The notes under the pieces: model-generated
What the model was told of the DNA's origin: nothing
Seen by the model: the letters and a program-made list of their open reading frames with translations, nothing else
Databases searched by the model: none
Origin: Dehalococcoidia bacterium
GTDB taxonomy: Bacteria > Chloroflexota > Dehalococcoidia > SM23-28-2 > RBG-16-64-32
Direction: 5' to 3'
DNA: 64,000 nucleotides
NCBI GenBank assembly: GCA_034432935.1
Contig: DAOUBD010000005.1
Coordinates: forward strand, 1,054 to 65,053
Program-made: the position numbers and the translations under genes
In this document: in pieces, positions 1 to 64,000 of the stretch
How positions within the stretch are numbered: the first letter of the stretch is position 1
How the letters are laid out: each line of letters starts with the position of its first letter

Positions 1-1086
1 AGGTAGTTCTCTTCGTTGGAGGCGAAAGGCGAGCCCAGGAAGGCGATGGCCTGCGGGCCATGGGTCTCGCGGATCCGCGCCAGGCTGCTGACGGTGAACT
101 CCATCGCCTCGTCCCAGGCGGCCGCGTGCTGGCCTCCGTTGCGGCGGATAAGGGGTTGCGCGATCCGCTCGTGCTGCTTCACGGCATCGTAGTGGAAGCG
201 GCCGCGGACGCAGATTTGGTCCCGGCTGACGGGGTTGGCGCCGGTGTCGGGCCGGACGATGACCCCGCGGCCGCCCTTGCTGCCGATATAGATGGAGCAA
301 CCGATGGAGCACTGGGTGCAGGTGGTGGCCGTCCAGCGCTCGGTCTGGGTGGCCGCCCACTTGTTGGGATGCTCCATCAGGGTCGCGGTTGGGCAGACGT
401 CGATGCAGGCCCCGCAGAAGTCGCAGTTGGACTCGGTGATAGGGCCGCCAGTCCCGAACTCGATGCGGGTCCTGGGGCCGCGCCCGGCCAAGGTTATGGC
501 GCCTGTGTGACGGATCTCATCGCAGGCCCGCACGCAGCGCGTGCAGATGATGCACATCTGGGGATCGAACTCCAGATATGGGTTCCCGCGGTCCGCCGGG
601 GGGTGCTCCGTTAGATACCAGGTGCGCTCGTCCCCGTCCCAGGGCTCGAAACCCGCCATCTCCAGCATCTCGCAGGTGGTCTGGAGCTCGCACCTGTAGT
701 TCTTGGAGCAGGTCAGACAGCGGTGGGTGACGGTGGCGTCCCGGAGGCAGGTGTCACCCGGCTTGCACTTGACCACGCGGTGGCAAGTGAGGCAGCGGTC
801 AGAGTGGTAGGACATGATGAGGGAGAGGACGGTCTGCCGGCTGCGCTTCGCCTCTTCGGTGTTCGTGCGCACCACCATTCCGTCGGTCACCTTGGCGGTG
901 CACGATAGCTGGAGGCCGCGCATCCCCTCGATCTCCACCAGGCAGGTGCGGCAGCCGGCGTAAGGGGGGGAGCCATCGATGTAGCAGAGGTTGGAGATGA
1001 AGATGCCGGCGTTCTTTATGACCTCTACCAGGGGCGCTCCCTCGGGCGCCTCTATCTCGCGGCCGTCGATGGTGATCTTGGCCACG
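1..1086 (-). CDS. nuoG: NADH-quinone oxidoreductase subunit G (75 kDa subunit), N-terminal part; gene continues beyond window start
   Basis: Manual minus-strand translation from ~1086 gives VAKITIDGREIEAPEGAPLVEVI...CRTCLVEIEG...CLTCHRVVKC... This is the 2Fe-2S ferredoxin N-terminus plus 4Fe-4S Cys clusters, followed by a molybdopterin-oxidoreductase-like domain. It is not in the ORF track because of a probable GTG start. Confidence 0.8.
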
Positions 1087-1089
1087 GCG

Positions 1090-1590
1090 CTACCGAACCC
1101 TGTCTCTCTCCACCGGCTTGCCGGTGTGGAGGGGCACCTCCTCTGGCCGCGGCGCCTTCTTCCCGTTGGGGTAAGTGTAGTCGTGAGACTCCAGGAACTC
1201 CCGCGCCATGCGGGTCAGGGCGTGCTTGTCGCGGTACAACTGATTGAAGTCGTACGCGGCGTCGTTCAAGGGGCCGCCGGGCTGGATCGCCTCGTAGGGG
1301 CAGGCCTCCGTACATAGCCCGCAGTACATGCACAGCCGGAAATCGATCTCGTAGCGGTCGATGTTGAGGCTGCCATCCTCCCGGGGCGACGTTTCCACCA
1401 GGATGCAGCCGTCCGGGCAGGCCTGGGCGCAGGTGGAACAGCCGGTGCAGCGCTCCTCGAACCAGAGGAGGTTGGTGCGAGCGTTGACGGGGATGGGCCG
1501 CGTCTCTTCTGGGTACTGGAGCGTGAAGGGACGCCGCGCCAGGTAGCGCAGCGTAACCGTCAGACCCTTGGCGATCCCCGTTCCGAACAA
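1090..1590 (-). CDS. nuoI: NADH-quinone oxidoreductase subunit I (2x[4Fe-4S] ferredoxin)
   Basis: ORF 1090..1692 carries two CxxCxxCxxxCP motifs (CTGCSTCAQACP, CMYCGLCTEACP) in a NuoI-like context. The probable true start is a TTG at ~1590 preceded by AAGGA; the longer ORF N-terminus looks spurious. Confidence 0.8.
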   Translation of the reverse strand: MFGTGIAKGLTVTLRYLARRPFTLQYPEETRPIPVNARTNLLWFEERCTGCSTCAQACPDGCILVETSPREDGSLNIDRYEIDFRLCMYCGLCTEACPYEAIQPGGPLNDAAYDFNQLYRDKHALTRMAREFLESHDYTYPNGKKAPRPEEVPLHTGKPVERDRVR

Positions 1591-1686
1591 GGGGCAGTCC
1601 TTTCTTGCTCCAGCGGGCGCCTTCCTGGCCCCCGCATGCCAAATTCTACGCTCCTCGCTTCGTTTATAGCAACGGGTCGTGAAACA

Positions 1687-1722
1687 ATTCACCAGCGATA
1701 ACGCGAAGTACCGCTGGTGAAT
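1687..1722. promoter_or_regulatory. perfect 11-bp inverted repeat ATTCACCAGCG-N14-CGCTGGTGAAT between the sodN stop and the nuoI start
   Basis: Read directly from the sequence. There is no T-tract on either strand, so it reads as an operator or attenuator candidate rather than a classic terminator. Confidence 0.3.
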
Positions 1723-1764
1723 ACGGCGGGCTGTCGTCGGCCCGGGTTGTGGGGAAGGGAGTCT

Positions 1765-2265
1765 TTACGCCGGCACCACGAACTCGCCGCCGGCCGTCTG
1801 GTTGGTGGGCGCCCGCTTGGTGGCCACCCCCTTGGCCTTCCAGAATGCCTCGGCGAACTGATTCACCAGGTCGAGGAGCTTCTGGGCGGCTTCCATGTCG
1901 ATGTTCTGGCGGGCCTTGGAGGCCGTCTTCATGATGTTGTCCACCAGGGCATCCAGGCCTTCGGGGCTGTTCTCGGGCTTGAAGAAATCGCCGCGGATGA
2001 TCCGCACTTCGTGCTTAACCAGCTCGGCGTGGTGCTCCTTGGTGGCGATGTAGCGGGCAAGAGAGTTCATGTACTTGTCCCGCGCTGCCTTGTCCATGGC
2101 GGGCGCCTCCAGCGCCTCGATCAACTGGTTCATTCGCACCACTGTGAGGGCCGCGATCTGGGCCAGATGCGGGTCATAGATTCCGCAGGGGATGTCGCAG
2201 TGGGCGGAAGCCTCCCCCTCCGGAAACACGCGGTTGAGAAGGGCAAAAACCTGGCGAATCAACAT
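1765..2265 (-). CDS. sodN: nickel-containing superoxide dismutase precursor
   Basis: A propeptide (MLIRQVFALLNRVFPEGEASA) is followed by the Ni-hook HCDIPCGIYDP and by KEHHAELVKHEV...DFFKP. This matches the Streptomyces Ni-SOD mature N-terminus HCDLPCGVYDP. Confidence 0.9.
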   Translation of the reverse strand: MLIRQVFALLNRVFPEGEASAHCDIPCGIYDPHLAQIAALTVVRMNQLIEALEAPAMDKAARDKYMNSLARYIATKEHHAELVKHEVRIIRGDFFKPENSPEGLDALVDNIMKTASKARQNIDMEAAQKLLDLVNQFAEAFWKAKGVATKRAPTNQTAGGEFVVPA

Positions 2266-2331
2266 GTCTGAGACCTCCTTTTGAAGGGTTTAGGCTTGGG
2301 GCCGGATTCTCTACCATAGCAGACAGGTGTT

Positions 2332-2775
2332 ATGAGATCAACGAAGCGCCTCGTCCGGGTCCTGCTGCGGGTGGCCCGAGCCTTGCCCGGGGTCTACCAG
2401 ATGCTGGCCTTCGCTTTCGCGCGCCGAGTCACCATCCGGGGGCAGAGCATGACGCCCACCTTGGCCCCGCGGGAGAGGGTCGCCTTCGACCGTCTGGCTT
2501 ACGTGCTGCAACCGCCAGCGCCGGGCGATATCGTCCTGGCACGCCACCCGGCGCGGCCGGGGGTGCTGTTCGTCAAGCGGGTTGCCGCTTTCGCCGGCGC
2601 TGGAACGGAAGGCCGCGGCGGCTACATCCTCCTGGGCGACAACCCAGACTTCAGCACGGACTCCCGGGTCCTGGGGCCGTTCCAGCGAGCCGATATCCTG
2701 GGCCGGGCCTGGTTCGTCTACTGGCCGCCGGAGGGAATGCGGCTGTTGGGCGGTCCGGGGCGGCGGGCAAGCTAG
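2332..2775 (+). CDS. sodX: S26-family signal-peptidase-like Ni-SOD maturation protease
   Basis: Carries the S26 catalytic motifs GQSMTPTL (Ser), KRV (Lys) and [11 protein letters not shown]. It is divergent from and adjacent to sodN, as in the Streptomyces sodN-sodX arrangement. Confidence 0.75.
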
Positions 2776-3413
2776 TCGATATCGATGTAAGGCGGGAAGA
2801 GGCGCTCCAGCTCCTCCCGCAGGGGGTCGCCGTCCGGCAAGTACTTGGAGAAGTCGCCGCTGGGCATCTTGCGCTCCCGGTCCCCGGTGAGTTTGGTGCG
2901 CTTGATCTTCTCCTGAAGAAGCATGAGGCCGGTGAGCAAGGACTCCGGCCGCGGCGGGCAGCCGGGGACGTAGACGTCTACGGGGATGATGAGGTTGACC
3001 CCGGGCAGGGTGCTGTAGCCGTAGGCGAAGGGCCCGCCGATGGTGGCGCAAGAGCCCATGGAGATCACGTAGCGAGGTTCCGCCATCTGGAGATAGATGC
3101 GCCTTACCGGCACGGCCATCTTCCAGGTCACGGTGCCCGAGACGATGAGGAGGTCCGACTGGCGAGGCGAGGGCCGGAACACCTCGGCGCCAAAGCGGGC
3201 TATGTCGAAGCGGGGCATCGCCGTGGCGATCATCTCGATGGCGCAGCAGGCGAGGCCGAAGGCCGCTGGCCAGAGGGACGAGCGGCGCGCCCAGTTCACT
3301 ACCGCCTCCACCGATGTGAGGAGGACGTTGCGGCGCAGGGACTCCTCGACGGACTCCGCCTCGGAGATTCGCACCAAGGGCGCTGCGGGGCCGTTTTTAC
3401 GGGTGTCGGTCAT
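2772..3413 (-). CDS. nuoB: NADH-quinone oxidoreductase subunit B (20 kDa, N2 cluster)
   Basis: Contains [19 protein letters not shown] and VPGCPPRPE. It has a C-terminal extension relative to typical NuoB. Confidence 0.9.
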
Positions 3414-3476
3414 CGGCTGCTCCAGTTGCGAATTGTATCACAAGGCCTTCGTCGTGCGGCCAGGGGGGCCGCCGGC

Positions 3477-4691
3477 TCAGGCTGCGTCCGGGCTTCCCCC
3501 CGCGCGGCTGCTCCGGGCCCGCCAGGCGGGGGACAGCGAGCGGATGCGCTCCACGACCTCAGGAAGGGTCGCTAGCACCTCATCTATCTGCTCCACAGTG
3601 TTCTCGCGTCCCACCGTCAGGCGCAGGCTGCCCCGGGCCAGCGCTTCCGGAATGCCCATGGCCGTCAGGACGTGGGACGGCTCCAGGGAGCCAGAGGTGC
3701 AGGCGGAGCCGCTGGAGGCGGCGATGCCCGCCAAATCGAGGGCGATGAGGATGGCTTCCCCCTCTATCAGTTCGAAGCAGAAGGAGGCGTTGTTGGAGGC
3801 CCGGCGGGAAGGGTCCAGAGGGCCCGTAATGTGGGTGAGGGGAATGCGCCGCGGCACCTCTTGGAGGAGCCTATCCCGCAGGGAGCGGTAGTGGGCGTTG
3901 CGGGCCTCGAACTCCTCATATGCCAGGGTCAGCGCCTTGGCCAGCCCGACGGCGCCGGCCACGTTCTCGGTGCCGGCCCGGCGGCCCTTCTCCTGCGAGC
4001 CCCCTAGCTGTTGGGGAAGGAAGGGCGTGCGCGACCGGACGTACAGGACGCCAACCCCCTTCGGTCCGTAGAACTTGTGGGCGGCCAGGCTCAGCATATC
4101 TACCCCGAGCCGCCCCGTGTCGATATCGAGGATCCCGGCGGCCTGAACGGCATCAGTATGGAAGGCGGCTTTGGGGCACCGGGCCTTCACCAGCCGCGCC
4201 GCCTCGGCGATGGGCTCGACGGTGCCCACCTCATTATTGACGTACATGATGCTGACGAGGGCGGTGTCCTCCGTAAGGGCCGCCTCCAGCCCGGCCAGAT
4301 CGATGAAGCCCTCCCTGTCCACCGCCAGATAGGTCACGCGGAAGCCCTCTTGCTCCAGGCGCTCGGCTGCGTGCAAGACGGCGTGGTGCTCTATAGCCGT
4401 GGTGATAATGTGAGTGGCGCCGCGCTGCCGCCGGGCGGCATAGGCGGCGCCGCGGAGGGCCAGGTTGTCGCTCTCAGAGCCGCCGGAGGTGAAGATGATC
4501 TCCTGGGGGCGGCAGCCCAGGACCCTGGCGACATCGCGGCGGGCGTTCTCCAGACCCTTGCGGGCCTCTTGGGCCTCCAGGTAGAGGCTGGACGGGTTTC
4601 CCCAGAGGTCCCGCAGGTAGGGCAGCATGGCATCCAAGACGCGAGGGTCGAGGGGAGTGGTGGCGGCGTGGTCCAAATAGATGCGGGCCAT
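3477..4691 (-). CDS. class I (IscS/NifS-like) cysteine desulfurase
   Basis: Has the PLP-dependent aminotransferase class V fold, SLAAHKFYGPKGVGVLYV and the SSGSACTSGS active-site Cys loop. The start is taken at MARIYLDHAATTP. Confidence 0.8.
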   Translation of the reverse strand: MARIYLDHAATTPLDPRVLDAMLPYLRDLWGNPSSLYLEAQEARKGLENARRDVARVLGCRPQEIIFTSGGSESDNLALRGAAYAARRQRGATHIITTAIEHHAVLHAAERLEQEGFRVTYLAVDREGFIDLAGLEAALTEDTALVSIMYVNNEVGTVEPIAEAARLVKARCPKAAFHTDAVQAAGILDIDTGRLGVDMLSLAAHKFYGPKGVGVLYVRSRTPFLPQQLGGSQEKGRRAGTENVAGAVGLAKALTLAYEEFEARNAHYRSLRDRLLQEVPRRIPLTHITGPLDPSRRASNNASFCFELIEGEAILIALDLAGIAASSGSACTSGSLEPSHVLTAMGIPEALARGSLRLTVGRENTVEQIDEVLATLPEVVERIRSLSPAWRARSSRAGGSPDAA

Positions 4692-4745
4692 GCAAGTCCA
4701 CGCTAGCACCGGCCAGGAAGGGCGTCAACAAGCCGTAAGCGCAGG

Positions 4746-4774
4746 TTGAACCGGCGGCCGGGCTGTGCTACAAT
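4746..4774 (+). promoter_or_regulatory. near-consensus sigma70-type promoter (TTGAAC-17 nt-TACAAT) upstream of sufB
   Basis: Read directly from the sequence. The -10 element lies ~88 nt upstream of the sufB ATG, implying a long leader. Confidence 0.5.
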
Positions 4775-4861
4775 TCAGGCGTACTGGAGATTTAGACAGT
4801 CCAATGTTCGTTTATTGTCCTCGCCAGCCCAGTCGCCGGCGCTCGTAGAGACAGGTACCCC

Positions 4862-6325
4862 ATGCCCAAACAGAAGGTCATCTCCCGGCAGACCGCCGCC
4901 AGCGAACTGGGCGGCGACTATAAGTGGGGCTTCGTCACAGAGATCGAAGAGGACGTGGCCCCCAAGGGGCTGAACGAGGACATCGTCCGCCTCATCTCCC
5001 GCAAGAAGGGCGAGCCGGAGTGGATGACGGAGTGGCGGCTGAAGGCGCTACGCTACTGGATGACGTTGGGGTATGAGGAGCCCCGCTGGGCTAAGGTCTC
5101 CTTCCCCCACATCGACTACCAGGATATCTACTACTACGCCTCCCCCTTCAAGGAGAAGCCTCCCGAGAGCCTGGACGAGGTGGACCCAGAGCTTCTGGCC
5201 GCCTTCAACAAGCTGGGGATCCCCCTGGAGGAGCAGAAGGCCCTGGCCGGAGTAGCGGTGGATGCCGTCTTCGACAGCGTCTCAGTGGCTACCACCCTCC
5301 AGAAGCAGCTCGAGGACCTAGGGATTATCTTCTGCCCCATCAGCGAGGCGATCCAGAAGCATCCGGAGCTGGTGCGGAAGTACATGGGATCCGTCGTCCC
5401 TTACACCGATAACTTCTTCGCCAGCCTGAACTCGGCCGTGTTCAGCGATGGCACCTTCGCCTACATCCCGCCGGGGGTGCGCTGCCCGGTGGAGCTGATG
5501 ACCTACTTCCGGATCAACGTAGAAGGCTCGGGCCAGTTCGAACGGACGCTGATCATCGCCGATAAGGGGTCGTACGTGAGCTACCTGGAGGGTTGCACAG
5601 CCCCCGTGCGCAAGAGCCACCAGCTCCACGCCGCGGTGGTGGAGCTGATCGCTCTGGACAACGCCGAGATCAAGTACTCCACCCTCCAGAACTGGTACCC
5701 GGGCGACAAGGAGGGCAAGGGCGGCGTCTACAACTTCGTCACCAAGCGGGGCAAGTGCGCGGGCGTCAACTCCAAGATCTCCTGGACCCAGGTAGAGACG
5801 GGGTCGGCCATCACCTGGAAGTATCCTTCGTGTATCCTCCAGGGCGATAACTCGGTGGGGGAGTTCTACTCCGTGGCCCTGGTCAACAACTACCAGCAGG
5901 CCGATACCGGCACCAAGATGATCCACATCGGCCGCAACACCCGCAGCACCATCGTGGCCAAGGGCATCTCCGCCGGGCACGGCCAGAACACCTATCGCGG
6001 CCTGGTAAAGATCATGCCCACAGCTATCGGCGCCCGCAACTTCACCCGCTGCGATTCTCTACTCATCGGGGATAAGTGCGGCGCCCATACCGTTCCCTAC
6101 CTCGAGGTCAAGAACCCCACAGCTCGCATCGAACACGAGGCCACCACTTCTCGCATAAGCGACGAGCAGCTCTTCTACTGCATGCAGCGGGGCATCTCAG
6201 AGGAGAACGCCCAGCACATGATCATCAGCGGCTTCTGCCGGGGCGTCTTCCAGGAGCTCCCCTTCGAGTTCGCCATGGAGGCGTCCCAGCTACTGAAGGT
6301 GAGTCTGGAAGGAACCGTAGGTTGA
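4862..6325 (+). CDS. sufB: Fe-S cluster assembly protein SufB
   Basis: 487 aa with a SufB/SufD-family beta-helix core and a conserved C-terminal region. It is followed by sufC. Confidence 0.9.
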
Positions 6326-6326
6326 T

Positions 6327-7118
6327 ATGACGGCAAAGCGCAACAATCACCGCCCACCCCTGCTAGAGGTCCGGGGGCTGCACGCCGGCGCCGGCGACGT
6401 CGAGATCCTGAAGGGCCTCGACCTGACGGTGGACGTAGGGGAGGTGCACGCCATCATGGGCCCCAACGGCAGCGGCAAGAGCACCTTTGCCAGCGTCCTT
6501 GCCGGCCGGCCCGACTACACCGTGACGGCAGGCAGCGTGCTCTTCGAGGGCAAGGACCTCTTGGCCATGCCGGCCGACCAGCGGGCGCTCGAGGGCATCT
6601 TCCTCGCCTTCCAGTATCCGGTCGAACTGCCGGGCGTCCGCACCCGGGAATTCCTGCGGGCTGCCCTGGACGCCGTGCGCGAGCACCGCGGGCTGCCCAA
6701 GCTTAGCGTCCGGGAGTTCAACAAGCTCTTCGAGGAGAAGGCGCGGCAGGTAGAGCTCGCCGCCGATCTCCTCAAGCGTTCCGTTAACGAAGGCTTCTCC
6801 GGCGGCGAGAAGAAGCGCAACGAGATACTGCAGCTGGCCATGCTGGACCCCAAGCTGGCCGTATTGGACGAGACGGACTCTGGCTTGGACATCGATGCTC
6901 TGAAGGTGGTGGCCGAGGGCGTCAACCGCTTTCGCGGGCCGGACAAGGCGATCCTCTTGGTCACCCACTACCAGCGGATACTGAACTACATCACACCAGA
7001 CTTCGTCCACGTCCTCATCGACGGGCGTATAGTACGCTCGGGAGGCAGCGAGCTGGCCCACGAGCTGGAGGCCCGCGGCTACGACTGGCTGCGCGAGGCT
7101 GCTGGCGCGGGCGTGTGA
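6327..7118 (+). CDS. sufC: Fe-S cluster assembly ATPase SufC
   Basis: Walker A GPNGSGKST, ABC signature FSGGEKKR, ~260 aa. Confidence 0.9.
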   Translation: MTAKRNNHRPPLLEVRGLHAGAGDVEILKGLDLTVDVGEVHAIMGPNGSGKSTFASVLAGRPDYTVTAGSVLFEGKDLLAMPADQRALEGIFLAFQYPVELPGVRTREFLRAALDAVREHRGLPKLSVREFNKLFEEKARQVELAADLLKRSVNEGFSGGEKKRNEILQLAMLDPKLAVLDETDSGLDIDALKVVAEGVNRFRGPDKAILLVTHYQRILNYITPDFVHVLIDGRIVRSGGSELAHELEARGYDWLREAAGAGV

Positions 7119-8458
7119 GAGGCCGGGCCATGACAGAAGCGCCTGCCGCCTACCGCCACTTTCTAGAGGACTACCACCGCTGGGAGGGCGTGGCAGCCCG
7201 CGAGCCGGGCTGGCTCAGGGACCTGCGGCTCAGGGCCATCGAGGCCTTCCAGCGCATCGGATTGCCCACCGCCCGTAAGGGCAACGAGCCCTGGAAGTAC
7301 ACCAACATCGCGCCGATCGCGCGCACCGAGTTCCACCGGGACGGAGCCGCCGCCCTGGATCACCAGCGCCTGCGCCGCGCGGCGCCGTGGGATGAATCCT
7401 GGGCCTCGGCCGTCTTCGTCAACGGCAGGTTGAAAGCGGCGCCGCCAGAGGGGTCTGGCATCCTGGTGGCGGATCTGGGCGGCCTTGGGGAGAGCCATAG
7501 CGCCCTGGCCCAGGCCTATCTTGGCCGATACGCCGCCTTCGAAGAAGATGGCTTCTCGGCGCTAAACACCGCCCTCTTCGCGGGTGGCGCCCTCGTGCAC
7601 GTGCCGGGGGGCCTCGAAGCCCCGGCGCCCCTAAACCTGGTCTTCGCCTCCCAGGACAGCCAAGCCGCCCTCGCCTCCTATCCCCGCACCCTCATCGTCG
7701 CCGGAGAGAACAGCCGGCTGACGCTCATAGAGACCTACGTCGGGCTAGGGCGGGGCGCCCGCTATTTCACGGACTCGGTCACGGAGATCGTTGTAGGCGA
7801 GGGCGCCGAGGTGGAGCACTACCGGGTGCTCCTAGAGAGCGATGCTGCCTACCATGTAGGGGTGACCCGGGTATGGCAGGGCAAAGACAGCAGGTTCTCG
7901 TCCACAGCGTTCCAGAGGGGCGCTGCGCTGGCCCGGAATGACCTCCGGGTGGTGCTGGCGGCCCCGGGCGGCTCCTGCCAGTTGCACGGCCTCTACATCA
8001 CAAAGGGCCGCGAGCACATCGACAACTACATCAACATCGACCACGCCGCGCCCCATACGGCTAGCCGGTTGTACTACAAGGGTATTCTGGACGGAAAATC
8101 CCAGGCCATCTTCGGGGGCATCGTCCTCGTGCGCCCCGGCGCCGTCAAGGTCGACGCTCACCAGGCGGACAAGAACCTGATCCTCTCGCCCGATGCGGAG
8201 GTGGACAGCAAGCCGAGCCTCGAGATCTACGCCGATGATGTGAAGTGCGGACACGGGGCCACGGCGGGCGCCATAGCGGAGGACGCCCTCTTCTACCTGC
8301 GCAGCCGGGGCCTGGATCTGGAGACGGCCAGCGCCCTCCTCATCAAGGGCTTTGCCAGCGAGATCCTGGAGTCCGTGGGGCTGCGCAGCCTGAGGCATGA
8401 TTTGGAACAGCGGGTGAAGAGGGCCCTTAGGGGGGCCACCTTCTGGGAGGCTGCGTGA
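7115..8458 (+). CDS. sufD: Fe-S cluster assembly protein SufD
   Basis: SufB/D-family C-terminal region (KCGHGATAG...LFYLRSRG). The start overlaps the sufC stop. Confidence 0.85.
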   Translation: MRGRAMTEAPAAYRHFLEDYHRWEGVAAREPGWLRDLRLRAIEAFQRIGLPTARKGNEPWKYTNIAPIARTEFHRDGAAALDHQRLRRAAPWDESWASAVFVNGRLKAAPPEGSGILVADLGGLGESHSALAQAYLGRYAAFEEDGFSALNTALFAGGALVHVPGGLEAPAPLNLVFASQDSQAALASYPRTLIVAGENSRLTLIETYVGLGRGARYFTDSVTEIVVGEGAEVEHYRVLLESDAAYHVGVTRVWQGKDSRFSSTAFQRGAALARNDLRVVLAAPGGSCQLHGLYITKGREHIDNYINIDHAAPHTASRLYYKGILDGKSQAIFGGIVLVRPGAVKVDAHQADKNLILSPDAEVDSKPSLEIYADDVKCGHGATAGAIAEDALFYLRSRGLDLETASALLIKGFASEILESVGLRSLRHDLEQRVKRALRGATFWEAA

Positions 8459-9735
8459 TGTCCGCCGTAGAGGCGCGTTCGGCCGGCGGGGCCAGCCGCC
8501 CCCTGGATTCAGCCCGGATCCGGGAGGACTTCCCCATCCTGTCGCGCCTCGTATACGGCCGCCCGCTGGTCTACCTGGACAACGCGGCGACCTCTCAGAA
8601 GCCGCGCCAGGTCATCGATGCCCTGGTCCGCTACTACGAGAGCTATAACGCCAACATTCACCGCGCTGTTCACTGCCTGGGCGAAGAGGCCACCAACGCC
8701 TACGAGGAGACCCGTGCCAAGGTGGCGGCCTTCATCAACGCTCCATCTCCCGAATGCGTCATATTCACCCGGAACACCACGGAGTCCATCAACCTGGTGG
8801 CCTACACCTGGGGGAGGGCCAACCTGCGAGAAGGGGACGAGATCCTCCTTACCCAGATGGAGCACCACTCCAACCTTATCCCCTGGCAGCGGCTGGCGGC
8901 GGAGAAAGGGGCCAGGATCCGCTACATCGGTCTGACGGAGACGCAGACCCTGGCGCTGGACGGCTTGGAGGGCCTGCTGGACGCCCGGACCCGCCTGGTG
9001 GCGTTGCCCCACGTCTCCAACTCCTTGGGTACCATCAACCCGGTAGAGCGGGTCGCTGCCGAAGCGCGGCGCAACGGCTCTGTCATCTTGGTGGATGGCG
9101 CCCAGGCGGCACCCCACTTGCCGGTAGACGTGCAGGCCATCGGTTGCGACTTCTACGCCTTCTCGGCCCATAAGATGCTGGGGCCCACGGGCGTCGGCGT
9201 GCTATACGGCCGCCGGGAGCTGCTGGAGGGGATGGAGCCCTTCCTGGGCGGCGGCGAGATGATCCGCCGCGTAACTTTCGAAGGCGCTACCTGGAACGAT
9301 CTGCCCTGGAAGTTCGAGGCCGGCACTCCCAACATCGGCGACGTCATCGCCTTCGGAGCGGCTATCGACTACCTTGAGGCGTTGGGCATGGAGAACGTGA
9401 GGGCGCATGAGGTGGAACTGACGGAGTACGCCCTCGCCCGCCTGCGCACTCTGGATGACATAACGATATACGGCCCGCCAGACGCCCGCGATAGGGGTGG
9501 CGTCATCTCCTTCAACCTCGGCGATCTGCATCCCCACGACGTGGGAACGGTCCTGGACCGGCACGGCATCGCTATCCGCGCCGGGCACCACTGCACCCAG
9601 CCCCTGATGCGGGCCCTGGGCATCGCCGGGACCGCCCGCGCCAGCTTCTACATATACAACACGCCCGAAGAGGTGGACGTTCTGGTGGACGCCCTGCGCT
9701 CGGCCCGCAAGTTCTTCGCCAATGACGCCCGCTGA
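8455..9735 (+). CDS. sufS: class II cysteine desulfurase SufS
   Basis: Contains SAHKMLGPTGVGVLYG (PLP Lys) and HHCTQP (active Cys). The start overlaps the sufD stop. Confidence 0.85.
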   Translation: MMSAVEARSAGGASRPLDSARIREDFPILSRLVYGRPLVYLDNAATSQKPRQVIDALVRYYESYNANIHRAVHCLGEEATNAYEETRAKVAAFINAPSPECVIFTRNTTESINLVAYTWGRANLREGDEILLTQMEHHSNLIPWQRLAAEKGARIRYIGLTETQTLALDGLEGLLDARTRLVALPHVSNSLGTINPVERVAAEARRNGSVILVDGAQAAPHLPVDVQAIGCDFYAFSAHKMLGPTGVGVLYGRRELLEGMEPFLGGGEMIRRVTFEGATWNDLPWKFEAGTPNIGDVIAFGAAIDYLEALGMENVRAHEVELTEYALARLRTLDDITIYGPPDARDRGGVISFNLGDLHPHDVGTVLDRHGIAIRAGHHCTQPLMRALGIAGTARASFYIYNTPEEVDVLVDALRSARKFFANDAR

Positions 9736-10195
9736 GGATGAATACCGCCGCCAAGAGGTAGAGCTGGACGAGCTCTACCGTGATATCATCCTGGATCACT
9801 ACCGGCACCCGCGCCATCGAGGCCGCCTGCCAGCGCCTACGGTGACTCGGGAGGGCTTTAACCCCCTTTGCGGCGACGAGGTGACCATCGACCTGATGGT
9901 GAAGGGGGGAAAGGTGGTGGATGTGGCCTACAGCGGCTCCGGTTGCTCCATCAGCCAGGCCTCCGCCTCCATGATGGCCGAAGCGGTCCTAGGCAAAGAC
10001 CTGGATGAGGTCTTCCGGATCATCCAGTCCTTCACGGCCATGATGCGGGGTTCCGGCGATGTGGACCCCGAGGAGCTGGGCGACCTCGAGGCGATGGCCG
10101 GCGTCCGCAAGTTTCCGGTGCGCGTCAAGTGCGCCACCCTGGTGTGGCACGTGCTGGACGAGGCGTTGGAGGAGATCGAAGGGAAACCCACCTAG
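9722..10195 (+). CDS. sufU: SufU/IscU-like sulfur acceptor scaffold
   Basis: Has NPLCGD, GSGCSISQASASMM and a C-terminal Cys, matching the SufU type with an insertion after the second Cys. Confidence 0.8.
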   Translation: MTPAEDEYRRQEVELDELYRDIILDHYRHPRHRGRLPAPTVTREGFNPLCGDEVTIDLMVKGGKVVDVAYSGSGCSISQASASMMAEAVLGKDLDEVFRIIQSFTAMMRGSGDVDPEELGDLEAMAGVRKFPVRVKCATLVWHVLDEALEEIEGKPT

Positions 10196-10210
10196 GGCCA
10201 CGCGGGGCCG

Positions 10211-11197
10211 CTACTGGCCGGCCGCGCGGAGGAGGAGCCGCAGCATTCTGGCTGGCGGCATCTGTTCAGCTAGCACCGCGTTCAACGCATCGAGAAAAGG
10301 CGCGTTCAGGCTCCGGTTTGTGGCGAGTTGGCGGAGGGCGTCTGCTGCCGCCACCCCTTCCACCGGATGGGTACGCAGGAACTCCCGCCAGTCCGCGCCC
10401 TTGGCCAGCATCTCCCCCAGGGTGCGGTTGCGGCTGTGAGGGCTGTAGCCGGTGGCGAGGAGGTCGCCTAGGCCGGCCAAGCCATAGGCCGTCTCGCCGC
10501 GGCCGCCGAGGGCCTGGCAGAGGGAGGCCATCTCGGCAATGGCAAGGGTGGCCAGAGAGGCCTTGCTGTTGGCCCCATAGCCCAGCCCGTCGCAGATGCC
10601 CAGGGCTATAGCGTAGACGTTCTTCGTGGCTCCGCAGAGCTCGACGCCAGCGAGGTCGCTGGTGGTCTCCACTCGGCAGCTCTCGCCCTGGAAGATCGCC
10701 CGGGCAAGGGCCGCGGCGTGCTCTGTTACCGCGCCTACGACAACGGCCGTCGGCTGTCCCTGGGCCATCTCGATGGCGATGGCCGGGCCGCCGAGGCTGG
10801 CGACGGCCTCGCTGAAGGGCGGTCCCAGCTCCTCGCACAGCACCTGGCTCATGCGCCGCAGGGTGCCGCGCTCCAACCCCTTCGCCGCATTGAGTACGGT
10901 CTGCTGCGGAACCAGGTAGGGAGCCAACTTCTGGGCCACGGCTGCCACGGCCTGAGAGGGAACGGCGATCACCACCAAGGAAGCGCCGCCGACGGCCTCG
11001 GCCAGGTCGCTCTCGGGCCGGATGTTGGGGTGCAGGCGCAGAGCTCCGGTATAGCGGCTGTTGGTGCGCTGGCGGGCGATCTCTTCTAGGACCTCAGCCT
11101 CGATGCTCCAGGCCCGGACCCTGTGGCCGTTGGCGGCAGCTACCTGGGCCAGGGCCGTGCCCATGCTGCCGGCGCCGAGGATGGCAACAGTGTCCAC
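10211..11197 (-). CDS. gpsA: NAD(P)H-dependent glycerol-3-phosphate dehydrogenase
   Basis: N-terminal Rossmann motif ILGAGSMGTALA and a GpsA-like C-terminal domain. Confidence 0.85.
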   Translation of the reverse strand: MDTVAILGAGSMGTALAQVAAANGHRVRAWSIEAEVLEEIARQRTNSRYTGALRLHPNIRPESDLAEAVGGASLVVIAVPSQAVAAVAQKLAPYLVPQQTVLNAAKGLERGTLRRMSQVLCEELGPPFSEAVASLGGPAIAIEMAQGQPTAVVVGAVTEHAAALARAIFQGESCRVETTSDLAGVELCGATKNVYAIALGICDGLGYGANSKASLATLAIAEMASLCQALGGRGETAYGLAGLGDLLATGYSPHSRNRTLGEMLAKGADWREFLRTHPVEGVAAADALRQLATNRSLNAPFLDALNAVLAEQMPPARMLRLLLRAAGQ

Positions 11198-11218
11198 CGC
11201 TAATCCGCCGTCAGTGCG

Positions 11219-11947
11219 TCAACGGAAGCTGAACGTCGCGAAGTCCTGGGCGACTAGTGTGTTCTCCAGGTCGCTGGTGACCGGCGCCCCGTTCAGGTGC
11301 GTAAGGATGATGGTTGTCTGGCGGGAGAGCCGTTTGCGGATGACCTTGGCATCTTCCAGGCCCATGTGTTCGGGGCCGCTTCCCGAGGTGTAGGTGCAGT
11401 CCATAACCAGCACGTCGGCGCCATCGGCCAGCTCGATAATCTCCTCGCAGAACATGGTGTCGCCGGTGTAGGCGAGGACCTTGTCTCCGATCTCCACCCG
11501 GTAGCCCATAGCCTGGGTCCCGTGGGCCTTATGGTTCATGGGCAGGGCCCGGAAGGTGAGAGGCCCCGCCTTCTGATGCCGGCCGGGCGTTGCCTCGATG
11601 TAGCGCCGCTGGTATCCGGCGTCCCGGGTGATGTTCTCGTAGCACTGGTTGGCAAACTCCTCCATCCGTTTTTCCACGCCCGGGGGCCCGACGATGAAGA
11701 GGTCGTCCCGCCGCTGGGTCAGATAGACGTGCTCCAGCATGAGGAAGGGGAGGCCGGCGAAGTGGTCGGCATGAAAGTGGGTGAGAAAGACGACCTGGAG
11801 GTCTGTGAGGGGCACCTTCAGCCGCTTGAGGTGGGGCAACAGCGTGGGCGGAGCATCGAACAGGTACTTGCCATCGGCTATGAAAGAGCTCCAGTACCGT
11901 CCTTCGGAGGCGAAGGCGTTGCTCGAACCAAGAAAGGTCAGCTCCAT
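11219..11947 (-). CDS. MBL-fold metallo-hydrolase
   Basis: HFHADH metal-binding motif, 242 aa. Confidence 0.6.
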   Translation of the reverse strand: MELTFLGSSNAFASEGRYWSSFIADGKYLFDAPPTLLPHLKRLKVPLTDLQVVFLTHFHADHFAGLPFLMLEHVYLTQRRDDLFIVGPPGVEKRMEEFANQCYENITRDAGYQRRYIEATPGRHQKAGPLTFRALPMNHKAHGTQAMGYRVEIGDKVLAYTGDTMFCEEIIELADGADVLVMDCTYTSGSGPEHMGLEDAKVIRKRLSRQTTIILTHLNGAPVTSDLENTLVAQDFATFSFR

Positions 11948-12033
11948 GAAGGGCCCTCTTCGGGCGAAGGGCCGGCCCGCCCAGCGGCGGGTCAGCCCTT
12001 CGCTAGTCTACGCGCTGCTGGCGTCAGCAGCGA

Positions 12034-13182
12034 CTACTTCTTCAGGATATGGATGGTGCAGGCGGAGCCCAGACCGATGACGTGGGCCAGCCCCGCCTTG
12101 GCGTCCTTTACCTGTCGAGCGCCGGCCTCGCCCCGCAGGTGCCAGACGATCTCGACGACGTTGGCGATGCCGGTGGCGCCCAAGGGGTGCCCCTTGGAGA
12201 GGAGTCCTCCGCTGACGTTGACGGGGATCTTGCCGCCGTTCCAGGTCGCCCGCTCGTCGATCAGCTTGCCGGCCTCGCCTTCGCCGCACAGGCCCAAGTT
12301 CTCGTAGTGCAGGAGCTCGGCTGTGGCGAAGCAGTCGTGAAGCTCCACCATGCTCAGGTCCTCCGGGCCGATGCCCGCCTTCTCGTAGGCCTCTTTGGCG
12401 GCGATGCGGGTGACGGTGTTGATGTCGTACATGACGGGGTTGCGTTCCTGCCAGGGGTCCGAGGTGATGACGGAGGCGGCGATCCAGACGGGTTTGCTGG
12501 TGTACTGGCGCGCCTTCTCTGCCGACATGATGACGACGGCGGCGGCGCCATCGCCCGTGGGGCAGCACATGTAGAGGGTGTTGGGCCAGGCGATGGGCCG
12601 GGCGTTCAGCACCTCCTCTAGGGGCGTCTCCTTCTGGTATTGGGCGTAGGGGTTGAGGACGCCGTGCTCGTGGTTCTTGACGGCCACCTTGGCGAACTGC
12701 TCGACGGTCGTCCCGTACTTGCGCATATGCTCGACCCCGGCCTGCCCGAAGACGCCCGGCATCAGCCCGGTGCCCATGACGCCCTCAGTGCTGTAGGCGC
12801 GGTCGCCACCGCTGCCTACACCCAAGAGGCCCATCTTCCCCATCTGCTCGCTGCCGATGGCCATGGCGATGTCGTAGGCGCCGGAAGCCACGGCCATCCA
12901 GGCCTCACGGAGGGCCGTGGACCCAGTGGCGCAGGCGTTGGATACGTTGATGACCGGCACGCCTGTGGCGCCGATCTCCTTCATGATCCGCTGGCCCACC
13001 GTCGCGTTGGACTGGTAAAGGTTGCCGCTGACGACGATCTCTATGTCCTTGATGGTGACGCCGGCGTCCTTCATGGCGCCGATGGCCGCTTCCGCCGCCA
13101 GGGTAATGACATCCTTGTCGGGATACCGCCCGAACTTGATCATGTTGGCGCCGACTATGGCTACATCTCGCATCGTCCTCAC
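12034..13182 (-). CDS. thiolase-like protein (SCP-x/lipid-transfer-protein type)
   Basis: Thiolase fold with the catalytic Cys region VSNACATGS and a C-terminal GHPLGATG loop, 382 aa. Confidence 0.7.
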   Translation of the reverse strand: MRTMRDVAIVGANMIKFGRYPDKDVITLAAEAAIGAMKDAGVTIKDIEIVVSGNLYQSNATVGQRIMKEIGATGVPVINVSNACATGSTALREAWMAVASGAYDIAMAIGSEQMGKMGLLGVGSGGDRAYSTEGVMGTGLMPGVFGQAGVEHMRKYGTTVEQFAKVAVKNHEHGVLNPYAQYQKETPLEEVLNARPIAWPNTLYMCCPTGDGAAAVVIMSAEKARQYTSKPVWIAASVITSDPWQERNPVMYDINTVTRIAAKEAYEKAGIGPEDLSMVELHDCFATAELLHYENLGLCGEGEAGKLIDERATWNGGKIPVNVSGGLLSKGHPLGATGIANVVEIVWHLRGEAGARQVKDAKAGLAHVIGLGSACTIHILKK

Positions 13183-13255
13183 TCCTTACTTCTGTGCCGT
13201 GCCCAGCCTGCGGGCCCGGCGCCCGCTGGCCTTCTGCTGGTGACGTCCTTCCCGG

Positions 13256-13720
13256 TCATACCACCCGGAACTTGGCGGCGATGACATCGTTGCCTTCACG
13301 GTCTGTCGCCACCTTCTCCGTGAACATCTTCACCTTCTTGCCGAACCAATCGGTGCTGGGCTTCAGGGGGTCGAGGCCGTAGACGTTCCCCCGCACGGAG
13401 ACGCCCTCGGGCAGGTCGATGATGGCCGCAACGTAGGGCGCCTCCAGCCCTGGCACCGTCTGGTGTACGACGGAGAAGACGTAGATCTCCCCTTCATCGC
13501 TGAACCGGAGCTCCTCGAAGGGCCCTAGCGAGCCGCACTTGCCGCAGGCGAGGCGCTCTCCCAGGAAGGTGGCCCCGCACTCTTTGCAGCGGGACCCCCA
13601 GAGATAGGCGGGCTCATTGGGGTAGTTGTCCGGTATGCGCAGAAAGGGCACCAAAGGTTTGATCTTCTTCTCGGTGACGGTCTCTTGGGTCAAGGGCGAA
13701 CCTCCTTCTCGCGCTAACAC
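13256..13720 (-). CDS. DUF35 Zn-ribbon/OB-fold protein (thiolase partner)
   Basis: CKECGATFLGERLACGKCGS zinc ribbon followed by an OB fold. This protein type is the usual partner of SCP-x-type thiolases. Confidence 0.65.
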   Translation of the reverse strand: MLAREGGSPLTQETVTEKKIKPLVPFLRIPDNYPNEPAYLWGSRCKECGATFLGERLACGKCGSLGPFEELRFSDEGEIYVFSVVHQTVPGLEAPYVAAIIDLPEGVSVRGNVYGLDPLKPSTDWFGKKVKMFTEKVATDREGNDVIAAKFRVV

Positions 13721-13776
13721 AGGCGCGACTGAGATGTACCACGACTCTTACGTGCACGTCAAGTGCCGGGATGCCA

Positions 13777-14091
13777 TCAGCCCTCCACTACGTGCTGGTC
13801 GTCCCGGTCCAGGGGTGGGATGGATAGGCTCATGACCAGCGCCTCGCCCTTGACGGCGCGCACGCTGTGCACCGTCCCCTGCTCGATGCGCACGGTCTCG
13901 TAAGGGCGAAGGCGCAGGGTGTGGTCGCCTACGGTGGCCTCCACCTCGTGCTCCAGCACTGTGTAGATCTGGGCGCACTTCTCATGGTAGTGGGGCGCCA
14001 CGTGCTCCGTCTCCAGCATACGTATGATGCGTATGCTGCACTCCGGCATGGAGACGTGAGAGAGGATCTCGTACATGCCCATGTCGCTCAT
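13777..14091 (-). CDS. cupin-domain protein
   Basis: A small (104 aa) double-stranded beta-helix protein with His-rich motifs (HVAPHYHEK, GTVHSV). Confidence 0.5.
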   Translation of the reverse strand: MSDMGMYEILSHVSMPECSIRIIRMLETEHVAPHYHEKCAQIYTVLEHEVEATVGDHTLRLRPYETVRIEQGTVHSVRAVKGEALVMSLSIPPLDRDDQHVVEG

Positions 14092-14696
14092 GATTTCACC
14101 TGCTCGAAGTAACTGGCCCTGGCTTTCTCATACTCCTCTGGCCGGTTCATGTCCAGTAGCACCAGGGCAGAGGGGAACTCTATTTCGGTAATCCGGCGCT
14201 CGTGCCGCTGGATAACGGCTCGCAGGCCCTGGGTCTCCTCCCGCACCTGCCGCAGCTCCGGCAGCAGCGAGCCGTCCACGATGAGGGGGTGGCCCCGCTC
14301 GCCCTGGTGCACTGGCAGCGTGATCAGGCTGCGCCGCCGAAAGTGCACCTCCACCAGGCGCTTGCTGACCGAAGCCGGCCGCGGTTGGTCCACGTTCAGG
14401 ATGACGATCGCCTGCGTGTTATCGGGCAGGGCGGCGGCGCCCACACGGACGGACGAGGCCCGGCCCTCGGCGTACAGTTCGTTCACGATGGCCTGGGCGC
14501 CGGCCCGGTGGACGTAGGGTAGCACCTCGTGCGCGCGGTGGCCCAGGACGACGACGATCGGCGACGCTGGAATCTCCGCCAGCTGGGCTAGCTGGTACTC
14601 GATCAAGGTCTGCCCGCCCCATTCCAGCAAGGGCTTGGGGGTTCCCATACGGGTTGACTCGCCGCCGGCCAGCAGGACGGCGGCCACTCCTGCCAC
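14088..14696 (-). CDS. molybdenum cofactor nucleotidyltransferase (MocA/MobA-like)
   Basis: N-terminal LLAGGESTRMGTPKPLL nucleotidyltransferase motif. It lies downstream of the xanthine-dehydrogenase-family operon. Confidence 0.65.
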   Translation of the reverse strand: MAGVAAVLLAGGESTRMGTPKPLLEWGGQTLIEYQLAQLAEIPASPIVVVLGHRAHEVLPYVHRAGAQAIVNELYAEGRASSVRVGAAALPDNTQAIVILNVDQPRPASVSKRLVEVHFRRRSLITLPVHQGERGHPLIVDGSLLPELRQVREETQGLRAVIQRHERRITEIEFPSALVLLDMNRPEEYEKARASYFEQVKS

Positions 14697-14705
14697 GGCC
14701 GCCCC

Positions 14706-15551
14706 TCACTCCACGGAGAACAGGGAGTCCAACTTCATGGCCAAGGCCACGTTGCCCGCCAGGTGCACCTTGCGCATGGTGATGGCGAACACGGGGTTCA
14801 GGTCGCCCGTCGAGAGGTCCATCCAGATCTCGGGCTTGGTTTTCAGCTCTAGGTCGAACTTCTCGGGTGCGCCGTCGGCAGAATCGGCGCGGCCATCGTG
14901 GGTATAGACGGTCCACTGACCGCCGCCGGGGCCCTCCATCGTGAACAGGTAGGTGGTGTTCTGGTCTGCGCCGCGGCTGCTCCAGTAGATCAGGGGCATG
15001 TAATGGAAGACGCGGTCCAGGTGGTAATGAACCTGCTCAGGGGTGCTTGCCTCTATCCAGTGGGGCAGCTTCTTCTTGGCGACTTTGCGGATCTGCTGGT
15101 ACTGCGATGGGAGGAACAGGTAGCTGGCGTGGAAGAGATCGCGGATGGTGCCCGCACGGTCCCAGCCGGGGCTGTTGGCCGGGCGGTCCAGGTCGGCTTC
15201 GCTGAGTCCTTCCAGCATCTGGAGGTGCTCCTCGAAGGCGGCCTTCATGCGCGCCAGGAGCTCGGACACGGGGAGGTCGCGCCGCCTGGCCACGCAGGCC
15301 TCGTGAAAGGCCGTTGCGTCCTCCCGCTTCTCGAAGCCGGGGATGCTGGCCGGCTCTCCGGCGATGGCCTGGCGGGTGAGCGGCAGCGCCTGGTCCTCCT
15401 GGGCGCCGACGGTGTTGGCCAGGTGCTCCTTGGCCGTCCACTTGTCCACCTTCTTCTTCCAGTCGGCATCGTCGAGGCGGCCGAAGCCGTCCAGGCAGCG
15501 CTTTAGGGCGCTACTGTAGAACTCTCTTATCTGCTCCTTGCTAGGCTTCAC
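14706..15551 (-). CDS. maleylpyruvate-isomerase-family (DinB_2-like N-domain) protein with SCP2-like C-terminal domain
   Basis: N-terminal WTAKEHLANTV-type motif and an SCP2-like C-terminus. Assigned by weak similarity. Confidence 0.45.
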   Translation of the reverse strand: MKPSKEQIREFYSSALKRCLDGFGRLDDADWKKKVDKWTAKEHLANTVGAQEDQALPLTRQAIAGEPASIPGFEKREDATAFHEACVARRRDLPVSELLARMKAAFEEHLQMLEGLSEADLDRPANSPGWDRAGTIRDLFHASYLFLPSQYQQIRKVAKKKLPHWIEASTPEQVHYHLDRVFHYMPLIYWSSRGADQNTTYLFTMEGPGGGQWTVYTHDGRADSADGAPEKFDLELKTKPEIWMDLSTGDLNPVFAITMRKVHLAGNVALAMKLDSLFSVE

Positions 15552-15580
15552 TGGCGGCTAAACCTCCGATCATAGGGTGA

Positions 15581-17896
15581 CTATATATTACCGAGAGCCC
15601 GCAATACGCGCTCCGGCGTCAGGGGGAGCTCATGGACGCGGGCGCCACAGGCATCGGCGACGGCGTTGGCTACGGCAGCGGGGGTGGCGACGATGGAGGG
15701 CTCGCCCACGATGCGCGCGCCGTAGGGCCCCTCCTCTGACGGCACCTCCACGATGATGGCTTCTATGGGTGGCACATCGGCTGGCGTCGGCAGACGATAG
15801 TCCAAGAGGTCGCCGTTGACCAGGCGGCCGCTGCCGTCGAAGAGGAGCTCTTCCCAGAGGGCGATGCCCAGGCCCTGGCTGGCGCCACCCTGGATCTGTC
15901 CCTCTACGGAGAGAGGGTTGATGGCGAATCCGGCGTCCTGGGCCACGGCCAGACCCAAGACCCTGACCTGGCCTGTCTCGGTGTCGACCTCCACCTCCGC
16001 GGCCTGCGCGGCGAAGCCCGGGGCCCACTTCCGCGTGGCCACCGCCGCCCGCCCGACGACGGCGGGGTAGGGTGCGCCGAAGTTGGTGCTCAGACGCCCC
16101 AGCTTCTGGAAGCTGACCGATCGCTGGGGGTCGCCCTTCACCCTGATCTCGCCATCCCTCATCTCTAGCTCGTCCTCCGCCGCCGACAGCCTGTCTCTGG
16201 CCAGGGCCAGGAGCTGGCGCTTGGCGTCCTCCGCGGCCTCCTTGACGGCCCGGCCGACGGTGTAGGTGGTCTTGCTGCCGGCGCTCATCCCAGCGTAGGG
16301 CGCCGTCTTCGTGTCGCCCGAGGTGACGGAGACCATGGACAGGGGGACGCCCAAGACCTCGGCCGCGATCTGGCGAAAGGAGGTGTTGGTGCCGGTGATG
16401 TCCGAGGAGCCCACCGTAATGTTGATGGTGCCGTCGCTGTTGAGGCAGACGATGGCGCTGGCCGGCTGGAGGCCGCCCATCCAGCCGCCGACGGCCAGGC
16501 CCACGCCGCGCCGCTTCGCTCCTTCCTCTTGCCGGGTGCTGGCGCGGCGGCGCCAGACGCTGCTCTGGGCGATGGCCTCCAAGCACTCCCGCAGGCCGAT
16601 GGCAGGGTAGGCCTGGCCTGTGGGAAGGGGATCGCCCGCCGCGACGGCGTTCTTGAGCCGTACCTCCAGGGGGTCCAGGCCCAGCTCTTTGGCCATCATA
16701 TCCATATGGCTTTCGATGGCAAAGGTGGCGTTGTGGGCTCCGGGTGCTCGCAGAGCCCCCACGCTCACCTTGTTGGTCAAGACCTCGTAGCCTTGGATCT
16801 CCAGGTTGGGGCAACGGTAGTAGCCACCGACGGCGATGCATCCCGGCAGCATGGGCGCGCCGGGAAACGCTCCGGAGTCGTAGATCAGGCGGGCCTTGAG
16901 GGCCACGAGGGTGCCGTCACGCTTCATCCCAGTCTTCAGCTCGACCCGGGCGAAGGGGGCTGGCGTGCCTGCCACCATGTCCTCGCGCCGCCCCATAACG
17001 TACTTCACGGGCCGCTGCACGGCCATGGCCAGGGCAGCGGTCATGAGCTCCGTCAGAAAGATCTTGCCGCCGAACCCCCCGCCGACCTCCGTGGCGGTGA
17101 CCCGGATGCGGTTCTCGGGAACCCCGAGTGTCTGGGCCAGCTCGTCCCGCACGTAGAAGGGGGCCTGCGTGCTAGTCCAGACCGAGAGCTCCCCGTTGGG
17201 GCTGTAGTCTGCCACCGTGGAGTGGGTCTCAATGTAGGCCTGGTGCACCATGCTGGACGTCCACACGCCCTCCACGACACAATCGGCCTCGGCGAAGCCG
17301 GCCTCGACATCTCCGCGGCGGAAGGACAGCTGCGACGCGATGTTGGTGGGCTTGCCCCCCTGCTCCTCTTCGGCCGCTTCCACCGTGACGTGGCCTCGCT
17401 CCTCAGAGCGGTCGATCTGGCTGAGGGGAGAACGCACCAAAGGCGCTCCTTCCTCCATGGCTGCTAGGGGGTCCAGCACGGCCGGCAGCGGCTCGTACTC
17501 CACTTGTATGAGGTCCAGCGCTTCCTCGGCCACGTGAGGATCCTCGGCCAGCACCGCCGCCACGGGTTGGCCGCAGAATAGCACCTCATCTTGAGCGAAG
17601 ATGATCCCTCGCCGGTTGGACGGGTTCACCTTACAGGGTGGGAGATCGCCCGCGGCCAGGACGGCGAACACACCAGGCTTGGCGCGGGCCCGCGAGAGGT
17701 CGATGGCCTTGATGCGAGCGTGGGCATAGGGGCTGCCCAGTACTTTAGCATGGAGCATCCCGGGCAGCTTCATGTCTCCCGCGTAGACCGTGCGCCCCGT
17801 GACCTTGCCCACGGCATCCTCCCGGGGCACCCGTTGGCCTATCGCCCGATGCCGGGCAGGCTGGTCCTGTTGCCGGCTCGCGGTAGCTTGCGCCAT
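15581..17896 (-). CDS. xanthine dehydrogenase family molybdopterin-binding large subunit (CoxL-like)
   Basis: 771 aa with GGGFGGK and aldehyde oxidase/xanthine dehydrogenase a/b hammerhead and MoCo-binding domains. Confidence 0.85.
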   Translation of the reverse strand: MAQATASRQQDQPARHRAIGQRVPREDAVGKVTGRTVYAGDMKLPGMLHAKVLGSPYAHARIKAIDLSRARAKPGVFAVLAAGDLPPCKVNPSNRRGIIFAQDEVLFCGQPVAAVLAEDPHVAEEALDLIQVEYEPLPAVLDPLAAMEEGAPLVRSPLSQIDRSEERGHVTVEAAEEEQGGKPTNIASQLSFRRGDVEAGFAEADCVVEGVWTSSMVHQAYIETHSTVADYSPNGELSVWTSTQAPFYVRDELAQTLGVPENRIRVTATEVGGGFGGKIFLTELMTAALAMAVQRPVKYVMGRREDMVAGTPAPFARVELKTGMKRDGTLVALKARLIYDSGAFPGAPMLPGCIAVGGYYRCPNLEIQGYEVLTNKVSVGALRAPGAHNATFAIESHMDMMAKELGLDPLEVRLKNAVAAGDPLPTGQAYPAIGLRECLEAIAQSSVWRRRASTRQEEGAKRRGVGLAVGGWMGGLQPASAIVCLNSDGTINITVGSSDITGTNTSFRQIAAEVLGVPLSMVSVTSGDTKTAPYAGMSAGSKTTYTVGRAVKEAAEDAKRQLLALARDRLSAAEDELEMRDGEIRVKGDPQRSVSFQKLGRLSTNFGAPYPAVVGRAAVATRKWAPGFAAQAAEVEVDTETGQVRVLGLAVAQDAGFAINPLSVEGQIQGGASQGLGIALWEELLFDGSGRLVNGDLLDYRLPTPADVPPIEAIIVEVPSEEGPYGARIVGEPSIVATPAAVANAVADACGARVHELPLTPERVLRALGNI

Positions 17897-17921
17897 AGCG
17901 GTCTCCTTCTAGGGCTGACGC

Positions 17922-18395
17922 CTAATCGAGCTTATTCCATGCCGCCTGGACTATGGCCTCGTAGATTTTGGCGTAGCCGGTGCAGCGGCACAGGTTGCCG
18001 GCTAGCGCCTCCCGAACGTCGTCCACCGATGGAGACGGCTTCTGCTGCAGAAGCCACCCCGCCATCACGATCATCCCCGGGGTGCAGAAGCCGCATTGCA
18101 CGGCGCCGGCATCGACGAAGGCCCGCTGCACGGGGTGGAGGGCGCCTCCAGCGGCCATGCCCTCGACGGTGGTGACGGAGCAGCCGTCAGCCTGGGGCGC
18201 CAGCACGAGGCACGAGGTGATAGGGCGCCCGTCCAGCAGCACTGTGCATGCTCCGCAGTCGCCCGTCCCGCAGCCCTCTTTCGGCCCGGTAAGGCCGAGG
18301 TGGTCCCGCAGGGTCTCCAGCAAGCTCCAGCGTGGTTCCACCAGCAGCTCGCGGGGCTGGCTGTTGAGGGTGATGCTGATAGGGTATCTGGCCAT
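17922..18395 (-). CDS. (2Fe-2S)-binding small subunit (CoxS-like)
   Basis: CGTGDCGACTV and CGFCTPG motifs, 157 aa. Confidence 0.85.
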   Translation of the reverse strand: MARYPISITLNSQPRELLVEPRWSLLETLRDHLGLTGPKEGCGTGDCGACTVLLDGRPITSCLVLAPQADGCSVTTVEGMAAGGALHPVQRAFVDAGAVQCGFCTPGMIVMAGWLLQQKPSPSVDDVREALAGNLCRCTGYAKIYEAIVQAAWNKLD

Positions 18396-18397
18396 TC

Positions 18398-19273
18398 CTA
18401 ACTCCTCGCTGAGGCCCTGGCCAACGACTCCCGCAGCAGGCGCTCCGTGAGCACCCGGACGAGGTGGCGGCGATAGGTGGCGGAACCGCGCTGGTCATCT
18501 ATGGGGGCGCACTCGCCGGCGGCCGTGGCGGCCGCCCGAGCGAAGGTCTCGTCCGAGGCCTTCTGGCCCTCCAGTGCCGCCTCGGCCCCATGGGCCCGCA
18601 TCGGCACCGGGCCCACGGCGCCGAGGGCCACCCGTGCGCGGGCGATGCGCGTGCCTTCTACCGTGAGGGCGATGGCGACGCCGGCCACGGCGATGTCCAT
18701 TCGGGCCCGCGGGGTCTGGCGCCGGTAGGCCGTGCCGGTGCCCGGCGGCAGCGGCGGAATGCGCAGCTCTAGCAGGATCTCGCCGTGCTGGAGGGCCGTG
18801 AGGCCGGGCCCTTTGAAGAACTCCTGTAAGGGCAGCCTCCGTGTACCCGTAGGGCCAGCGATTACGGCCTCGGCGTCCAACGCCAATAGGGGCGGCGCCG
18901 TGTCCGCTGAGGGGGCGGCGTTGCATAGGTTGCCGCCCACCGTCGCCATGTGCATCGTCTGTATCGAGCCGACCAGGGAGGCGCCCTCTGCCAGGGCTGC
19001 GTAGCCGCGGCTGACGCTCTCGGTATGGGCGATCTCCCACATGGGGGTAGTAGCACCGACACGGAGGCCGCCATCAACCTCGATGCCCCGGAGATCGGGG
19101 ATACGGTGCAGGCTCACCAGACGCGAGGGGATGGGAAACCGGGTGGAACCCTCCTTCATCTGTGGCACCAGATCCGTGCCGCCCGCCAGCGGCCGCGCCG
19201 CTGACGCTGGGTCCGAGAGGAGTTCGATGGCCTCCTTCAGGGAGCCCGGGGCGAAGTATTCGAAGTTGCGCAC
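18398..19273 (-). CDS. FAD-binding medium subunit (CoxM-like)
   Basis: FAD-binding PCMH-type domain (LAGGTDL..) and a CO-dehydrogenase flavoprotein C-terminal domain. Gene order is M-S-L. Confidence 0.8.
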   Translation of the reverse strand: MRNFEYFAPGSLKEAIELLSDPASAARPLAGGTDLVPQMKEGSTRFPIPSRLVSLHRIPDLRGIEVDGGLRVGATTPMWEIAHTESVSRGYAALAEGASLVGSIQTMHMATVGGNLCNAAPSADTAPPLLALDAEAVIAGPTGTRRLPLQEFFKGPGLTALQHGEILLELRIPPLPPGTGTAYRRQTPRARMDIAVAGVAIALTVEGTRIARARVALGAVGPVPMRAHGAEAALEGQKASDETFARAAATAAGECAPIDDQRGSATYRRHLVRVLTERLLRESLARASARS

Positions 19274-19288
19274 AGAGGGTCCTCGAGT

Positions 19289-20482
19289 CTAGCCAGGCAG
19301 ACCGCCGTCCGGTGTGCCCATTGTAGCCGTACGCGCCCTAGGCGGCCAGAGCCCTATCACCCGCGCTTCCTCCAGGCCCCTGTATTGGATGAGAACCTTG
19401 ATGCGGCCTAGGCCAGCGGGGTCTATGAGCTCCAACGCCTGCCGCCTGCGGGCGTAATAGCCCTCCAGGCCGGCGTCGTCTTCTCCGGGCGGAGCCATGG
19501 CCTCACGAATACCCAGGTGGAGCAGGAACTCGCACTGGGTGAGGAGGCCTAGGGTGCTGAGGCCCGCTTCCTCGCCGGCCCTGCGGATACTGGTGAAGTC
19601 CACGTGGGCGGTGATATCCTGGCGCCCCAGGCGGACGTAGGGGTCTGTCGAAGGGTTGTGGCGGTAGAAGCACATCAGGGTGCCGCTCTTGCGCCAGGGC
19701 GCATACAGCTCTGGCGCCACGTAGCCATAGTCCATGGTGAGGAGGAAGCCGCGGCGTAAGGCCGCCGCCGCCTGGCGCACCCAGCGGACCGCGTCCAGGT
19801 TAACCTCGACGCAGCAGCCATCCTGGGGCCGGAGTCCCAGCCCTTGGAAGTAGGCTTCGATCTCGGGGGTCGAAGGCTCCCGCAGCTCTTCCTGGAAGCT
19901 GGAGCCGTCCCAGGTGACAAATATCTCGTAGAGGCGACCGCCCCTGGCGGCTACCCGGTGCACTGGCATAGAGTCCAGCAGCTCGTTGCTGAAGATGCAG
20001 CCGTCAACGTCCGAGGGCACGCTGTCTTGCCAGCGGACGTAGGGGCCGAGTCCGGCGGTTTCCAGCGTCTCCTTCTGGCGTTCCCGGAGGGCGGGGCTGG
20101 CCTCCACGATGGTGTAGGTGAGGGCATCTGCGAAGCCGGGGGCAGCCCGCCTGGCCCAGCGCAGGATGTCCAGACAGAGGGCGCCCGTGCCTGCGCCGGC
20201 CTCCACTGCCTGAAAGCGGGCCGGACGATCCAGGGCCGTCCACATGCCTAGGAGCTGACGGCCGAGCATGGCGCCGAAGAGGGGCCCGACCTCTGGACTC
20301 GTCAGATAGTCGCCCTGGCGGCCCATCTTCTCGCGGCGGGCGCAGTAGTAGCCCAGGCCCGGCTCGTAAAGGGCCATGGCCATGAACTCTCGGAAGGGGA
20401 TTCCATCCTCAGCCCGGATGCGCTGGATGATGCGTTCCTTCAGCACGGCGTTTTCGCCAGGGGGTTCAAACTCAGCGGCCAT
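19289..20482 (-). CDS. class I SAM-dependent methyltransferase, DUF185/NDUFAF7 (MidA)-like
   Basis: EAGAGTGALCLDIL SAM motif within a DUF185-like architecture, 397 aa. Confidence 0.6.
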   Translation of the reverse strand: MAAEFEPPGENAVLKERIIQRIRAEDGIPFREFMAMALYEPGLGYYCARREKMGRQGDYLTSPEVGPLFGAMLGRQLLGMWTALDRPARFQAVEAGAGTGALCLDILRWARRAAPGFADALTYTIVEASPALRERQKETLETAGLGPYVRWQDSVPSDVDGCIFSNELLDSMPVHRVAARGGRLYEIFVTWDGSSFQEELREPSTPEIEAYFQGLGLRPQDGCCVEVNLDAVRWVRQAAAALRRGFLLTMDYGYVAPELYAPWRKSGTLMCFYRHNPSTDPYVRLGRQDITAHVDFTSIRRAGEEAGLSTLGLLTQCEFLLHLGIREAMAPPGEDDAGLEGYYARRRQALELIDPAGLGRIKVLIQYRGLEEARVIGLWPPRARTATMGTPDGGLPG

Positions 20483-20565
20483 CGCCCATTATGGTATCAC
20501 CGGCCGCTGGCGCTGGGGCCGAGAGGGGTGGTAAGATGTTAGCATCGACGCAATAGTTGTAATGA

Positions 20566-21054
20566 GTGCAATCAATGTCCCAGGACGCAGAGCTGCGTAA
20601 CGAAGCCTTCCAGCTCTTTGGACGTCTCGTCGTCCGGTCCGACCCGTCACGCCTGGAGGCCTGGGTGGGGCTCGGCCTAACGCTAACGCAACTGCGGGTG
20701 CTTTTCATCCTGCGCATGGAGGACGGTCTCTCGGCGCGGGCGCTGGCGGAGCGCCTTGGGGTAACTCCTCCCACGCTAACCCGGATCATGGATCGTCTGG
20801 TGAGGCACCGGCTGGTGCGGCGGCAGGAGGACGGCGACGACCGGCGGCTGGTGCGCCACTACCTCTCGGAGTACGGGCGGCAGGCGGTGGAGGAGATGGA
20901 ACGGACGGGGCGGGCCAGGATGGACAGGGTGTTCGCCCGGCTGAACGATGATCAGGTCCGCCGGATTGTGGAGGCGTTGCGCGACCTGACGGCGGCGCAA
21001 GAGGCGCTGGAGCAGGAAGAGGCCGGGTGCTTGCGCCAGGAGACGAGGGCGTAG
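20566..21054 (+). CDS. MarR family transcriptional regulator
   Basis: Winged HTH (LTLTQLRVLFIL...LGVTPPTLTRIMDRLVRHRLVRR). Confidence 0.8.
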   Translation: MQSMSQDAELRNEAFQLFGRLVVRSDPSRLEAWVGLGLTLTQLRVLFILRMEDGLSARALAERLGVTPPTLTRIMDRLVRHRLVRRQEDGDDRRLVRHYLSEYGRQAVEEMERTGRARMDRVFARLNDDQVRRIVEALRDLTAAQEALEQEEAGCLRQETRA

Positions 21055-21055
21055 G

Positions 21056-22861
21056 ATGGCCGCCGGCAGTCAAACGATAGCTCCCATCTCGGACATGGGC
21101 ACCCGCACCAAGGTGGTGGTCATGGCCGGGACCCTCCTTGGCCTCTTCACGGCGGCGATGGACCAGACGGTGGTCGGCACCTCCATGCCACGGATCATCG
21201 CAGACCTCGGAGGCTTCGGTCTGTTCAGTTGGGTGGGTACCGGCTTCATGTTGGCCTCCACGACCACAGTGCCGGTAGTCGGCAAGCTGACGGACCTCTA
21301 CGGGCGAAAACCCTTTTACATGCTGGGGATTGCCGTACTCATCGGTGGGTCGGCGCTGGCTGGCTCGTCCCAGAACGTAGAACAGCTCATCGCCTTTCGT
21401 GTCGTCCAGGGGCTGGGCGCCGGGATGATCATGGGCATCGCCTTCGCCATCGTGGGGGACGTCTTCCCCCCGGCGGAGCGTGGCCGCTGGGCCGGCCTGA
21501 TGTCCGGCACCTTCGCCTCCGCCAGCGTCATCGGGCCGCTGCTCGGCGGCACCCTGACGGACCACGTGCACTGGCGCTGGGTGTTCTACGTGAACCTGCC
21601 TTTGGGCTCGCTGGCGCTGCTGGTGCTCCTCCTGGGGATGCCGAATATCCGCCCTGCGACGCGGCCGCAACTCGACTATCGGGGCATCCTCTGTCTAGTG
21701 GCCACGGTGGTGCCGCTCCTTCTTGCCCTGTCGTGGGCGGGCAGCCGGTATCCCTGGATCTCGCCGCAGGTGATCGGATTCTTGGCGTGGGCGGCCTTGG
21801 GGCTGGTGTTGTTCACCTGGGCGGAGCTGCGGACGTCGGATCCCGTGCTGCCCATGTCGTTCTTCCGCAACCGGGTTTTTGCCGTCTCGGCCCTGGTGAC
21901 GTTGATCAGCGGGTTTGGGATGTTCGGCAGCCTATTCTACATCCCGCTTTTCGTACAAGGCGTGATCGGCAAATCGGCCACCAACTCGGGCATCGTCACC
22001 ATGCCCATGATGATCGCCATGGCGATATCCAGCGCCATCGCAGGTCAGATCATGTCGCGCTCCGGACGCTACAGAATACTGGGCGTCCTTGGCATGGCAG
22101 TGATCGTGGCCGGCTTCGTTGTGCTTTCGCGGTTGGATGTGCACTCCACGAGCCGGGACGCGACGATGGGCATGGTGATCCTGGGGGCTGGATTCGGTAC
22201 CTCGATACCCATCTTCATGCTAGCCGTGCAGAACGCTGTGCCCTACAGGTACATGGGGATATCGACATCCAGCATCCAGTTCCTGCGCTCCGTAGGCGGC
22301 ACCATGGGGGTTGCCGTAATGTTTTCCCTCATCCAGGCGCAGTACCACGATGGCCTGCGGGCCAACGTGCCTGCCGTCGTGCAGGAGCAGCCACAGCTCA
22401 GCAAGGCCTTGAACGACCCTCAGTTCCTGCTGAACGCCGAGGCTTACGGCAGGGTGCAGCAGGCGTTCCAGGGCTTCGGGGCCCAGGGCCAGGCGATATT
22501 CGACCAGACGATCAACGCCGTCAAGGTGTCGCTATCTTCGGCCATCACGGAGGCTTTCTTCGCCTCCGTCTTCATCATGGCTGCTGCGGCAGTGGTCGCC
22601 GCCTTCATGAAGGAGATCCCCCTCCGCAAGTTCCATTACCTGGAGGCGGAGGGCGGCGTGCGGGACGAACTCGCCCCACAGGCGCCGCAGGTGGCAGCCG
22701 GGCCCGTGGCCAGCCTGCCGGATGCGGCCAAGATGCAGCCGTCGGGGCGCGAGGGCCCTGGTGGCCTCCTGGCCGGTGGCCCCGGCGTCCGGCTGCTGGC
22801 GTTAGGCGCGGCCGTTAGCCTGCTGGCGGTGCTGGTCGTGCGGCTTGTCCGTCGCCTCTAG
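21056..22861 (+). CDS. MFS transporter, DHA2 (14-TMS drug:H+ antiporter) type
   Basis: 601 aa, multiple TM segments and MFS motifs. Starts 2 bp after the marR stop. Confidence 0.8.
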   Translation: MAAGSQTIAPISDMGTRTKVVVMAGTLLGLFTAAMDQTVVGTSMPRIIADLGGFGLFSWVGTGFMLASTTTVPVVGKLTDLYGRKPFYMLGIAVLIGGSALAGSSQNVEQLIAFRVVQGLGAGMIMGIAFAIVGDVFPPAERGRWAGLMSGTFASASVIGPLLGGTLTDHVHWRWVFYVNLPLGSLALLVLLLGMPNIRPATRPQLDYRGILCLVATVVPLLLALSWAGSRYPWISPQVIGFLAWAALGLVLFTWAELRTSDPVLPMSFFRNRVFAVSALVTLISGFGMFGSLFYIPLFVQGVIGKSATNSGIVTMPMMIAMAISSAIAGQIMSRSGRYRILGVLGMAVIVAGFVVLSRLDVHSTSRDATMGMVILGAGFGTSIPIFMLAVQNAVPYRYMGISTSSIQFLRSVGGTMGVAVMFSLIQAQYHDGLRANVPAVVQEQPQLSKALNDPQFLLNAEAYGRVQQAFQGFGAQGQAIFDQTINAVKVSLSSAITEAFFASVFIMAAAAVVAAFMKEIPLRKFHYLEAEGGVRDELAPQAPQVAAGPVASLPDAAKMQPSGREGPGGLLAGGPGVRLLALGAAVSLLAVLVVRLVRRL

Positions 22862-22949
22862 TCGCTCCGACCTGTTCGGGCGGCGTTGGAAGGCCGGCCC
22901 GTTTGCCGGAGGCCCGGTCTTGATGGTTTGATGGTCTCTGAAGCGTGCC

Positions 22950-23648
22950 ATGGACCTTATCTGGGATGGCGTCAAGGAGGCCGTCCGCCTCGTCTTTACC
23001 GGCAACGGTTACGTTTACGAGGTGACCTTCACGTCGCTCCTCGTCTCGGGAGCGGCCACGGGCATCGCCGTGGTGGTGGGCCTGGGGCTAGCGTCGCTCC
23101 TCGCCTTCTCGTCGCCGCCGGGGCGCACGGCAGCGATAGGGGTGCTGAATACAGGCATGGCCCTGCCCCCGGTGGTCGTGGGCCTCTTCGTCGCGGTGAT
23201 GTTATGGCGGACGGGGCCCTTCGGACAGCTGCACCTCCTGTACACCCGCTGGGCCATCATCATCGCCCAGGCCATCATCGCCACGCCTGTGGTCACGGCC
23301 CTGGCCGTCGCCGCCCTTCAGAGCCTGCACCCGCGCCTGCGGTTGCAAGTCCTCGCCCTGGGGGCGTCCCGCTGGCAGGCGGCCTGGCTTCTGTTTAGAG
23401 AGGCGCGCCAGTCTCTCATGGCCGCCGTTATCGCCGGCTTCGGGGCCGCCATCTCAGAGGTAGGGGCCACCATCATGGTAGGCGGCAACATAAAGGGGGA
23501 GACTCGCACCCTGACATCGGCTGCCGTCCTGGAGGTGTCGCAGGGGCATCTGGAGACGGCGATGGCGCTATCGTTCATCCTCCTGGCGGTCATCTTTCTC
23601 GTGATCCTCTCCTTCACCCTGGTGCAGCAACGGAGGCCCCGTCCTTGA
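22950..23648 (+). CDS. ABC transporter permease, molybdate/tungstate (ModB/TupB-like)
   Basis: ~6-TM permease of 232 aa, assigned by similarity to tungstate/molybdate permeases. Overlaps the downstream ATPase. Confidence 0.6.
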   Translation: MDLIWDGVKEAVRLVFTGNGYVYEVTFTSLLVSGAATGIAVVVGLGLASLLAFSSPPGRTAAIGVLNTGMALPPVVVGLFVAVMLWRTGPFGQLHLLYTRWAIIIAQAIIATPVVTALAVAALQSLHPRLRLQVLALGASRWQAAWLLFREARQSLMAAVIAGFGAAISEVGATIMVGGNIKGETRTLTSAAVLEVSQGHLETAMALSFILLAVIFLVILSFTLVQQRRPRP

Positions 23649-24751
23649 TGGCGCCTCGTTTGGGTCTGAGGGGCGTGCGGGTGTCCTGGAGCGGGCGCAG
23701 CATCCTCGAGGTGGATTCCCTGGACGTCTTTCCAGGCGAGGTTTTGGCTGTGGTGGGTCCCAACGGGGCCGGCAAGAGCACCCTCTTGCAAGTCATGGCA
23801 CTGCTGCAACGCCCAGGCCAAGGGCAGGTGCTGTTCGATGGCCAGCCGGCCAGGCCGGGTTCGCTGGGGCTCCGCCGGCGGATGGCGATGGTTTTCCAGG
23901 AGCCTTTGTTGCTGGGGGGAACAGTCGGATACAACGTCTGCTGCGGGCTGGCGATGCGGGGGGTGCCGCGGGGTGAGCAGGAGCGGCGGGCGGCGCTCTG
24001 GCTGGAGCGCTTCGGTGTGGCCCACCTGGCCGGCCGGTCTGTGCGGTCGCTCTCCGGTGGCGAGGCGCAGCGGGTAAGCCTGGCCCGGGCCCTGGCGCTG
24101 GAGCCGGAGGTGTTGCTCCTGGACGAGCCCTTCGCGGCCCTGGACGCGCCCACCCGCGGTCTCCTGATGGACGACCTGGACCAGGTGCTGGCGGAGCGCG
24201 GGACGACCACCGTGTTCGTGACCCACGACCGCAACGAGGCGCTGCGCCTGGGGGACAGGGTGGCGGTGCTCATGGGCGGCCGCGTCAGGCAGTGCGGGAC
24301 GCCCTCGGACGTTTTCGCCGCCCCGGCGGACGCCGAGGTGGCGGCTTTCGTGGGTGTCGAGACCATCGTCTCGGGGCAGGTGCGGGAGGTCAGCCAGGGG
24401 CTGGCGCTGGTGGACGTCTGCGGCAGAACAGTGGAGGCGCCGGCAGCCAGCGGGCCCGGGTCCGGCGTCCTGGTCTGCTTGCGGCCTGAGGATGTGGTGT
24501 TGGAAGCGCCGGCGGAGGGCGTAGCTCACAGCAGCGCCCGCAACCGCTTGCCGGCGGTGGTGCGCCGGGCCCTGCCCGCCGGACCCCTCGTCCGGGTGGA
24601 GCTGGACGCGGGTTTTCCGCTGGTGGCCCTGGTCACGAGACAATCAGCTGGCGAGCTGGCCTTGGCCCCTGGCGCGTCTGTGGTGGCATCCTTCAAGGCG
24701 ACGGCGGTGCACCTCATACCGCGGCGCCGGGAAGGCGCCCGCGGTGGCTAA
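23645..24751 (+). CDS. ABC transporter ATP-binding protein with C-terminal TOBE domain (ModC-like)
   Basis: Walker A GPNGAGKST, LSGGEAQR signature and a C-terminal TOBE-like domain. Confidence 0.75.
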   Translation: MMAPRLGLRGVRVSWSGRSILEVDSLDVFPGEVLAVVGPNGAGKSTLLQVMALLQRPGQGQVLFDGQPARPGSLGLRRRMAMVFQEPLLLGGTVGYNVCCGLAMRGVPRGEQERRAALWLERFGVAHLAGRSVRSLSGGEAQRVSLARALALEPEVLLLDEPFAALDAPTRGLLMDDLDQVLAERGTTTVFVTHDRNEALRLGDRVAVLMGGRVRQCGTPSDVFAAPADAEVAAFVGVETIVSGQVREVSQGLALVDVCGRTVEAPAASGPGSGVLVCLRPEDVVLEAPAEGVAHSSARNRLPAVVRRALPAGPLVRVELDAGFPLVALVTRQSAGELALAPGASVVASFKATAVHLIPRRREGARGG

Positions 24752-25479
24752 GGCGACGGCGACGGGAGCTTGGCCAGGAGCCTCAGGTCGTTGCTGATGA
24801 TCCCTTCGGCCCCCAGCTCTAGGAGACGCCGGGCCTCGTCGAGGTCGTCAACCGTCCAACAGTAGGCGCCGATGCGCCGCTCCGCCAGGAAGCGAAGCCT
24901 CTTCTCCGTGGCCAAGCGATGGTGCATGCAGAGCCCTCTTGTGGCCCTGTTGCCCTCGATCATGCGCCTGACTATCGCCCATTGGCTCCGGTGCTCGACT
25001 GAGTAGCGGACCTCGAGGCGTGGCGCCACCTCTCGCACACGGTCCAACACGCCGTATACCTGTCCGCAGACGGCCACCCACGTCTGAGCCCCATACTCCG
25101 TGATGCGGGCGGCAAGCGTGCTGGCGAAAGCGGCGGTCTGCCGCCCGTTATAGTGGCCCTTCACGTCCAGTAACAGCCGTTTCTTGCCCGCCGTGGCCCG
25201 CAGGAGGCCGGCCAGCTTCAAGGGCGGGAATTCCGGCCTCAGGTAGTAGCCCCGCCACAGCGCCAGGCTGAGGGGGAGCAAACGGTGCCCGGCCATCTGC
25301 TTGTCCATCAGCAGCGGCAGGAAGCCCAGCCGGCGCTCGTGCCGCACCCAGATGTCCCCAGCGCGATACCAGATGTCGGCCTCGATGACGTCAATGTCAG
25401 CGGCCAGGGCGCGCCTAAGGAGCCCCGGGTTGTTGCCATAGGCGTGGGCGATGCGCACAGGGCGGAGGGTCTCTCCCAT
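24748..25479 (-). CDS. glycerophosphodiester phosphodiesterase family protein
   Basis: N-terminal IAHAYG...EADIW motif typical of GDPD, 243 aa. Confidence 0.5.
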   Translation of the reverse strand: MGETLRPVRIAHAYGNNPGLLRRALAADIDVIEADIWYRAGDIWVRHERRLGFLPLLMDKQMAGHRLLPLSLALWRGYYLRPEFPPLKLAGLLRATAGKKRLLLDVKGHYNGRQTAAFASTLAARITEYGAQTWVAVCGQVYGVLDRVREVAPRLEVRYSVEHRSQWAIVRRMIEGNRATRGLCMHHRLATEKRLRFLAERRIGAYCWTVDDLDEARRLLELGAEGIISNDLRLLAKLPSPSP

Positions 25480-25496
25480 CTCCCGAGGCGTTGGTG

Positions 25497-25970
25497 CTAG
25501 CGGGCCCGGGCAGCCTCCGAGGCGATGCGCTGAAGCTGCTGGGCGCGGAGCCGGTATTGGGCCGCCGCCATCGCCAATATCTGGCGAAGCGTGTAGGTGG
25601 TGCCATCCTCCGCTGTAGCGGTGCGCTCCAGGTCGGCGGGGACGAGGTCGTGCAGCAGGTTAGTGAAGCGCCGGTGGGCAACTTGCAGCGATATCTTGGC
25701 CTCTCGCAAGGAGAGGAAGTCCGCCTTCTCCAAGCACGGGGGCTGGGGCAGCTTCAGGGCCCGGGCCGCCAGGCGCCCGTAGTAGAAGTTGACCTCATCG
25801 GAGGTGCGTTCCAGAATGCTGCGCACGGAGTCGCCGTTCGCCGCCGCCCGGTCATAGACCGCGGGGTCGCAGACCTCCAGCGCCTCCATGAGGGCGTCCC
25901 TGGAGTCCTCCAGACGGCGGAGGAGCTCTTCGAGTTCGAAGGCCGGCTCGGAGTTTCCCTCGGTGCTCAT
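25497..25970 (-). CDS. DinB/DUF664-family four-helix-bundle protein
   Basis: Weak similarity only, 157 aa. Confidence 0.4.
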   Translation of the reverse strand: MSTEGNSEPAFELEELLRRLEDSRDALMEALEVCDPAVYDRAAANGDSVRSILERTSDEVNFYYGRLAARALKLPQPPCLEKADFLSLREAKISLQVAHRRFTNLLHDLVPADLERTATAEDGTTYTLRQILAMAAAQYRLRAQQLQRIASEAARAR

Positions 25971-26098
25971 CGGAATACTACCTCCAGGGGCTAGGAGCGC
26001 TACAAGGCCATCCCTCTCGCAAGGAACTGAGGGCGCATCAGGTCCGTCCCGTGACGGCTACCAGTATATGAGCGCCTCCAAAGGGCGGCAAGCCAGCG

Positions 26099-26623
26099 TC
26101 AGGGCGGCGTTGGCGCAGACCGGATGCGGGTGCCCTGCTTCTTGAGGATGCGGGTGCTGAACAGGACATCGTGGGGAAGGCCTTCCAGGCCGGCCTCGCG
26201 GTTGATCTCCTGGACCTTGTGCAGCACCTCCTCCTGGGACATGCCGTGGACCATGGCGAACAAGTTGTAGGGCCAGCCAGGCCGGCGTGGCCGCCGGTAA
26301 CAGTGGGTGATCTCCGTCCGTTGCCCCAACCTCGCTCCAACCTCTGATACCCGCTCGTCGGGCACGTCCCACACGGCCATGCCGTTATACCTGACGCCCA
26401 GGGCATAGTGGTTGGGCACCGCCGCCAGGCGCTTGATGATGCGGCGATCCAGGAGAGAGCGCAGCATCGCCAGGACCTCCCCCTCGCCAGTACCCAGTTG
26501 TTCAGCGATCTCCTTCCAGGGCTCGGGGACCAGGGGTATCCCCTCCTGGACGATAAGGAGGAGCTGTCGCTCCAACGGGCTGATGGCAGCCTCCGTACCC
26601 ACGCCTTCCCCCTGTTCCGTCAT
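26099..26623 (-). CDS. Lrp/AsnC-like siroheme decarboxylase subunit (AhbB/NirDLGH-like)
   Basis: Lrp/AsnC-like N-terminal HTH plus a C-terminal domain with ITHCYRRP...YNLFAMVH. It is tandem with, and overlaps, its paralog. Confidence 0.5.
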   Translation of the reverse strand: MTEQGEGVGTEAAISPLERQLLLIVQEGIPLVPEPWKEIAEQLGTGEGEVLAMLRSLLDRRIIKRLAAVPNHYALGVRYNGMAVWDVPDERVSEVGARLGQRTEITHCYRRPRRPGWPYNLFAMVHGMSQEEVLHKVQEINREAGLEGLPHDVLFSTRILKKQGTRIRSAPTPP

Positions 26624-27130
26624 CCCTGGTGTCCCGTAGCGCCGTTCTCGTCAGCGTCCGGCAGCTCGTAGTAGAACTCGACGCGGTATTCCTCCAGGGT
26701 CGGGAGGTTGAGGACCTCGAGGCCAGTCTCCCTCTCGATCTCGCTGATGACGCGCTGCACCGCCTGTGGGTCTTCCGAGGATACGACGAACCACAGGTTG
26801 TAGTGGTGGGTGCGCTCGTAGTTGTGAGAGATCTCCGGGTGGCGGTTGATGGCGGCGATGACCTCGTCCAGCCGTTCGGGGGGTGCGGCCACGGCGGCCA
26901 GGGTGCGCTCTCCCCCCAACTGGGGCGCGTTGAGGATGGCGCCCAGGCGTGTCAGGCCCCCTTCGTCCAGCAGGCGGCGCAGGCGGCGTATCACATCTTC
27001 CTCGGTCGTCCCGACGGCGCGGGCGGCCTCCAGATACGGGCGCGGCGTGAGGGGTATGCCCCTCTGGAGCAGGTTTATGAGGCGCCGGTCGCTGCTATCC
27101 AGATACACCGCGTCATCGATCCTCTGGCGC
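26620..27130 (-). CDS. Lrp/AsnC-like siroheme decarboxylase subunit (AhbA/NirDLGH-like)
   Basis: Contains ISHNYERTHHYNLWFVV. The longest ORF (to 27219) overlaps the acyl-CoA dehydrogenase stop, so the true start is probably internal with a non-ATG codon. Confidence 0.5.
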
Positions 27131-27136
27131 GTGTTG

Positions 27137-28911
27137 TCATACCGAGGCGGGCAGGGCCTCTGGCGGCAGCGGCTGATAGCGGGTGATGGGGGCGAAGAGG
27201 TCCAGCACGGAACGGTCATCGCTGATGGCCCGCATGGGGCCGCTGCGGGCTGCCAGGAGCCGGTCCCGAATGAAGAAGCGGGCGACGGCGGCCTTGCGGG
27301 CTGAGCCTGTCTTCCGCATCTCCTCCTGGGCGGCTTCCAAGAGGAGCGACGCCTGCGTGAGGTCCGAGAGGAAGGATGTCACGCGCCGGGCGTGGAGCTG
27401 CCGCAGGTCGGCGTCTGCTCTAGCCAGGAAGAGGATCATCTCTTGGGCATCGCGCCGGGCCTGGAGCACAGCGTCCTTGAGTTGGGCCAGCGCCGGGTGC
27501 TCGACGCCTGCGAGCGCCCGGTCTACGCGGTCCAGGAGGGCGTCGTGGGCGTTCTCCTTGGCCATGGAGCGCAGGACGTCCAGGCAGATGATGTTCTCGG
27601 TGCCCTCCCAGATGGTGTGGCATTGGGCGTCCCGCAGTTGGCGGGCCGTGGGCCAGGTCTCGACGTAGCCGTTGCCGCCGAGGATTTCCACGGCCTGGCT
27701 GGCCAGCTCCAGGCCGCCGCGGGCGCCCCGGAACTTGGCCAGGGGCACCAGGATGCGGTAGAGGCGGCGGCCCTTTTCGTCTCCGGTGGCCCCGGCTAGG
27801 GAGGCGGCCTCGAAGACCATGGCGGAGGCGCCCTCCAAGGCCACCACCATCTGAACCAGCGTCTCCTGAACCATCGGCAGCTCATCCAGGCGCCGGCCGA
27901 AGGCCGTGCGGTGGGCCGCGTAGATGGCGGCTTCCAGGAAGGAGCGCCGCATGATGCCCAGCCCCATGGTGGCCACCCCCAGGCGCGACCCGTTCACCAT
28001 GCTCATCATGCGGTTGAGGCCCCGTGCCTCGGAGCCGGCGTCGCGGTTAGGGTTGCTCAGGATGTAGGCCTCTGCATCGATGAAATCGACCTCGGCCGTG
28101 GGCACCGAGCGCGTCCCCAGCTTGTCCTTCAGCCGCTTGATGCGGATGCCGTTGCGGGTGCCGTCGGCGCGCTCCGCGGGCACCAGGAAGAGGGCCAGGC
28201 CCCGCACTCCCGCCTCGGCCCCCTCGGGGCGCGCCAGGGTGGCGATGGCCTTGGCGTCAACGTTGGAGCAGAACCACTTGGACCCGTTGAGCAACCAGCG
28301 GTCGCCGTCCCGGCGGGCCACCGTCTCGCTGGTGCCGAGATCAGAACCGCCGCGGATCTCCGTCATGAACATGGCTCCATCCCAGGAGCCGTCGAAGGTG
28401 GGCGATTGGAGGTGTGGCAGCACCCTCTCCTTGATCTCCGGCGAGCCCCAGCGCGAGACCAGGAGCTCGACGCCGCTAGTCATCCCCGTAGCGCACACCA
28501 TGCCGGTGTCGCATTGACTGAGAAGGTAAGTGAAGGCCGAGCCTAGTACTGTGGGGATGGGCTTGCCCCGGCGCGCCGATAGCCCCTGGGGCCCTTCGTT
28601 CCATATGTCGCGCTTGCTCTCGATGGCGTCAGGGTGGTGAACGATGGTGCAGACCTCGTTGCCCCAGGCGTCGTAGCGCTCCAGGCGCGGCGGGTTGCGG
28701 TCGATCACCTCCGCCCGGCGCGCCAGGGGCCCGCCACAGAGTTCGCCCCAGCGCACCAGCGTCTCCTCGGCCCACTCTCTGTCTTCGGCCCCGATGTACC
28801 GGTCCGCTATGTCCCGCAGGTTGGGGTCGATGAGGTACCAGTTGAGTCCTATGGCGGACTCAAAGCTGCTATAGTCGATGCCCTCGCCGTTGCTCCTAAG
28901 CCTATCCATTG
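27137..28911 (-). CDS. acyl-CoA dehydrogenase family protein (AidB-like, long N-terminal domain)
   Basis: ACAD middle and C-terminal domains (GTSETV..., GGNGYVETWP). The start is taken at MDRLRSNG. Confidence 0.7.
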
Positions 28912-29003
28912 TGGCTCTCCTCTCTCTCTCTGCTGCCAGGTTGGTGGTGCGTCCCCTTCCGACTAGTATAGCGCCTGCGATGCCGGGACGCCGGCGCCCG
29001 CCG

Positions 29004-30089
29004 CTACTCCGCTCCAAGAAGCTCCACGTCGAAAATGAGCGTAGCGTTCGGAGGGATCGCCGGAGGGCTGCCAGAGGCCCCGTACGCCAGCTCCGGCGGT
29101 ATGATAAGCCGCCGCTTGCCGCCCACCTTCATGGAGGCGACGCCCTCGTCCCAGCCGGCGATCACCTGGCCCCGGCTCAAGAGGAACGAGAGCGGGCTGG
29201 CCCTGTCGATGGAAGAATCGAATTTGGTCTGGCTGCCGGCGAGCCAACCGGTATACTCCACCGTCACCTTCTGTCCTGGCTGCGGGGCGGGCCCCGTGCC
29301 CTCCTGGATATCGATGTACTGGAGGCCGCTAGGGGTGGTAACGGGCGTGCCGCTCACGGGCGGGGGCGACTCTGGCGCTGGCTCACGCACGTCCACCAAC
29401 TGCACATCCATCACCAGTGTGGCGTTGGGGGGGATGGCCGGCGGCGAGCCCTGCTCACCATACCCCAGGCTGGGTGGTATGAGGAGCTTGCGCCGGCCGC
29501 CGACCCTCATAGTGGCCACACCCTCCTCCCAGCCTTTGATGACCTGGCCGCTGCCCAATCGGAAGCCGAAGGGGCGCCCCCGGGCGACGGTGCTGTCGAA
29601 GACATCGCCCCCTTTGACCTTGCCCACGTAATGCACGACCACCACCTGGCCCTCCTGGGGGGCTGGGCCATCGCCCGTCACGACGTCCACGTACTTCAGG
29701 CCGCTGGGAGTCGTGACGGCCCCGGAGAACTCGTCGCTGCCCCGCAGGGCGGCTGCCAGGACCAGGGCGCCGCCTACCGCCGATGCTAGTCCGCCGGCCA
29801 TCAGGAGCCACGGCAGCCAGGATGGGATGCGGGCCCAGCGGGCCGCCCGCCTCTCCCGCGCCTGCGCCAGGGCCAGGGCCCGCGCCTGGTCGTACGCTGC
29901 CCTCCGGCGCGGGTCGTCGAGCGTATCGAAGGCCTCGTTGATCTCGCGCATCATCGCCGGGTCCCTCGGCGCCTTGTCAGGGTCCGGCTGGTATCGCCGG
30001 GCTAGGCGCTCGTAGGCCTGGGCGATCTGCTCACGGGTGGCCTGGGGTCCAACCCCCAGGACGGCGTAGTAGTCCTTGTGGCTCGTCAC
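29004..30089 (-). CDS. membrane protein: N-terminal J-domain, one TM helix, two FKBP-type PPIase domains
   Basis: J-domain DYYAVLGV...[12 protein letters not shown], a TM helix [25 protein letters not shown], and two FKBP12-like domains ([21 protein letters not shown]...; [21 protein letters not shown]...IFDVELL). Confidence 0.75.
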
Positions 30090-30976
30090 GGCGATGGGCT
30101 GGCTGGAGGCTGCGAGGGAGCACTGGCCGTTGGTACCGGTGTGGCCTTCCTGAAGATATCGACTAATTCGACGTCAAAGATCAACGTGGCGTTGGGCGGT
30201 ATCTTGGGCGGCGAGCCGGTAACCCCGTAGCCTAGCTCGGGCGGGATGATGAGGCGGCGCTTGCCACCCTTCTGCATCGTCGCTAGGCCCTCGTCCCAGC
30301 CCTTGATTACGCTTCCGGTTCCCAGGACGAAGCTGAAGGGGGCGGCGCGCTCCACCGAGCTATCGAACTTCGTGCCGTCGGACTGGAGCCAACCCGTGTA
30401 GTTGACCACGACGGTGTCGCCCGGCGATGGCGGGTCGCCCGTGCCGGGCTGGATATCGATGTACTGGAGGCCAGAGGGGGTGGTGACGGCTTCGCCCGTG
30501 ACCTCTGGCGGGTTGGCCGGCGCCACTCCCGGCGTCTGGGCCGGCAGCGTCGGCGTGGGGCTGGCCGGGGCGACGCTGGCGCTGACCGTGGGCTGGCTGA
30601 CGGCGTTCTGGCCGCCGCCACCGCCGGTGAGGGATGCCACTATGACGGCGATGATGATGAGGACGGCTATGCCGAGGCCGATGCCGCCCAAGAACTCGGG
30701 CCGCGCTAGGAAGTCGGAGAACGCCGACTCCTGCGCCTCGACGGCGGCGCCCGGTTTGCGGCGGGAGCGGCGCCGGTCGTACTCTGCCCGGCGTTTCGGG
30801 TCCTTGAGGACGGCGTAGGCTGCCTGAAGCTCCTCCCAGCGCTGCCGCGCCTTGGGTTTGCGGCTCGTGGCGGGATCGTAAAGGCGCGCCAGCCGCTCGT
30901 ACGCCCGCTCGATCTCCGCCTGGCTGGCCGAGCGGCTCACTTGCAGCACGGAGTAATAGTCTCGCTGTTTCTCCAC
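30086..30976 (-). CDS. membrane protein: N-terminal J-domain, one TM helix, Pro/Thr/Ala-rich linker, one FKBP-type PPIase domain
   Basis: J-domain DYYSVLQV...[13 protein letters not shown] helix [20 protein letters not shown], and an FKBP domain [19 protein letters not shown]...GWDEGLATM...[12 protein letters not shown]. Its start overlaps the upstream paralog's stop. Confidence 0.75.
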
Positions 30977-31097
30977 GTACTGGTACCTCGGAGTTGATCA
31001 GGATCGCCCAACGTGCGGCGTGAGAACATTGTACAGGAACGGCCGTTGAGCGCCACCGTCTGGCTCGCCCGCTGCGGTTGCCTCTTGATCCAGACTG

Positions 31098-32702
31098 ATG
31101 CACCCTATAGCCGTGCCTGCCGCCGATCTGCCAGCCGTGGTCCGGGCGCTCTTGCGCCCTGATGCCTACCTCCACCCGGTGCAGCGCGTGGAGCTCCGCC
31201 AGACTCACATCTCTTTCGTCCTTTTGGCTGGGGAGTACGCCTATAAGGTGAAGAAGGCGGTGAACTTCGGCTTCCTGGACTACTCCACCCTTGCCAAACG
31301 CCGTTTCTACTGCCAGCAGGAGGTATCGCTGAACTCCCGCCTTTGCTCGGGGACCTACCTGGGCGTCGTGGCCGTACGGGAGGAGGCTGGGCGTGTGAGG
31401 ATGGGCGGTTCCGGCAGAACGATAGAGTACGCCGTACAGATGCGGCGCCTTCCGGCCGAGCGCATGATGGACCGTCTGTTGGCCGAAGGCAAGGTGACGG
31501 AAGAGATGGTCCGCAATCTGGCCCGCGTGCTTGCTGATTTCCACGGCCGGGCCGAGACGAACGCCCGAATAGCGGCCACCGGCCTGAAGGGGATCCGCTA
31601 CGCTTGGGAAGAGAACTTCCGCCAGTGGCAGCCCTTCATCGGCCAGACGATCTCGCCGGAGCAGGACGCCGCCCTGCGGGCGTTTGGCCGGCGCTTCTTC
31701 GCGCGCAAGGGGGCCTTCCTGGCGGCCCGCGCGGACGGCGGCCGGGTGCGCGATTGCCACGGGGACCTGCGCTCCGACAGCGTCTGCTTCGTGGACGGCC
31801 TCTGCATCTACGATTGCATAGAGTTCAACCGCCGCTTTCGCTACACGGACGTGGCGGGCGACGTCGGCTTTCTGGCTATGGATCTGGACTACCGGGGCCA
31901 CCCAGAGCTGGCCAGGGCGTTCGTAGATGAATACGTGCGAACCTCGGGCGATGCCGGGCTCCTGGAGGTAATCGATTTCTTCAAGTGTTACCGGGCGGCG
32001 GTCCGCGGCAAGGTGGAGGGCTTCCTTCTGGCGCAGGCGGAGGTGCCGGCCGCGGAGAAGCGCCGCGCCCGGGCTGCGGCCAAGCGCTATTTCGATCTGG
32101 CCTGCCAGTACGCGCGGGCTCACGCTCCTCCCCTCTTGCTCATCACCTGCGGCCTCTCTGCCACCGGCAAGTCCACGCTGGCCCGGGCCCTGGGCCAGAA
32201 GATCGGCGCAGAGGTGATCTCGTCCGACGTCGTACGCAAGCGCTTGGCCGGCCTGGAGCCAACGCAGAGGCGGGAGGAGCCCTTCGGCCGCGGAATCTAC
32301 GGCCCGGAGTTCACGGAGCGCACCTACGCTGCCCTGCTGGATGCCGCGCGGCGCGCCCTGGACGCTGGCCGGCCGGCCATTCTCGACGCCACGTACCTGC
32401 GGCGGACGCACCGGCGCCAGGCGCGGCGGCTGGCGGAGGAGCTGGGCGCTGAGTTCGCCTGCGTCTACCTGCGGGCGGAGGATGCCCTGGTCCGGCGCCG
32501 CATCGAGAAGCGGCTTCGGGAGGGGGCGGACCCTTCGGATGCGGGCTGGAGCGTCTACGTGCGGCAGAAGCGGCGCTTCCAGAGGCCGAGCGAGGTGCCA
32601 GCGGAGCGTCTCATCACGGTGGACGCTGCCCGTCCTGTGGCCGCGCAGGTGCGGGCTGTGCTGGACGCTTTGCGCAGGCTGTCGCCCCACTCGTTGCCCT
32701 AG
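31098..32702 (+). CDS. bifunctional aminoglycoside-phosphotransferase-like kinase / P-loop ATP-binding (AAA_33-like) protein
   Basis: N-terminal half has the APH-like Brenner motif HGDLRSDSV plus DCIEF. C-terminal half has Walker A GLSATGKST and a zeta-toxin/PNK-like fold. Confidence 0.65.
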   Translation: MHPIAVPAADLPAVVRALLRPDAYLHPVQRVELRQTHISFVLLAGEYAYKVKKAVNFGFLDYSTLAKRRFYCQQEVSLNSRLCSGTYLGVVAVREEAGRVRMGGSGRTIEYAVQMRRLPAERMMDRLLAEGKVTEEMVRNLARVLADFHGRAETNARIAATGLKGIRYAWEENFRQWQPFIGQTISPEQDAALRAFGRRFFARKGAFLAARADGGRVRDCHGDLRSDSVCFVDGLCIYDCIEFNRRFRYTDVAGDVGFLAMDLDYRGHPELARAFVDEYVRTSGDAGLLEVIDFFKCYRAAVRGKVEGFLLAQAEVPAAEKRRARAAAKRYFDLACQYARAHAPPLLLITCGLSATGKSTLARALGQKIGAEVISSDVVRKRLAGLEPTQRREEPFGRGIYGPEFTERTYAALLDAARRALDAGRPAILDATYLRRTHRRQARRLAEELGAEFACVYLRAEDALVRRRIEKRLREGADPSDAGWSVYVRQKRRFQRPSEVPAERLITVDAARPVAAQVRAVLDALRRLSPHSLP

Positions 32703-32770
32703 GCCCAGCCCTTCGCCTTGGAGATGCTGGGCGGCGCTCCCCTGGGCATGCGCCCCGTGGGCCGCGGCCC

Positions 32771-32798
32771 TTGACGTGCTGCGGGCACGATGTAAGAT
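32771..32798 (+). promoter_or_regulatory. sigma70-like promoter TTGACG-16 nt-TAAGAT upstream of the GYD gene
   Basis: Read from the sequence. A strong SD (AAAGGAGG) sits 6 nt before the ATG at 32875. Confidence 0.4.
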
Positions 32799-32874
32799 GG
32801 TGCGAGAAGGCTGGAGCGCCGGCCGGCGGAGGGGGAGTGACTGCCGTCCGGCCTAGGCCCAAAGGAGGTAGCCC

Positions 32875-33174
32875 ATGGCCACGTACATCATGCTCAGCAC
32901 CCTGACCGACGAGGGGCGCAAGACGCTGAAGGAGCGCCCAGAGCGCCTCCAGGAGGTAAACCGGGAGATCGAGGCCATGGGGGCCCGCGTAGTGCAGCAG
33001 TACGCCGTCCTGGGCGGCTACGACTTCGTGAACATCATCGAGGCGCCGGACAACGAAACCATCGCCCGCGTCTCGGTGGAGCTGGGCGCCCGGGGCACCG
33101 TGCAGTTGACGACCCTGGCGGCGATCCCCGTCGACACCTTCACCCAGATGCTCAAGGGGCACGCATCGGCCTGA
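32875..33174 (+). CDS. GYD domain-containing protein
   Basis: 99 aa with the GYDF motif (LGGYDFVNIIEAPDNET). Confidence 0.7.
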   Translation: MATYIMLSTLTDEGRKTLKERPERLQEVNREIEAMGARVVQQYAVLGGYDFVNIIEAPDNETIARVSVELGARGTVQLTTLAAIPVDTFTQMLKGHASA

Positions 33175-33182
33175 GGCGCGCC

Positions 33183-34196
33183 GTGGCGGGTTACATCGTC
33201 TTCACGAGGCTGACGCCGGCCGGCCAGAAATCCCTTCGCAACAACCCCAACCGTCTGGCCGAGGTGGCGGCCCAGGTGCGCAGCCTGGGGGTCAAGATCA
33301 CTAGGCAGTACGCCACCCTGGGAGACTACGACTTCATCACCTTCATAGAGGCGCCGGACAACGTGACGGTGGCCAAGGCGGCGGCCGAGATCAGCGCGCT
33401 GGGTACTATGCGCCTGGAGGTCTTCCCCGTCCTGTCCATGGACAGATTCGCCCACCTGCTGCGCCTTCAGCCCTATCGAACGGAGCCCCACCGCTGGCAG
33501 ACGGCCCTTTGGGCGCGGGCCATTCGCCGCGTGTTCCGCTACGTGGCCGCCACCCAGTACGTGCGCCGCTTCTGCCGTCCGCTGACCGTAGAGGGGCGGG
33601 AGAACCTGGAGGGCCTGAAGGGCCCCGCCGTCATCATCGCCAATCACAGCTCGCATCTGGACACTCCCGTGGTGCTCAGCGCGCTGCCAGGACGTATCAG
33701 CAGCCGTCTGGCCATCGCTGCGGCGGCCGATAAGTTCTACGCCTCGCGCCGCAAGTTGGCGTGGCGCTACTCCCTCTTCCTCAACACCTTCCCGGTGCAC
33801 CGCGGCGGCGGGGTCAAGCAGTTGGAGTACCCGCTGTCGCTCTTGGAGCGGGGCTGGTCCATCCTTATCTTTCCTGAGGGTGGCCGGTCCAAGACGGGGC
33901 AGATCGGCCGCTTCAAGGCGGGGCCGGCCATCATGGCCATGGAGGCTGGGGTGCCGGTGGTCCCCATCTACATGGAAGGTTTGCGGGAGATCCTCCCCAA
34001 GGGCTCGCGGCAGCCGCGGCCGGGGCCGGCGGTGGCCCGGATAGGCAGGCCCGTCTCCCTTGCTGGAGCGGCCTCCGTGGCCGAGGCCACGGTCTTGCTG
34101 GAGAACGCCATGCGCTCCCTGGCGGGCTTGCCCCCACGGCAGGCGGCGTCCCCGGCGGCCCAGCCGGGCGGCCTGGGGCAACCTACGGCTGGCTGA
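33183..34196 (+). CDS. fusion protein: N-terminal GYD domain + lysophospholipid (1-acyl-sn-glycerol-3-phosphate) acyltransferase PlsC-like domain
   Basis: Residues 1-95 are paralogous to the upstream GYD protein (LGDYDFITFIEAPDNVT). The C-terminal part has the acyltransferase HX4D motif NHSSHLDTPV and FPEGGRS. Confidence 0.7.
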   Translation: MAGYIVFTRLTPAGQKSLRNNPNRLAEVAAQVRSLGVKITRQYATLGDYDFITFIEAPDNVTVAKAAAEISALGTMRLEVFPVLSMDRFAHLLRLQPYRTEPHRWQTALWARAIRRVFRYVAATQYVRRFCRPLTVEGRENLEGLKGPAVIIANHSSHLDTPVVLSALPGRISSRLAIAAAADKFYASRRKLAWRYSLFLNTFPVHRGGGVKQLEYPLSLLERGWSILIFPEGGRSKTGQIGRFKAGPAIMAMEAGVPVVPIYMEGLREILPKGSRQPRPGPAVARIGRPVSLAGAASVAEATVLLENAMRSLAGLPPRQAASPAAQPGGLGQPTAG

Positions 34197-34899
34197 CGGC
34201 GGCCTGGACCTTGGCCGCCAAGGCGTCCAGGCTCAGGCCTTCGACGGCGCTCGCGAAGGGATTCTGCGGCAGGGCAGACACCTTCCCGCCGTCGCCAATC
34301 CGGTAGTGTCCGGTCCAGGGCTGCGCTTCGTAGGTCCCGGTGACGGCGCCGGCCTTGAGGAAGAGGAGGGCGCGGTCGCCCGGGAGGAGGAGGGGGTCAG
34401 CGTCCGCCACGGCGAGAACGGCGCTGGTCCAGTCGAGATATGGTTGGGGGCCGCCGCCCTGGCGCAAGGTTATGGTAGCGGGAGGGGCGCCTTTGAGGAC
34501 CTGCTGGACTGAGATGGTGACGGAAGCCTGCCACTGGGGCTCGAAGGACACCCCCTGGGCGGTGCCCACCACGATAGCGTCAGCAGCCTGCGCGGCCTCG
34601 GCCAGGGTCGGGTAGGGCGGCGGGTAGTCCGCGCTGAGGGGGACCCTGGGCAGGGAGCTGAGGCCGGCGTCCGGAGAGTTGAACTGGGCCAGCCACTGGG
34701 AGAGCCTGGACTCGAACTCCTTCTGGGAGCTCGCGATGAGGGTCTGGCACTCGGCGCTGGAGAGGCCCTGGCAGGGGTCTTGGGCCTTCGGCTCGCCGCT
34801 CTGGCCGCCAGAGGCGATGGCGTAGACCCCAGCCGCCAGGGCCAGGCCGGCCAGCACGCTGACTATGGCCCCTGCCGTTCGGAGACGCGTAAGCCTCAT
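34183..34899 (-). CDS. secreted/membrane-anchored hypothetical protein
   Basis: Signal peptide or anchor MRLTRLRTAGAIVSVLAGLALAAGVYA. No recognisable domain. Confidence 0.4.
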   Translation of the reverse strand: MRLTRLRTAGAIVSVLAGLALAAGVYAIASGGQSGEPKAQDPCQGLSSAECQTLIASSQKEFESRLSQWLAQFNSPDAGLSSLPRVPLSADYPPPYPTLAEAAQAADAIVVGTAQGVSFEPQWQASVTISVQQVLKGAPPATITLRQGGGPQPYLDWTSAVLAVADADPLLLPGDRALLFLKAGAVTGTYEAQPWTGHYRIGDGGKVSALPQNPFASAVEGLSLDALAAKVQAAVSQP

Positions 34900-35038
34900 G
34901 ATGCCTGCCTCCTTCAGTAAGGCCAGCGGTAGATACAGCGGATGCCCCAGAATAGTGTAGCTGAGCTTGGGCAATCCCAGACGCCTATGTCCACGGCCTG
35001 AGGCCCAACTCGGGGCGGGGTTGTTACTGCCCAGTACA

Positions 35039-35572
35039 TCAGCGCCGTTGGGTTGTCATGGTGGGCGAGACCAAGAGCGTGGCCGTACTCGCGCGCAAAC
35101 AGCCATTGCTGTTGGTCGAAGTAAAGCGGAAAATCCCCCTGTCGATATCTATGTTAGAGTACCATATGTTGATCGCGACCATGTAGCTGAAGCAGACTCC
35201 GGCCGTGTTGCAGTTACTGGTTATGGCCCACCCCGGCGTGGAGGCTTGATCCCTGACGTAAACCCAGGTGTCGTTGGTCTGCGGGGCCCAGTGCAGCATT
35301 TGCGGGCCGTCCGCGTCATTCCGCGCCCACATCGCATTATTGAACGCATCCCACCACCACGCGCGTTGGTCCGAGAACTCGTCGATCAGCCGGACAGGCA
35401 ACCATTGGTCCAGAACCCAGTTACTCCGGCAGAGCCTCGGGGTGCCTGCCTTCCAGCACGTGCCGTAACCCATCGCGTGCCCCGCCTCAGCCGGGCCTGG
35501 GCTGAATACCAATAACCATATTAAGGCGCTTGCTGTCGAAACTGCGCCGTGCCACGCGAGAACCCGCCGCAT
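35039..35572 (-). CDS. small secreted Trp/Cys-rich hypothetical protein
   Basis: Signal peptide ending ...PAEA, with 10 Trp and 7 Cys in the remaining ~150 aa. It lies in a local low-GC stretch. Confidence 0.4.
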   Translation of the reverse strand: MRRVLAWHGAVSTASALIWLLVFSPGPAEAGHAMGYGTCWKAGTPRLCRSNWVLDQWLPVRLIDEFSDQRAWWWDAFNNAMWARNDADGPQMLHWAPQTNDTWVYVRDQASTPGWAITSNCNTAGVCFSYMVAINIWYSNIDIDRGIFRFTSTNSNGCLRASTATLLVSPTMTTQRR

Positions 35573-35709
35573 GGCTATACTGTGTGTGTGTCAAGTGCTG
35601 TCAGTGGCAGAGAAAGGCGATACGAGGACATTGTCGGTTGCACGGGGCAAGAAACGTTTGAAATCGCACTCGGAGACGTACCAAGCGGCTCGGAAGGGCC
35701 AGCGGTTGG

Positions 35710-36903
35710 CTAGCTGCGCCGGGCCGCTCGCCCGGGCCGCTGGGGGGATGGCGCAGGGGCCAGTGCGATGATCTCGCTGGCGCTGCCCTCCGCTAGCTGG
35801 CCCAGGCCGCGCCTCTCGGCTATCACCCTCTGCCCTTCCTCCAGCAAAGCGCTGAGGAACTCCGCCTCCGGCACGACCCTCACCACTTGCCCCTTGCGGA
35901 AGATGGCGCCCCGGCCCTTCCCGGCCGCCAGCCCGACATCGGCATCCCTCGATTCGCCCGGCCCGTTGACGACGCAGCCCATGACGGCCACGGTGATGGG
36001 TTCGCCCAGGGCCTGGAAGTGCGCCTCCACCTGTTTGGCCAGGGGGATCAGGTCCACTTCGATGCGGCCGCAAGTGGGGCAGGCCACGATGGTGGGGCCG
36101 CGCTGGCGCAGGTTGAGCGACTTCAGGATCTCCCAGCAGACGGGCAGCTCCTCGACGGGGTCCGCCGCCAGCGACACGCGGATGGTATCGCCGATGCCCT
36201 CCGCCAGGAGGATGCCGATGCCTACAGCCGAACGCACGCTGCCGGCGCCGGGCGTCCCGGCTTCGGTGACGCCCAGGTGCAGGGGATACGGCACCCGGCG
36301 GGCGATCTCCCGGTAGGCGGCGACCATGGTGGGGACATCGAAGGCCTTAAGGGAGACCTTGATGTCCTCGAAGCCCATCTCCTCCAATATGCCGATCTCC
36401 CAGAGGGCGGCGTCCACCATCCGCCGGGCCTTGCTGGGAGGCATCTCGCCCTCGGCCAGGGGCGGCAAGGGCGGCAGAGAGCCCTCGTTGACGCCCACCC
36501 GGATGGGGATGCCCCGCTCCTTGGCCGCCCTCACCACCTGCCGCACCTTCCCAGGATCCCGGATGTTGCCCGGGTTCAGCCTCAGGCCGTGGACGCCGGC
36601 TTGGATGGAGGCCAGGGCCAGGCGATGGTCGAAGTGGATGTCCGCTATGATGGGCACCGGAGTCCGGCGCACGATCTCCGGCAGCGCCTCCGCCGCTTGG
36701 CGGTCCGGCACGGCCACCCGCACGATCTCGGCGCCAGCGTCTGCCAGGCGGGCGATCTGCTCGACGGTGGCCTTGGCGTCGGCGGTATCGGTGTTGGTCA
36801 TCGTTTGCACCACGATGGGTGCGCCGCCTCCCACCTGTACGCCGCCCACGAAGACGGGCCGTGAGGGCCTGCGGGGCGCCAGGGGCGTGGTTCCCTCCGT
36901 CAT
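35710..36903 (-). CDS. ispG: 4-hydroxy-3-methylbut-2-en-1-yl diphosphate synthase (flavodoxin)
   Basis: VQSMTNTDT and CPTCGR motifs. The true start is MTEGTTP at 36903 (ATGA overlap with the rseP stop), and the in-frame upstream ORF extension is spurious. Confidence 0.9.
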   Translation of the reverse strand: MTEGTTPLAPRRPSRPVFVGGVQVGGGAPIVVQTMTNTDTADAKATVEQIARLADAGAEIVRVAVPDRQAAEALPEIVRRTPVPIIADIHFDHRLALASIQAGVHGLRLNPGNIRDPGKVRQVVRAAKERGIPIRVGVNEGSLPPLPPLAEGEMPPSKARRMVDAALWEIGILEEMGFEDIKVSLKAFDVPTMVAAYREIARRVPYPLHLGVTEAGTPGAGSVRSAVGIGILLAEGIGDTIRVSLAADPVEELPVCWEILKSLNLRQRGPTIVACPTCGRIEVDLIPLAKQVEAHFQALGEPITVAVMGCVVNGPGESRDADVGLAAGKGRGAIFRKGQVVRVVPEAEFLSALLEEGQRVIAERRGLGQLAEGSASEIIALAPAPSPQRPGRAARRS

Positions 36904-37992
36904 TCGAATAGGCTCCGGCCGCTGATGATGCGGATGATATCGAAGTAGGTGACGACAACGGCCATGGTGATGATGATAGCCAGGCCGATGAGGTGGACGA
37001 TGGCCTCCTTCTCTGGCGCGATGCGCTTGCCGCCCCGGGCGATCTCTATGAGCACGAAGGCGATTCGCCCGCCGTCCAGCATGGGCAGCGGGAGGATGTT
37101 GATGATGGCCAGGTTGATGGAGAGGAGGGCTGCGAAGTCCAGCAAGGTCTGCCAGCCTGACTCCTGAACCACCTCGCCGGTGGCCTGGGCGATGCCGACG
37201 GGGCCGGCTACATCCGGCCCAGAACCGCCGTGGAACATGGCCACGATCTGGTTTCGAGCCAGGATCAGGGAGTCCCAGGTGGCTGTCCACCCCTTGGGCA
37301 GGGCCTTCCAGAGCGGGTAGCTCTCAGTATCGTGGAACTGGGGGTACTTGTTGGCGATGATAATCCCCGTGGGGCCCTGCCCCGAAGGCGGCGCCCAGCG
37401 GGCTTTGACCGGGACCTCCAGGACCTGCGTCTGTCCGCCGCTGCCCAGGACCTGGCGTTTCACGGTGAATTTGACGGTCTCCCCCATGTTCAGGCGGATA
37501 AGGCGCCCCACCTCTTGCGTGTTCTTCACGGACTCCCCGTTCAGGGCCAGGATGGTGTCTCCGGGTTGCAGGCCGGCCTCCGCCGCCGGCGAACCCTGGG
37601 CCACGGCCTCGATGACAGCCGGTCCCACGGGCACCTGACGCGGGATCATGAAGGCGATGGCGAAAAGGATCACCGGCAGGATGAAGTTCATGCCGGACCC
37701 CGCGCCCAAGACGATGAGACGCTTCCAGGCCGCCTGGGCCGCCAGGCTCTGAGGGTCGGACGGGTCTTCTTCCCCCAGGAGCCTCACGAAGCCGCCCAGG
37801 GGCAGCCAGTTGATGGAGTAGAGGGTGCCTTTCCAGTTGAAGCCCCAGATGCGAGGCGGATACCCGAGCCCCGCTTCCAGCACCTTCACCTTGAACAGCT
37901 TGGCGGTGATGTAATGGCCCAGCTCGTGGAAGACGATGAGGCCCACCAGCATGGCCAGGAAGGGCAAGACGGAGTAAATCACACCCGCCATA
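36900..37992 (-). CDS. rseP: RIP metalloprotease RseP (site-2 protease, M50)
   Basis: HELGHYITAKLF zinc motif, a PDZ domain and the LDGGR motif. The start is taken at MAGVIYSVLPF. Confidence 0.8.
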
Positions 37993-37998
37993 GCGGCC

Positions 37999-39147
37999 TC
38001 ACGCCTTTGCTCGCACCCAGTCCTCGGCCCACTCCCTGGCCCAGGCATCGGCCGCCAGCACCTGGTCCAGCGATGGGTTCGGGGTGCTGCGATGGTTGCT
38101 GAGGGCGTCATCGATGAGGTGGGCTATATCCGGGAAGGGGATGTGTCCTGCCAGGAAGTGCTGCACCGCCACCTCATCGGCGGCCGCCAGGACCGCCGGG
38201 TAGGTGCCCCCCTGGCGGCCGGCCTCCAGGGCCAGGCGCAGGCAGGGGAAGCGTTTGGTGTCTGGCATGCCGAAGTTCAGGGTTCCTATCATCTCCAATT
38301 CGAGCCGTGGCACCGCCGCCCCCGGCAGCCTCTCCGGATAGGTCAGCGCGCACTGAATAGGTAGACGCATATCCGGCACCCCCAGTTGCGCCTTCACGGA
38401 GCCGTCGCGGAACTCCACCAACGAGTGGACGATGCTCTCCCGGTGGAGGAGGACGTCGATGCGCTCCAGGGGGACATCGAAGAGCCAGCGGGCCTCGATG
38501 CACTCCAGGCCCTTGTTCAAGAGGGTGGCGCTGTCCACGGTGATCTTTCGGCCCATCTGCCAGTTGGGGTGGCGCAGCGCCTCTTCCGCCGTGACCCTGG
38601 CCAGCTCTTCCGGACGCAGGTCCCGGAAGGGCCCGCCCGAGGCCGTGAGGACGATGCGCTCGACGCAGGCCGGGTCTTCACCCCAGAGGCACTGCCAGAT
38701 GGCTGAATGCTCGGAATCGATGGGCCTGATCTCGGCCTTGGCCCTCCGCGCCTCGGCGGTGACGATGTGGCCCGCCACCACCAGCACCTCTTTGTTAGCT
38801 ATGGCCACGTTCTTCCCCGCCCGCACGGCGGCCAGCGTTGGGCCGATCCCGGCGGCCCCCGCAGTGGCCACCACGACGATGTCCACCGAGGGGTGCGTCG
38901 CCATCTCTTCCATCTCCGCCCAGCGGGATGGCAGGTGGCCAGCCGCCGCCCTCTGCCGAAGGTACTGTCCCTCCCGGCTGGCGTACACGAAGGCCGGACG
39001 GAACTCGCGGGCCTGCTCTTCGAGGAGGGTGACGTTGTCGCCCGCCGCCAGGGCCACCACCCGGAACCGATCGGGCAGCGAACGCACCACGTCCAGCGTC
39101 TGGCGGCCGATGGAACCCGTGGAGCCCAGGATGGCCAGGCCCGTCAT
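37999..39147 (-). CDS. dxr: 1-deoxy-D-xylulose 5-phosphate reductoisomerase
   Basis: ILGSTGSIG NADPH motif within a Dxr architecture. Confidence 0.9.
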   Translation of the reverse strand: MTGLAILGSTGSIGRQTLDVVRSLPDRFRVVALAAGDNVTLLEEQAREFRPAFVYASREGQYLRQRAAAGHLPSRWAEMEEMATHPSVDIVVVATAGAAGIGPTLAAVRAGKNVAIANKEVLVVAGHIVTAEARRAKAEIRPIDSEHSAIWQCLWGEDPACVERIVLTASGGPFRDLRPEELARVTAEEALRHPNWQMGRKITVDSATLLNKGLECIEARWLFDVPLERIDVLLHRESIVHSLVEFRDGSVKAQLGVPDMRLPIQCALTYPERLPGAAVPRLELEMIGTLNFGMPDTKRFPCLRLALEAGRQGGTYPAVLAAADEVAVQHFLAGHIPFPDIAHLIDDALSNHRSTPNPSLDQVLAADAWAREWAEDWVRAKA

Positions 39148-39253
39148 CGGCGCGGGCTCCAAGGGCCAAGGCGCGGCCTGGCGAGGCAAGCCCTTTGCTT
39201 TCCTTGTGCGGGGGAGAGCCGCTTTGGGGAAGGCCAGCGGATGAGCACGGGCG

Positions 39254-40096
39254 CTAGCGGACGGCCCATATCACAAAATAGTATACCAAAGGGGCCGTGA
39301 AGAGGACGGCATCGATGCGGTCCAGGAAGCCGCCGTGTCCAGGGATGAGGTCGCTGGTGTCTTTTACGCCGGCGCCGCGCTTTATGAGGGACTCCGCCAG
39401 GTCTCCCAGGACGGCCGTAATGGGCAGCAGAATGCCCAGAGGGACGATGTGCCGCCAGGCGGCATCCAGGCCGGTAACCTGGTTGAGGGCGATGACGGAG
39501 GCGAAGCCGCCGATGAGGCCGGCGGCGGTTCCCTCCAGCGTCTTGCCGGGGCTGATGGCCGGCGCGATGCGCACGCGGCCCACGGCCCTCCCCACCAGAT
39601 AAGCTGCCGTATCGGCCCCGAAGGTGCTGAACACCGCCAGTAGGGCCCAGCGCCCATCGTCATCCAAAGCCCGCAGGAAGACCAGGTGCGACCCCAAGTA
39701 GCCGACGTAGGCCAGGCCGCTGACCGCCCACAGCCAGTCGCGGAGTCCGGTGAGGGGCTGCGCCTGGGCGACTTGGTAGAGGAAGATCAGCCCCACGGCG
39801 GCGGCGAAGGCCCCGGCCCATTCGTCGGCGCCCCGATCAGCGGCCACGGCGAGGCCCAGCACGGCGCCGGCGCCCAGTAGCGCCGGGGCGCGCTGGCGAT
39901 ACAAAGGGGGGGCGGGCCGCTGCATGCCGGGCGACGTGAGGGGCCGGGAAACGGGGTCGGTCACGGCGTAGAACTCGAGCACGGCCAACACCAGGATGAC
40001 AGCGACGGCAGCGGTATAGAGGGCGCCCCCAAGGAGGATCAGGGCCACGATGATGGGCACGCCCAGGACCGTTGTCAGAAGCCGCTGGGCGAGCAT
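39254..40096 (-). CDS. cdsA: phosphatidate cytidylyltransferase
   Basis: C-terminal signature KRGAGVKDTSDLIPGHGGFLDRID. Confidence 0.8.
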   Translation of the reverse strand: MLAQRLLTTVLGVPIIVALILLGGALYTAAVAVILVLAVLEFYAVTDPVSRPLTSPGMQRPAPPLYRQRAPALLGAGAVLGLAVAADRGADEWAGAFAAAVGLIFLYQVAQAQPLTGLRDWLWAVSGLAYVGYLGSHLVFLRALDDDGRWALLAVFSTFGADTAAYLVGRAVGRVRIAPAISPGKTLEGTAAGLIGGFASVIALNQVTGLDAAWRHIVPLGILLPITAVLGDLAESLIKRGAGVKDTSDLIPGHGGFLDRIDAVLFTAPLVYYFVIWAVR

Positions 40097-40102
40097 GCGG
40101 GG

Positions 40103-40948
40103 CTAGCCCGCACGGCCGTGGAGGCCGTTAGAGGGCGCTCGGCGGCTGCCGTTCTGGCGGCCGTCTGGGTCGCATGGCGGCCCGTCCACCTCGCCCGGCA
40201 AGAGGCCGCCGAACCTCCGGGCCCGCCGGCTGTAGGCCAAGAGGGCCTCGTCAACGTCCGGGATGTCGAAGTCCGGCCAGTACACAGGCGTGAAGTAGAA
40301 CTCCGCGTAAGCTCCCTGCCACAGGAGGAAGTTGGAGATGCGCATTTCGCCGGCGGTGCGGATAACCAGGTCCGGGTCCGGCAGGCCAGCGGTGGAGAGG
40401 TACGAGGCCACCAACGCCTCGTCGATCCGTTCGGCCGGGACGCCATCGCGGACGATACGGCGCACCGCCTCGACTATCTCAGCGCGGCCACCGTAGTTCC
40501 AGGCCAGAGCCAGGGTCATGCGCTGGTTGTCCTTGGTCAGCTCGATGGCCTCTCGCACCTGCTGCTGGAGCTTCGGCTTCAGGGGCGAGAGGTCGCCCAG
40601 GTGGACGAGACGTATCCCCTCGCGGTGCAGGTTCTCCAGCTCGCGCCTGAGAAATAACGAGAGGAGGCGCATTAAGCCCCGGACCTCATAGTCGGGGCGC
40701 TCCCAGTTCTCGGTGGAGAAGGCGTAGAGGGTCAGGCAGGGGATGCCGTAGTCGGCGAAGCGCTGGATGACCCGGCGGATGTTCTCCGTGCCGGCCCGGT
40801 GGCCGAAGAGGCGGGGCCGGCCCCGGGCACGCGCCCAGCGTCCGTTGCCGTCCATGATGATGGCGACGTGGTCTGGTATCGGCGATATCGGAAGGGGCGG
40901 GGCATGGGATGCCCTTCGCTTCCGGCTAAAGGAGATTGCTGTGGCCAT
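40103..40948 (-). CDS. uppS: isoprenyl transferase (undecaprenyl diphosphate synthase)
   Basis: Contains HVAIIMDGNGRWA, FSTENWERP and LLWQGAYAE. Confidence 0.9.
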   Translation of the reverse strand: MATAISFSRKRRASHAPPLPISPIPDHVAIIMDGNGRWARARGRPRLFGHRAGTENIRRVIQRFADYGIPCLTLYAFSTENWERPDYEVRGLMRLLSLFLRRELENLHREGIRLVHLGDLSPLKPKLQQQVREAIELTKDNQRMTLALAWNYGGRAEIVEAVRRIVRDGVPAERIDEALVASYLSTAGLPDPDLVIRTAGEMRISNFLLWQGAYAEFYFTPVYWPDFDIPDVDEALLAYSRRARRFGGLLPGEVDGPPCDPDGRQNGSRRAPSNGLHGRAG

Positions 40949-40999
40949 CTTTGTTCACAAGTATAACGTTGCAGGCGGGGCATGGGTGGCGCGCCGCGT

Positions 41000-41557
41000 T
41001 TAGACTGTAAGGAGTTCCTTCTCCTTCTCCTCGCCGATCTTATCGATCTCCTTGATCTGCTCGTCCGTCAGCTTCTGGAGCTCGGCCTCTGCGCGATGGA
41101 GCTCGTCTTGGGAGATCTCGTGATCATGTTCCAGGCGGCGCAGGTGCTCGTGCACATCCCGGCGGATGTTGCGCACCGCCACCCGTGCTTCCTCCACCCG
41201 TTTGCGCACGTGGCGCACCAGCTCCCGCCGCCTTTCCTCCGTAAGGGGCGGGATGGACAGACGTATCACGGTGCCGTCGTTGTTGGGGGTTAGCCCCAGG
41301 TCCGACTTGAGGATGGCCTTCTCGATGGCCCCGATGCTGGTGCGGTCGTAGGGCTGGATGACTAGCAGGCGGGCGTCGGGGGCGGTGATAGTGGCCAGTT
41401 GGTTGAGGGGGGTGGGCGTCCCATAGTAGTCCACCCGCAGGTGCTCGACGATGCCAGGGCTGGCCCGGCCCGTGCGGACAGCGGCCAGCTCGTGGACTAG
41501 GGCCTCGACGGCCTTATGCATGCGGGCCTTGGCCTCGCTAAGCTGCTGCTGTTCCAT
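41000..41557 (-). CDS. frr: ribosome recycling factor
   Basis: 185 aa with a typical RRF sequence ([20 protein letters not shown]). Confidence 0.9.
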
Positions 41558-41573
41558 GGCTTCTGCTCCTGCC

Positions 41574-42341
41574 TCAGCGGCTGCGGCGGGCTACCGGCGC
41601 CTCCTCCAGCACGGTCTCCAGGTCGCCCACCCTGGTGCCGGCATGGGCCCCCGCAGCGACCCGCTCGATGGAGTGAGGTATGCGGAGGTCGAACACCACC
41701 ACCGGCAAGTGGTTCTCCATACACAGGGAGAGGGCGGTGGAGTCCATGACGGCCACCCGGCGGTTGAGGGCGTCTAGGTACGACAGGGTGCGGAACTTGC
41801 GGGCGCTGGGGTCCTTGAAGGGGTCGTTCTCGTAGACGCCATCGACGTTCTTCTTGGCCATAAGCAGGACATCGGCGTCGATCTCGATGGCCCTCAGGGC
41901 GGCTGCTGTGTCCGTCGTCATGTACGGATTGCCGGTTCCGGCGGCAAAGATGACCACCCGGCCCTTCTCCAGGTGGCGGATGGCCCGTCGGCGGATGTAG
42001 GGCTCGGCCAGGGCTGTGACAGTGATGGCCGACTGGGTTCGCACGGTGATGCCGTGGCGCTCGAGCGCGTCCTGGAGGGCGAGGGCGTTGATGATTGTGG
42101 CCAGCATGCCGGCGTAGTCCCCTGTAGCCCGGTCCATCCCGGCCGCCGAGGCTGTGGCGCCCCGGAAGATGTTGCCGCCACCCACCACGATGGCCACCTG
42201 GGTGCCCTGCTCCTGGACCTTCTTTATCTGTTGGGCGATGTTGTCCAGGGTGGCCGGGTCGATACCGTAGGGTAGGTCCCCCTGTAGCGCCTCGCCACTG
42301 AGCTTGAGGAGGATCCGTTTGTAGGGAGGATCAGCGCTCAT
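41574..42341 (-). CDS. pyrH: UMP kinase
   Basis: Contains [10 protein letters not shown] and [10 protein letters not shown]. Confidence 0.9.
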
Positions 42342-42359
42342 GCCGGCCTCACCGGAACC

Positions 42360-42863
42360 TTAGCGGCCCAGTTCGAACCGGGCGAAGCGGCGGATGCGGA
42401 TGTTCTCGCCTGTCTTGGCTATGACTTCCCGGACCAGGTCCTCGACGGTGCGGGACTCGTCCTGAAGAAGGGGCTGCTCCATAAGGCAGACCTGCTTTGG
42501 GTCGTCAGTGCTGTCGGGTGGCATCTCGTCGCGGGAAACGAAGAGGGGCGCCGCGCCGGCCACCTGGAGGGCGATCTGCTGCACCAGGGTCTTGAAGTCG
42601 TCCGTGCGGGCCACAAAGTCGGACTCGCAGTTCACCTCCACCAGGGCGCCCAGCCGGCCGTTGTGGTGGAGATAGGCGTGGACGAGGCCCTCGGCGGTCA
42701 CCCTCTCGGCCCGCTTGGCGGCCAGGGCAAAGCCCTTCTCCCGCAAGATGGCCTTGGCCTTCTCGATGTCGCCGTTGCTGTCCTCCAAGGCTTTCTTGCA
42801 GTCCAGCATGCCGGCGCCTGTCAGATCGCGCAGTTCCTTAACAGTAGAAGCGGATATCGCCAT
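42360..42863 (-). CDS. tsf: translation elongation factor Ts (short form)
   Basis: N-terminal UBA-like VKELRDLTGAGMLDCKKAL, 167 aa. Confidence 0.8.
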   Translation of the reverse strand: MAISASTVKELRDLTGAGMLDCKKALEDSNGDIEKAKAILREKGFALAAKRAERVTAEGLVHAYLHHNGRLGALVEVNCESDFVARTDDFKTLVQQIALQVAGAAPLFVSRDEMPPDSTDDPKQVCLMEQPLLQDESRTVEDLVREVIAKTGENIRIRRFARFELGR

Positions 42864-42881
42864 GATACAAAGCTCCAGGAA

Positions 42882-43715
42882 TCAGCCGGCGGCGCTGCCG
42901 GGCTCGGTTTCTTCTTGAGAGGCTGCTTCGGGCTCCGGCTCCGCCTCGCTGGGGAACGGCTCATCGGGGGTGGCCAGGTACCCAGTCTCGGTGTAGGCGC
43001 TGACCTCCACCTCCTCGGCCTCCAGGGCGGCCTGCTGGGCGTACTCCCGGGCCGTCAGCCCCTCCAGGACGGAGTCGGCGATGCGGGCGGTGATGAGCTT
43101 TATGGCCCTGATGGCATCATCGTTGGATGGGATGGGGTAGTCGATGACGTCAGGGTCGCAGTTGGTGTCCACCAGGGCGATGATGGGGATGCCCATGCGC
43201 ACTGCCTCGGCGACGGCGATGTCCTCCTTCGTGGTGTCGATGATGAAGACCGCCGCGGGCAGCGAGGTCATCTCCTTGATCCCGCCCAGGTAGCGGTTGA
43301 GCCGTTGGATCTCCTCTTCCTTCTGGAGACGGTCCTTCTTGCTGAGGTGGTCCAGTTCGCCCCTGGCCTTGGCGTCCTCGAGGCGCACCAGATAGTCGAT
43401 GCGCCCCTGAATGGTGTTGAAGTTGGTGAGGGTGCCCCCCAGCCAACGGGTGGTGACGTAGGGCATCCCGCACCGTTTGGCCTCGGACTCGATGGTGTCC
43501 TGGGCCTGGCGCTTGGTGCCCACAAAGAGGACGGTGCCGCCGTTGGCCACCACGTCGCGCACGAAGTTGCAGGCCGCCTCCAGGCGTTCGACGGTCTGCT
43601 GAAGATCGATGATATGGATGCCGTTGCGCTCAGAGAAGATGAACTTGCGCATCTTGGGGTTCCAGCGCCTGGTCTGGTGCCCAAAATGCACACCTGCTTC
43701 CAGCAGGGCTTTCAT
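42882..43715 (-). CDS. rpsB: 30S ribosomal protein S2
   Basis: Contains [22 protein letters not shown]. Has an acidic C-terminal tail. The longest-ORF N-terminal extension was rejected. Confidence 0.9.
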
Positions 43716-43939
43716 AGATATCGGTGCAGGCAAATAGAGTCTCCCTTCGCAGTGTCCAACCGCGTAGTATATCAGGAGCGCCCTCGTGGCCACAAGGCGG
43801 CCAGCGTGGCGCCGGCGCTCTGCCCGACCCGGCCTGGCGCCGCCGCCTGCGCCTTGCGGCTCTATCTTAGCCTCTGCTATATTTGAGGCGAGGGCTGCCC
43901 GCACGGGCGGTCTTTATTACACCCAGGTGCAGGAGGTCG

Positions 43940-44227
43940 ATGGCGTTGCCTGTCTACGAGTACCGGTGCAATGGCGGTCACGAGTACGAGAAGACTGAGG
44001 GCTTTGACGCGCCGTCCGTCCAGACGTGCCCGGATTGCGGCGCCGAGGCCCGCCGTCTCCTCAGTGTGCCCGCCGTGATCTTCAAGGGCTCTGGCTTTTA
44101 CAGCACCGATAACCGTAAGTCTTGGAGCGGCGGCAACGGCTCCCGCTCCGGCGGGTCCGAGGACGGCCACGGACACGAAAGCGCCAACGGCTCCGACGCT
44201 AAGTCCGGGGCGATTACTGCGGAGTAA
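43940..44227 (+). CDS. FmdB-family zinc-ribbon protein
   Basis: YEYRCNGGHEYEK...CPDCG CxxC pairs followed by a Gly/Ser-rich tail. Confidence 0.6.
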   Translation: MALPVYEYRCNGGHEYEKTEGFDAPSVQTCPDCGAEARRLLSVPAVIFKGSGFYSTDNRKSWSGGNGSRSGGSEDGHGHESANGSDAKSGAITAE

Positions 44228-44249
44228 CAGCCCCTTTTCTGCCACCAAC

Positions 44250-44275
44250 GCCGCCCCTGCCAGGGGCGGTTTTCC
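44250..44275 (+). terminator. rho-independent terminator candidate (GC hairpin CCGCCCCTG/CAGGGGCGG + TTTT)
   Basis: Read from the sequence, immediately downstream of the FmdB-like gene. Confidence 0.45.
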
Positions 44276-44327
44276 GTTTCTCCCCTGACCCCTTCCCCCT
44301 AGAGCCGGAGAGGGGCATGATCCAGAC

Positions 44328-44792
44328 ATGCGCGTCGTGCTACAGCGGGTCAGCCGGGCTTCGGTGCGAGCCGGGGGCGACACCCTGGCCTCCATCGGCC
44401 GGGGGCTTCTTCTCCTGGTAGGGGTCGAGACTGGGGACGCCGAGGCCGAAGCGTTACGTTTGGCGGAGAAGTGCGCTGGCCTGCGGGTGTTCCCTGACGC
44501 CGAGGGCAGGTTCAGCCTGTCTTTGCAGGATGTAGGTGGCGAGGCCCTCGTGGTGAGCCAGTTCACCCTCTTGGCTGATGTCCGCCGGGGCCGCCGACCC
44601 AGCTTCGCCCAAGCGGCCCAGCCGGAGCTGGCGGAGCCCCTGGTGGAGGCCTTCGCGCGAGCCATGCGGGAGGCCGGAGTGGCGGTGCAGACGGGCCGTT
44701 TCGGCGCCATGATGGAGGTGGAACTGGTGAACGATGGCCCCGTAACCATCGTGCTGGACAGCCGCGAACTCCAGCGGCCCCGTAGGCAGTAA
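44328..44792 (+). CDS. dtd: D-aminoacyl-tRNA deacylase
   Basis: Contains MRVVLQRV and SQFTLLAD. Confidence 0.85.
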
Positions 44793-44825
44793 CGGCTGGG
44801 TAGGCCGATGGTCCGCGCCTCGCTC

Positions 44826-45755
44826 CTATAGGGGCTCTACCTCCAAGCTCAGGTCCAGCGCCTTAGCCGAGTGGGTGACGGCCCCCATCGAAATGTAGTC
44901 CACGCCCGTCTCCGCTACCGTCCGGGCGTTGGCGAGGGTGATCCCCCCCGATGCCTCGAGGGCGGGCCGGTGCTCCAGCCGCCCCATGAGGACTACCACC
45001 TCTCGCATCTGGGAGGGCGTCATGTTGTCCAAGAGAAGTTCGTTCGCGCCGGCCTTGGCCGCCCGCTGGGCCTCCTCCACCGTGGTGACCTCTACCTCGA
45101 TCCGCATGTTGGGTTGGGCCCGGCGCAACAGTCGCACGGCGTCCTCGATGTACAACCCACGGGCCCGCAGGGCAGCCAGGTGGTTGTCCTTCACTAGTAT
45201 GCCGTCGGCCAGGCTCATCCGGTGGTTAAGGCCGCCGCCCATGCGCACAGCGTACTTCTGGAGGGAGCGCAGCCCAGGGATCGTCTTGCGGGTATCTCGG
45301 AGACGGCACTTGGTGCCCCTCAGTTCGCGCACGACAGCCGCCGTGGCGGTGGCGATGCCGCTGAGGTGGCAGAGGAAGTTGAGGGCCACTCGCTCAGCTC
45401 GCAAGATGGAGGCTAAGCACCCCTCCACCATAGCGACGTGCTGGCCCTCGGTCACAACCTGGCCGTCCTCCACCGGTGCTGACCAGCGGAGCCTGGGGTC
45501 GGCGGCTGCAAAGGTGGCCCGGGCTAAGGGCAGTCCGGCGATGACGCCGGGCGCCTTGGCTACGATGACCCCGCGGCCCTCTTGGTCCTCGGGCACCAGG
45601 GCATCGGAGGTGATATCCTGCCAGGCGCGGTCCTCCATGAGGGCGCTTTCCGCCAGCCGGCGCAGGTGGGTCTCATCGAGCAACACCTCCCTGTCCTGGC
45701 TGACGGTGTGGATAAGGGAGCGGTCGATGCTGCGCCGCTCTCCCTGGCGTTCCAT
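44826..45755 (-). CDS. nadC: nicotinate-nucleotide diphosphorylase (carboxylating)
   Basis: Quinolinate phosphoribosyltransferase (QAPRTase) fold. The start is taken at MERQGERR. Confidence 0.85.
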   Translation of the reverse strand: MERQGERRSIDRSLIHTVSQDREVLLDETHLRRLAESALMEDRAWQDITSDALVPEDQEGRGVIVAKAPGVIAGLPLARATFAAADPRLRWSAPVEDGQVVTEGQHVAMVEGCLASILRAERVALNFLCHLSGIATATAAVVRELRGTKCRLRDTRKTIPGLRSLQKYAVRMGGGLNHRMSLADGILVKDNHLAALRARGLYIEDAVRLLRRAQPNMRIEVEVTTVEEAQRAAKAGANELLLDNMTPSQMREVVVLMGRLEHRPALEASGGITLANARTVAETGVDYISMGAVTHSAKALDLSLEVEPL

Positions 45756-46072
45756 GGTGGGGCCCTCCTCTTGGGATTGTCCGGCCAAAGGGCGAAGGGG
45801 TCAAGGGGATCGGCGGCGCTAGGGGTTTCGTCCAGCCCGCCCGCCATGATAACCCGGGAGAAAGAAAAGCTTCCCGGGGATTAGGCGGGCGCTTGGGGAG
45901 TTCTAGGTCTCGACTGGGCGTCTGGTCGCCCATCCGCTCCCTCGAGTCCCTTCCTCCGTCGCGCCTGCCCGGTCGGGAAGCTGAGGCCATTGTCGGCCGG
46001 CGTACTGAAGGGGGTCAACCGCTTTTTCCACACCCTCCACAAATCCACAGGAGAACCGTAGCCCCGGGGTGT

Positions 46073-47632
46073 TTAGAGACGGCGCCGGAAGACGATGTGC
46101 CGGTGCCATTCCTCTCGCGGCTCCGGAAAGTCGCTGCGATAGTGGGCGCCGCGCGATTCCCGCCGCATGAGCGCGGCCTCCGCGACCAGCCGGGCGCATG
46201 TCAGGAGGTCGGCCACTTCCTGCGAGGGTCGGTCTCTTGGCTCGGGGAGGACGGCTTGCCAGGCTGCCAGCGTGGCCTTGGCCCGGGAGAGGGACGCTGC
46301 GTCCCGCACGATCCCTACGTCGCGCCACATCAGCTCTTGTATATCCTCGCGGCCCGGCGGGCCCGCCACCTGGCTGGCCATCTCTCCTGCCGCCTCCAAG
46401 GGATCGCTCAGGTCGGTGGCGTCCTGGGTCTCCGGGGTCTTGCCGCCGGGCGCCTCTTGCGTGCGCCGCACCACGCGTTTGGCAAAGACCACCGTCTCCA
46501 GAAGGGAGTTGGAAGCGAGCCGGTTGGCGCCGTGCACGCCGGTGCAGGCGCACTCACCGCAGGCATAGAGCCCTCGAACGGTGGTCTCGCCCCAGGTGTT
46601 GGTCCGGATGCCGCCCATGGTGTAGTGGGCGGCGGGCGACACCGGAATCGGCTGGCGGGTGATGTCCAGGCCCGCGTCCTTGCAGAAGCGGTAGATCTGG
46701 GGGAAGCGGGCCATCACCAGGTTGGGGTCCAAGTGGGTGACATCTAGGAGCACGTAGTCGGCGCCCGTTTTGCGCATGCGGTCCAGGATGGCCCTGGCCA
46801 CAATGTCCCTGGGGGCCAGCTCTGCCTTGGGGTGGTAGGAGGGCATGAATCGTTCGCCGTTGATGTCGCGCAAGATCCCGCCTTCCCCCCGCACCGCCTC
46901 CGAGATGAGGAAGGGTTGCACGCCGGGCAGGCGCAGGGCGGTGGGGTGGAACTGGAAGAACTCCATATCCATCACCTCCGCCCCAGCGCGGTAGGCCAGA
47001 GCGATGCCGTCGCCGGTGGCCACCTGTGGGTTGGTGGAGACTCGGTATAGCTGGCCGGCCCCGCCTGTGGCCAGGACCAGGTGGCGGCAGGTGTAGGCCC
47101 GCCGTTCGCCGGTCCGGGTGTCCAGGGCCCGGATGCCAACAGCGTCATCGCCCTCGCCCCGCAGGAGCTCCGTTGCGATGGTGTACTCCAGGACCGTGAT
47201 CCCCTCCTGGCGGGCGACGGAGGAGAGGGTGAGCTCGATGTACTGGCCAGTGGAATCGCCGCCGGCATGGAGGACTCGCGGCAGCGAGTGGGCGCCCTCG
47301 CGGGCCAGGGCGATCTCCCCGTGAACGGTGTCGAAGGGCACGCCGAAGTGGACGAGATCGCGTATACGGTCGGCGGCCTCGTTGACCAGGACGCGGGCCG
47401 CCTCCAGGTCTACCAGGCCCGCGCCGGCCTCCACCGTATCGCGCAGGTGGATCTCCGGCGAATCGCCGGGGCCGATGGGCGCAGCTATACCCCCCTGCGC
47501 CCAGCGCGTGTTGCAGTCGTCGATACTCCCCTTAGTCAGCACCAGGACGGAGCCGTGCTCCCGCGCCAGCAAGGCGGCGTAGAGGCCGGCGATGCCTGAG
47601 CCGACGATGATGTAATCGTAATCGGGGTACAC
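46073..47632 (-). CDS. nadB: L-aspartate oxidase
   Basis: FAD motif DYIIVGSGIAGL and HYTMGG. Confidence 0.9.
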   Translation of the reverse strand: MYPDYDYIIVGSGIAGLYAALLAREHGSVLVLTKGSIDDCNTRWAQGGIAAPIGPGDSPEIHLRDTVEAGAGLVDLEAARVLVNEAADRIRDLVHFGVPFDTVHGEIALAREGAHSLPRVLHAGGDSTGQYIELTLSSVARQEGITVLEYTIATELLRGEGDDAVGIRALDTRTGERRAYTCRHLVLATGGAGQLYRVSTNPQVATGDGIALAYRAGAEVMDMEFFQFHPTALRLPGVQPFLISEAVRGEGGILRDINGERFMPSYHPKAELAPRDIVARAILDRMRKTGADYVLLDVTHLDPNLVMARFPQIYRFCKDAGLDITRQPIPVSPAAHYTMGGIRTNTWGETTVRGLYACGECACTGVHGANRLASNSLLETVVFAKRVVRRTQEAPGGKTPETQDATDLSDPLEAAGEMASQVAGPPGREDIQELMWRDVGIVRDAASLSRAKATLAAWQAVLPEPRDRPSQEVADLLTCARLVAEAALMRRESRGAHYRSDFPEPREEWHRHIVFRRRL

Positions 47633-47699
47633 AGCTCACCCCCTAGGACGAGAAAGCCCCAGCCCGAGGGCTGGGGCGCCTGCTCGCTTCCATCTCCGC

Positions 47700-48923
47700 C
47701 TACCGCACCGCCAGCATCCGCTCCAAGGCGATGCGAGCGTATCTGGCCGTCTCTTCGTCAACCTTTACCTGGTTCACGATGCGGCCTTCGACCAGCTCGT
47801 CGAGCACCCAGGCCAGGTATGCCGGGTGGATCCGGTACATCGTGGCGCAGGGGCAGACCACCGGATCCAGGCAGAAGACCAGCTTGTCCGGGTTCTCGCG
47901 GGCCAGGCGGGAGACTAGGTTGATCTCGGTGCCCACCGCGAACTTGGAGCCGGGCGGAGCGTTGGTTATCGTCTTGGCGATGAACTCCGTTGAGCCGTCG
48001 AGGTCCGCCGCCTGCACGACCTCCATGCGGCACTCAGGGTGCACTATAACCGTGATGCCGGGGTGCTCGCGGCGCGCCTTCTCTATCTGCTGGACGGTAA
48101 ACCGCATGTGGACCGAGCAGTGGCCCTTCCAGAGGATGACCCTGGCCCGCTCCAACCGCTCGCGGGTGTTCCCGCCTAGGGACCCATAGGGGAGGGTGTA
48201 GTCCCAGACCACCATCTCTTCCAGGGGGATGCCGTGTTTGAGGCCGGTGTTACGGCCGAGGTGCTGGTCTGGGAAGAAGAGGAGCTTTTCGCCCCGCTGG
48301 AAGGCCCATTCGTAGACCTTGGTGGCGTTGGAAGAGGTGCAGACGATGCCGCCGTTCTTGCCGCAGAAGGCCTTGAGGGCAGCGGCCGAATTCATGTAGG
48401 TGATGGGGACGATGCCCTCGATCCCGGCCTCGTTCAGCTCCTCCCAGCAGGCGTAGACATCCTCGGGGTCCGCCATGTCGGCCATGGAGCACCCGGCGGA
48501 CATGTTGGGCAGGATCACTTTCTGGTGTGGCGCCGACAGTATGTCGGCCGATTCGGCCATGAAGTGGACCCCACAGAAGACGATAAACTCCGCCTCCGGC
48601 CGCTCCGCCGCCCAGCGGGAGAGGTTGAAGGAGTCGCCCCGGAAGTCGGCAAACTGGATGATGTCCTCCCGCTGGTAGTGATGGCCCAGCACGACGCAGC
48701 GGGTGCCCAGTTTGCGGCGGGCTTCAGCGATGCGGGCCTTGAGGGCGGCGCCGTCCAGGTGCCAGTAGGTTTGTGGGATGTCCTTCTGCCAGAAGGCGAA
48801 GGCGCGCTCCTCGGCCAGCGGCCGCGTCTCGATGGGACGGTCGATGACGCACTCGTTGGCCTCGTTGAGGAGGGCCTCCTCGGTGACTAAGGTGATGGGT
48901 TCTGTCTCTGTCCTGGTTACCAT
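47700..48923 (-). CDS. nadA: quinolinate synthase (long N-terminal form)
   Basis: Contains VLGHHYQ and VHPEC. The start is uncertain: the ORF begins at 48974, with MVTRTETE at 48923. Confidence 0.8.
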   Translation of the reverse strand: MVTRTETEPITLVTEEALLNEANECVIDRPIETRPLAEERAFAFWQKDIPQTYWHLDGAALKARIAEARRKLGTRCVVLGHHYQREDIIQFADFRGDSFNLSRWAAERPEAEFIVFCGVHFMAESADILSAPHQKVILPNMSAGCSMADMADPEDVYACWEELNEAGIEGIVPITYMNSAAALKAFCGKNGGIVCTSSNATKVYEWAFQRGEKLLFFPDQHLGRNTGLKHGIPLEEMVVWDYTLPYGSLGGNTRERLERARVILWKGHCSVHMRFTVQQIEKARREHPGITVIVHPECRMEVVQAADLDGSTEFIAKTITNAPPGSKFAVGTEINLVSRLARENPDKLVFCLDPVVCPCATMYRIHPAYLAWVLDELVEGRIVNQVKVDEETARYARIALERMLAVR

Positions 48924-49078
48924 GGGGCGCCTCTCTAGGGAGTTAGTGTCTTCTGTACACTTACTCCGCCGCAACTAGGCTATCACGTTAACGTAAGGGT
49001 GTCAAGCGAAACCGCCGCGAGATACGGCTATCCCCGGGTGTCGGATCTGCCCCGCCCATGCTGGGGCCCCGTAAAGAC

Positions 49079-49158
49079 CCGCTCATGCTGAGGTTCTCGA
49101 AGCATGAGCGGCCCAGGCCACCCGCTCGCCCTTCGACAGGCTCAGGCCGGGCGGGAGA
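49079..49158. repeat. double-hairpin interspersed repeat, locus 1 (hairpin A intact, hairpin B degenerate)
   Basis: The sequence CCGCTCATGCTGAGGTTCTCGAAGCATGAGCGG is followed by CCGCTCGCCCTTCGACAGGCTCAGGCCGGGCGGG. Near-identical copies occur at three further loci. Confidence 0.8.
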
Positions 49159-49183
49159 GGAGATGCATGAGCCCGCGGGGCGC

Positions 49184-49621
49184 CTACCGGCCGGTAGACC
49201 CGTGGCCGCCGGAATCGCGCAACGTGGCGCTGAGCTGATCGGCCTCCTCCAGTTCCGCCTCGGCGATACGGCTAACGACGAGTTGGGCGATGCGGTCGCC
49301 GTGATGCACGATGTGAGGGCCCCGATAAGGAAGCACGTACATCGTCACCAGGAGCTCGCCTCGGTAGTCGCTATCGATGGTCCCGAAGGTGACCATCACT
49401 CCCTGGGCTGATAGACCGGAACGCGGCCGCACCTGGAGGTCGTAGCCCTTCGGCGCCTCCACGGAGATGCCGGTGGGGACGCGCACCGGCTGCTGGCCTA
49501 TCTCCAGCGACGGCGACTCCAGACAGGCGTACAGGTCGAAGCCGGTGGAGCCCTCGGTGGCCTTCTGGGGCATGCGGGCGCCGGGCCGCAGCAGCTTCAC
49601 CCTAACCGCCACCTCAGCCAC
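49184..49621 (-). CDS. dut: dUTP diphosphatase
   Basis: Contains GSTGFDL and GTIDSDYRGEL. Confidence 0.85.
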   Translation of the reverse strand: MAEVAVRVKLLRPGARMPQKATEGSTGFDLYACLESPSLEIGQQPVRVPTGISVEAPKGYDLQVRPRSGLSAQGVMVTFGTIDSDYRGELLVTMYVLPYRGPHIVHHGDRIAQLVVSRIAEAELEEADQLSATLRDSGGHGSTGR

Positions 49622-50507
49622 GGCGGCTGGCCTCCCCGGCCAAACCGTCTTGCCGGATGGTTTGCAAGAAGCGCCAGATCTCCTCCGCTACCGTCTCGGG
49701 CTCCTCCATCGGCGCCAGATGCCCTGCGTTGGGGATGGTGACCAGGAGGGCTCCCGGGATGCGTTCGGCCACCCGCTGGAACATAGACGACATGAAAGGG
49801 TCGGTGGCCTCTCCCCGCATGACCAGCGTGGGGCAACGGATGGCCGGTACGAGGCTCCAGATGTCCAACGAGGCGCTGTTTTCGAAGACCTGGGCCTCTA
49901 CCTCGCCGGAGCACTTTAACTGATAGTGGCCGTCTTCGCGCCGGAAGAGACCGTGCTCGGCGTAGAGCCGCAGGACGTCCTCTCGCCAGCGGGCAAAGGT
50001 CGGCCGGCGGCGATAGGTTTCCACGAGGGCGTGGGGGCTGTCCCAGACCTGGCGCCGCTTGCGGGCAGCCGCGGCCATCGCCTCCCTGGGGCCAGGGGAA
50101 GCGGCGAACTCCGGCGGCTGGATGATGGGTTCGATGAGGCACAGGGCGGACGCGTACTCGGGCCGCTCCGCCGCCAGGCAAGCGGCGGCTGCTCCTCCCG
50201 AGGAGTGGCCGATCAGGGGGACGCCGCGGAGAGCGAAGGCGTCCAGCAGTCCCCGCAGGTCTTCCACCAGAGACCGCCAGTGGTAGCCGTTGGGTGGCTT
50301 ATCGCTATCGCCCTGGCCGCGCAGATCGTAGGCGATGACCCGGTAGCCGTCTGCCAGGCGCAGGGCAACCGGCTCCCAAAGGCGGGCCAAGAATCCGTTG
50401 GCATGGGCCATCACCAGCGGGGGCGCCGCGTCGTTCCCCCACTCGACGTAGTGCAGCCTTATGCCGTTGGCCTTCACGAACCCTTCCCTCAGGTCAACCG
50501 CCGCCAT
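49614..50507 (-). CDS. alpha/beta hydrolase
   Basis: Nucleophile elbow GHSSGG inside an a/b fold. The start is taken at MAAVDLREG. Confidence 0.65.
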   Translation of the reverse strand: MAAVDLREGFVKANGIRLHYVEWGNDAAPPLVMAHANGFLARLWEPVALRLADGYRVIAYDLRGQGDSDKPPNGYHWRSLVEDLRGLLDAFALRGVPLIGHSSGGAAAACLAAERPEYASALCLIEPIIQPPEFAASPGPREAMAAAARKRRQVWDSPHALVETYRRRPTFARWREDVLRLYAEHGLFRREDGHYQLKCSGEVEAQVFENSASLDIWSLVPAIRCPTLVMRGEATDPFMSSMFQRVAERIPGALLVTIPNAGHLAPMEEPETVAEEIWRFLQTIRQDGLAGEASRRG

Positions 50508-50958
50508 CTGTGTCTCCTTGCGCGAACTCAGCGGCGGGCCCGACGGTAGCCGGGCCCCGGGATGCAAGGTGGATGCGCGGGATCAGGGCCCGGTCAAGCT
50601 CTGTGGGGCGCTGGGGTCCCAGCTCCCGGACCCGGGCCAGGCATGCCCCGGCCTCCTGCACCAGGCGCTGCACGTCGATGCCCTGGCAAGATGGCCTGTG
50701 GGGAGCGAGGAGATCGATCCCGCTGCCGAGGAGGGATACGGCGCCCGCGTGGTTGCCGCGCAACAGGTGGTGGAACCCAGCGGCCAGCTTGATCAACCCC
50801 TGGTAGAAGCCGGCCGCCGCTGGGGCGCCGGGCGCCTTGCCCCCGCTCTCCCGCCAGATGTCCTCCAGCGTCTCGTGGCAGTCGTAGAACCGCCACTGGT
50901 TGAACTGGCGGATGGCTTCCGTCAGGATTTCCGGGGCGCTGGCGCTACTACCCATCAC
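50494..50958 (-). CDS. DUF309 domain protein
   Basis: FNQWRFYDCHETLEDIW...QGLIKLAAGFHHLLRGN pattern. Confidence 0.5.
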   Translation of the reverse strand: MMGSSASAPEILTEAIRQFNQWRFYDCHETLEDIWRESGGKAPGAPAAAGFYQGLIKLAAGFHHLLRGNHAGAVSLLGSGIDLLAPHRPSCQGIDVQRLVQEAGACLARVRELGPQRPTELDRALIPRIHLASRGPATVGPAAEFAQGDTDGGG

Positions 50959-51045
50959 CGGCCAGTATAGGGGAGCCGGGGCCCATGAGGAACCGGCGCC
51001 TGAACCGTGCTAATCTACGCCCAGACTAGTGGCAGGAGGTGAGCC

Positions 51046-52038
51046 ATGAAGCTATGTACCTTCCGGGCTGGCAGCCGCTTCGGCGCCATGGAGCGCATCG
51101 GCGCCGTGACGCCTCGGGGGCGCATCGTGGACCTCAATTTCGCTTACGCCCTCGCTCTCACGGAGCGGGAAGGCCATCCCGCGGCCTACGAATTGGCCGA
51201 CGCGCTGATGCCGCCCGACATGATCGCTTTCCTGGCCAATGGCCGGTGGGCGCGCCAGGCGGCCGATGAGGCCTTGGCCCACCTGGGGGACCGGGCCGAT
51301 GACCCATCGACCTCCGGGCCGGAGGGCGAGCGCATCGTCTTCGACCCTGGTGAGGTGCGCCTCCTGGCGCCTTTGCCCCGCCCCAACTCCATTCGCGACT
51401 GTTTGGCCTTCGAGGAGCACGTCAAGAACTCGATGCCGGACCGGCCGATCCCGCCCGCCTGGTACGAGATCCCCATCTACTACAAGGGCAACCCGGATAC
51501 GGTGGCTGCCAGCGGCGACGACGTGGTCTGGCCATCTTATACCAATGTCCTGGACTACGAGCTCGAATTCGCCGCCGTCATCGGGCGGGAGGGGGTCGAT
51601 ATCCCAAAGGAGGAGGCCTGGAACTACATCGCCGGTTATATGGTCTTCAACGATGTCTCGGCCCGGGACATCCAGATGAAGGAGATGTCCTGTATGCTGG
51701 GGCCGGCCAAGGGCAAGGATATGGACGGCGGGAACATCCTTGGCCCCTATCTGGTGACGGCAGACGAGTGGGACCCCCGGGACGGGCATGTGATGACCGC
51801 CCGGGTCAACGGCGAGGAGTGGAGCCGGGGCTTGACCAGCGCCATGTACCACGACTTCGCCACCATCGTCAGCTACATCTCCCAGGGCGAGACCCTGCAC
51901 GTGGGCGATGTCATAGGTTCCGGCACCGTTGGCACAGGCTGTGGCCTGGAGCTGCGGCGTTTCCCCAAGCCTGGCGACGTCATCGAGCTGGAGGTGGAAG
52001 GCCTCGGCGTGTTGCGCAACCGGTTCGTGAAGTTGTAA
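51046..52038 (+). CDS. fumarylacetoacetate hydrolase (FAH) family protein
   Basis: FAH fold with metal-binding motifs (ELE...D) in the C-terminal half, 330 aa. Confidence 0.75.
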   Translation: MKLCTFRAGSRFGAMERIGAVTPRGRIVDLNFAYALALTEREGHPAAYELADALMPPDMIAFLANGRWARQAADEALAHLGDRADDPSTSGPEGERIVFDPGEVRLLAPLPRPNSIRDCLAFEEHVKNSMPDRPIPPAWYEIPIYYKGNPDTVAASGDDVVWPSYTNVLDYELEFAAVIGREGVDIPKEEAWNYIAGYMVFNDVSARDIQMKEMSCMLGPAKGKDMDGGNILGPYLVTADEWDPRDGHVMTARVNGEEWSRGLTSAMYHDFATIVSYISQGETLHVGDVIGSGTVGTGCGLELRRFPKPGDVIELEVEGLGVLRNRFVKL

Positions 52039-52068
52039 GGGCGCTAGGCCCAGGACGGGAGGTCTGAT

Positions 52069-53010
52069 ATGAGCACTGCACATGTCGAAGAGCACGCGGA
52101 CGTGCCCCCGCCGAAGGTGGAAGAGGTGAGCCCTGGCCTCTTCGCCTACGTCCAACTCGACGGCTCCTGGGGGCTGAACAACACCGGCTTCATCGTGGGC
52201 AGCGATGGCGTCCTGGTCATCGACACCTGCTTCACCGAGCGGCGCTCGCGCTGGTTCCAGGAGGCTATCCGTCGCACGGCAGGAGACCGGCCCTTGCGGA
52301 CCCTGGTGAACACCCATCACCACGGGGACCACACTCACGGCAACTGGCTTTTCCTGCCTGTGGCCACCATCATCGGACACGAGCGTTGCCGGGCGGAGGT
52401 GTTGGCGGCCGGAACCACCACCACGGGCCTGTTCCCCGGCGTGGAGTGGGGAGAGATTCGGGTGGCGCCCCCCTTCGTAACCTTCGAGGACCGGCTGAAC
52501 GTGTACATCGATGACCTGAGGGTCGAGCTGATTTTCGTCGGGCCGGCGCACACCACTAACGATATCGTGGCCTGGGTTCCGGAGCGAAGGGTCCTCTACG
52601 CCGGCGACATCATCTTCCACCAAGGCACGCCCTTCGCCATGATGGGCTCCATCGCCGGTTGGCTGAAGGCCCTGGAGCGTCTCCAGGCCCTGGACATCGA
52701 GACCATCGTACCGGGCCACGGCCCCGTCTGCGGTCCGGAGGTCATCACTGCCGTGGCAGACTACCTGCGCTTCGTGCAGGACGTTGCGAGGCGAGGGTTC
52801 GAGGCTGGCCTGCCGCCCCTGGAGGTGGCCCGTCAGACAGACCTCGGCCGATTCGCCTCCCTGCTGGACAGCGAGCGCCTGGTAGGCAATCTGCACAGGG
52901 CCTACAGCGAACTGCGAGGGGAGCCTCTCGGCACGCCTCTGCCCCTGCCAGGGGTGGTAGCAGAGATGGTGGCCTATAACGGAGGCAGGATGCCCCGCTG
53001 CCTCGCCTAG
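52069..53010 (+). CDS. MBL-fold metallo-hydrolase
   Basis: HHHGDHTHGN motif. Confidence 0.65.
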   Translation: MSTAHVEEHADVPPPKVEEVSPGLFAYVQLDGSWGLNNTGFIVGSDGVLVIDTCFTERRSRWFQEAIRRTAGDRPLRTLVNTHHHGDHTHGNWLFLPVATIIGHERCRAEVLAAGTTTTGLFPGVEWGEIRVAPPFVTFEDRLNVYIDDLRVELIFVGPAHTTNDIVAWVPERRVLYAGDIIFHQGTPFAMMGSIAGWLKALERLQALDIETIVPGHGPVCGPEVITAVADYLRFVQDVARRGFEAGLPPLEVARQTDLGRFASLLDSERLVGNLHRAYSELRGEPLGTPLPLPGVVAEMVAYNGGRMPRCLA

Positions 53011-53726
53011 CGGGGCACGAGGCGACGGCGACTCCTGCCCCCCAGCTCGTAGGAGCGCACGACGCGTAGGTGGGGCGTGCCCACGGAGATCCGGGCCGCC
53101 ACCAAGTCGACGCGGCCTACTTGAAACGTTGGCCCTGTTAGCGCCCTGTCCCGCAGCTCGGCTACCACCGTCTTCAACTGGGCTAGAGCCTCGCCGGAAG
53201 CAAAGCGGGCGATGCTGATGTGCGGCAGGAAATCGGGGCCATCGAAAGGCTGACGGGGGAGTCCGGGTATCTCCTCCAAGAGGCGGATGTTCATCTCTCG
53301 CACCGGCAGCCCATCCAGCACCTCCACGAAGGCGACCTCCGGGAAGCAGTTCACCCGGCCCAGACGGACGGTGAAAGGGGGCTGGCAACTGAACAGGCTA
53401 GCGGCGGACTGAGAGATGCGCTCCAGATCCGCTTGGCAGACGGCGTCAGGGCCACCTGGTCCCTCTGCCAGAAACCCCAAGCCCTTTACCGTGACGTGCC
53501 AGTAGTCCTCTGAGTACGGTTCGATGCCGGGCAAGGAAGCCAGGCGAGCGGCGAGGGGGCGCAGGTAGGCCCTGGCCCCAGGGTCATCGATGCGGATCAG
53601 AAAGGCGGCGTACTCCTGGCCGCCGTGGGCCGAGGGCGACTCCAGCGTGTCGGGCACGAGGGTGAGGCGCTGCAACGCCAGGAAGCGCGACCAGGCCACT
53701 TCGAACTCGGCGTCGATGTTCTTCAC
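53007..53726 (-). CDS. 2H-phosphoesterase (LigT/2'-5' RNA ligase-like) family protein
   Basis: Two HxT/S motifs (HVTVKG and HISIARF). Confidence 0.55.
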   Translation of the reverse strand: MKNIDAEFEVAWSRFLALQRLTLVPDTLESPSAHGGQEYAAFLIRIDDPGARAYLRPLAARLASLPGIEPYSEDYWHVTVKGLGFLAEGPGGPDAVCQADLERISQSAASLFSCQPPFTVRLGRVNCFPEVAFVEVLDGLPVREMNIRLLEEIPGLPRQPFDGPDFLPHISIARFASGEALAQLKTVVAELRDRALTGPTFQVGRVDLVAARISVGTPHLRVVRSYELGGRSRRRLVPR

Positions 53727-53808
53727 GGCTTAAGGTTAGCCTGGCCGGTCGTCCCAGAACAGGGCCATTGCGTTCGGGCGTCCTTGGCCTAGGCGGATTG
53801 CGCGTATC

Positions 53809-54035
53809 TCATGCTTCGAGAGCCTCAGCATGAGCGGGGGTGTGCTCGCGGTACCGCGCGTCTTCCCGCTCGCCCTGAGCCCTGTCGAAGGGCGAGCGGG
53901 GTGTACGGCTCATGCTTCGAGAACCTCAGCATGAGCGGGTCCAAGACGCCGAAGCACCCCTTCCCGCTCGTCCTGAGGCACTCGAAGGGCGAGCGGAGTA
54001 TGCGGCTCATGCTTCGAGAACCTCAGCATGAGCGG
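53809..54035. repeat. double-hairpin interspersed repeat, locus 2: tandem array A-B-A-B-A with ~100-bp period
   Basis: Three copies of CTCATGCTTCGAGARCCTCAGCATGAGCGG alternate with two copies of CCCGCTCG(C/T)CCTGAG(C/G)C(C/A)(C/T)(T/-)(G/-)(T/-)CGAAGGGCGAGCGG. Confidence 0.85.
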
Positions 54036-54058
54036 GGTGTGCAGGTTGGGAGACCCCT

Positions 54059-55642
54059 TTACGGATGTCCCCATGCGCCGCCGCCGGGAGTCTCCAGCGT
54101 CAGGCGGTCTCCGGGCTGCACCTTCAGTTGGACCTTGGAAGGGAGCATCTCCAGCCCATCGGCGCCTGCCCTCCTCAGGGTGTTCCGTCCGGGGGCGCCA
54201 GGGCCGCCGCCGGCCAGGCCCCAGGGCGCGAGGCGACGGCGCTCCGTGAGGAGGGTCACAGTGGCCGGGGCCAGAAACTCCCATGTGCGTACGATGCCGT
54301 CGCCGCCCTTGTGGCGCCCCTGACCCCCGGAACCGCGGCGGATGCCGTACTCGACGATGCGCAGGGGGTAGGCCATCTCCAAGGCCTCGATGGGGGTGTT
54401 CATGGTGTTGGTCATGTGCGTCTGGACGGCGTCCAGCCCGGGCGCCGTGGGGCTCCCGCCGGCGCCGCCGCCCACTGTCTCGTAATAGGCGTAGACGGTC
54501 CCGCTTGCCGGGTCGCGTCCGCCCATGGCGACGTTGTTCATGGTACCTGCGCTGGCGGCAGGGATCAGGCCCGGCAGCGCCTGGGCCAGGGCCCCAAGGA
54601 CGCAATCGACGATGCGTTGAGACGTCTCGACGTTCCCGCCAGCCACCGCCCGGGGCGGGCTGGCGTTCACGACGCTGGCTGGCGGCAGCGCGATGGTGAT
54701 GGGCCGGAAGCACCCCTCGTTGGCCGGCACCAGCTCGCCGCCCCGGGCGGCCTCCAACAGGCAGCGGGCGGCGTAGTACACCGCCGAGCGGGTGACGGAG
54801 GCGACGGCGTTAACGGAGGACGGTCGCTCAGGGGCGGAGCCATCGAAGTCGCAGTGCAGCGTGCCATCCCGGGCTACGATGCGCACCCGGATGGGCACCG
54901 GCTCGGCAGCGACGCCATCGTCGTCGAGGAAGTCCTCGAAGCGGTACTCGCCGTCTGGGATCGTCTGCAGGGCTGCCCGCATCATGCGCTCGGCGTAGTC
55001 CATGAGGTCGGCGCTGAGGCGGCGCCAGCGGGTAGGGCCGATGCGCCGGACGATCTCCCCCAGGCGCCGCACGCCCGTATGCTGGGCGGCCAGTTGGGCG
55101 TCCAGATCACCCTGCCTTTCCCAGGGGGCCCGCATGTTGCGCAACATAAGCTCCAGGACCGCCCGGTTCAGCCTCCCGCGCTCGTAGAGCTTGACGGGCG
55201 GGATGACCAACCCCTCCTGGAGGAGTTCTTCCGCGAGGGGCATCGAACCGGGACTCATGCCGCCAACATCGGCGTGGTGGGCTCTCGACGCCACGAAGCC
55301 CACCAGACTTTTGCCCGAGAAGACCGGCGAGACCATAGTGATGTCCGGCAGATGGGTGCCCCCAAGATAGGGGTCGTTCAGGATCACGGTGTCGCCCGGC
55401 GCGAAGGGCGCGAGGGGGAGGGCGGCCTGGACGGCGGCAGGCATCGCCCCAAGGTGCACCGGGATGTGGGCGGCCTGGGCCACCAGGCGCCCGGCGGGGT
55501 CGAAGACGGCGCACGAGTAGTCGTGCCGCTCCTTGATGTTAGGCGAATGCGCCGTGCGGCCCAGGGTCACCCCCATCTCCTCGGCCACGGAGGAGAAGAG
55601 CGCCGCGGCGATGCTGAGCTCGGCGGGGTCCCATTTAGGCAT
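54059..55642 (-). CDS. hyuB: hydantoinase B/oxoprolinase family protein
   Basis: HyuB-like sequence (ILNDPYLGGTHLPDIT). The true start MPKWDP overlaps the hyuA stop by a few bp. The longest-ORF N-terminal extension was rejected. Confidence 0.8.
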   Translation of the reverse strand: MPKWDPAELSIAAALFSSVAEEMGVTLGRTAHSPNIKERHDYSCAVFDPAGRLVAQAAHIPVHLGAMPAAVQAALPLAPFAPGDTVILNDPYLGGTHLPDITMVSPVFSGKSLVGFVASRAHHADVGGMSPGSMPLAEELLQEGLVIPPVKLYERGRLNRAVLELMLRNMRAPWERQGDLDAQLAAQHTGVRRLGEIVRRIGPTRWRRLSADLMDYAERMMRAALQTIPDGEYRFEDFLDDDGVAAEPVPIRVRIVARDGTLHCDFDGSAPERPSSVNAVASVTRSAVYYAARCLLEAARGGELVPANEGCFRPITIALPPASVVNASPPRAVAGGNVETSQRIVDCVLGALAQALPGLIPAASAGTMNNVAMGGRDPASGTVYAYYETVGGGAGGSPTAPGLDAVQTHMTNTMNTPIEALEMAYPLRIVEYGIRRGSGGQGRHKGGDGIVRTWEFLAPATVTLLTERRRLAPWGLAGGGPGAPGRNTLRRAGADGLEMLPSKVQLKVQPGDRLTLETPGGGAWGHP

Positions 55643-57665
55643 AGGCGCCTCGGCTAAGTACGAGGTTGCCCCGCGGGTCGACTGTTCCGCGCCACCCTGG
55701 CGGGATGACCGTCGTGGAGTCCATCTGCACGACGATGGCCGGTCCGCCCACTTCGGCGCCCGCCGGTAGCGAATCTCGGGGGTAGATGGGCGTAAGGACG
55801 GGCCTCCTGTCGAACCAAACGTCCCGGCGGGCCGCCGGCGCCACGCGGGCAGACAGACGGCGGGCGGGGGCAGGGGAGGATGGCAGGGCGGGACCGGGCA
55901 ACACCAGCCGCAGCCGCAGGTCCACCACCTCGACGGGCCGCTCCGGATCAGCGTGGCCATAGCGCTCCCGATGGGCGGCGTGGAAGGCTGGCAGGAACGA
56001 CGTGGGGGCCAGGGAATCGGCAGGCACCGGGAGTTCATAGGACTGCCCGGCGTAGCGCATCTCCAGGATCGGTTGGGCCGAAAGCCCCTCCGTCTCGAAG
56101 CCTTCCCTTTCCAGCTCTGACCGGCCGCGGGCTAGAAGGGCCGAACGTAGCCGCGCCAACTGAGCGATCTCCCCCTCGTCGCGCGGTGCGTCGAGCCGCA
56201 GGTGGACGGCCGCCCGCAGGTCCTTGACGATGGGCGCCGCTGCCATGCCGAGGGCCGAGAGCACGCCGGGGTGCGGCGGAACGATGACCTGCGGGATGCC
56301 CAAGGCCTCTGCCAACTCGCAGGCGTGCAGGGGGCCAGCACCGCCGAAGGCTACCAGGGTGAAGAGGCGTGGATCGTGGCCCCGCTCTACCGAGACCATA
56401 CGCAAGGCACGCTCCATGTTGGCGTTGGCCACCTTCAAGACCGCCGCTGCTGCCCGCCGCGGGTCCCCCCCGAACGGCCCGGCTAGGCGGCGCAGGGCCT
56501 GCTCCGAGGCCTGGGGGAGCAACGGCATGCGCCCGCCCAGGAAGTGCTCCGGTTGGATGCGGCCCAGGAGGACGTGAGCGTCCGTTACGGTGGCATCGAG
56601 GCCCTTGCCGTAGCAGGCGGGGCCAGGGTCGGCTCCGGCGCTTTCCGGACCCACCCGCAGGGCGCCTCCAGCGTCGATAGAGGCGATCGAACCGCCGCCC
56701 GCGCCCACGCTCACCACGTCCAGCGCCGGGCCGCGGAGGGGCAGTCCTCCCACCAGCGCCTCCTCCCGTTCGAGAAGGCGCCCTGGGCAGAGGCCGACGT
56801 CTGTGGACGTGCCGCCCATATCGAGGGTGATGACGTTCTCATAGCCAGCCTGGCGGGCTAGAGCGTAGGCCCCGGCCACGCCCCCGGCCGGTCCGGAAAG
56901 GACCGTGCGAACGGCCAGGCGAGCCGCCTCTTGGGCGCTCATACTGCCGCCGTTGGAGGCCATCACCCGCAGGCGGCGGATGCCGCGGCGCCGTAGCCCA
57001 TCGGCGAGGTGCGAGAGGTAGCGGGCCATCACCGGCGCTACGTAGGCGTTAGCCACCGTAGTGCTGGCCCGCTCATACTCGCGGTGTTCCGGCAGCACCT
57101 CGTAGGAGGCGGAGACCGAAAGTCCCCTTCGCCGGGCAGCCTCGGCCACCATGCGTTCGTGGGTAGGGTTGAGGAAGGAGAAGAGAAAGCAGACCGCCAA
57201 GGACTCCGCGCCGGCGTCCAGCACACGCTCCAACAGTCGCTCCACCTCCGCCGGGTCCAACGGGCGTAGGGCTTCTCCGCGCCGGTCCAGGCGCTCGCTT
57301 GCCTCCAGGCGTAGCTCCTCGGGTACGAGCGGCGGCTCGCGCCGCGGGGCGAGGTCGTACAGCCGGGGCCGGGTCTGACGGCCTATGGCCAGGACGTCCC
57401 GGAACCCCTCGGTGGTGATGAGGGCGGTGCGGGCGCCCCGCCGCTCGATTATGGCGTTGGTGGCCACGGTGGATCCGTGGACGACCTCGATCTGCGGGGC
57501 GCGAAGGGCGCGCCGGGCCTCCCGGAGCATCCTGGAGAGCCCTTCCAGAACGGCACGGGCCGGGTCGCCCGGCGTCGATGGGCACTTGTAGACGGCGGCT
57601 GTGCCGTCTCCCAATACGAGATAGAAGTCCGTAAACGTGCCGCCGGTGTCAACGCCCAGGATCAC
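55635..57665 (-). CDS. hyuA: hydantoinase A/oxoprolinase family protein
   Basis: MILGVDTGGTFTDF N-terminal ASKHA fold, 676 aa. Confidence 0.8.
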   Translation of the reverse strand: MILGVDTGGTFTDFYLVLGDGTAAVYKCPSTPGDPARAVLEGLSRMLREARRALRAPQIEVVHGSTVATNAIIERRGARTALITTEGFRDVLAIGRQTRPRLYDLAPRREPPLVPEELRLEASERLDRRGEALRPLDPAEVERLLERVLDAGAESLAVCFLFSFLNPTHERMVAEAARRRGLSVSASYEVLPEHREYERASTTVANAYVAPVMARYLSHLADGLRRRGIRRLRVMASNGGSMSAQEAARLAVRTVLSGPAGGVAGAYALARQAGYENVITLDMGGTSTDVGLCPGRLLEREEALVGGLPLRGPALDVVSVGAGGGSIASIDAGGALRVGPESAGADPGPACYGKGLDATVTDAHVLLGRIQPEHFLGGRMPLLPQASEQALRRLAGPFGGDPRRAAAAVLKVANANMERALRMVSVERGHDPRLFTLVAFGGAGPLHACELAEALGIPQVIVPPHPGVLSALGMAAAPIVKDLRAAVHLRLDAPRDEGEIAQLARLRSALLARGRSELEREGFETEGLSAQPILEMRYAGQSYELPVPADSLAPTSFLPAFHAAHRERYGHADPERPVEVVDLRLRLVLPGPALPSSPAPARRLSARVAPAARRDVWFDRRPVLTPIYPRDSLPAGAEVGGPAIVVQMDSTTVIPPGWRGTVDPRGNLVLSRGAYA

Positions 57666-57802
57666 AGCAAGAGTGTACGACAGATGCGGCCCGCCGGCAG
57701 GTGCCCGTGCGACAGCAGTCGAAGCGAGCGGCGGCAGGACGCCCGCGGTCCGCGTGAAACCTGCCCTCCGGTATCTCGCGGTCAGCGGTAGGCAGGTGCG
57801 AT

Positions 57803-57937
57803 CCGCTCATGCTGAGGTTCTCGAAGCATGGGGCCGCAGGCAGCGCCGCTCGCCCTTCGAGTGCCTCAGAGCGAGCGGGAAGAAGCACGCTATGGCAAAC
57901 AGACCCCCGCTCATGCTGAGGCTCTCGAAGCATGGGG
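57803..57937. repeat. double-hairpin interspersed repeat, locus 3 (A-B-A; A copies carry a CATGGGG variant)
   Basis: The array reads CCGCTCATGCTGAGGTTCTCGAAGCATGGGG, then CCGCTCGCCCTTCGAGTGCCTCAGAGCGAGCGG, then a second A copy. Confidence 0.85.
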
Positions 57938-58020
57938 CCGCAGGCCTCAGCGTTCCGTTAACGTGAAGGTTATGGTATCCTGCGGGCAACCCCAGCGCGC
58001 AAAAGCACGAAAGAAGGCCT

Positions 58021-58716
58021 ATGGGCACGATAATCGACATGCATGTCCATACGATGGTGGGCTCCATGGACAGCGACATCTCGCCGAAGCGTCTGGCCGA
58101 GGCCGCCAACGGCGCCGGCCTGCGGGGCCTGGCCCTCACGGAGCACGTCAACCAGTGGCGGCCCGATGAGATCCAGCGGCTCCGCGAGGAGACGGGGCTA
58201 CTTCTCATCAACGCTCGCGAGTGGTCTACAGACATGGGCCACATCGGCGTCTTCGGGCTGCCCTCGGAGGTGCGCGACATCCGGCGAGCGCGGGACCTCC
58301 GGGCCGCCTGTGACGAGTATGGGGCCTTCATGGTTTTGTGCCATCCGTTCCGCTACTACCCCGGGCCCTCCAGCATCCTCTTTGGCCATCGCCGCGACGC
58401 CCAGCCCGTAGCCATCGATGAGCTGGCGGAGCACCCAGTCTTCACGCTGGCCGACGCCATCGAGGTGCTGAACGGGGGTTGCATCGAACGCGAGAACCGG
58501 CTGGCCCAGGAGGTGGCGCGGCACCTTGGGCTCCCCATGACGGGCGGCAGCGACGCCCATATGCCCCTCGAGATCGGCCGTTACGCTACGATGTTCGAGA
58601 AGGAGTTACGGGACCCCGATGACCTGCTGGCCGAGCTGCGAGCCGGCCGTTTCCATCCTGTAGCCCTGGACAAGACGACCGGTAGGTATCTCCCCTTGGC
58701 GGGCGTGTCCGGCTAG
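58021..58716 (+). CDS. PHP (polymerase/histidinol-phosphatase) domain protein
   Basis: N-terminal IDMHVHT and C-terminal GGSDAH motifs. Confidence 0.6.
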   Translation: MGTIIDMHVHTMVGSMDSDISPKRLAEAANGAGLRGLALTEHVNQWRPDEIQRLREETGLLLINAREWSTDMGHIGVFGLPSEVRDIRRARDLRAACDEYGAFMVLCHPFRYYPGPSSILFGHRRDAQPVAIDELAEHPVFTLADAIEVLNGGCIERENRLAQEVARHLGLPMTGGSDAHMPLEIGRYATMFEKELRDPDDLLAELRAGRFHPVALDKTTGRYLPLAGVSG

Positions 58717-58884
58717 CGACCTCGCCCCGAGGCCCCGGGCGCCGCCGGGAGCGGGGCGATACGGTGTTCCGGAGCGCACCGGATTCCAATCCTTTCCCAA
58801 TCTGTGCTCGCTAACATGCTGCCCAGCGGGAGGTGATCCAGTGAATCAAGGGCGGCAGGGGCGGGTTCTCTTGCGAGGGCCAAA

Positions 58885-59397
58885 GTGAGTCTGTTTCTTG
58901 TGACGTTCGACCCGCGGCTAGAGCTCCACCCTATGCTGGTGCACTTTCCCATCGTGCTCCTCTTGGGCAGCTTTGTCTTCGATGCCGCCGGCTGGGCCCT
59001 CCGGCGGGACTGGCTGCACCGGGCCGGCCTGGCCTGTCTCGCCGTTGGGGTCTTAGGTACGGCGGCCGCTGTGGTGACGGGGTTCGTCACCCCCGAGGCC
59101 GGCGAGGTGGGCATCGGTTTCCACACTAGCGGGGGCCTCCGGGGGTTCTTTTCCGGCAGCAAGGTGGACGTCCACCAGAACCTGGCGCTGCTCCTCATGG
59201 CCGCAACGGCTATGTGGCTGATCATACGGCTGGCCCTCTGGGGACGGTCGGCAGCCTGGAAGCGAGCGTATCTCGGCTTTGGCTTGGTGGTAGTGGCGCT
59301 GGTGGTGCTCACCGGCTACTACGGCGGCGAGATCGTATACGGCCCGAAGGTGACCATCAGCCGCTTGAGTGACACCCAGTTCCAAAAAGGCAACTAG
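58885..59397 (+). CDS. DUF2231-like integral membrane protein
   Basis: HPMLVHFPI motif and 4 predicted TM helices. Confidence 0.5.
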   Translation: MSLFLVTFDPRLELHPMLVHFPIVLLLGSFVFDAAGWALRRDWLHRAGLACLAVGVLGTAAAVVTGFVTPEAGEVGIGFHTSGGLRGFFSGSKVDVHQNLALLLMAATAMWLIIRLALWGRSAAWKRAYLGFGLVVVALVVLTGYYGGEIVYGPKVTISRLSDTQFQKGN

Positions 59398-59400
59398 CCC

Positions 59401-59967
59401 GTGGTGAAGGGCAGGAAAGCAGAAAGGAGAGAGGCATTGAGCAAGTGGTGGGTCGTTCTGGCGCTAAGCGCTGCTATCCTGCTGACCGCGGCAGCCTGTT
59501 CCAGCGGTGGCTCCAACGGCAGCCCGGGCGCCTCTAGGGCTGCGAACGGCGGAGCTGCGGGAGGGCAGCAGGCCAGCGAGAACTCCGGCTCCGCGCCCGG
59601 CCAGCCACCGGGTGTGAAGCTGTGCGAGGTGGGCGAGTCAGGAGAGCAGAGCGAAAGCGGCGAGTCCGCCGGACAAGAGGCGGCCGAGACCAAGATCCCC
59701 TGTATCACCATCGATGTCAGCGACCAGGCCGTTACCTTGGGCGCGCCCTTGGTGAATCAGGGCCCCCTAGAGCTCATCATCAACAACCTGGGCTCCACTG
59801 AGCACACCATCGTGATATCAGGGCCCATTCAGGGGAACACCGGGCCCATCAAGCCGGGGCAGACAGCGCGCTTGAGGGGCCGGATAGCCACCGGCGACTA
59901 TGACATCTATAGCGTGAAGGGCGATCAGAAGGAGGCTGGCCTGGAGGCCACGCTGAAGGTGCAGTAG
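59401..59967 (+). CDS. lipoprotein with cupredoxin-like C-terminal domain (hypothetical)
   Basis: Lipobox LTAAAC, a Gly/Ser/Glu-rich linker and a ~100-aa beta-rich C-terminal domain. Both the start and the function are uncertain. Confidence 0.35.
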   Translation: MVKGRKAERREALSKWWVVLALSAAILLTAAACSSGGSNGSPGASRAANGGAAGGQQASENSGSAPGQPPGVKLCEVGESGEQSESGESAGQEAAETKIPCITIDVSDQAVTLGAPLVNQGPLELIINNLGSTEHTIVISGPIQGNTGPIKPGQTARLRGRIATGDYDIYSVKGDQKEAGLEATLKVQ

Positions 59968-59977
59968 CCCGCCGGCC

Positions 59978-60784
59978 CTAAGGGGCCGGCGAGGCGGCGG
60001 GTGCTAGTCTTATGGGCAGGGGCCCGGAGTTCAGTTCGGCCGCCAGGATTCGGGCCTCCTCTAGACCGATGCCGCTGATGACGGCGCTGCCGTTGGTGAT
60101 GGCCCGCATGATGCGAGGCGCCGCAATGAGCCTACCGTCAAGGAAGACCCCGAAGGGGTAGCCGGTAAGGGCCCTCGTCAGCGCCTCCAGAATACGGCTG
60201 CCATCGTCGCCAAAGCGCACGACCAGCGATACCGACGGGTCCTCTCGCACGCTCCAGCCGCTTGGCTGGATGAGGTCCGGGGTCAGGGCCCGCGGCACCC
60301 CGTCGTCGTCGATGGCTGCGGGCTGCCACTCCGCCTGGCCCGGGTACGTCCCGCCGAAGCAGCGGGCCAACTGCCGGCTGGCCGGGTCGGGGTTGACCAA
60401 CTGGGGAGGCACGCCGAAGAGGTCGCCCTCAGCTGTCCGGCAGACGATGTAGCCGTTGGCATCGATAACGGGGCGGCGGAACTCCAGCATCGCCACCTCC
60501 GTCGCCAGGCGCTCAACCACCGCCTGGTCCACGCCCCGAACCCTCACCGAAATCCCATCGCTGGACTGCACTTCGACGCCGATCTCGGAGGCTCCGTAGG
60601 AGACCAAGCGATCGTTGATAACGCGGGCGGCCTGCTCCAAAACGCCCTGAGGATCTTGGTCAGGTGGCAGGTCTGAAGGGTTGGCCTGAACTGCAATCTG
60701 GACAGCCGGCAACCCGCTGCCGCAGGCCGCTGTGAGGGCGGCCAGAGCCAGGGCCAGGGCCAAGAAGACGAAACGCCGGCTCAC
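59978..60784 (-). CDS. lipoprotein, SecD-P1-head-like periplasmic domain (hypothetical)
   Basis: Signal peptide plus lipobox LTAAC. ISVRVRGVDQAVVERLATEVAMLEFR resembles the SecD periplasmic head. Confidence 0.4.
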   Translation of the reverse strand: MSRRFVFLALALALAALTAACGSGLPAVQIAVQANPSDLPPDQDPQGVLEQAARVINDRLVSYGASEIGVEVQSSDGISVRVRGVDQAVVERLATEVAMLEFRRPVIDANGYIVCRTAEGDLFGVPPQLVNPDPASRQLARCFGGTYPGQAEWQPAAIDDDGVPRALTPDLIQPSGWSVREDPSVSLVVRFGDDGSRILEALTRALTGYPFGVFLDGRLIAAPRIMRAITNGSAVISGIGLEEARILAAELNSGPLPIRLAPAASPAP

Positions 60785-61620
60785 CGGGTGGCGCGCCGGA
60801 GCGCCTCGTTGAGGGACCCGGTACGGTAGCCCGCTAGGTCCAGGGTGACATAAAGGTAGCCGATCTCCTTGAGACGCTCGGCCACCTCGCGTCGCCTGGA
60901 CATGACGACGCCAGCTCCGTCATCGTCGACTTCGATGCGGGCCACGGCGTCGCCGGCGGGAAGGACGTGGTGCCTGACCCTCACCTGCCGCACACCGAGG
61001 GAGCGCAGGTACTCCTCGGCCCGGCCGATCCGGTCGAGGCTCTCCACCGTCACGGGGGTCCCGTAGGGGATGCGAGAGGCGAGGCAGGCCATGGCCGGCT
61101 TGTCCCACGTCGGCAGGCCCCGCTGCCGCGAGAGTTCCCGGATTTCGCTCTTGGTTAGGCCTGCCTCTAGCAGCGGGCTGCGGACGTTGTGCTTCTCCGC
61201 TGCGCGCCGCCCCGGCCGGTAGTCCCCCGCATCGTCCAGGTTGCAGCCGTCCAACACACAGGCGTAGCCCCTCTGGCGGGCGATACGGCCAAGCAGCCCG
61301 TACAGGCCATCCTTGCAGTGGTAACAGCGGTCCGGGCCGTTCTTCACGTACTCGGGATTGTCCATCTCCGGGGTCTCGATGACCTCGTGGGGGATGCCGA
61401 TGCGGCGCGCTAGATCCCGAGCCTCTTGGACTTCCCGCTCTGGGACCGATGGCGAGACGCCGGTGATGGCCAGGGAACGCTGCCCCAGCACCTCTTGGGC
61501 GACGGATGCCAGAAAGGCGGAATCGCTGCCCCCAGAGAAGGCCACGATGGCCGATGGCATCTCGCCTAGGAGGGTGCGCAGGCGCCGCAGCTTGTCTTGG
61601 GCAGATGGTTCGGCGGTCAC
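60781..61620 (-). CDS. PP-loop ATP-dependent sulfur transferase, LarE/TIGR00268 family
   Basis: PP-loop SGGSDS and a Cys-containing motif. The longest ORF runs into repeat locus 4, so the start is probably internal. Confidence 0.6.
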   Translation of the reverse strand: MTAEPSAQDKLRRLRTLLGEMPSAIVAFSGGSDSAFLASVAQEVLGQRSLAITGVSPSVPEREVQEARDLARRIGIPHEVIETPEMDNPEYVKNGPDRCYHCKDGLYGLLGRIARQRGYACVLDGCNLDDAGDYRPGRRAAEKHNVRSPLLEAGLTKSEIRELSRQRGLPTWDKPAMACLASRIPYGTPVTVESLDRIGRAEEYLRSLGVRQVRVRHHVLPAGDAVARIEVDDDGAGVVMSRRREVAERLKEIGYLYVTLDLAGYRTGSLNEALRRATR

Positions 61621-61687
61621 AGCGCTAATGATAGCACCTGCAGGCGCGCGGCGGCTGGCCGGCTCATGCCAAGGCCCCCGTAAGCCC

Positions 61688-61769
61688 CCGCTCATGCTGA
61701 GGCTCTCGAAGCATGAGCCGTCGTGGCCTTAGGCTCCGCTCGCCCTTCGAGTGCCTCAGGGCGAGCGGG
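61688..61769. repeat. double-hairpin interspersed repeat, locus 4 (A + B)
   Basis: CCGCTCATGCTGAGGCTCTCGAAGCATGAGCCG, then a 15-nt spacer, then CCGCTCGCCCTTCGAGTGCCTCAGGGCGAGCGGG. Confidence 0.85.
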
Positions 61770-61861
61770 AAGGGATGTTGCGCCTGATGCCCGCCGCCGG
61801 GGCGGCGGATACAATAGGAGGGCGCGATCTGGTTTCGCCGGGCCACTGGAAGGAGAGACGG

Positions 61862-63082
61862 ATGAGGGATGTAGCTATCGTCGGGGCAGCCATGACCCGT
61901 TTCGGGAAGTACCCGGACCGGGGGCTCAAGGACCTGAGCCGGGAGGCTGTTGAGCAGGCGCTCGCCGCCGCCGGAATGGACAAGCGGGCCCTGGAGGTGG
62001 CCATCGTAGGCAACGCTGCCGCGGGGATCATCACCGGCCAAGAGTGCATCCGCGCCGAGGTGATCCTGCGGGAGATGGGGATCGACAAGATCCCCATGGT
62101 CAACACTGAGAACGCCTGTGCCAGCTCATCAACGGCCCTTCAGTTGGGCTGGCTGTACGTCGCCTCTGGCATGTATGACGTGGCCCTGGTCTTGGGCGTC
62201 GAGAAGATGTACATCGAGGACAAGGCCAAGTCCATGGCGGCCTTCAGCGCTGGCGTCGACGTGGAGCAACTGCGGCTCATCATGCAGCAGGTCAAGCCGC
62301 CATCGGAGCAGGCGGCGGGAGCGGAGAGCGGCGCTGGAAAGTCCCGCAGCCTCTTTATGGACCTGTACGCCGCCGGCGCCCGCGCCCACATGGCGCGCTA
62401 TGGGACGACAAAGGAGCAGTTCGCCCGCATCGCCGTGAAGAACCACTTCAACGGCAGCTTGAATCCCCACGCCCAGTACCGCGAGCGCTACACTCTCGAG
62501 GATATCCTGGCTTCCCCCCTGGTGGCGGAGCCGCTGACCCGCCTCATGTGCGCTCCCATCGGCGATGGCGCGGCAGCCGCAGTGCTGGCGTGTGCGGAGA
62601 AGGCCCGGCAGTTCACCAGCAAGCCGGTCTGGATCCGCGGCTCGGCCCTCGTCTCAGGCTCCGATAACCCGGCGGCGGATGGAAAGATCAGCGCCCGGGC
62701 GGCCCAGAGGGCCTTCGACATGGCCGGCATGACACCGCGGGACGTCAACGTCATCGAGCTGCACGACGCCTCGGCGCCGGCGGAGCTCATGCTGTATGAG
62801 GAGCTTGGCCTGTGCCCGGAGGGCGAAGGCGGCAGGCTCATCGAGGAGGGGATCACGGAGCTGGGAGGGACCCTGCCTGTGAACACCAGCGGCGGGCTCA
62901 TCGCCAAGGGCCACCCCGTCGGCGCCACCGGCGTCGCCCAGGCCTTCGAGATCTGGCTCCAGTTGCGCGGCGAGGCAGGCGACCGCCAGGTGCCCGGCGC
63001 CAAGGTGGGGATGACCCACAATGGCGGCGGCATGGTGCGCGGCGAGGCGGCCGCCACGGCTGTGCACATCTTCAGTGTGTAG
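61862..63082 (+). CDS. thiolase-like protein (SCP-x/lipid-transfer-protein type), second copy
   Basis: Paralog of the 12034..13182 product (MRDVAIVGAAMTRFGKYPD..., NACASSSTAL, C-terminal GHPVGATG). The start is taken downstream of the repeat. Confidence 0.7.
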   Translation: MRDVAIVGAAMTRFGKYPDRGLKDLSREAVEQALAAAGMDKRALEVAIVGNAAAGIITGQECIRAEVILREMGIDKIPMVNTENACASSSTALQLGWLYVASGMYDVALVLGVEKMYIEDKAKSMAAFSAGVDVEQLRLIMQQVKPPSEQAAGAESGAGKSRSLFMDLYAAGARAHMARYGTTKEQFARIAVKNHFNGSLNPHAQYRERYTLEDILASPLVAEPLTRLMCAPIGDGAAAAVLACAEKARQFTSKPVWIRGSALVSGSDNPAADGKISARAAQRAFDMAGMTPRDVNVIELHDASAPAELMLYEELGLCPEGEGGRLIEEGITELGGTLPVNTSGGLIAKGHPVGATGVAQAFEIWLQLRGEAGDRQVPGAKVGMTHNGGGMVRGEAAATAVHIFSV

Positions 63083-63133
63083 CGGGAGCCCCGGTCCCGC
63101 GACCGCTGGCCCGCCAGCAGCGGGCGTGGCGCC

Positions 63134-64000
63134 CTATGGGGTTATCGCGATCTTGAGGACCCCTTCCGCCTTGCTGCGGAAGAGTTCGTAGCCCTTGGCG
63201 ATCTCCTCCAACTTCAGGCGGTGGGTGAAGAGGGGGCTCAGGTCTACGTTCCCATAGCGGATGATGTTCATTAGGTGCTCCAGCCGGTCATGGCCGGATG
63301 GGCAAAGGGTGGTGACTATCTGCCTGTGCAGGAAGGAGGGCGCCAGGGTGGGCATCGATAGGGCCGGAGTCAGGCCATAGACGCCAACGGAGGACACCGT
63401 GCCGCCCTTCCGTACGACGCGGGTACAGGCCTCGAAGGTGGCCTGGGTCCCGACGGCCTCGACGGCAACGTCGACGCCGGCGCCGTCGGTCAGGGCCATG
63501 ATCTCGGTTACGGGGTCCTTCTCCTTGGGGTTGATGGTGACGTTGGCCCCAAAACGCTTGGCCATCTCCAGACGCTCCGGCAAGGCGTCGACGGCGATGA
63601 TGAGGCCGCAGCCCCTGGCCCTGGCACCGGCCGTGGCGCAGAGGCCGACGGGCCCCTGCGCGAAGATGGCCACCGAGTCCCCGATGCCAGCGCCGCCCCG
63701 CTCGATGGCGCCGAAGCCGGTAGACATGATGTCCGTAACCAACACGGCATGCTCGTCGCTGACGCCTTCCGGCACCTTGGCGGCGTTGACCTCCGCCCAT
63801 GGGATTACGTAGTACTCCGCCTGGCAGCCGAACATCACCCGGCCGCCGCCCGTGCAACTGCTTACATCCACCCTCATGCACTCATGGCAGGTGCCGCAGC
63901 CCGGCATGCAGGAGCCGACAACGCGGTCGCCGGGCTTGAAGCGCGTGACCCCGGGGCCGACTTCGTGGACGATGCCCACACCCTCGTGTCCCATGGGAAG
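63134..64000 (-). CDS. zinc-dependent alcohol dehydrogenase (MDR family), C-terminal ~290 aa; N-terminus beyond window end
   Basis: Contains GHEGVGIV, a structural-zinc Cys cluster CGTCHEC and the Rossmann motif GPVG. Confidence 0.75.
   Translation of the reverse strand, partial: LPMGHEGVGIVHEVGPGVTRFKPGDRVVGSCMPGCGTCHECMRVDVSSCTGGGRVMFGCQAEYYVIPWAEVNAAKVPEGVSDEHAVLVTDIMSTGFGAIERGGAGIGDSVAIFAQGPVGLCATAGARARGCGLIIAVDALPERLEMAKRFGANVTINPKEKDPVTEIMALTDGAGVDVAVEAVGTQATFEACTRVVRKGGTVSSVGVYGLTPALSMPTLAPSFLHRQIVTTLCPSGHDRLEHLMNIIRYGNVDLSPLFTHRLKLEEIAKGYELFRSKAEGVLKIAITP

Follow-up and report, generated by a model that had tools for sequence, protein, structure and literature searches.

A probable degenerate copy of a conserved metzincin and TIMP-fold operon downstream of ispG in a Dehalococcoidia genome

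Two adjoining genes in the 64,000-nt stretch of Dehalococcoidia DNA analysed here (the window) probably make up a degenerate copy of a conserved metzincin and TIMP-fold operon, in which the protease gene has decayed and p238 is its inferred cognate partner. The product of the first gene would have been a matrixin-like zinc metalloprotease of small size (about 220 aa), secreted by the Sec route, with three disulfides and no propeptide. The second, apparently translationally coupled to the first, would encode p238, a surface-anchored or secreted protein with an NTR/TIMP OB-fold domain. The protease gene appears to have been inactivated twice: its first zinc-ligand His has become Arg, and a 1-nt deletion has cut the open reading frame in two. 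The p238 gene is left intact. In this genome the locus would be a decaying remnant of little functional consequence.

Locus layout and base composition

Two minus-strand ORFs were verified, one of 177 aa (35039-35572) and one of 238 aa (p238; 34183-34899). The initial annotation had reported the first within a low-GC stretch at ~35040-35700 and the second at 34183-34899, and these exist, both on the minus strand, but it wrongly placed them upstream of ispG, downstream of which both lie. The features of the locus are as follows.

34183..34899, minus strand: p238, intact, 238 aa; predicted signal peptide or anchor, linker and helix, and NTR/TIMP-type OB-fold domain
34908..34913, minus strand: Shine-Dalgarno sequence AGGAGG, inside the 14-nt spacer between the restored metzincin stop and the p238 ATG
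34914..35138, minus strand, -1 frame: 3' part of the metzincin gene, GDFPLYFDQQQWLFAREYGHALGLAHHDNPTALMYW...GIRCIYRWPY, then the stop codon (34914-34916)
35061..35093, minus strand: degenerate zinc motif REYGHALGLAH (expected HExxHxxGxxH), read directly from the sequence
35135..35139, minus strand: frameshift site, GACAGGGGGATTTT (G5 run) in the window vs GACAGAGGGGATTTT in the intact ortholog
35139..35572, minus strand: 5' part of the metzincin gene, signal peptide and N-terminal beta-sheet/helix half of the catalytic domain, to ...NIDIDR
35581..35595, minus strand: conserved CTTGA(CA)n element directly upstream of the metzincin start, as aligned between the window, L001 and L002
35710-36903, minus strand: ispG

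The low GC content described earlier for ~35040-35700 was real and the lowest in the 64 kb, at about -3.1 to -3.2 SD, with a GC of 0.563 at 34901 in a 300-nt window (mean 0.670, SD 0.033) and 0.592 at 35051 in a 660-nt window (mean 0.670, SD 0.025). Five further 300-nt windows in the 64 kb had a GC of 0.583-0.587. The dip did not form an islet spanning both genes as had been proposed; the p238 gene was not GC-poor (GC 0.706, GC3 0.879), so the islet is essentially the metzincin gene with its two short flanks. Its chief source was the GC1 of the 177-aa ORF (0.49), the minimum among 55 ORFs, and the dip therefore mainly reflects amino-acid composition. The GC3 of the metzincin gene was 0.76 compared to 0.839 ± 0.034, with two other genes equally low. 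Metzincin-family genes had a GC of 0.55-0.60 and a low GC1 in all hosts examined (host GC 0.59-0.67), and the low GC probably follows from the protease family's unusual amino-acid content, not from a recent import. The 177-aa ORF contains 13 Trp and 5 Cys, where 10 and 7 had been counted. As had been recognised, both proteins carry an N-terminal hydrophobic export signal, and the paired cysteines noted in the neighbour correspond to exactly two Cys in p238. The CTTGA(CA)n element, whose CA-repeat number differs among relatives, is a possible promoter element; a consensus promoter and terminator scan of 34100-35800 found nothing.

Genomic context and mobility

Orthologs conserved at ispG across the lineage, which the initial annotation held would speak against acquisition, were present in the closest relatives (L001, L003 and partly L002) and missing from the wider lineage. 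In all species-level relatives examined (L004-L014; ispG 64-82% identical) the cassette was absent downstream of ispG, and the conserved cdsA-dxr-rseP-ispG block simply ends at ispG. This absence bears out the description of the two exported or surface proteins as an accessory module. Elsewhere the cassette occurs in unrelated genomic contexts, with an integrase nearby only in L103, and small regulators of the GerE type (not XRE) were found upstream of it in L098-L101 and L103-L106; a regulator of this type was sought in the window and none was found. Nor were mobile-element genes found flanking the cassette in the window. A tblastn search of both proteins against 50,697 phage genomes (INPHARED) gave no match, PHROGs gave no match, and IMG/VR yielded no relatives of p238 and, of metzincins, only small generic ones lacking a partner. 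These phage-genome, PHROG and IMG/VR cassette searches gave no sign of a phage origin.

The initial annotation had viewed the locus as an islet of low GC, recently acquired and coding for two novel secreted proteins without a known domain, be they effectors, bacteriocin-like or of the cell surface, and this is very unlikely. The window's GC minimum does fall at the locus, yet the dip is GC1-driven and family-wide, and as evidence for recent transfer it is weak, since the family shows this composition in all hosts and the GC3 of p238 is fully native. The GC3 of the metzincin in this lineage (0.72-0.77) is lower than that of p238 (0.85-0.88), and the cassette is missing beside ispG in L004-L014 and has varied contexts elsewhere, both of which would suit an acquisition. 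However, the window has no flanking mobile-element genes, the domains become recognisable after frameshift correction, and no clean insertion is demonstrable because everything beyond ispG is non-syntenic in distant relatives. Because the GC dip is family-wide and GC1-driven, recent horizontal transfer was discarded as its principal cause.

Frameshift and zinc site of the metzincin gene

The first 145 residues of the 177-aa ORF are the N-terminal part of a reconstructed 219-aa matrixin-like metzincin, and the 32 residues past the frameshift, to the stop at 35039, are out of frame, which largely refutes the idea of an effector or bacteriocin without a domain. The 5' part encodes a Sec-type signal peptide (about residues 1-30, MRRVLAWHGAVSTASALIWLLVFSPGPAEA) and matched positions 11-157 of the family profile (E 1.5e-41). 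The ORF is 91% identical to its ortholog in L001 (P0002) as far as IDIDRG, beyond which P0002 reads on in frame into AHEYGNALGLAHH...ALMYW. DNA alignment of the window, L001 and L003 placed a 1-nt deletion between 35138 and 35139, interrupting the catalytic-domain coding sequence at profile position 157. The 3' part, with the active-site helix, Met-turn and C-terminal disulfide motif, matched profile positions 157-224 (E 6.6e-23), abutting the N-terminal part exactly. By itself it matched the Pfam family Matrixin (PF00413; cutoff 24 bits) with 24.9 bits (E 2e-5), and the reconstructed full-length protein (22.9) and P0002 (23.2) both scored under the cutoff. It aligned with the zinc sites of MMP-20 and MMP-8, and the Met-turn is preserved as ALMYW in the -1 frame, aligning with ALMYP of both enzymes. 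The reconstructed 219-aa protein aligned end to end, across the frameshift, with an intact 216-aa protein in L084 (33% identity, E 2e-29) that carries HESGHGMGLAH. No match was found for the raw 177-aa and 238-aa ORFs in Pfam, NCBIfam or PDB sequences; the lack of a recognisable domain noted earlier for the 177-aa ORF is an effect of the frameshift, and the adjoining -1 frame matches the Matrixin zinc site. The catalytic domain follows directly after the signal peptide (...AEA/GHAMGYGTCW...), leaving no propeptide, and the cysteine-switch motif PRCG (PRCGxPD) was looked for and is absent.

On these alignments the window gene descends from a metzincin, yet it no longer encodes the catalytic zinc motif because the first His of that motif is Arg, its codon being replaced by CGC (35091-35093). 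Since this change and the 1-nt deletion both inactivate the protease gene, the Trp/Cys-rich 177-aa hypothetical protein is a truncated pseudogene product. The segment after the frameshift, read in the restored frame, had a dN/dS of 0.26, and constraint was therefore lost recently. In L001 the ORF is intact and reads HEYGN, with the second zinc His changed to Asn. This Asn in an intact ORF, together with a dN/dS well below 1, would also fit a shift of the clade's proteins to a non-catalytic role instead of plain decay.

It is extremely unlikely that the gene is intact or rescued, with the deletion being an assembly error or with ribosomes getting past it, through programmed -1 frameshifting or slippage at the G5 run, to make the full-length protein. 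The identical deletion occurs in an independent assembly (L003; SRR11582145), and the lost base is an A between G residues, i.e., not a homopolymer miscount. P-site slippage of tRNA-Gly on G GGG would, from the sequence, give ...IDRGDFPLYF... as in L001, and the dN/dS downstream of the frameshift would suit such a rescue; against this, an X XXY YYZ slippery heptamer is absent, the other family members are all single ORFs, and a full-length product would still have Arg at the invariant first zinc ligand. Programmed frameshifting was rejected on the same three points of heptamer, one-frame orthologs and mutated zinc ligand. Low-level -1 slippage on the G5 run is possible.

The metzincin family and its predicted fold

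An exhaustive HMMER search recovered a metzincin family of 163 cluster representatives, all labelled "hypothetical"; a word-indexed protein search had given only 2 and 5 relatives for the two proteins. The canonical zinc motif HExxHxxGxxH/D was present in 113 of 148 members. In a 60-member alignment the His residues including the first zinc ligand, the Glu, the Gly and the Met of the Met-turn were invariant, six Cys were kept at 90% or more, and 54 of the 60 matched PF00413 at E <= 0.01 (best E 4.9e-8). Searched against PDB sequences, the family profile matched the MMP-10 and MMP-8 catalytic domains (E about 5e-9) over profile positions 50-192. An AF2 model of P0002 had a pLDDT of 94.3, and its top 50 Foldseek matches were all karilysin or MMPs (among them MMP-1/9/13) with TM 0.5-0.6, karilysin being the best structural match. 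The modelled fold of the family is that of an MMP-type catalytic domain.

The putative partner protein p238

The N-terminus of p238 is a signal peptide or signal anchor, with an uncharged run at residues 8-32 and an AIA/S site, followed by a linker and long helix (48-71) and a domain at about 85-236 with the family motif PLLLPGDRAxLFL. Residues K136, G137, D175 and R176 are invariant. The structural model, which was built from six sequences only and had a pLDDT of 77.5, superposed on N-TIMP-3, TIMP-1, TIMP-2 and other NTR modules. It has a five-stranded OB barrel with flanking helices, nearer to NTR modules than to generic OB folds, and on this modelled structure p238 has a TIMP-type (NTR) fold. 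Searches of p238 against Pfam and NCBIfam gave no match at E <= 1, and hhalign of the p238 family against N-TIMP-1/2/3 gave a probability of 0.13%. The p238-family profile matched agrin NtA in the PDB, sub-threshold (E about 0.7) but concordant with the fold.

The features by which TIMPs inhibit are absent from p238. It has no mature N-terminal Cys1, the NTR-like domain beginning about 85 residues in, and its two Cys (C43, C51) sit in the linker, are not conserved across the family and form no TIMP N-domain disulfides. Any inhibition would therefore need a different mechanism. NTR domains need not inhibit, and PCPE-1's NTR domain inhibits no metzincin tested.

Gene linkage and asymmetric decay

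The junction in the window reads TAC TGA AGGAGGCAGGCATC ATG, and similarly tight coupling was seen elsewhere, the genes overlapping by ATGA in L090 and lying 1 nt apart in L091. A p238-family gene lies directly downstream of the metzincin in L001, L084, L090 and L091 and in 6/6 independently chosen family members (L098-L107; profile E 1e-77 to 1e-21). Over 11 distinct loci the spacers were 0-41 nt, stop/start overlaps included, with the exception of L103/L104, where 193 nt separate the called genes. The linkage of protease to partner gene is strict and held in every case examined. From it we infer that the protease and p238 are cognate binding partners.

Decayed metzincin genes were seen at several loci: the window copy, that of L091 (with TGA for the invariant Trp) and those of L093/L095 (3' remnant only). 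At the loci examined, metzincin family members other than the window copy are single ORFs. p238-family genes without an intact metzincin were found in L002, L087, L089, L086, L094, L096 and L097, and p238 would persist in the window as such an "orphan" after loss of its protease. By analogy with potempins, AprI and TIMPs, p238 is most likely a cell-surface inhibitor or latency factor that shields the producer from a protease lacking a prodomain.

A rather unlikely alternative is that p238 is a substrate and effector of the Mtz-Tim type and not an inhibitor, the metzincin cleaving anchored p238 and the freed fragment remodelling the cell envelope. The architecture is like that of Listeria, with a secreted metzincin, then an anchored TIMP-fold gene without its own promoter, and, at many loci, a small upstream HTH regulator. 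A linker of 50-60 residues with a helix connects the anchor to the NTR domain of p238, and its conserved NPDAGLSD and SLPR would offer a possible cleavage site. However, about half of the sampled p238-family genes lack an intact metzincin and every metzincin has a p238, which fits a protective partner better, and the likeness to the Listeria pair rests on architecture, with no PHROG, phage-collection or IMG/VR cassette matches. As an effector, p238 in the window would no longer be releasable because the protease is dead.

Implications

TIMPs are regarded as an animal invention. They are described as the sole endogenous protein inhibitors of MMPs, and co-transcribed inhibitors of bacterial peptidases are described as rare (PMC9890683). 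The bacterial metzincin/TIMP-like pair of Listeria comes from one experimental paper with a low-confidence fold call (PMC8235301). The present locus leads to a second metzincin/TIMP-fold family, without sequence annotation, with 163 protease representatives and with models for both folds that clearly match known structures (pLDDT 94 for the protease model and 77.5 for that of the partner). Tentatively, and with more doubt than confidence, the MMP-like protease and its NTR/TIMP-fold partner might be an ancient dedicated operon, with a wide occurrence among uncultured bacteria from the environment (Chloroflexota and others) and without a Pfam/NCBIfam model. A true inhibitor without the Cys1 wedge, acting for example via the invariant PLLLPGDR loop, would represent a new inhibitory mechanism on the TIMP scaffold. 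It would also suggest that the metzincin-NTR partnership is older than the animal MMP/TIMP system or was transferred into it. On that reading, the recurrent loss of the protease beside an intact partner would resemble orphan immunity genes. Intact pairs (e.g., L098 with proteins of 232 and 238 aa, L102, L105 and L107) are candidates for asking how a Cys1-less NTR domain controls a prodomain-less matrixin and whether MMP/TIMP-type partnerships have a bacterial origin. There is also a lesson for annotation, in that what looked like a "novel Trp-rich secreted protein" came from a pseudogene with a frameshift.

Comparison with known systems

Pairs resembling the Mtz-Tim pair of Listeria monocytogenes (LMRG_00713/LMRG_00714) occur in Bacillus, Brevibacillus, Lysinibacillus and Clostridium (Boichis et al. 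2021, PMC8235301). The Listeria pair is the one bacterial pair that has been characterised; there, Mtz cleaves Tim, which acts on the cell wall as an effector and is not a demonstrated inhibitor (PMC8235301). By gene order and fold the present pair is of the Mtz-Tim type, a metzincin gene followed by a TIMP-fold gene and conserved as a pair. As in Listeria, a Sec-secreted metzincin (HExxHxxGxxH/D, Met-turn) precedes the gene of an exported TIMP-like-fold protein without its own promoter, the two are kept as a unit, and a small HTH regulator lies upstream in other cassettes of the family, with none in the window. The SPI signal without a lipobox is shared with the Tim proteins of the other Firmicutes. 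Unlike Listeria Mtz, with its AIMLD Met-turn, the proteases of the present family are matrixin-like, conserve six Cys and have a Met-turn of the ALMYW type, and unlike Listeria Tim the partner lacks a lipobox and carries a long hydrophobic segment at its N-terminus. The regulators are of the GerE/LuxR type and not XRE CI/Cro, no association with phages or mobile elements was seen, the hosts are environmental bacteria of high GC, Dehalococcoidia among them, and the window copy is a pseudogene.

Compared to animal MMPs (MEROPS M10A), the family profile covers almost the whole catalytic domain (E about 5e-9) and the models superpose on MMP-1/8/9/13, whereas the family lacks a cysteine-switch propeptide and a hemopexin domain and has three disulfides absent from MMPs. 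p238 likewise superposes on the animal TIMPs (MEROPS I35, Pfam PF00965) N-TIMP-3, TIMP-1 and TIMP-2, without their N-terminal Cys1 wedge and conserved disulfides and with no sequence similarity found. Serralysin-type pairs (AprA-AprI, Inh) also combine a secreted bacterial metzincin with a co-encoded small exported beta-barrel inhibitor; there, however, the inhibitor is an eight-stranded barrel and the protease an M10B enzyme with RTX repeats and type I secretion, and no sequence or fold match was seen here. Finally, the KLIKK-peptidase/potempin operons of Tannerella forsythia (Ksiazek et al. 2022, PMC9890683) are, like the present pair, bicistronic and encode a secreted peptidase with an OB-fold beta-barrel partner. 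Among them PotA, a surface-anchored OB-fold protein, specifically inhibits the MMP-like karilysin and protects the producer's surface (PMC9890683).

Identification of a frameshifted metzincin gene

The two hypothetical genes proposed in the initial annotation were both located on the minus strand, with exported products as predicted, and lie downstream rather than upstream of the minus-strand ispG. Neither raw ORF (35039-35572, 177 aa; 34183-34899, 238 aa) matched Pfam, NCBIfam or PDB sequences, and an indexed protein search with the 177-aa ORF, which contains 13 Trp and 5 Cys (not the 10 and 7 first counted), returned only two near-identical relatives. P0002, one of these two, is the ortholog on contig L001 from one of the closest relatives and has a 91% identity to the window protein. 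The two sequences part after IDIDRG, beyond which P0002 reads DFPLYFGQQQWLFAHEYGNALGLAHHNDPTALMYW...RWPY, the zinc motif and Met-turn of a metzincin. DNA alignment revealed a single A missing from the window between 35138/35139 (GACAGGGGG vs GACAGAGGGG in L001), a deletion common to L003, an independent assembly (SRR11582145; 99% identical). The genes and elements at this locus were as follows.

35710-36903 (-): ispG, 397 aa
35581-35595 (-): conserved CTTGA(CA)n element, just 5' of the metzincin start (about 400-420 in L001; about 5230-5270 in L002)
35139-35572 (-): metzincin gene, 5' part
34914-35138 (-): metzincin gene, 3' part in the -1 frame (GDFPLYFDQQQWLFAREYGHALGLAHHDNPTALMYW...GIRCIYRWPY*), stop at 34914-34916
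14 nt (-): spacer from the restored stop to the p238 ATG, with AGGAGG inside
34183-34899 (-): p238, the 238-aa partner
32875-33174 (+): stand-alone GYD protein, 99 aa
33183-34196 (+): second member of the GYD pair, 337 aa, 8 nt from the first

The 74-aa segment in the -1 frame alone scored 24.9 bits to Pfam Matrixin (cutoff 24) and aligned with the active-site helix and Met-turn of MMP-20 and MMP-8. The two window ORFs matched adjoining stretches of the family HMM, positions 11-157 at E 1.5e-41 for one and 157-224 at E 6.6e-23 for the other, and thus meet exactly. An unrelated contig, L084, encodes an intact 216-aa protein with a canonical HESGHGMGLAH, and the reconstructed protein (219 aa, 18 Trp, 6 Cys) aligned with it over the full length, frameshift site included (33% identity, E 2e-29).

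Besides the frameshift, the invariant first zinc His is replaced by Arg in the window (codon CGC, 35091-35093), and in the sister lineage L001 the ORF is intact with the second zinc His changed to Asn (HEYGN, about 905-940). Over the N-terminal part, dN/dS between the window and L001 was 0.16-0.24; beyond the frameshift, in the restored frame, it was 0.26, compared to 0.04-0.13 for neighboring genes. The value of 0.26 indicates that purifying selection acted on the C-terminal half during most of the divergence and that the frameshift is recent. Programmed -1 slippage on a G5 run would also join the two pieces, but was rejected as the main reading: there is no canonical slippery heptamer, all orthologs are single ORFs and the product would still be short of one zinc ligand. 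The window locus is a decaying remnant, of value as the thread that exposed the family.

The metzincin family

An exhaustive HMMER search with P0002 yielded 163 cluster representatives (91 with E <= 1e-10), most of which were 215-250 aa long and aligned end to end. The motif HExxHxxGxx[HD] was present in 113 of 148 members. Invariant positions in an alignment of 60 members were the first His, Glu, Gly, the Met of the Met-turn and one Trp; the remaining two His and six Cys were conserved at >= 90%, and 54 of the 60 touched PF00413. The family profile matched nearly the full catalytic domains of MMP-10 and MMP-8 (E about 5e-9), and the top matches to an AF2 model of P0002 (pLDDT 94.3, pTM 0.91) were all karilysin or MMP-1/2/9/13. 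In family proteins the catalytic domain directly follows the signal peptide, with no cysteine-switch propeptide.

Predicted fold of the partner

The N-terminus of p238 contains an uncharged segment (residues 8-32; AIA|S site) that could be a signal peptide or signal anchor, followed by a linker with two non-conserved Cys, a long helix and a beta-rich domain. The top 21 Foldseek matches were all of the NTR/TIMP superfamily, the best being agrin NtA (E 8.8e-6). At the sequence level the sole match was sub-threshold, to the equivalent region of agrin NtA (E about 0.7), and profile-profile comparison of the family with N-TIMPs (TIMP sequences entered by hand) found no similarity (probability 0.13%). 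Family-invariant residues include K136, G137, PLLLPG-R (169-176), G197, Y199 and F215, with no conserved Cys among them; p238 is therefore modeled as a TIMP-type fold lacking the Cys1 wedge and the TIMP disulfides. With the frameshift corrected, the domains become recognizable, and the products are neither domain-less nor bacteriocin-like.

Linkage of protease and partner

A distant p238 homolog on L084 (38% identity) is also preceded by a metzincin. JGI metagenomes were scanned with the p238 alignment and the flanks of matches profiled, which revealed the following arrangements.

L090: metzincin directly upstream of the p238-family gene, ATGA stop/start overlap
L091: metzincin upstream with a 1-nt gap, TGA at the invariant Trp codon (371-373)
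L093 1218-1889 and L095 3134-3805: metzincin 3' remnant only (…PPCSGTFGQGGVKCIYNFN; C-terminal 19 residues), joined to an unrelated, hydrolase-like N-terminus

No metzincin was found beside the p238-family gene in the profiled flanks of L002, L087, L089, L086, L094, L096 and L097. In the reverse test, all six independently chosen metzincins (P0012, P0161, P0164, P0158, P0171, P0170; ten contigs, L098-L107) had a p238-family gene immediately downstream (E 1e-77 to 1e-21). These metzincins carried a canonical HExxHxxGxxH in all but L107 (HEFGHTLMLGH; conserved Gly changed to Met). Overall, the protease was accompanied by its partner in 11 of 11 distinct loci, and only about half of the partner genes had an intact protease.

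Independent protease decay with the TIMP-fold gene intact was seen in several lineages (L091, L093/L095, L001). Four IMG/VR viral contigs (L108-L111; GC 0.39-0.66) also encode metzincin-like ORFs of 195-200 aa with HExGHxLGL motifs; these are no more than distant relatives of the family and have no p238-like partner.

Immediately upstream of most intact cassettes (metzincin gene plus downstream p238-family gene), and usually divergent, were GerE/LuxR-type HTH genes of 56-76 aa, with one of 217 aa, which are likely dedicated regulators. None was found near the window cassette.

L098 1040-1270: GerE/LuxR-type HTH gene
L103 3414-3611: GerE/LuxR-type HTH gene
L105 3727-3939 and 914-1567: GerE/LuxR-type HTH genes
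L106 3568-3738: GerE/LuxR-type HTH gene

On L105, two tandem HtrA-like (Trypsin_2-PDZ) protease genes (1577-3357) adjoin the cassette, with genes for a GerE regulator and a PemK toxin also present, which suggests an envelope-proteolysis or stress neighborhood.

Genomic setting and GC content

On the evidence of ispG, which was 82% identical to that of the best species representative, the window belongs to a high-GC Dehalococcoidia/Chloroflexota lineage that is uncultured. The module is accessory. The full cassette was found at ispG only in L001 and L003 among the closest relatives, with L002 retaining part of it, and the conserved …cdsA-dxr-rseP-ispG block of the species-level relatives (L004-L014) stops at ispG, with no synteny to window 22000-35700 beyond it. 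Syntenic orthologs are thus confined to the closest relatives, and the cassette lies at an operon/synteny boundary where a clean insertion is not demonstrable.

In L002, ispG and the CTTGA(CA)n element remain, as do the first ~12 metzincin codons (MRAVARWGAVGG...) and p241, the p238 ortholog. The metzincin body has given way to two ORFs, one of 82 aa and one of 283 aa that is Pro/Thr-rich and lipoprotein-like (L002 5240-6957 vs window 34900-35600), and the metzincin slot is a rearrangement hotspot. The window has about 5 CA repeats, L001 about 6 and L002 about 12. Beside a -35-like TTGACA, this variable tract could alter promoter spacing and perhaps confer phase variation; alternatively, it may be a mere slippage-prone microsatellite.

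The 337-aa protein is a GYD domain fused to a PlsC-type acyltransferase (PF08734 + PF01553), and its gene and the convergent p238 gene share 14 nt at their 3' ends (34183-34196). This arrangement is kept in L001 but was not seen around the ispG of more distant relatives. Very long ORFs, either antisense or extended upstream, were dismissed as artefacts typical of high-GC DNA; among them are a 776-aa ORF opposite the AAA_33 kinase gene (30360-32690, -) and a 526-aa GTG-start extension through ispG (35710-37290, -).

The reported GC drop is real: against a mean of 67.0%, 34900-35700 is the window minimum at each scale tried (0.563 at 300 nt, 0.588 at 500 nt, 0.592 at 660 nt; ~3.1-3.2 SD under the mean), and several other spots also reach 0.58-0.61. 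The proposed two-gene islet held for the metzincin gene and failed for p238 (70.6% GC, GC3 0.88). The metzincin GC1 of 0.49, the lowest among 55 ORFs, is the main source of the dip; its GC3 was 0.76 compared to 0.839 +/- 0.034, with two other genes equally low. Family metzincin genes have a GC of 0.55-0.60 and a GC1 of 0.46-0.57 in every host regardless of host GC. Being GC1-driven and shared by family genes across hosts, the dip is largely an amino-acid-composition effect and poor evidence of recent horizontal transfer. Only in the window/L001 lineage does metzincin GC3 fall modestly short of that of p238, which could be caused by relaxed selection.

Possible role of the partner and comparison with known systems

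In the window a split, zinc-ligand-mutated matrixin-like gene is tightly coupled in an operon to an intact TIMP-fold partner, and linkage within the family is strictly one-way. The partner would physically engage the protease, and within this overall model there is an even chance that it is a protective inhibitor or latency factor. A protective role is favored because the protease lacks a prodomain, because its partner is an exported and probably anchored protein, because barrels of the NTR/TIMP and OB-fold types are known to inhibit metzincins (e.g., TIMPs), and because no protease occurs without a partner, which often outlasts it. Such an order of loss would be expected if a cell that lost the partner ahead of the protease came to harm. 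A precedent is PotA of Tannerella forsythia, an inhibitor of the MMP-like karilysin with which it shares an operon (PMC9890683).

The main rival follows the model for Listeria Mtz-Tim, in which the metzincin cleaves an anchored TIMP-like protein and the fragment acts on the cell wall (PMC8235301); by analogy, a fragment freed from p238 would alter the cell wall. NTR domains are not automatically inhibitors, since that of PCPE-1 inhibits none of the metzincins tested. As p238 lacks the TIMP N-terminal wedge, any inhibition under the protective reading would proceed through another element, speculatively the invariant PLLLPGDR loop.

Pairing of a bacterial metzincin with a TIMP-like protein was published in 2021 for Listeria and other Firmicutes, with a TIMP fold call of about 60% Phyre2 confidence, and those authors found no prior bacterial TIMP-like structure on record (PMC8235301). 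A passage in Leclère & Rentzsch (2012), after Brew & Nagase (2010), mentions "various Eubacteria" as carrying NTR/TIMP domains. The p238 family is not covered by any model in Pfam, NCBIfam or PHROG, all members being labeled "hypothetical", and no phage carriage was detected in phage genomes or IMG/VR. Compared by features, the cassettes have GerE regulators where Mtz-Tim has XRE, and a protease that is more MMP-like and disulfide-rich. Whereas Mtz-Tim belongs to Firmicutes, the hosts here are high-GC environmental bacteria and the cassettes are not detectably phage-borne. The pairing concept was already known from Mtz-Tim, and this unannotated family is a distinct variant of it.
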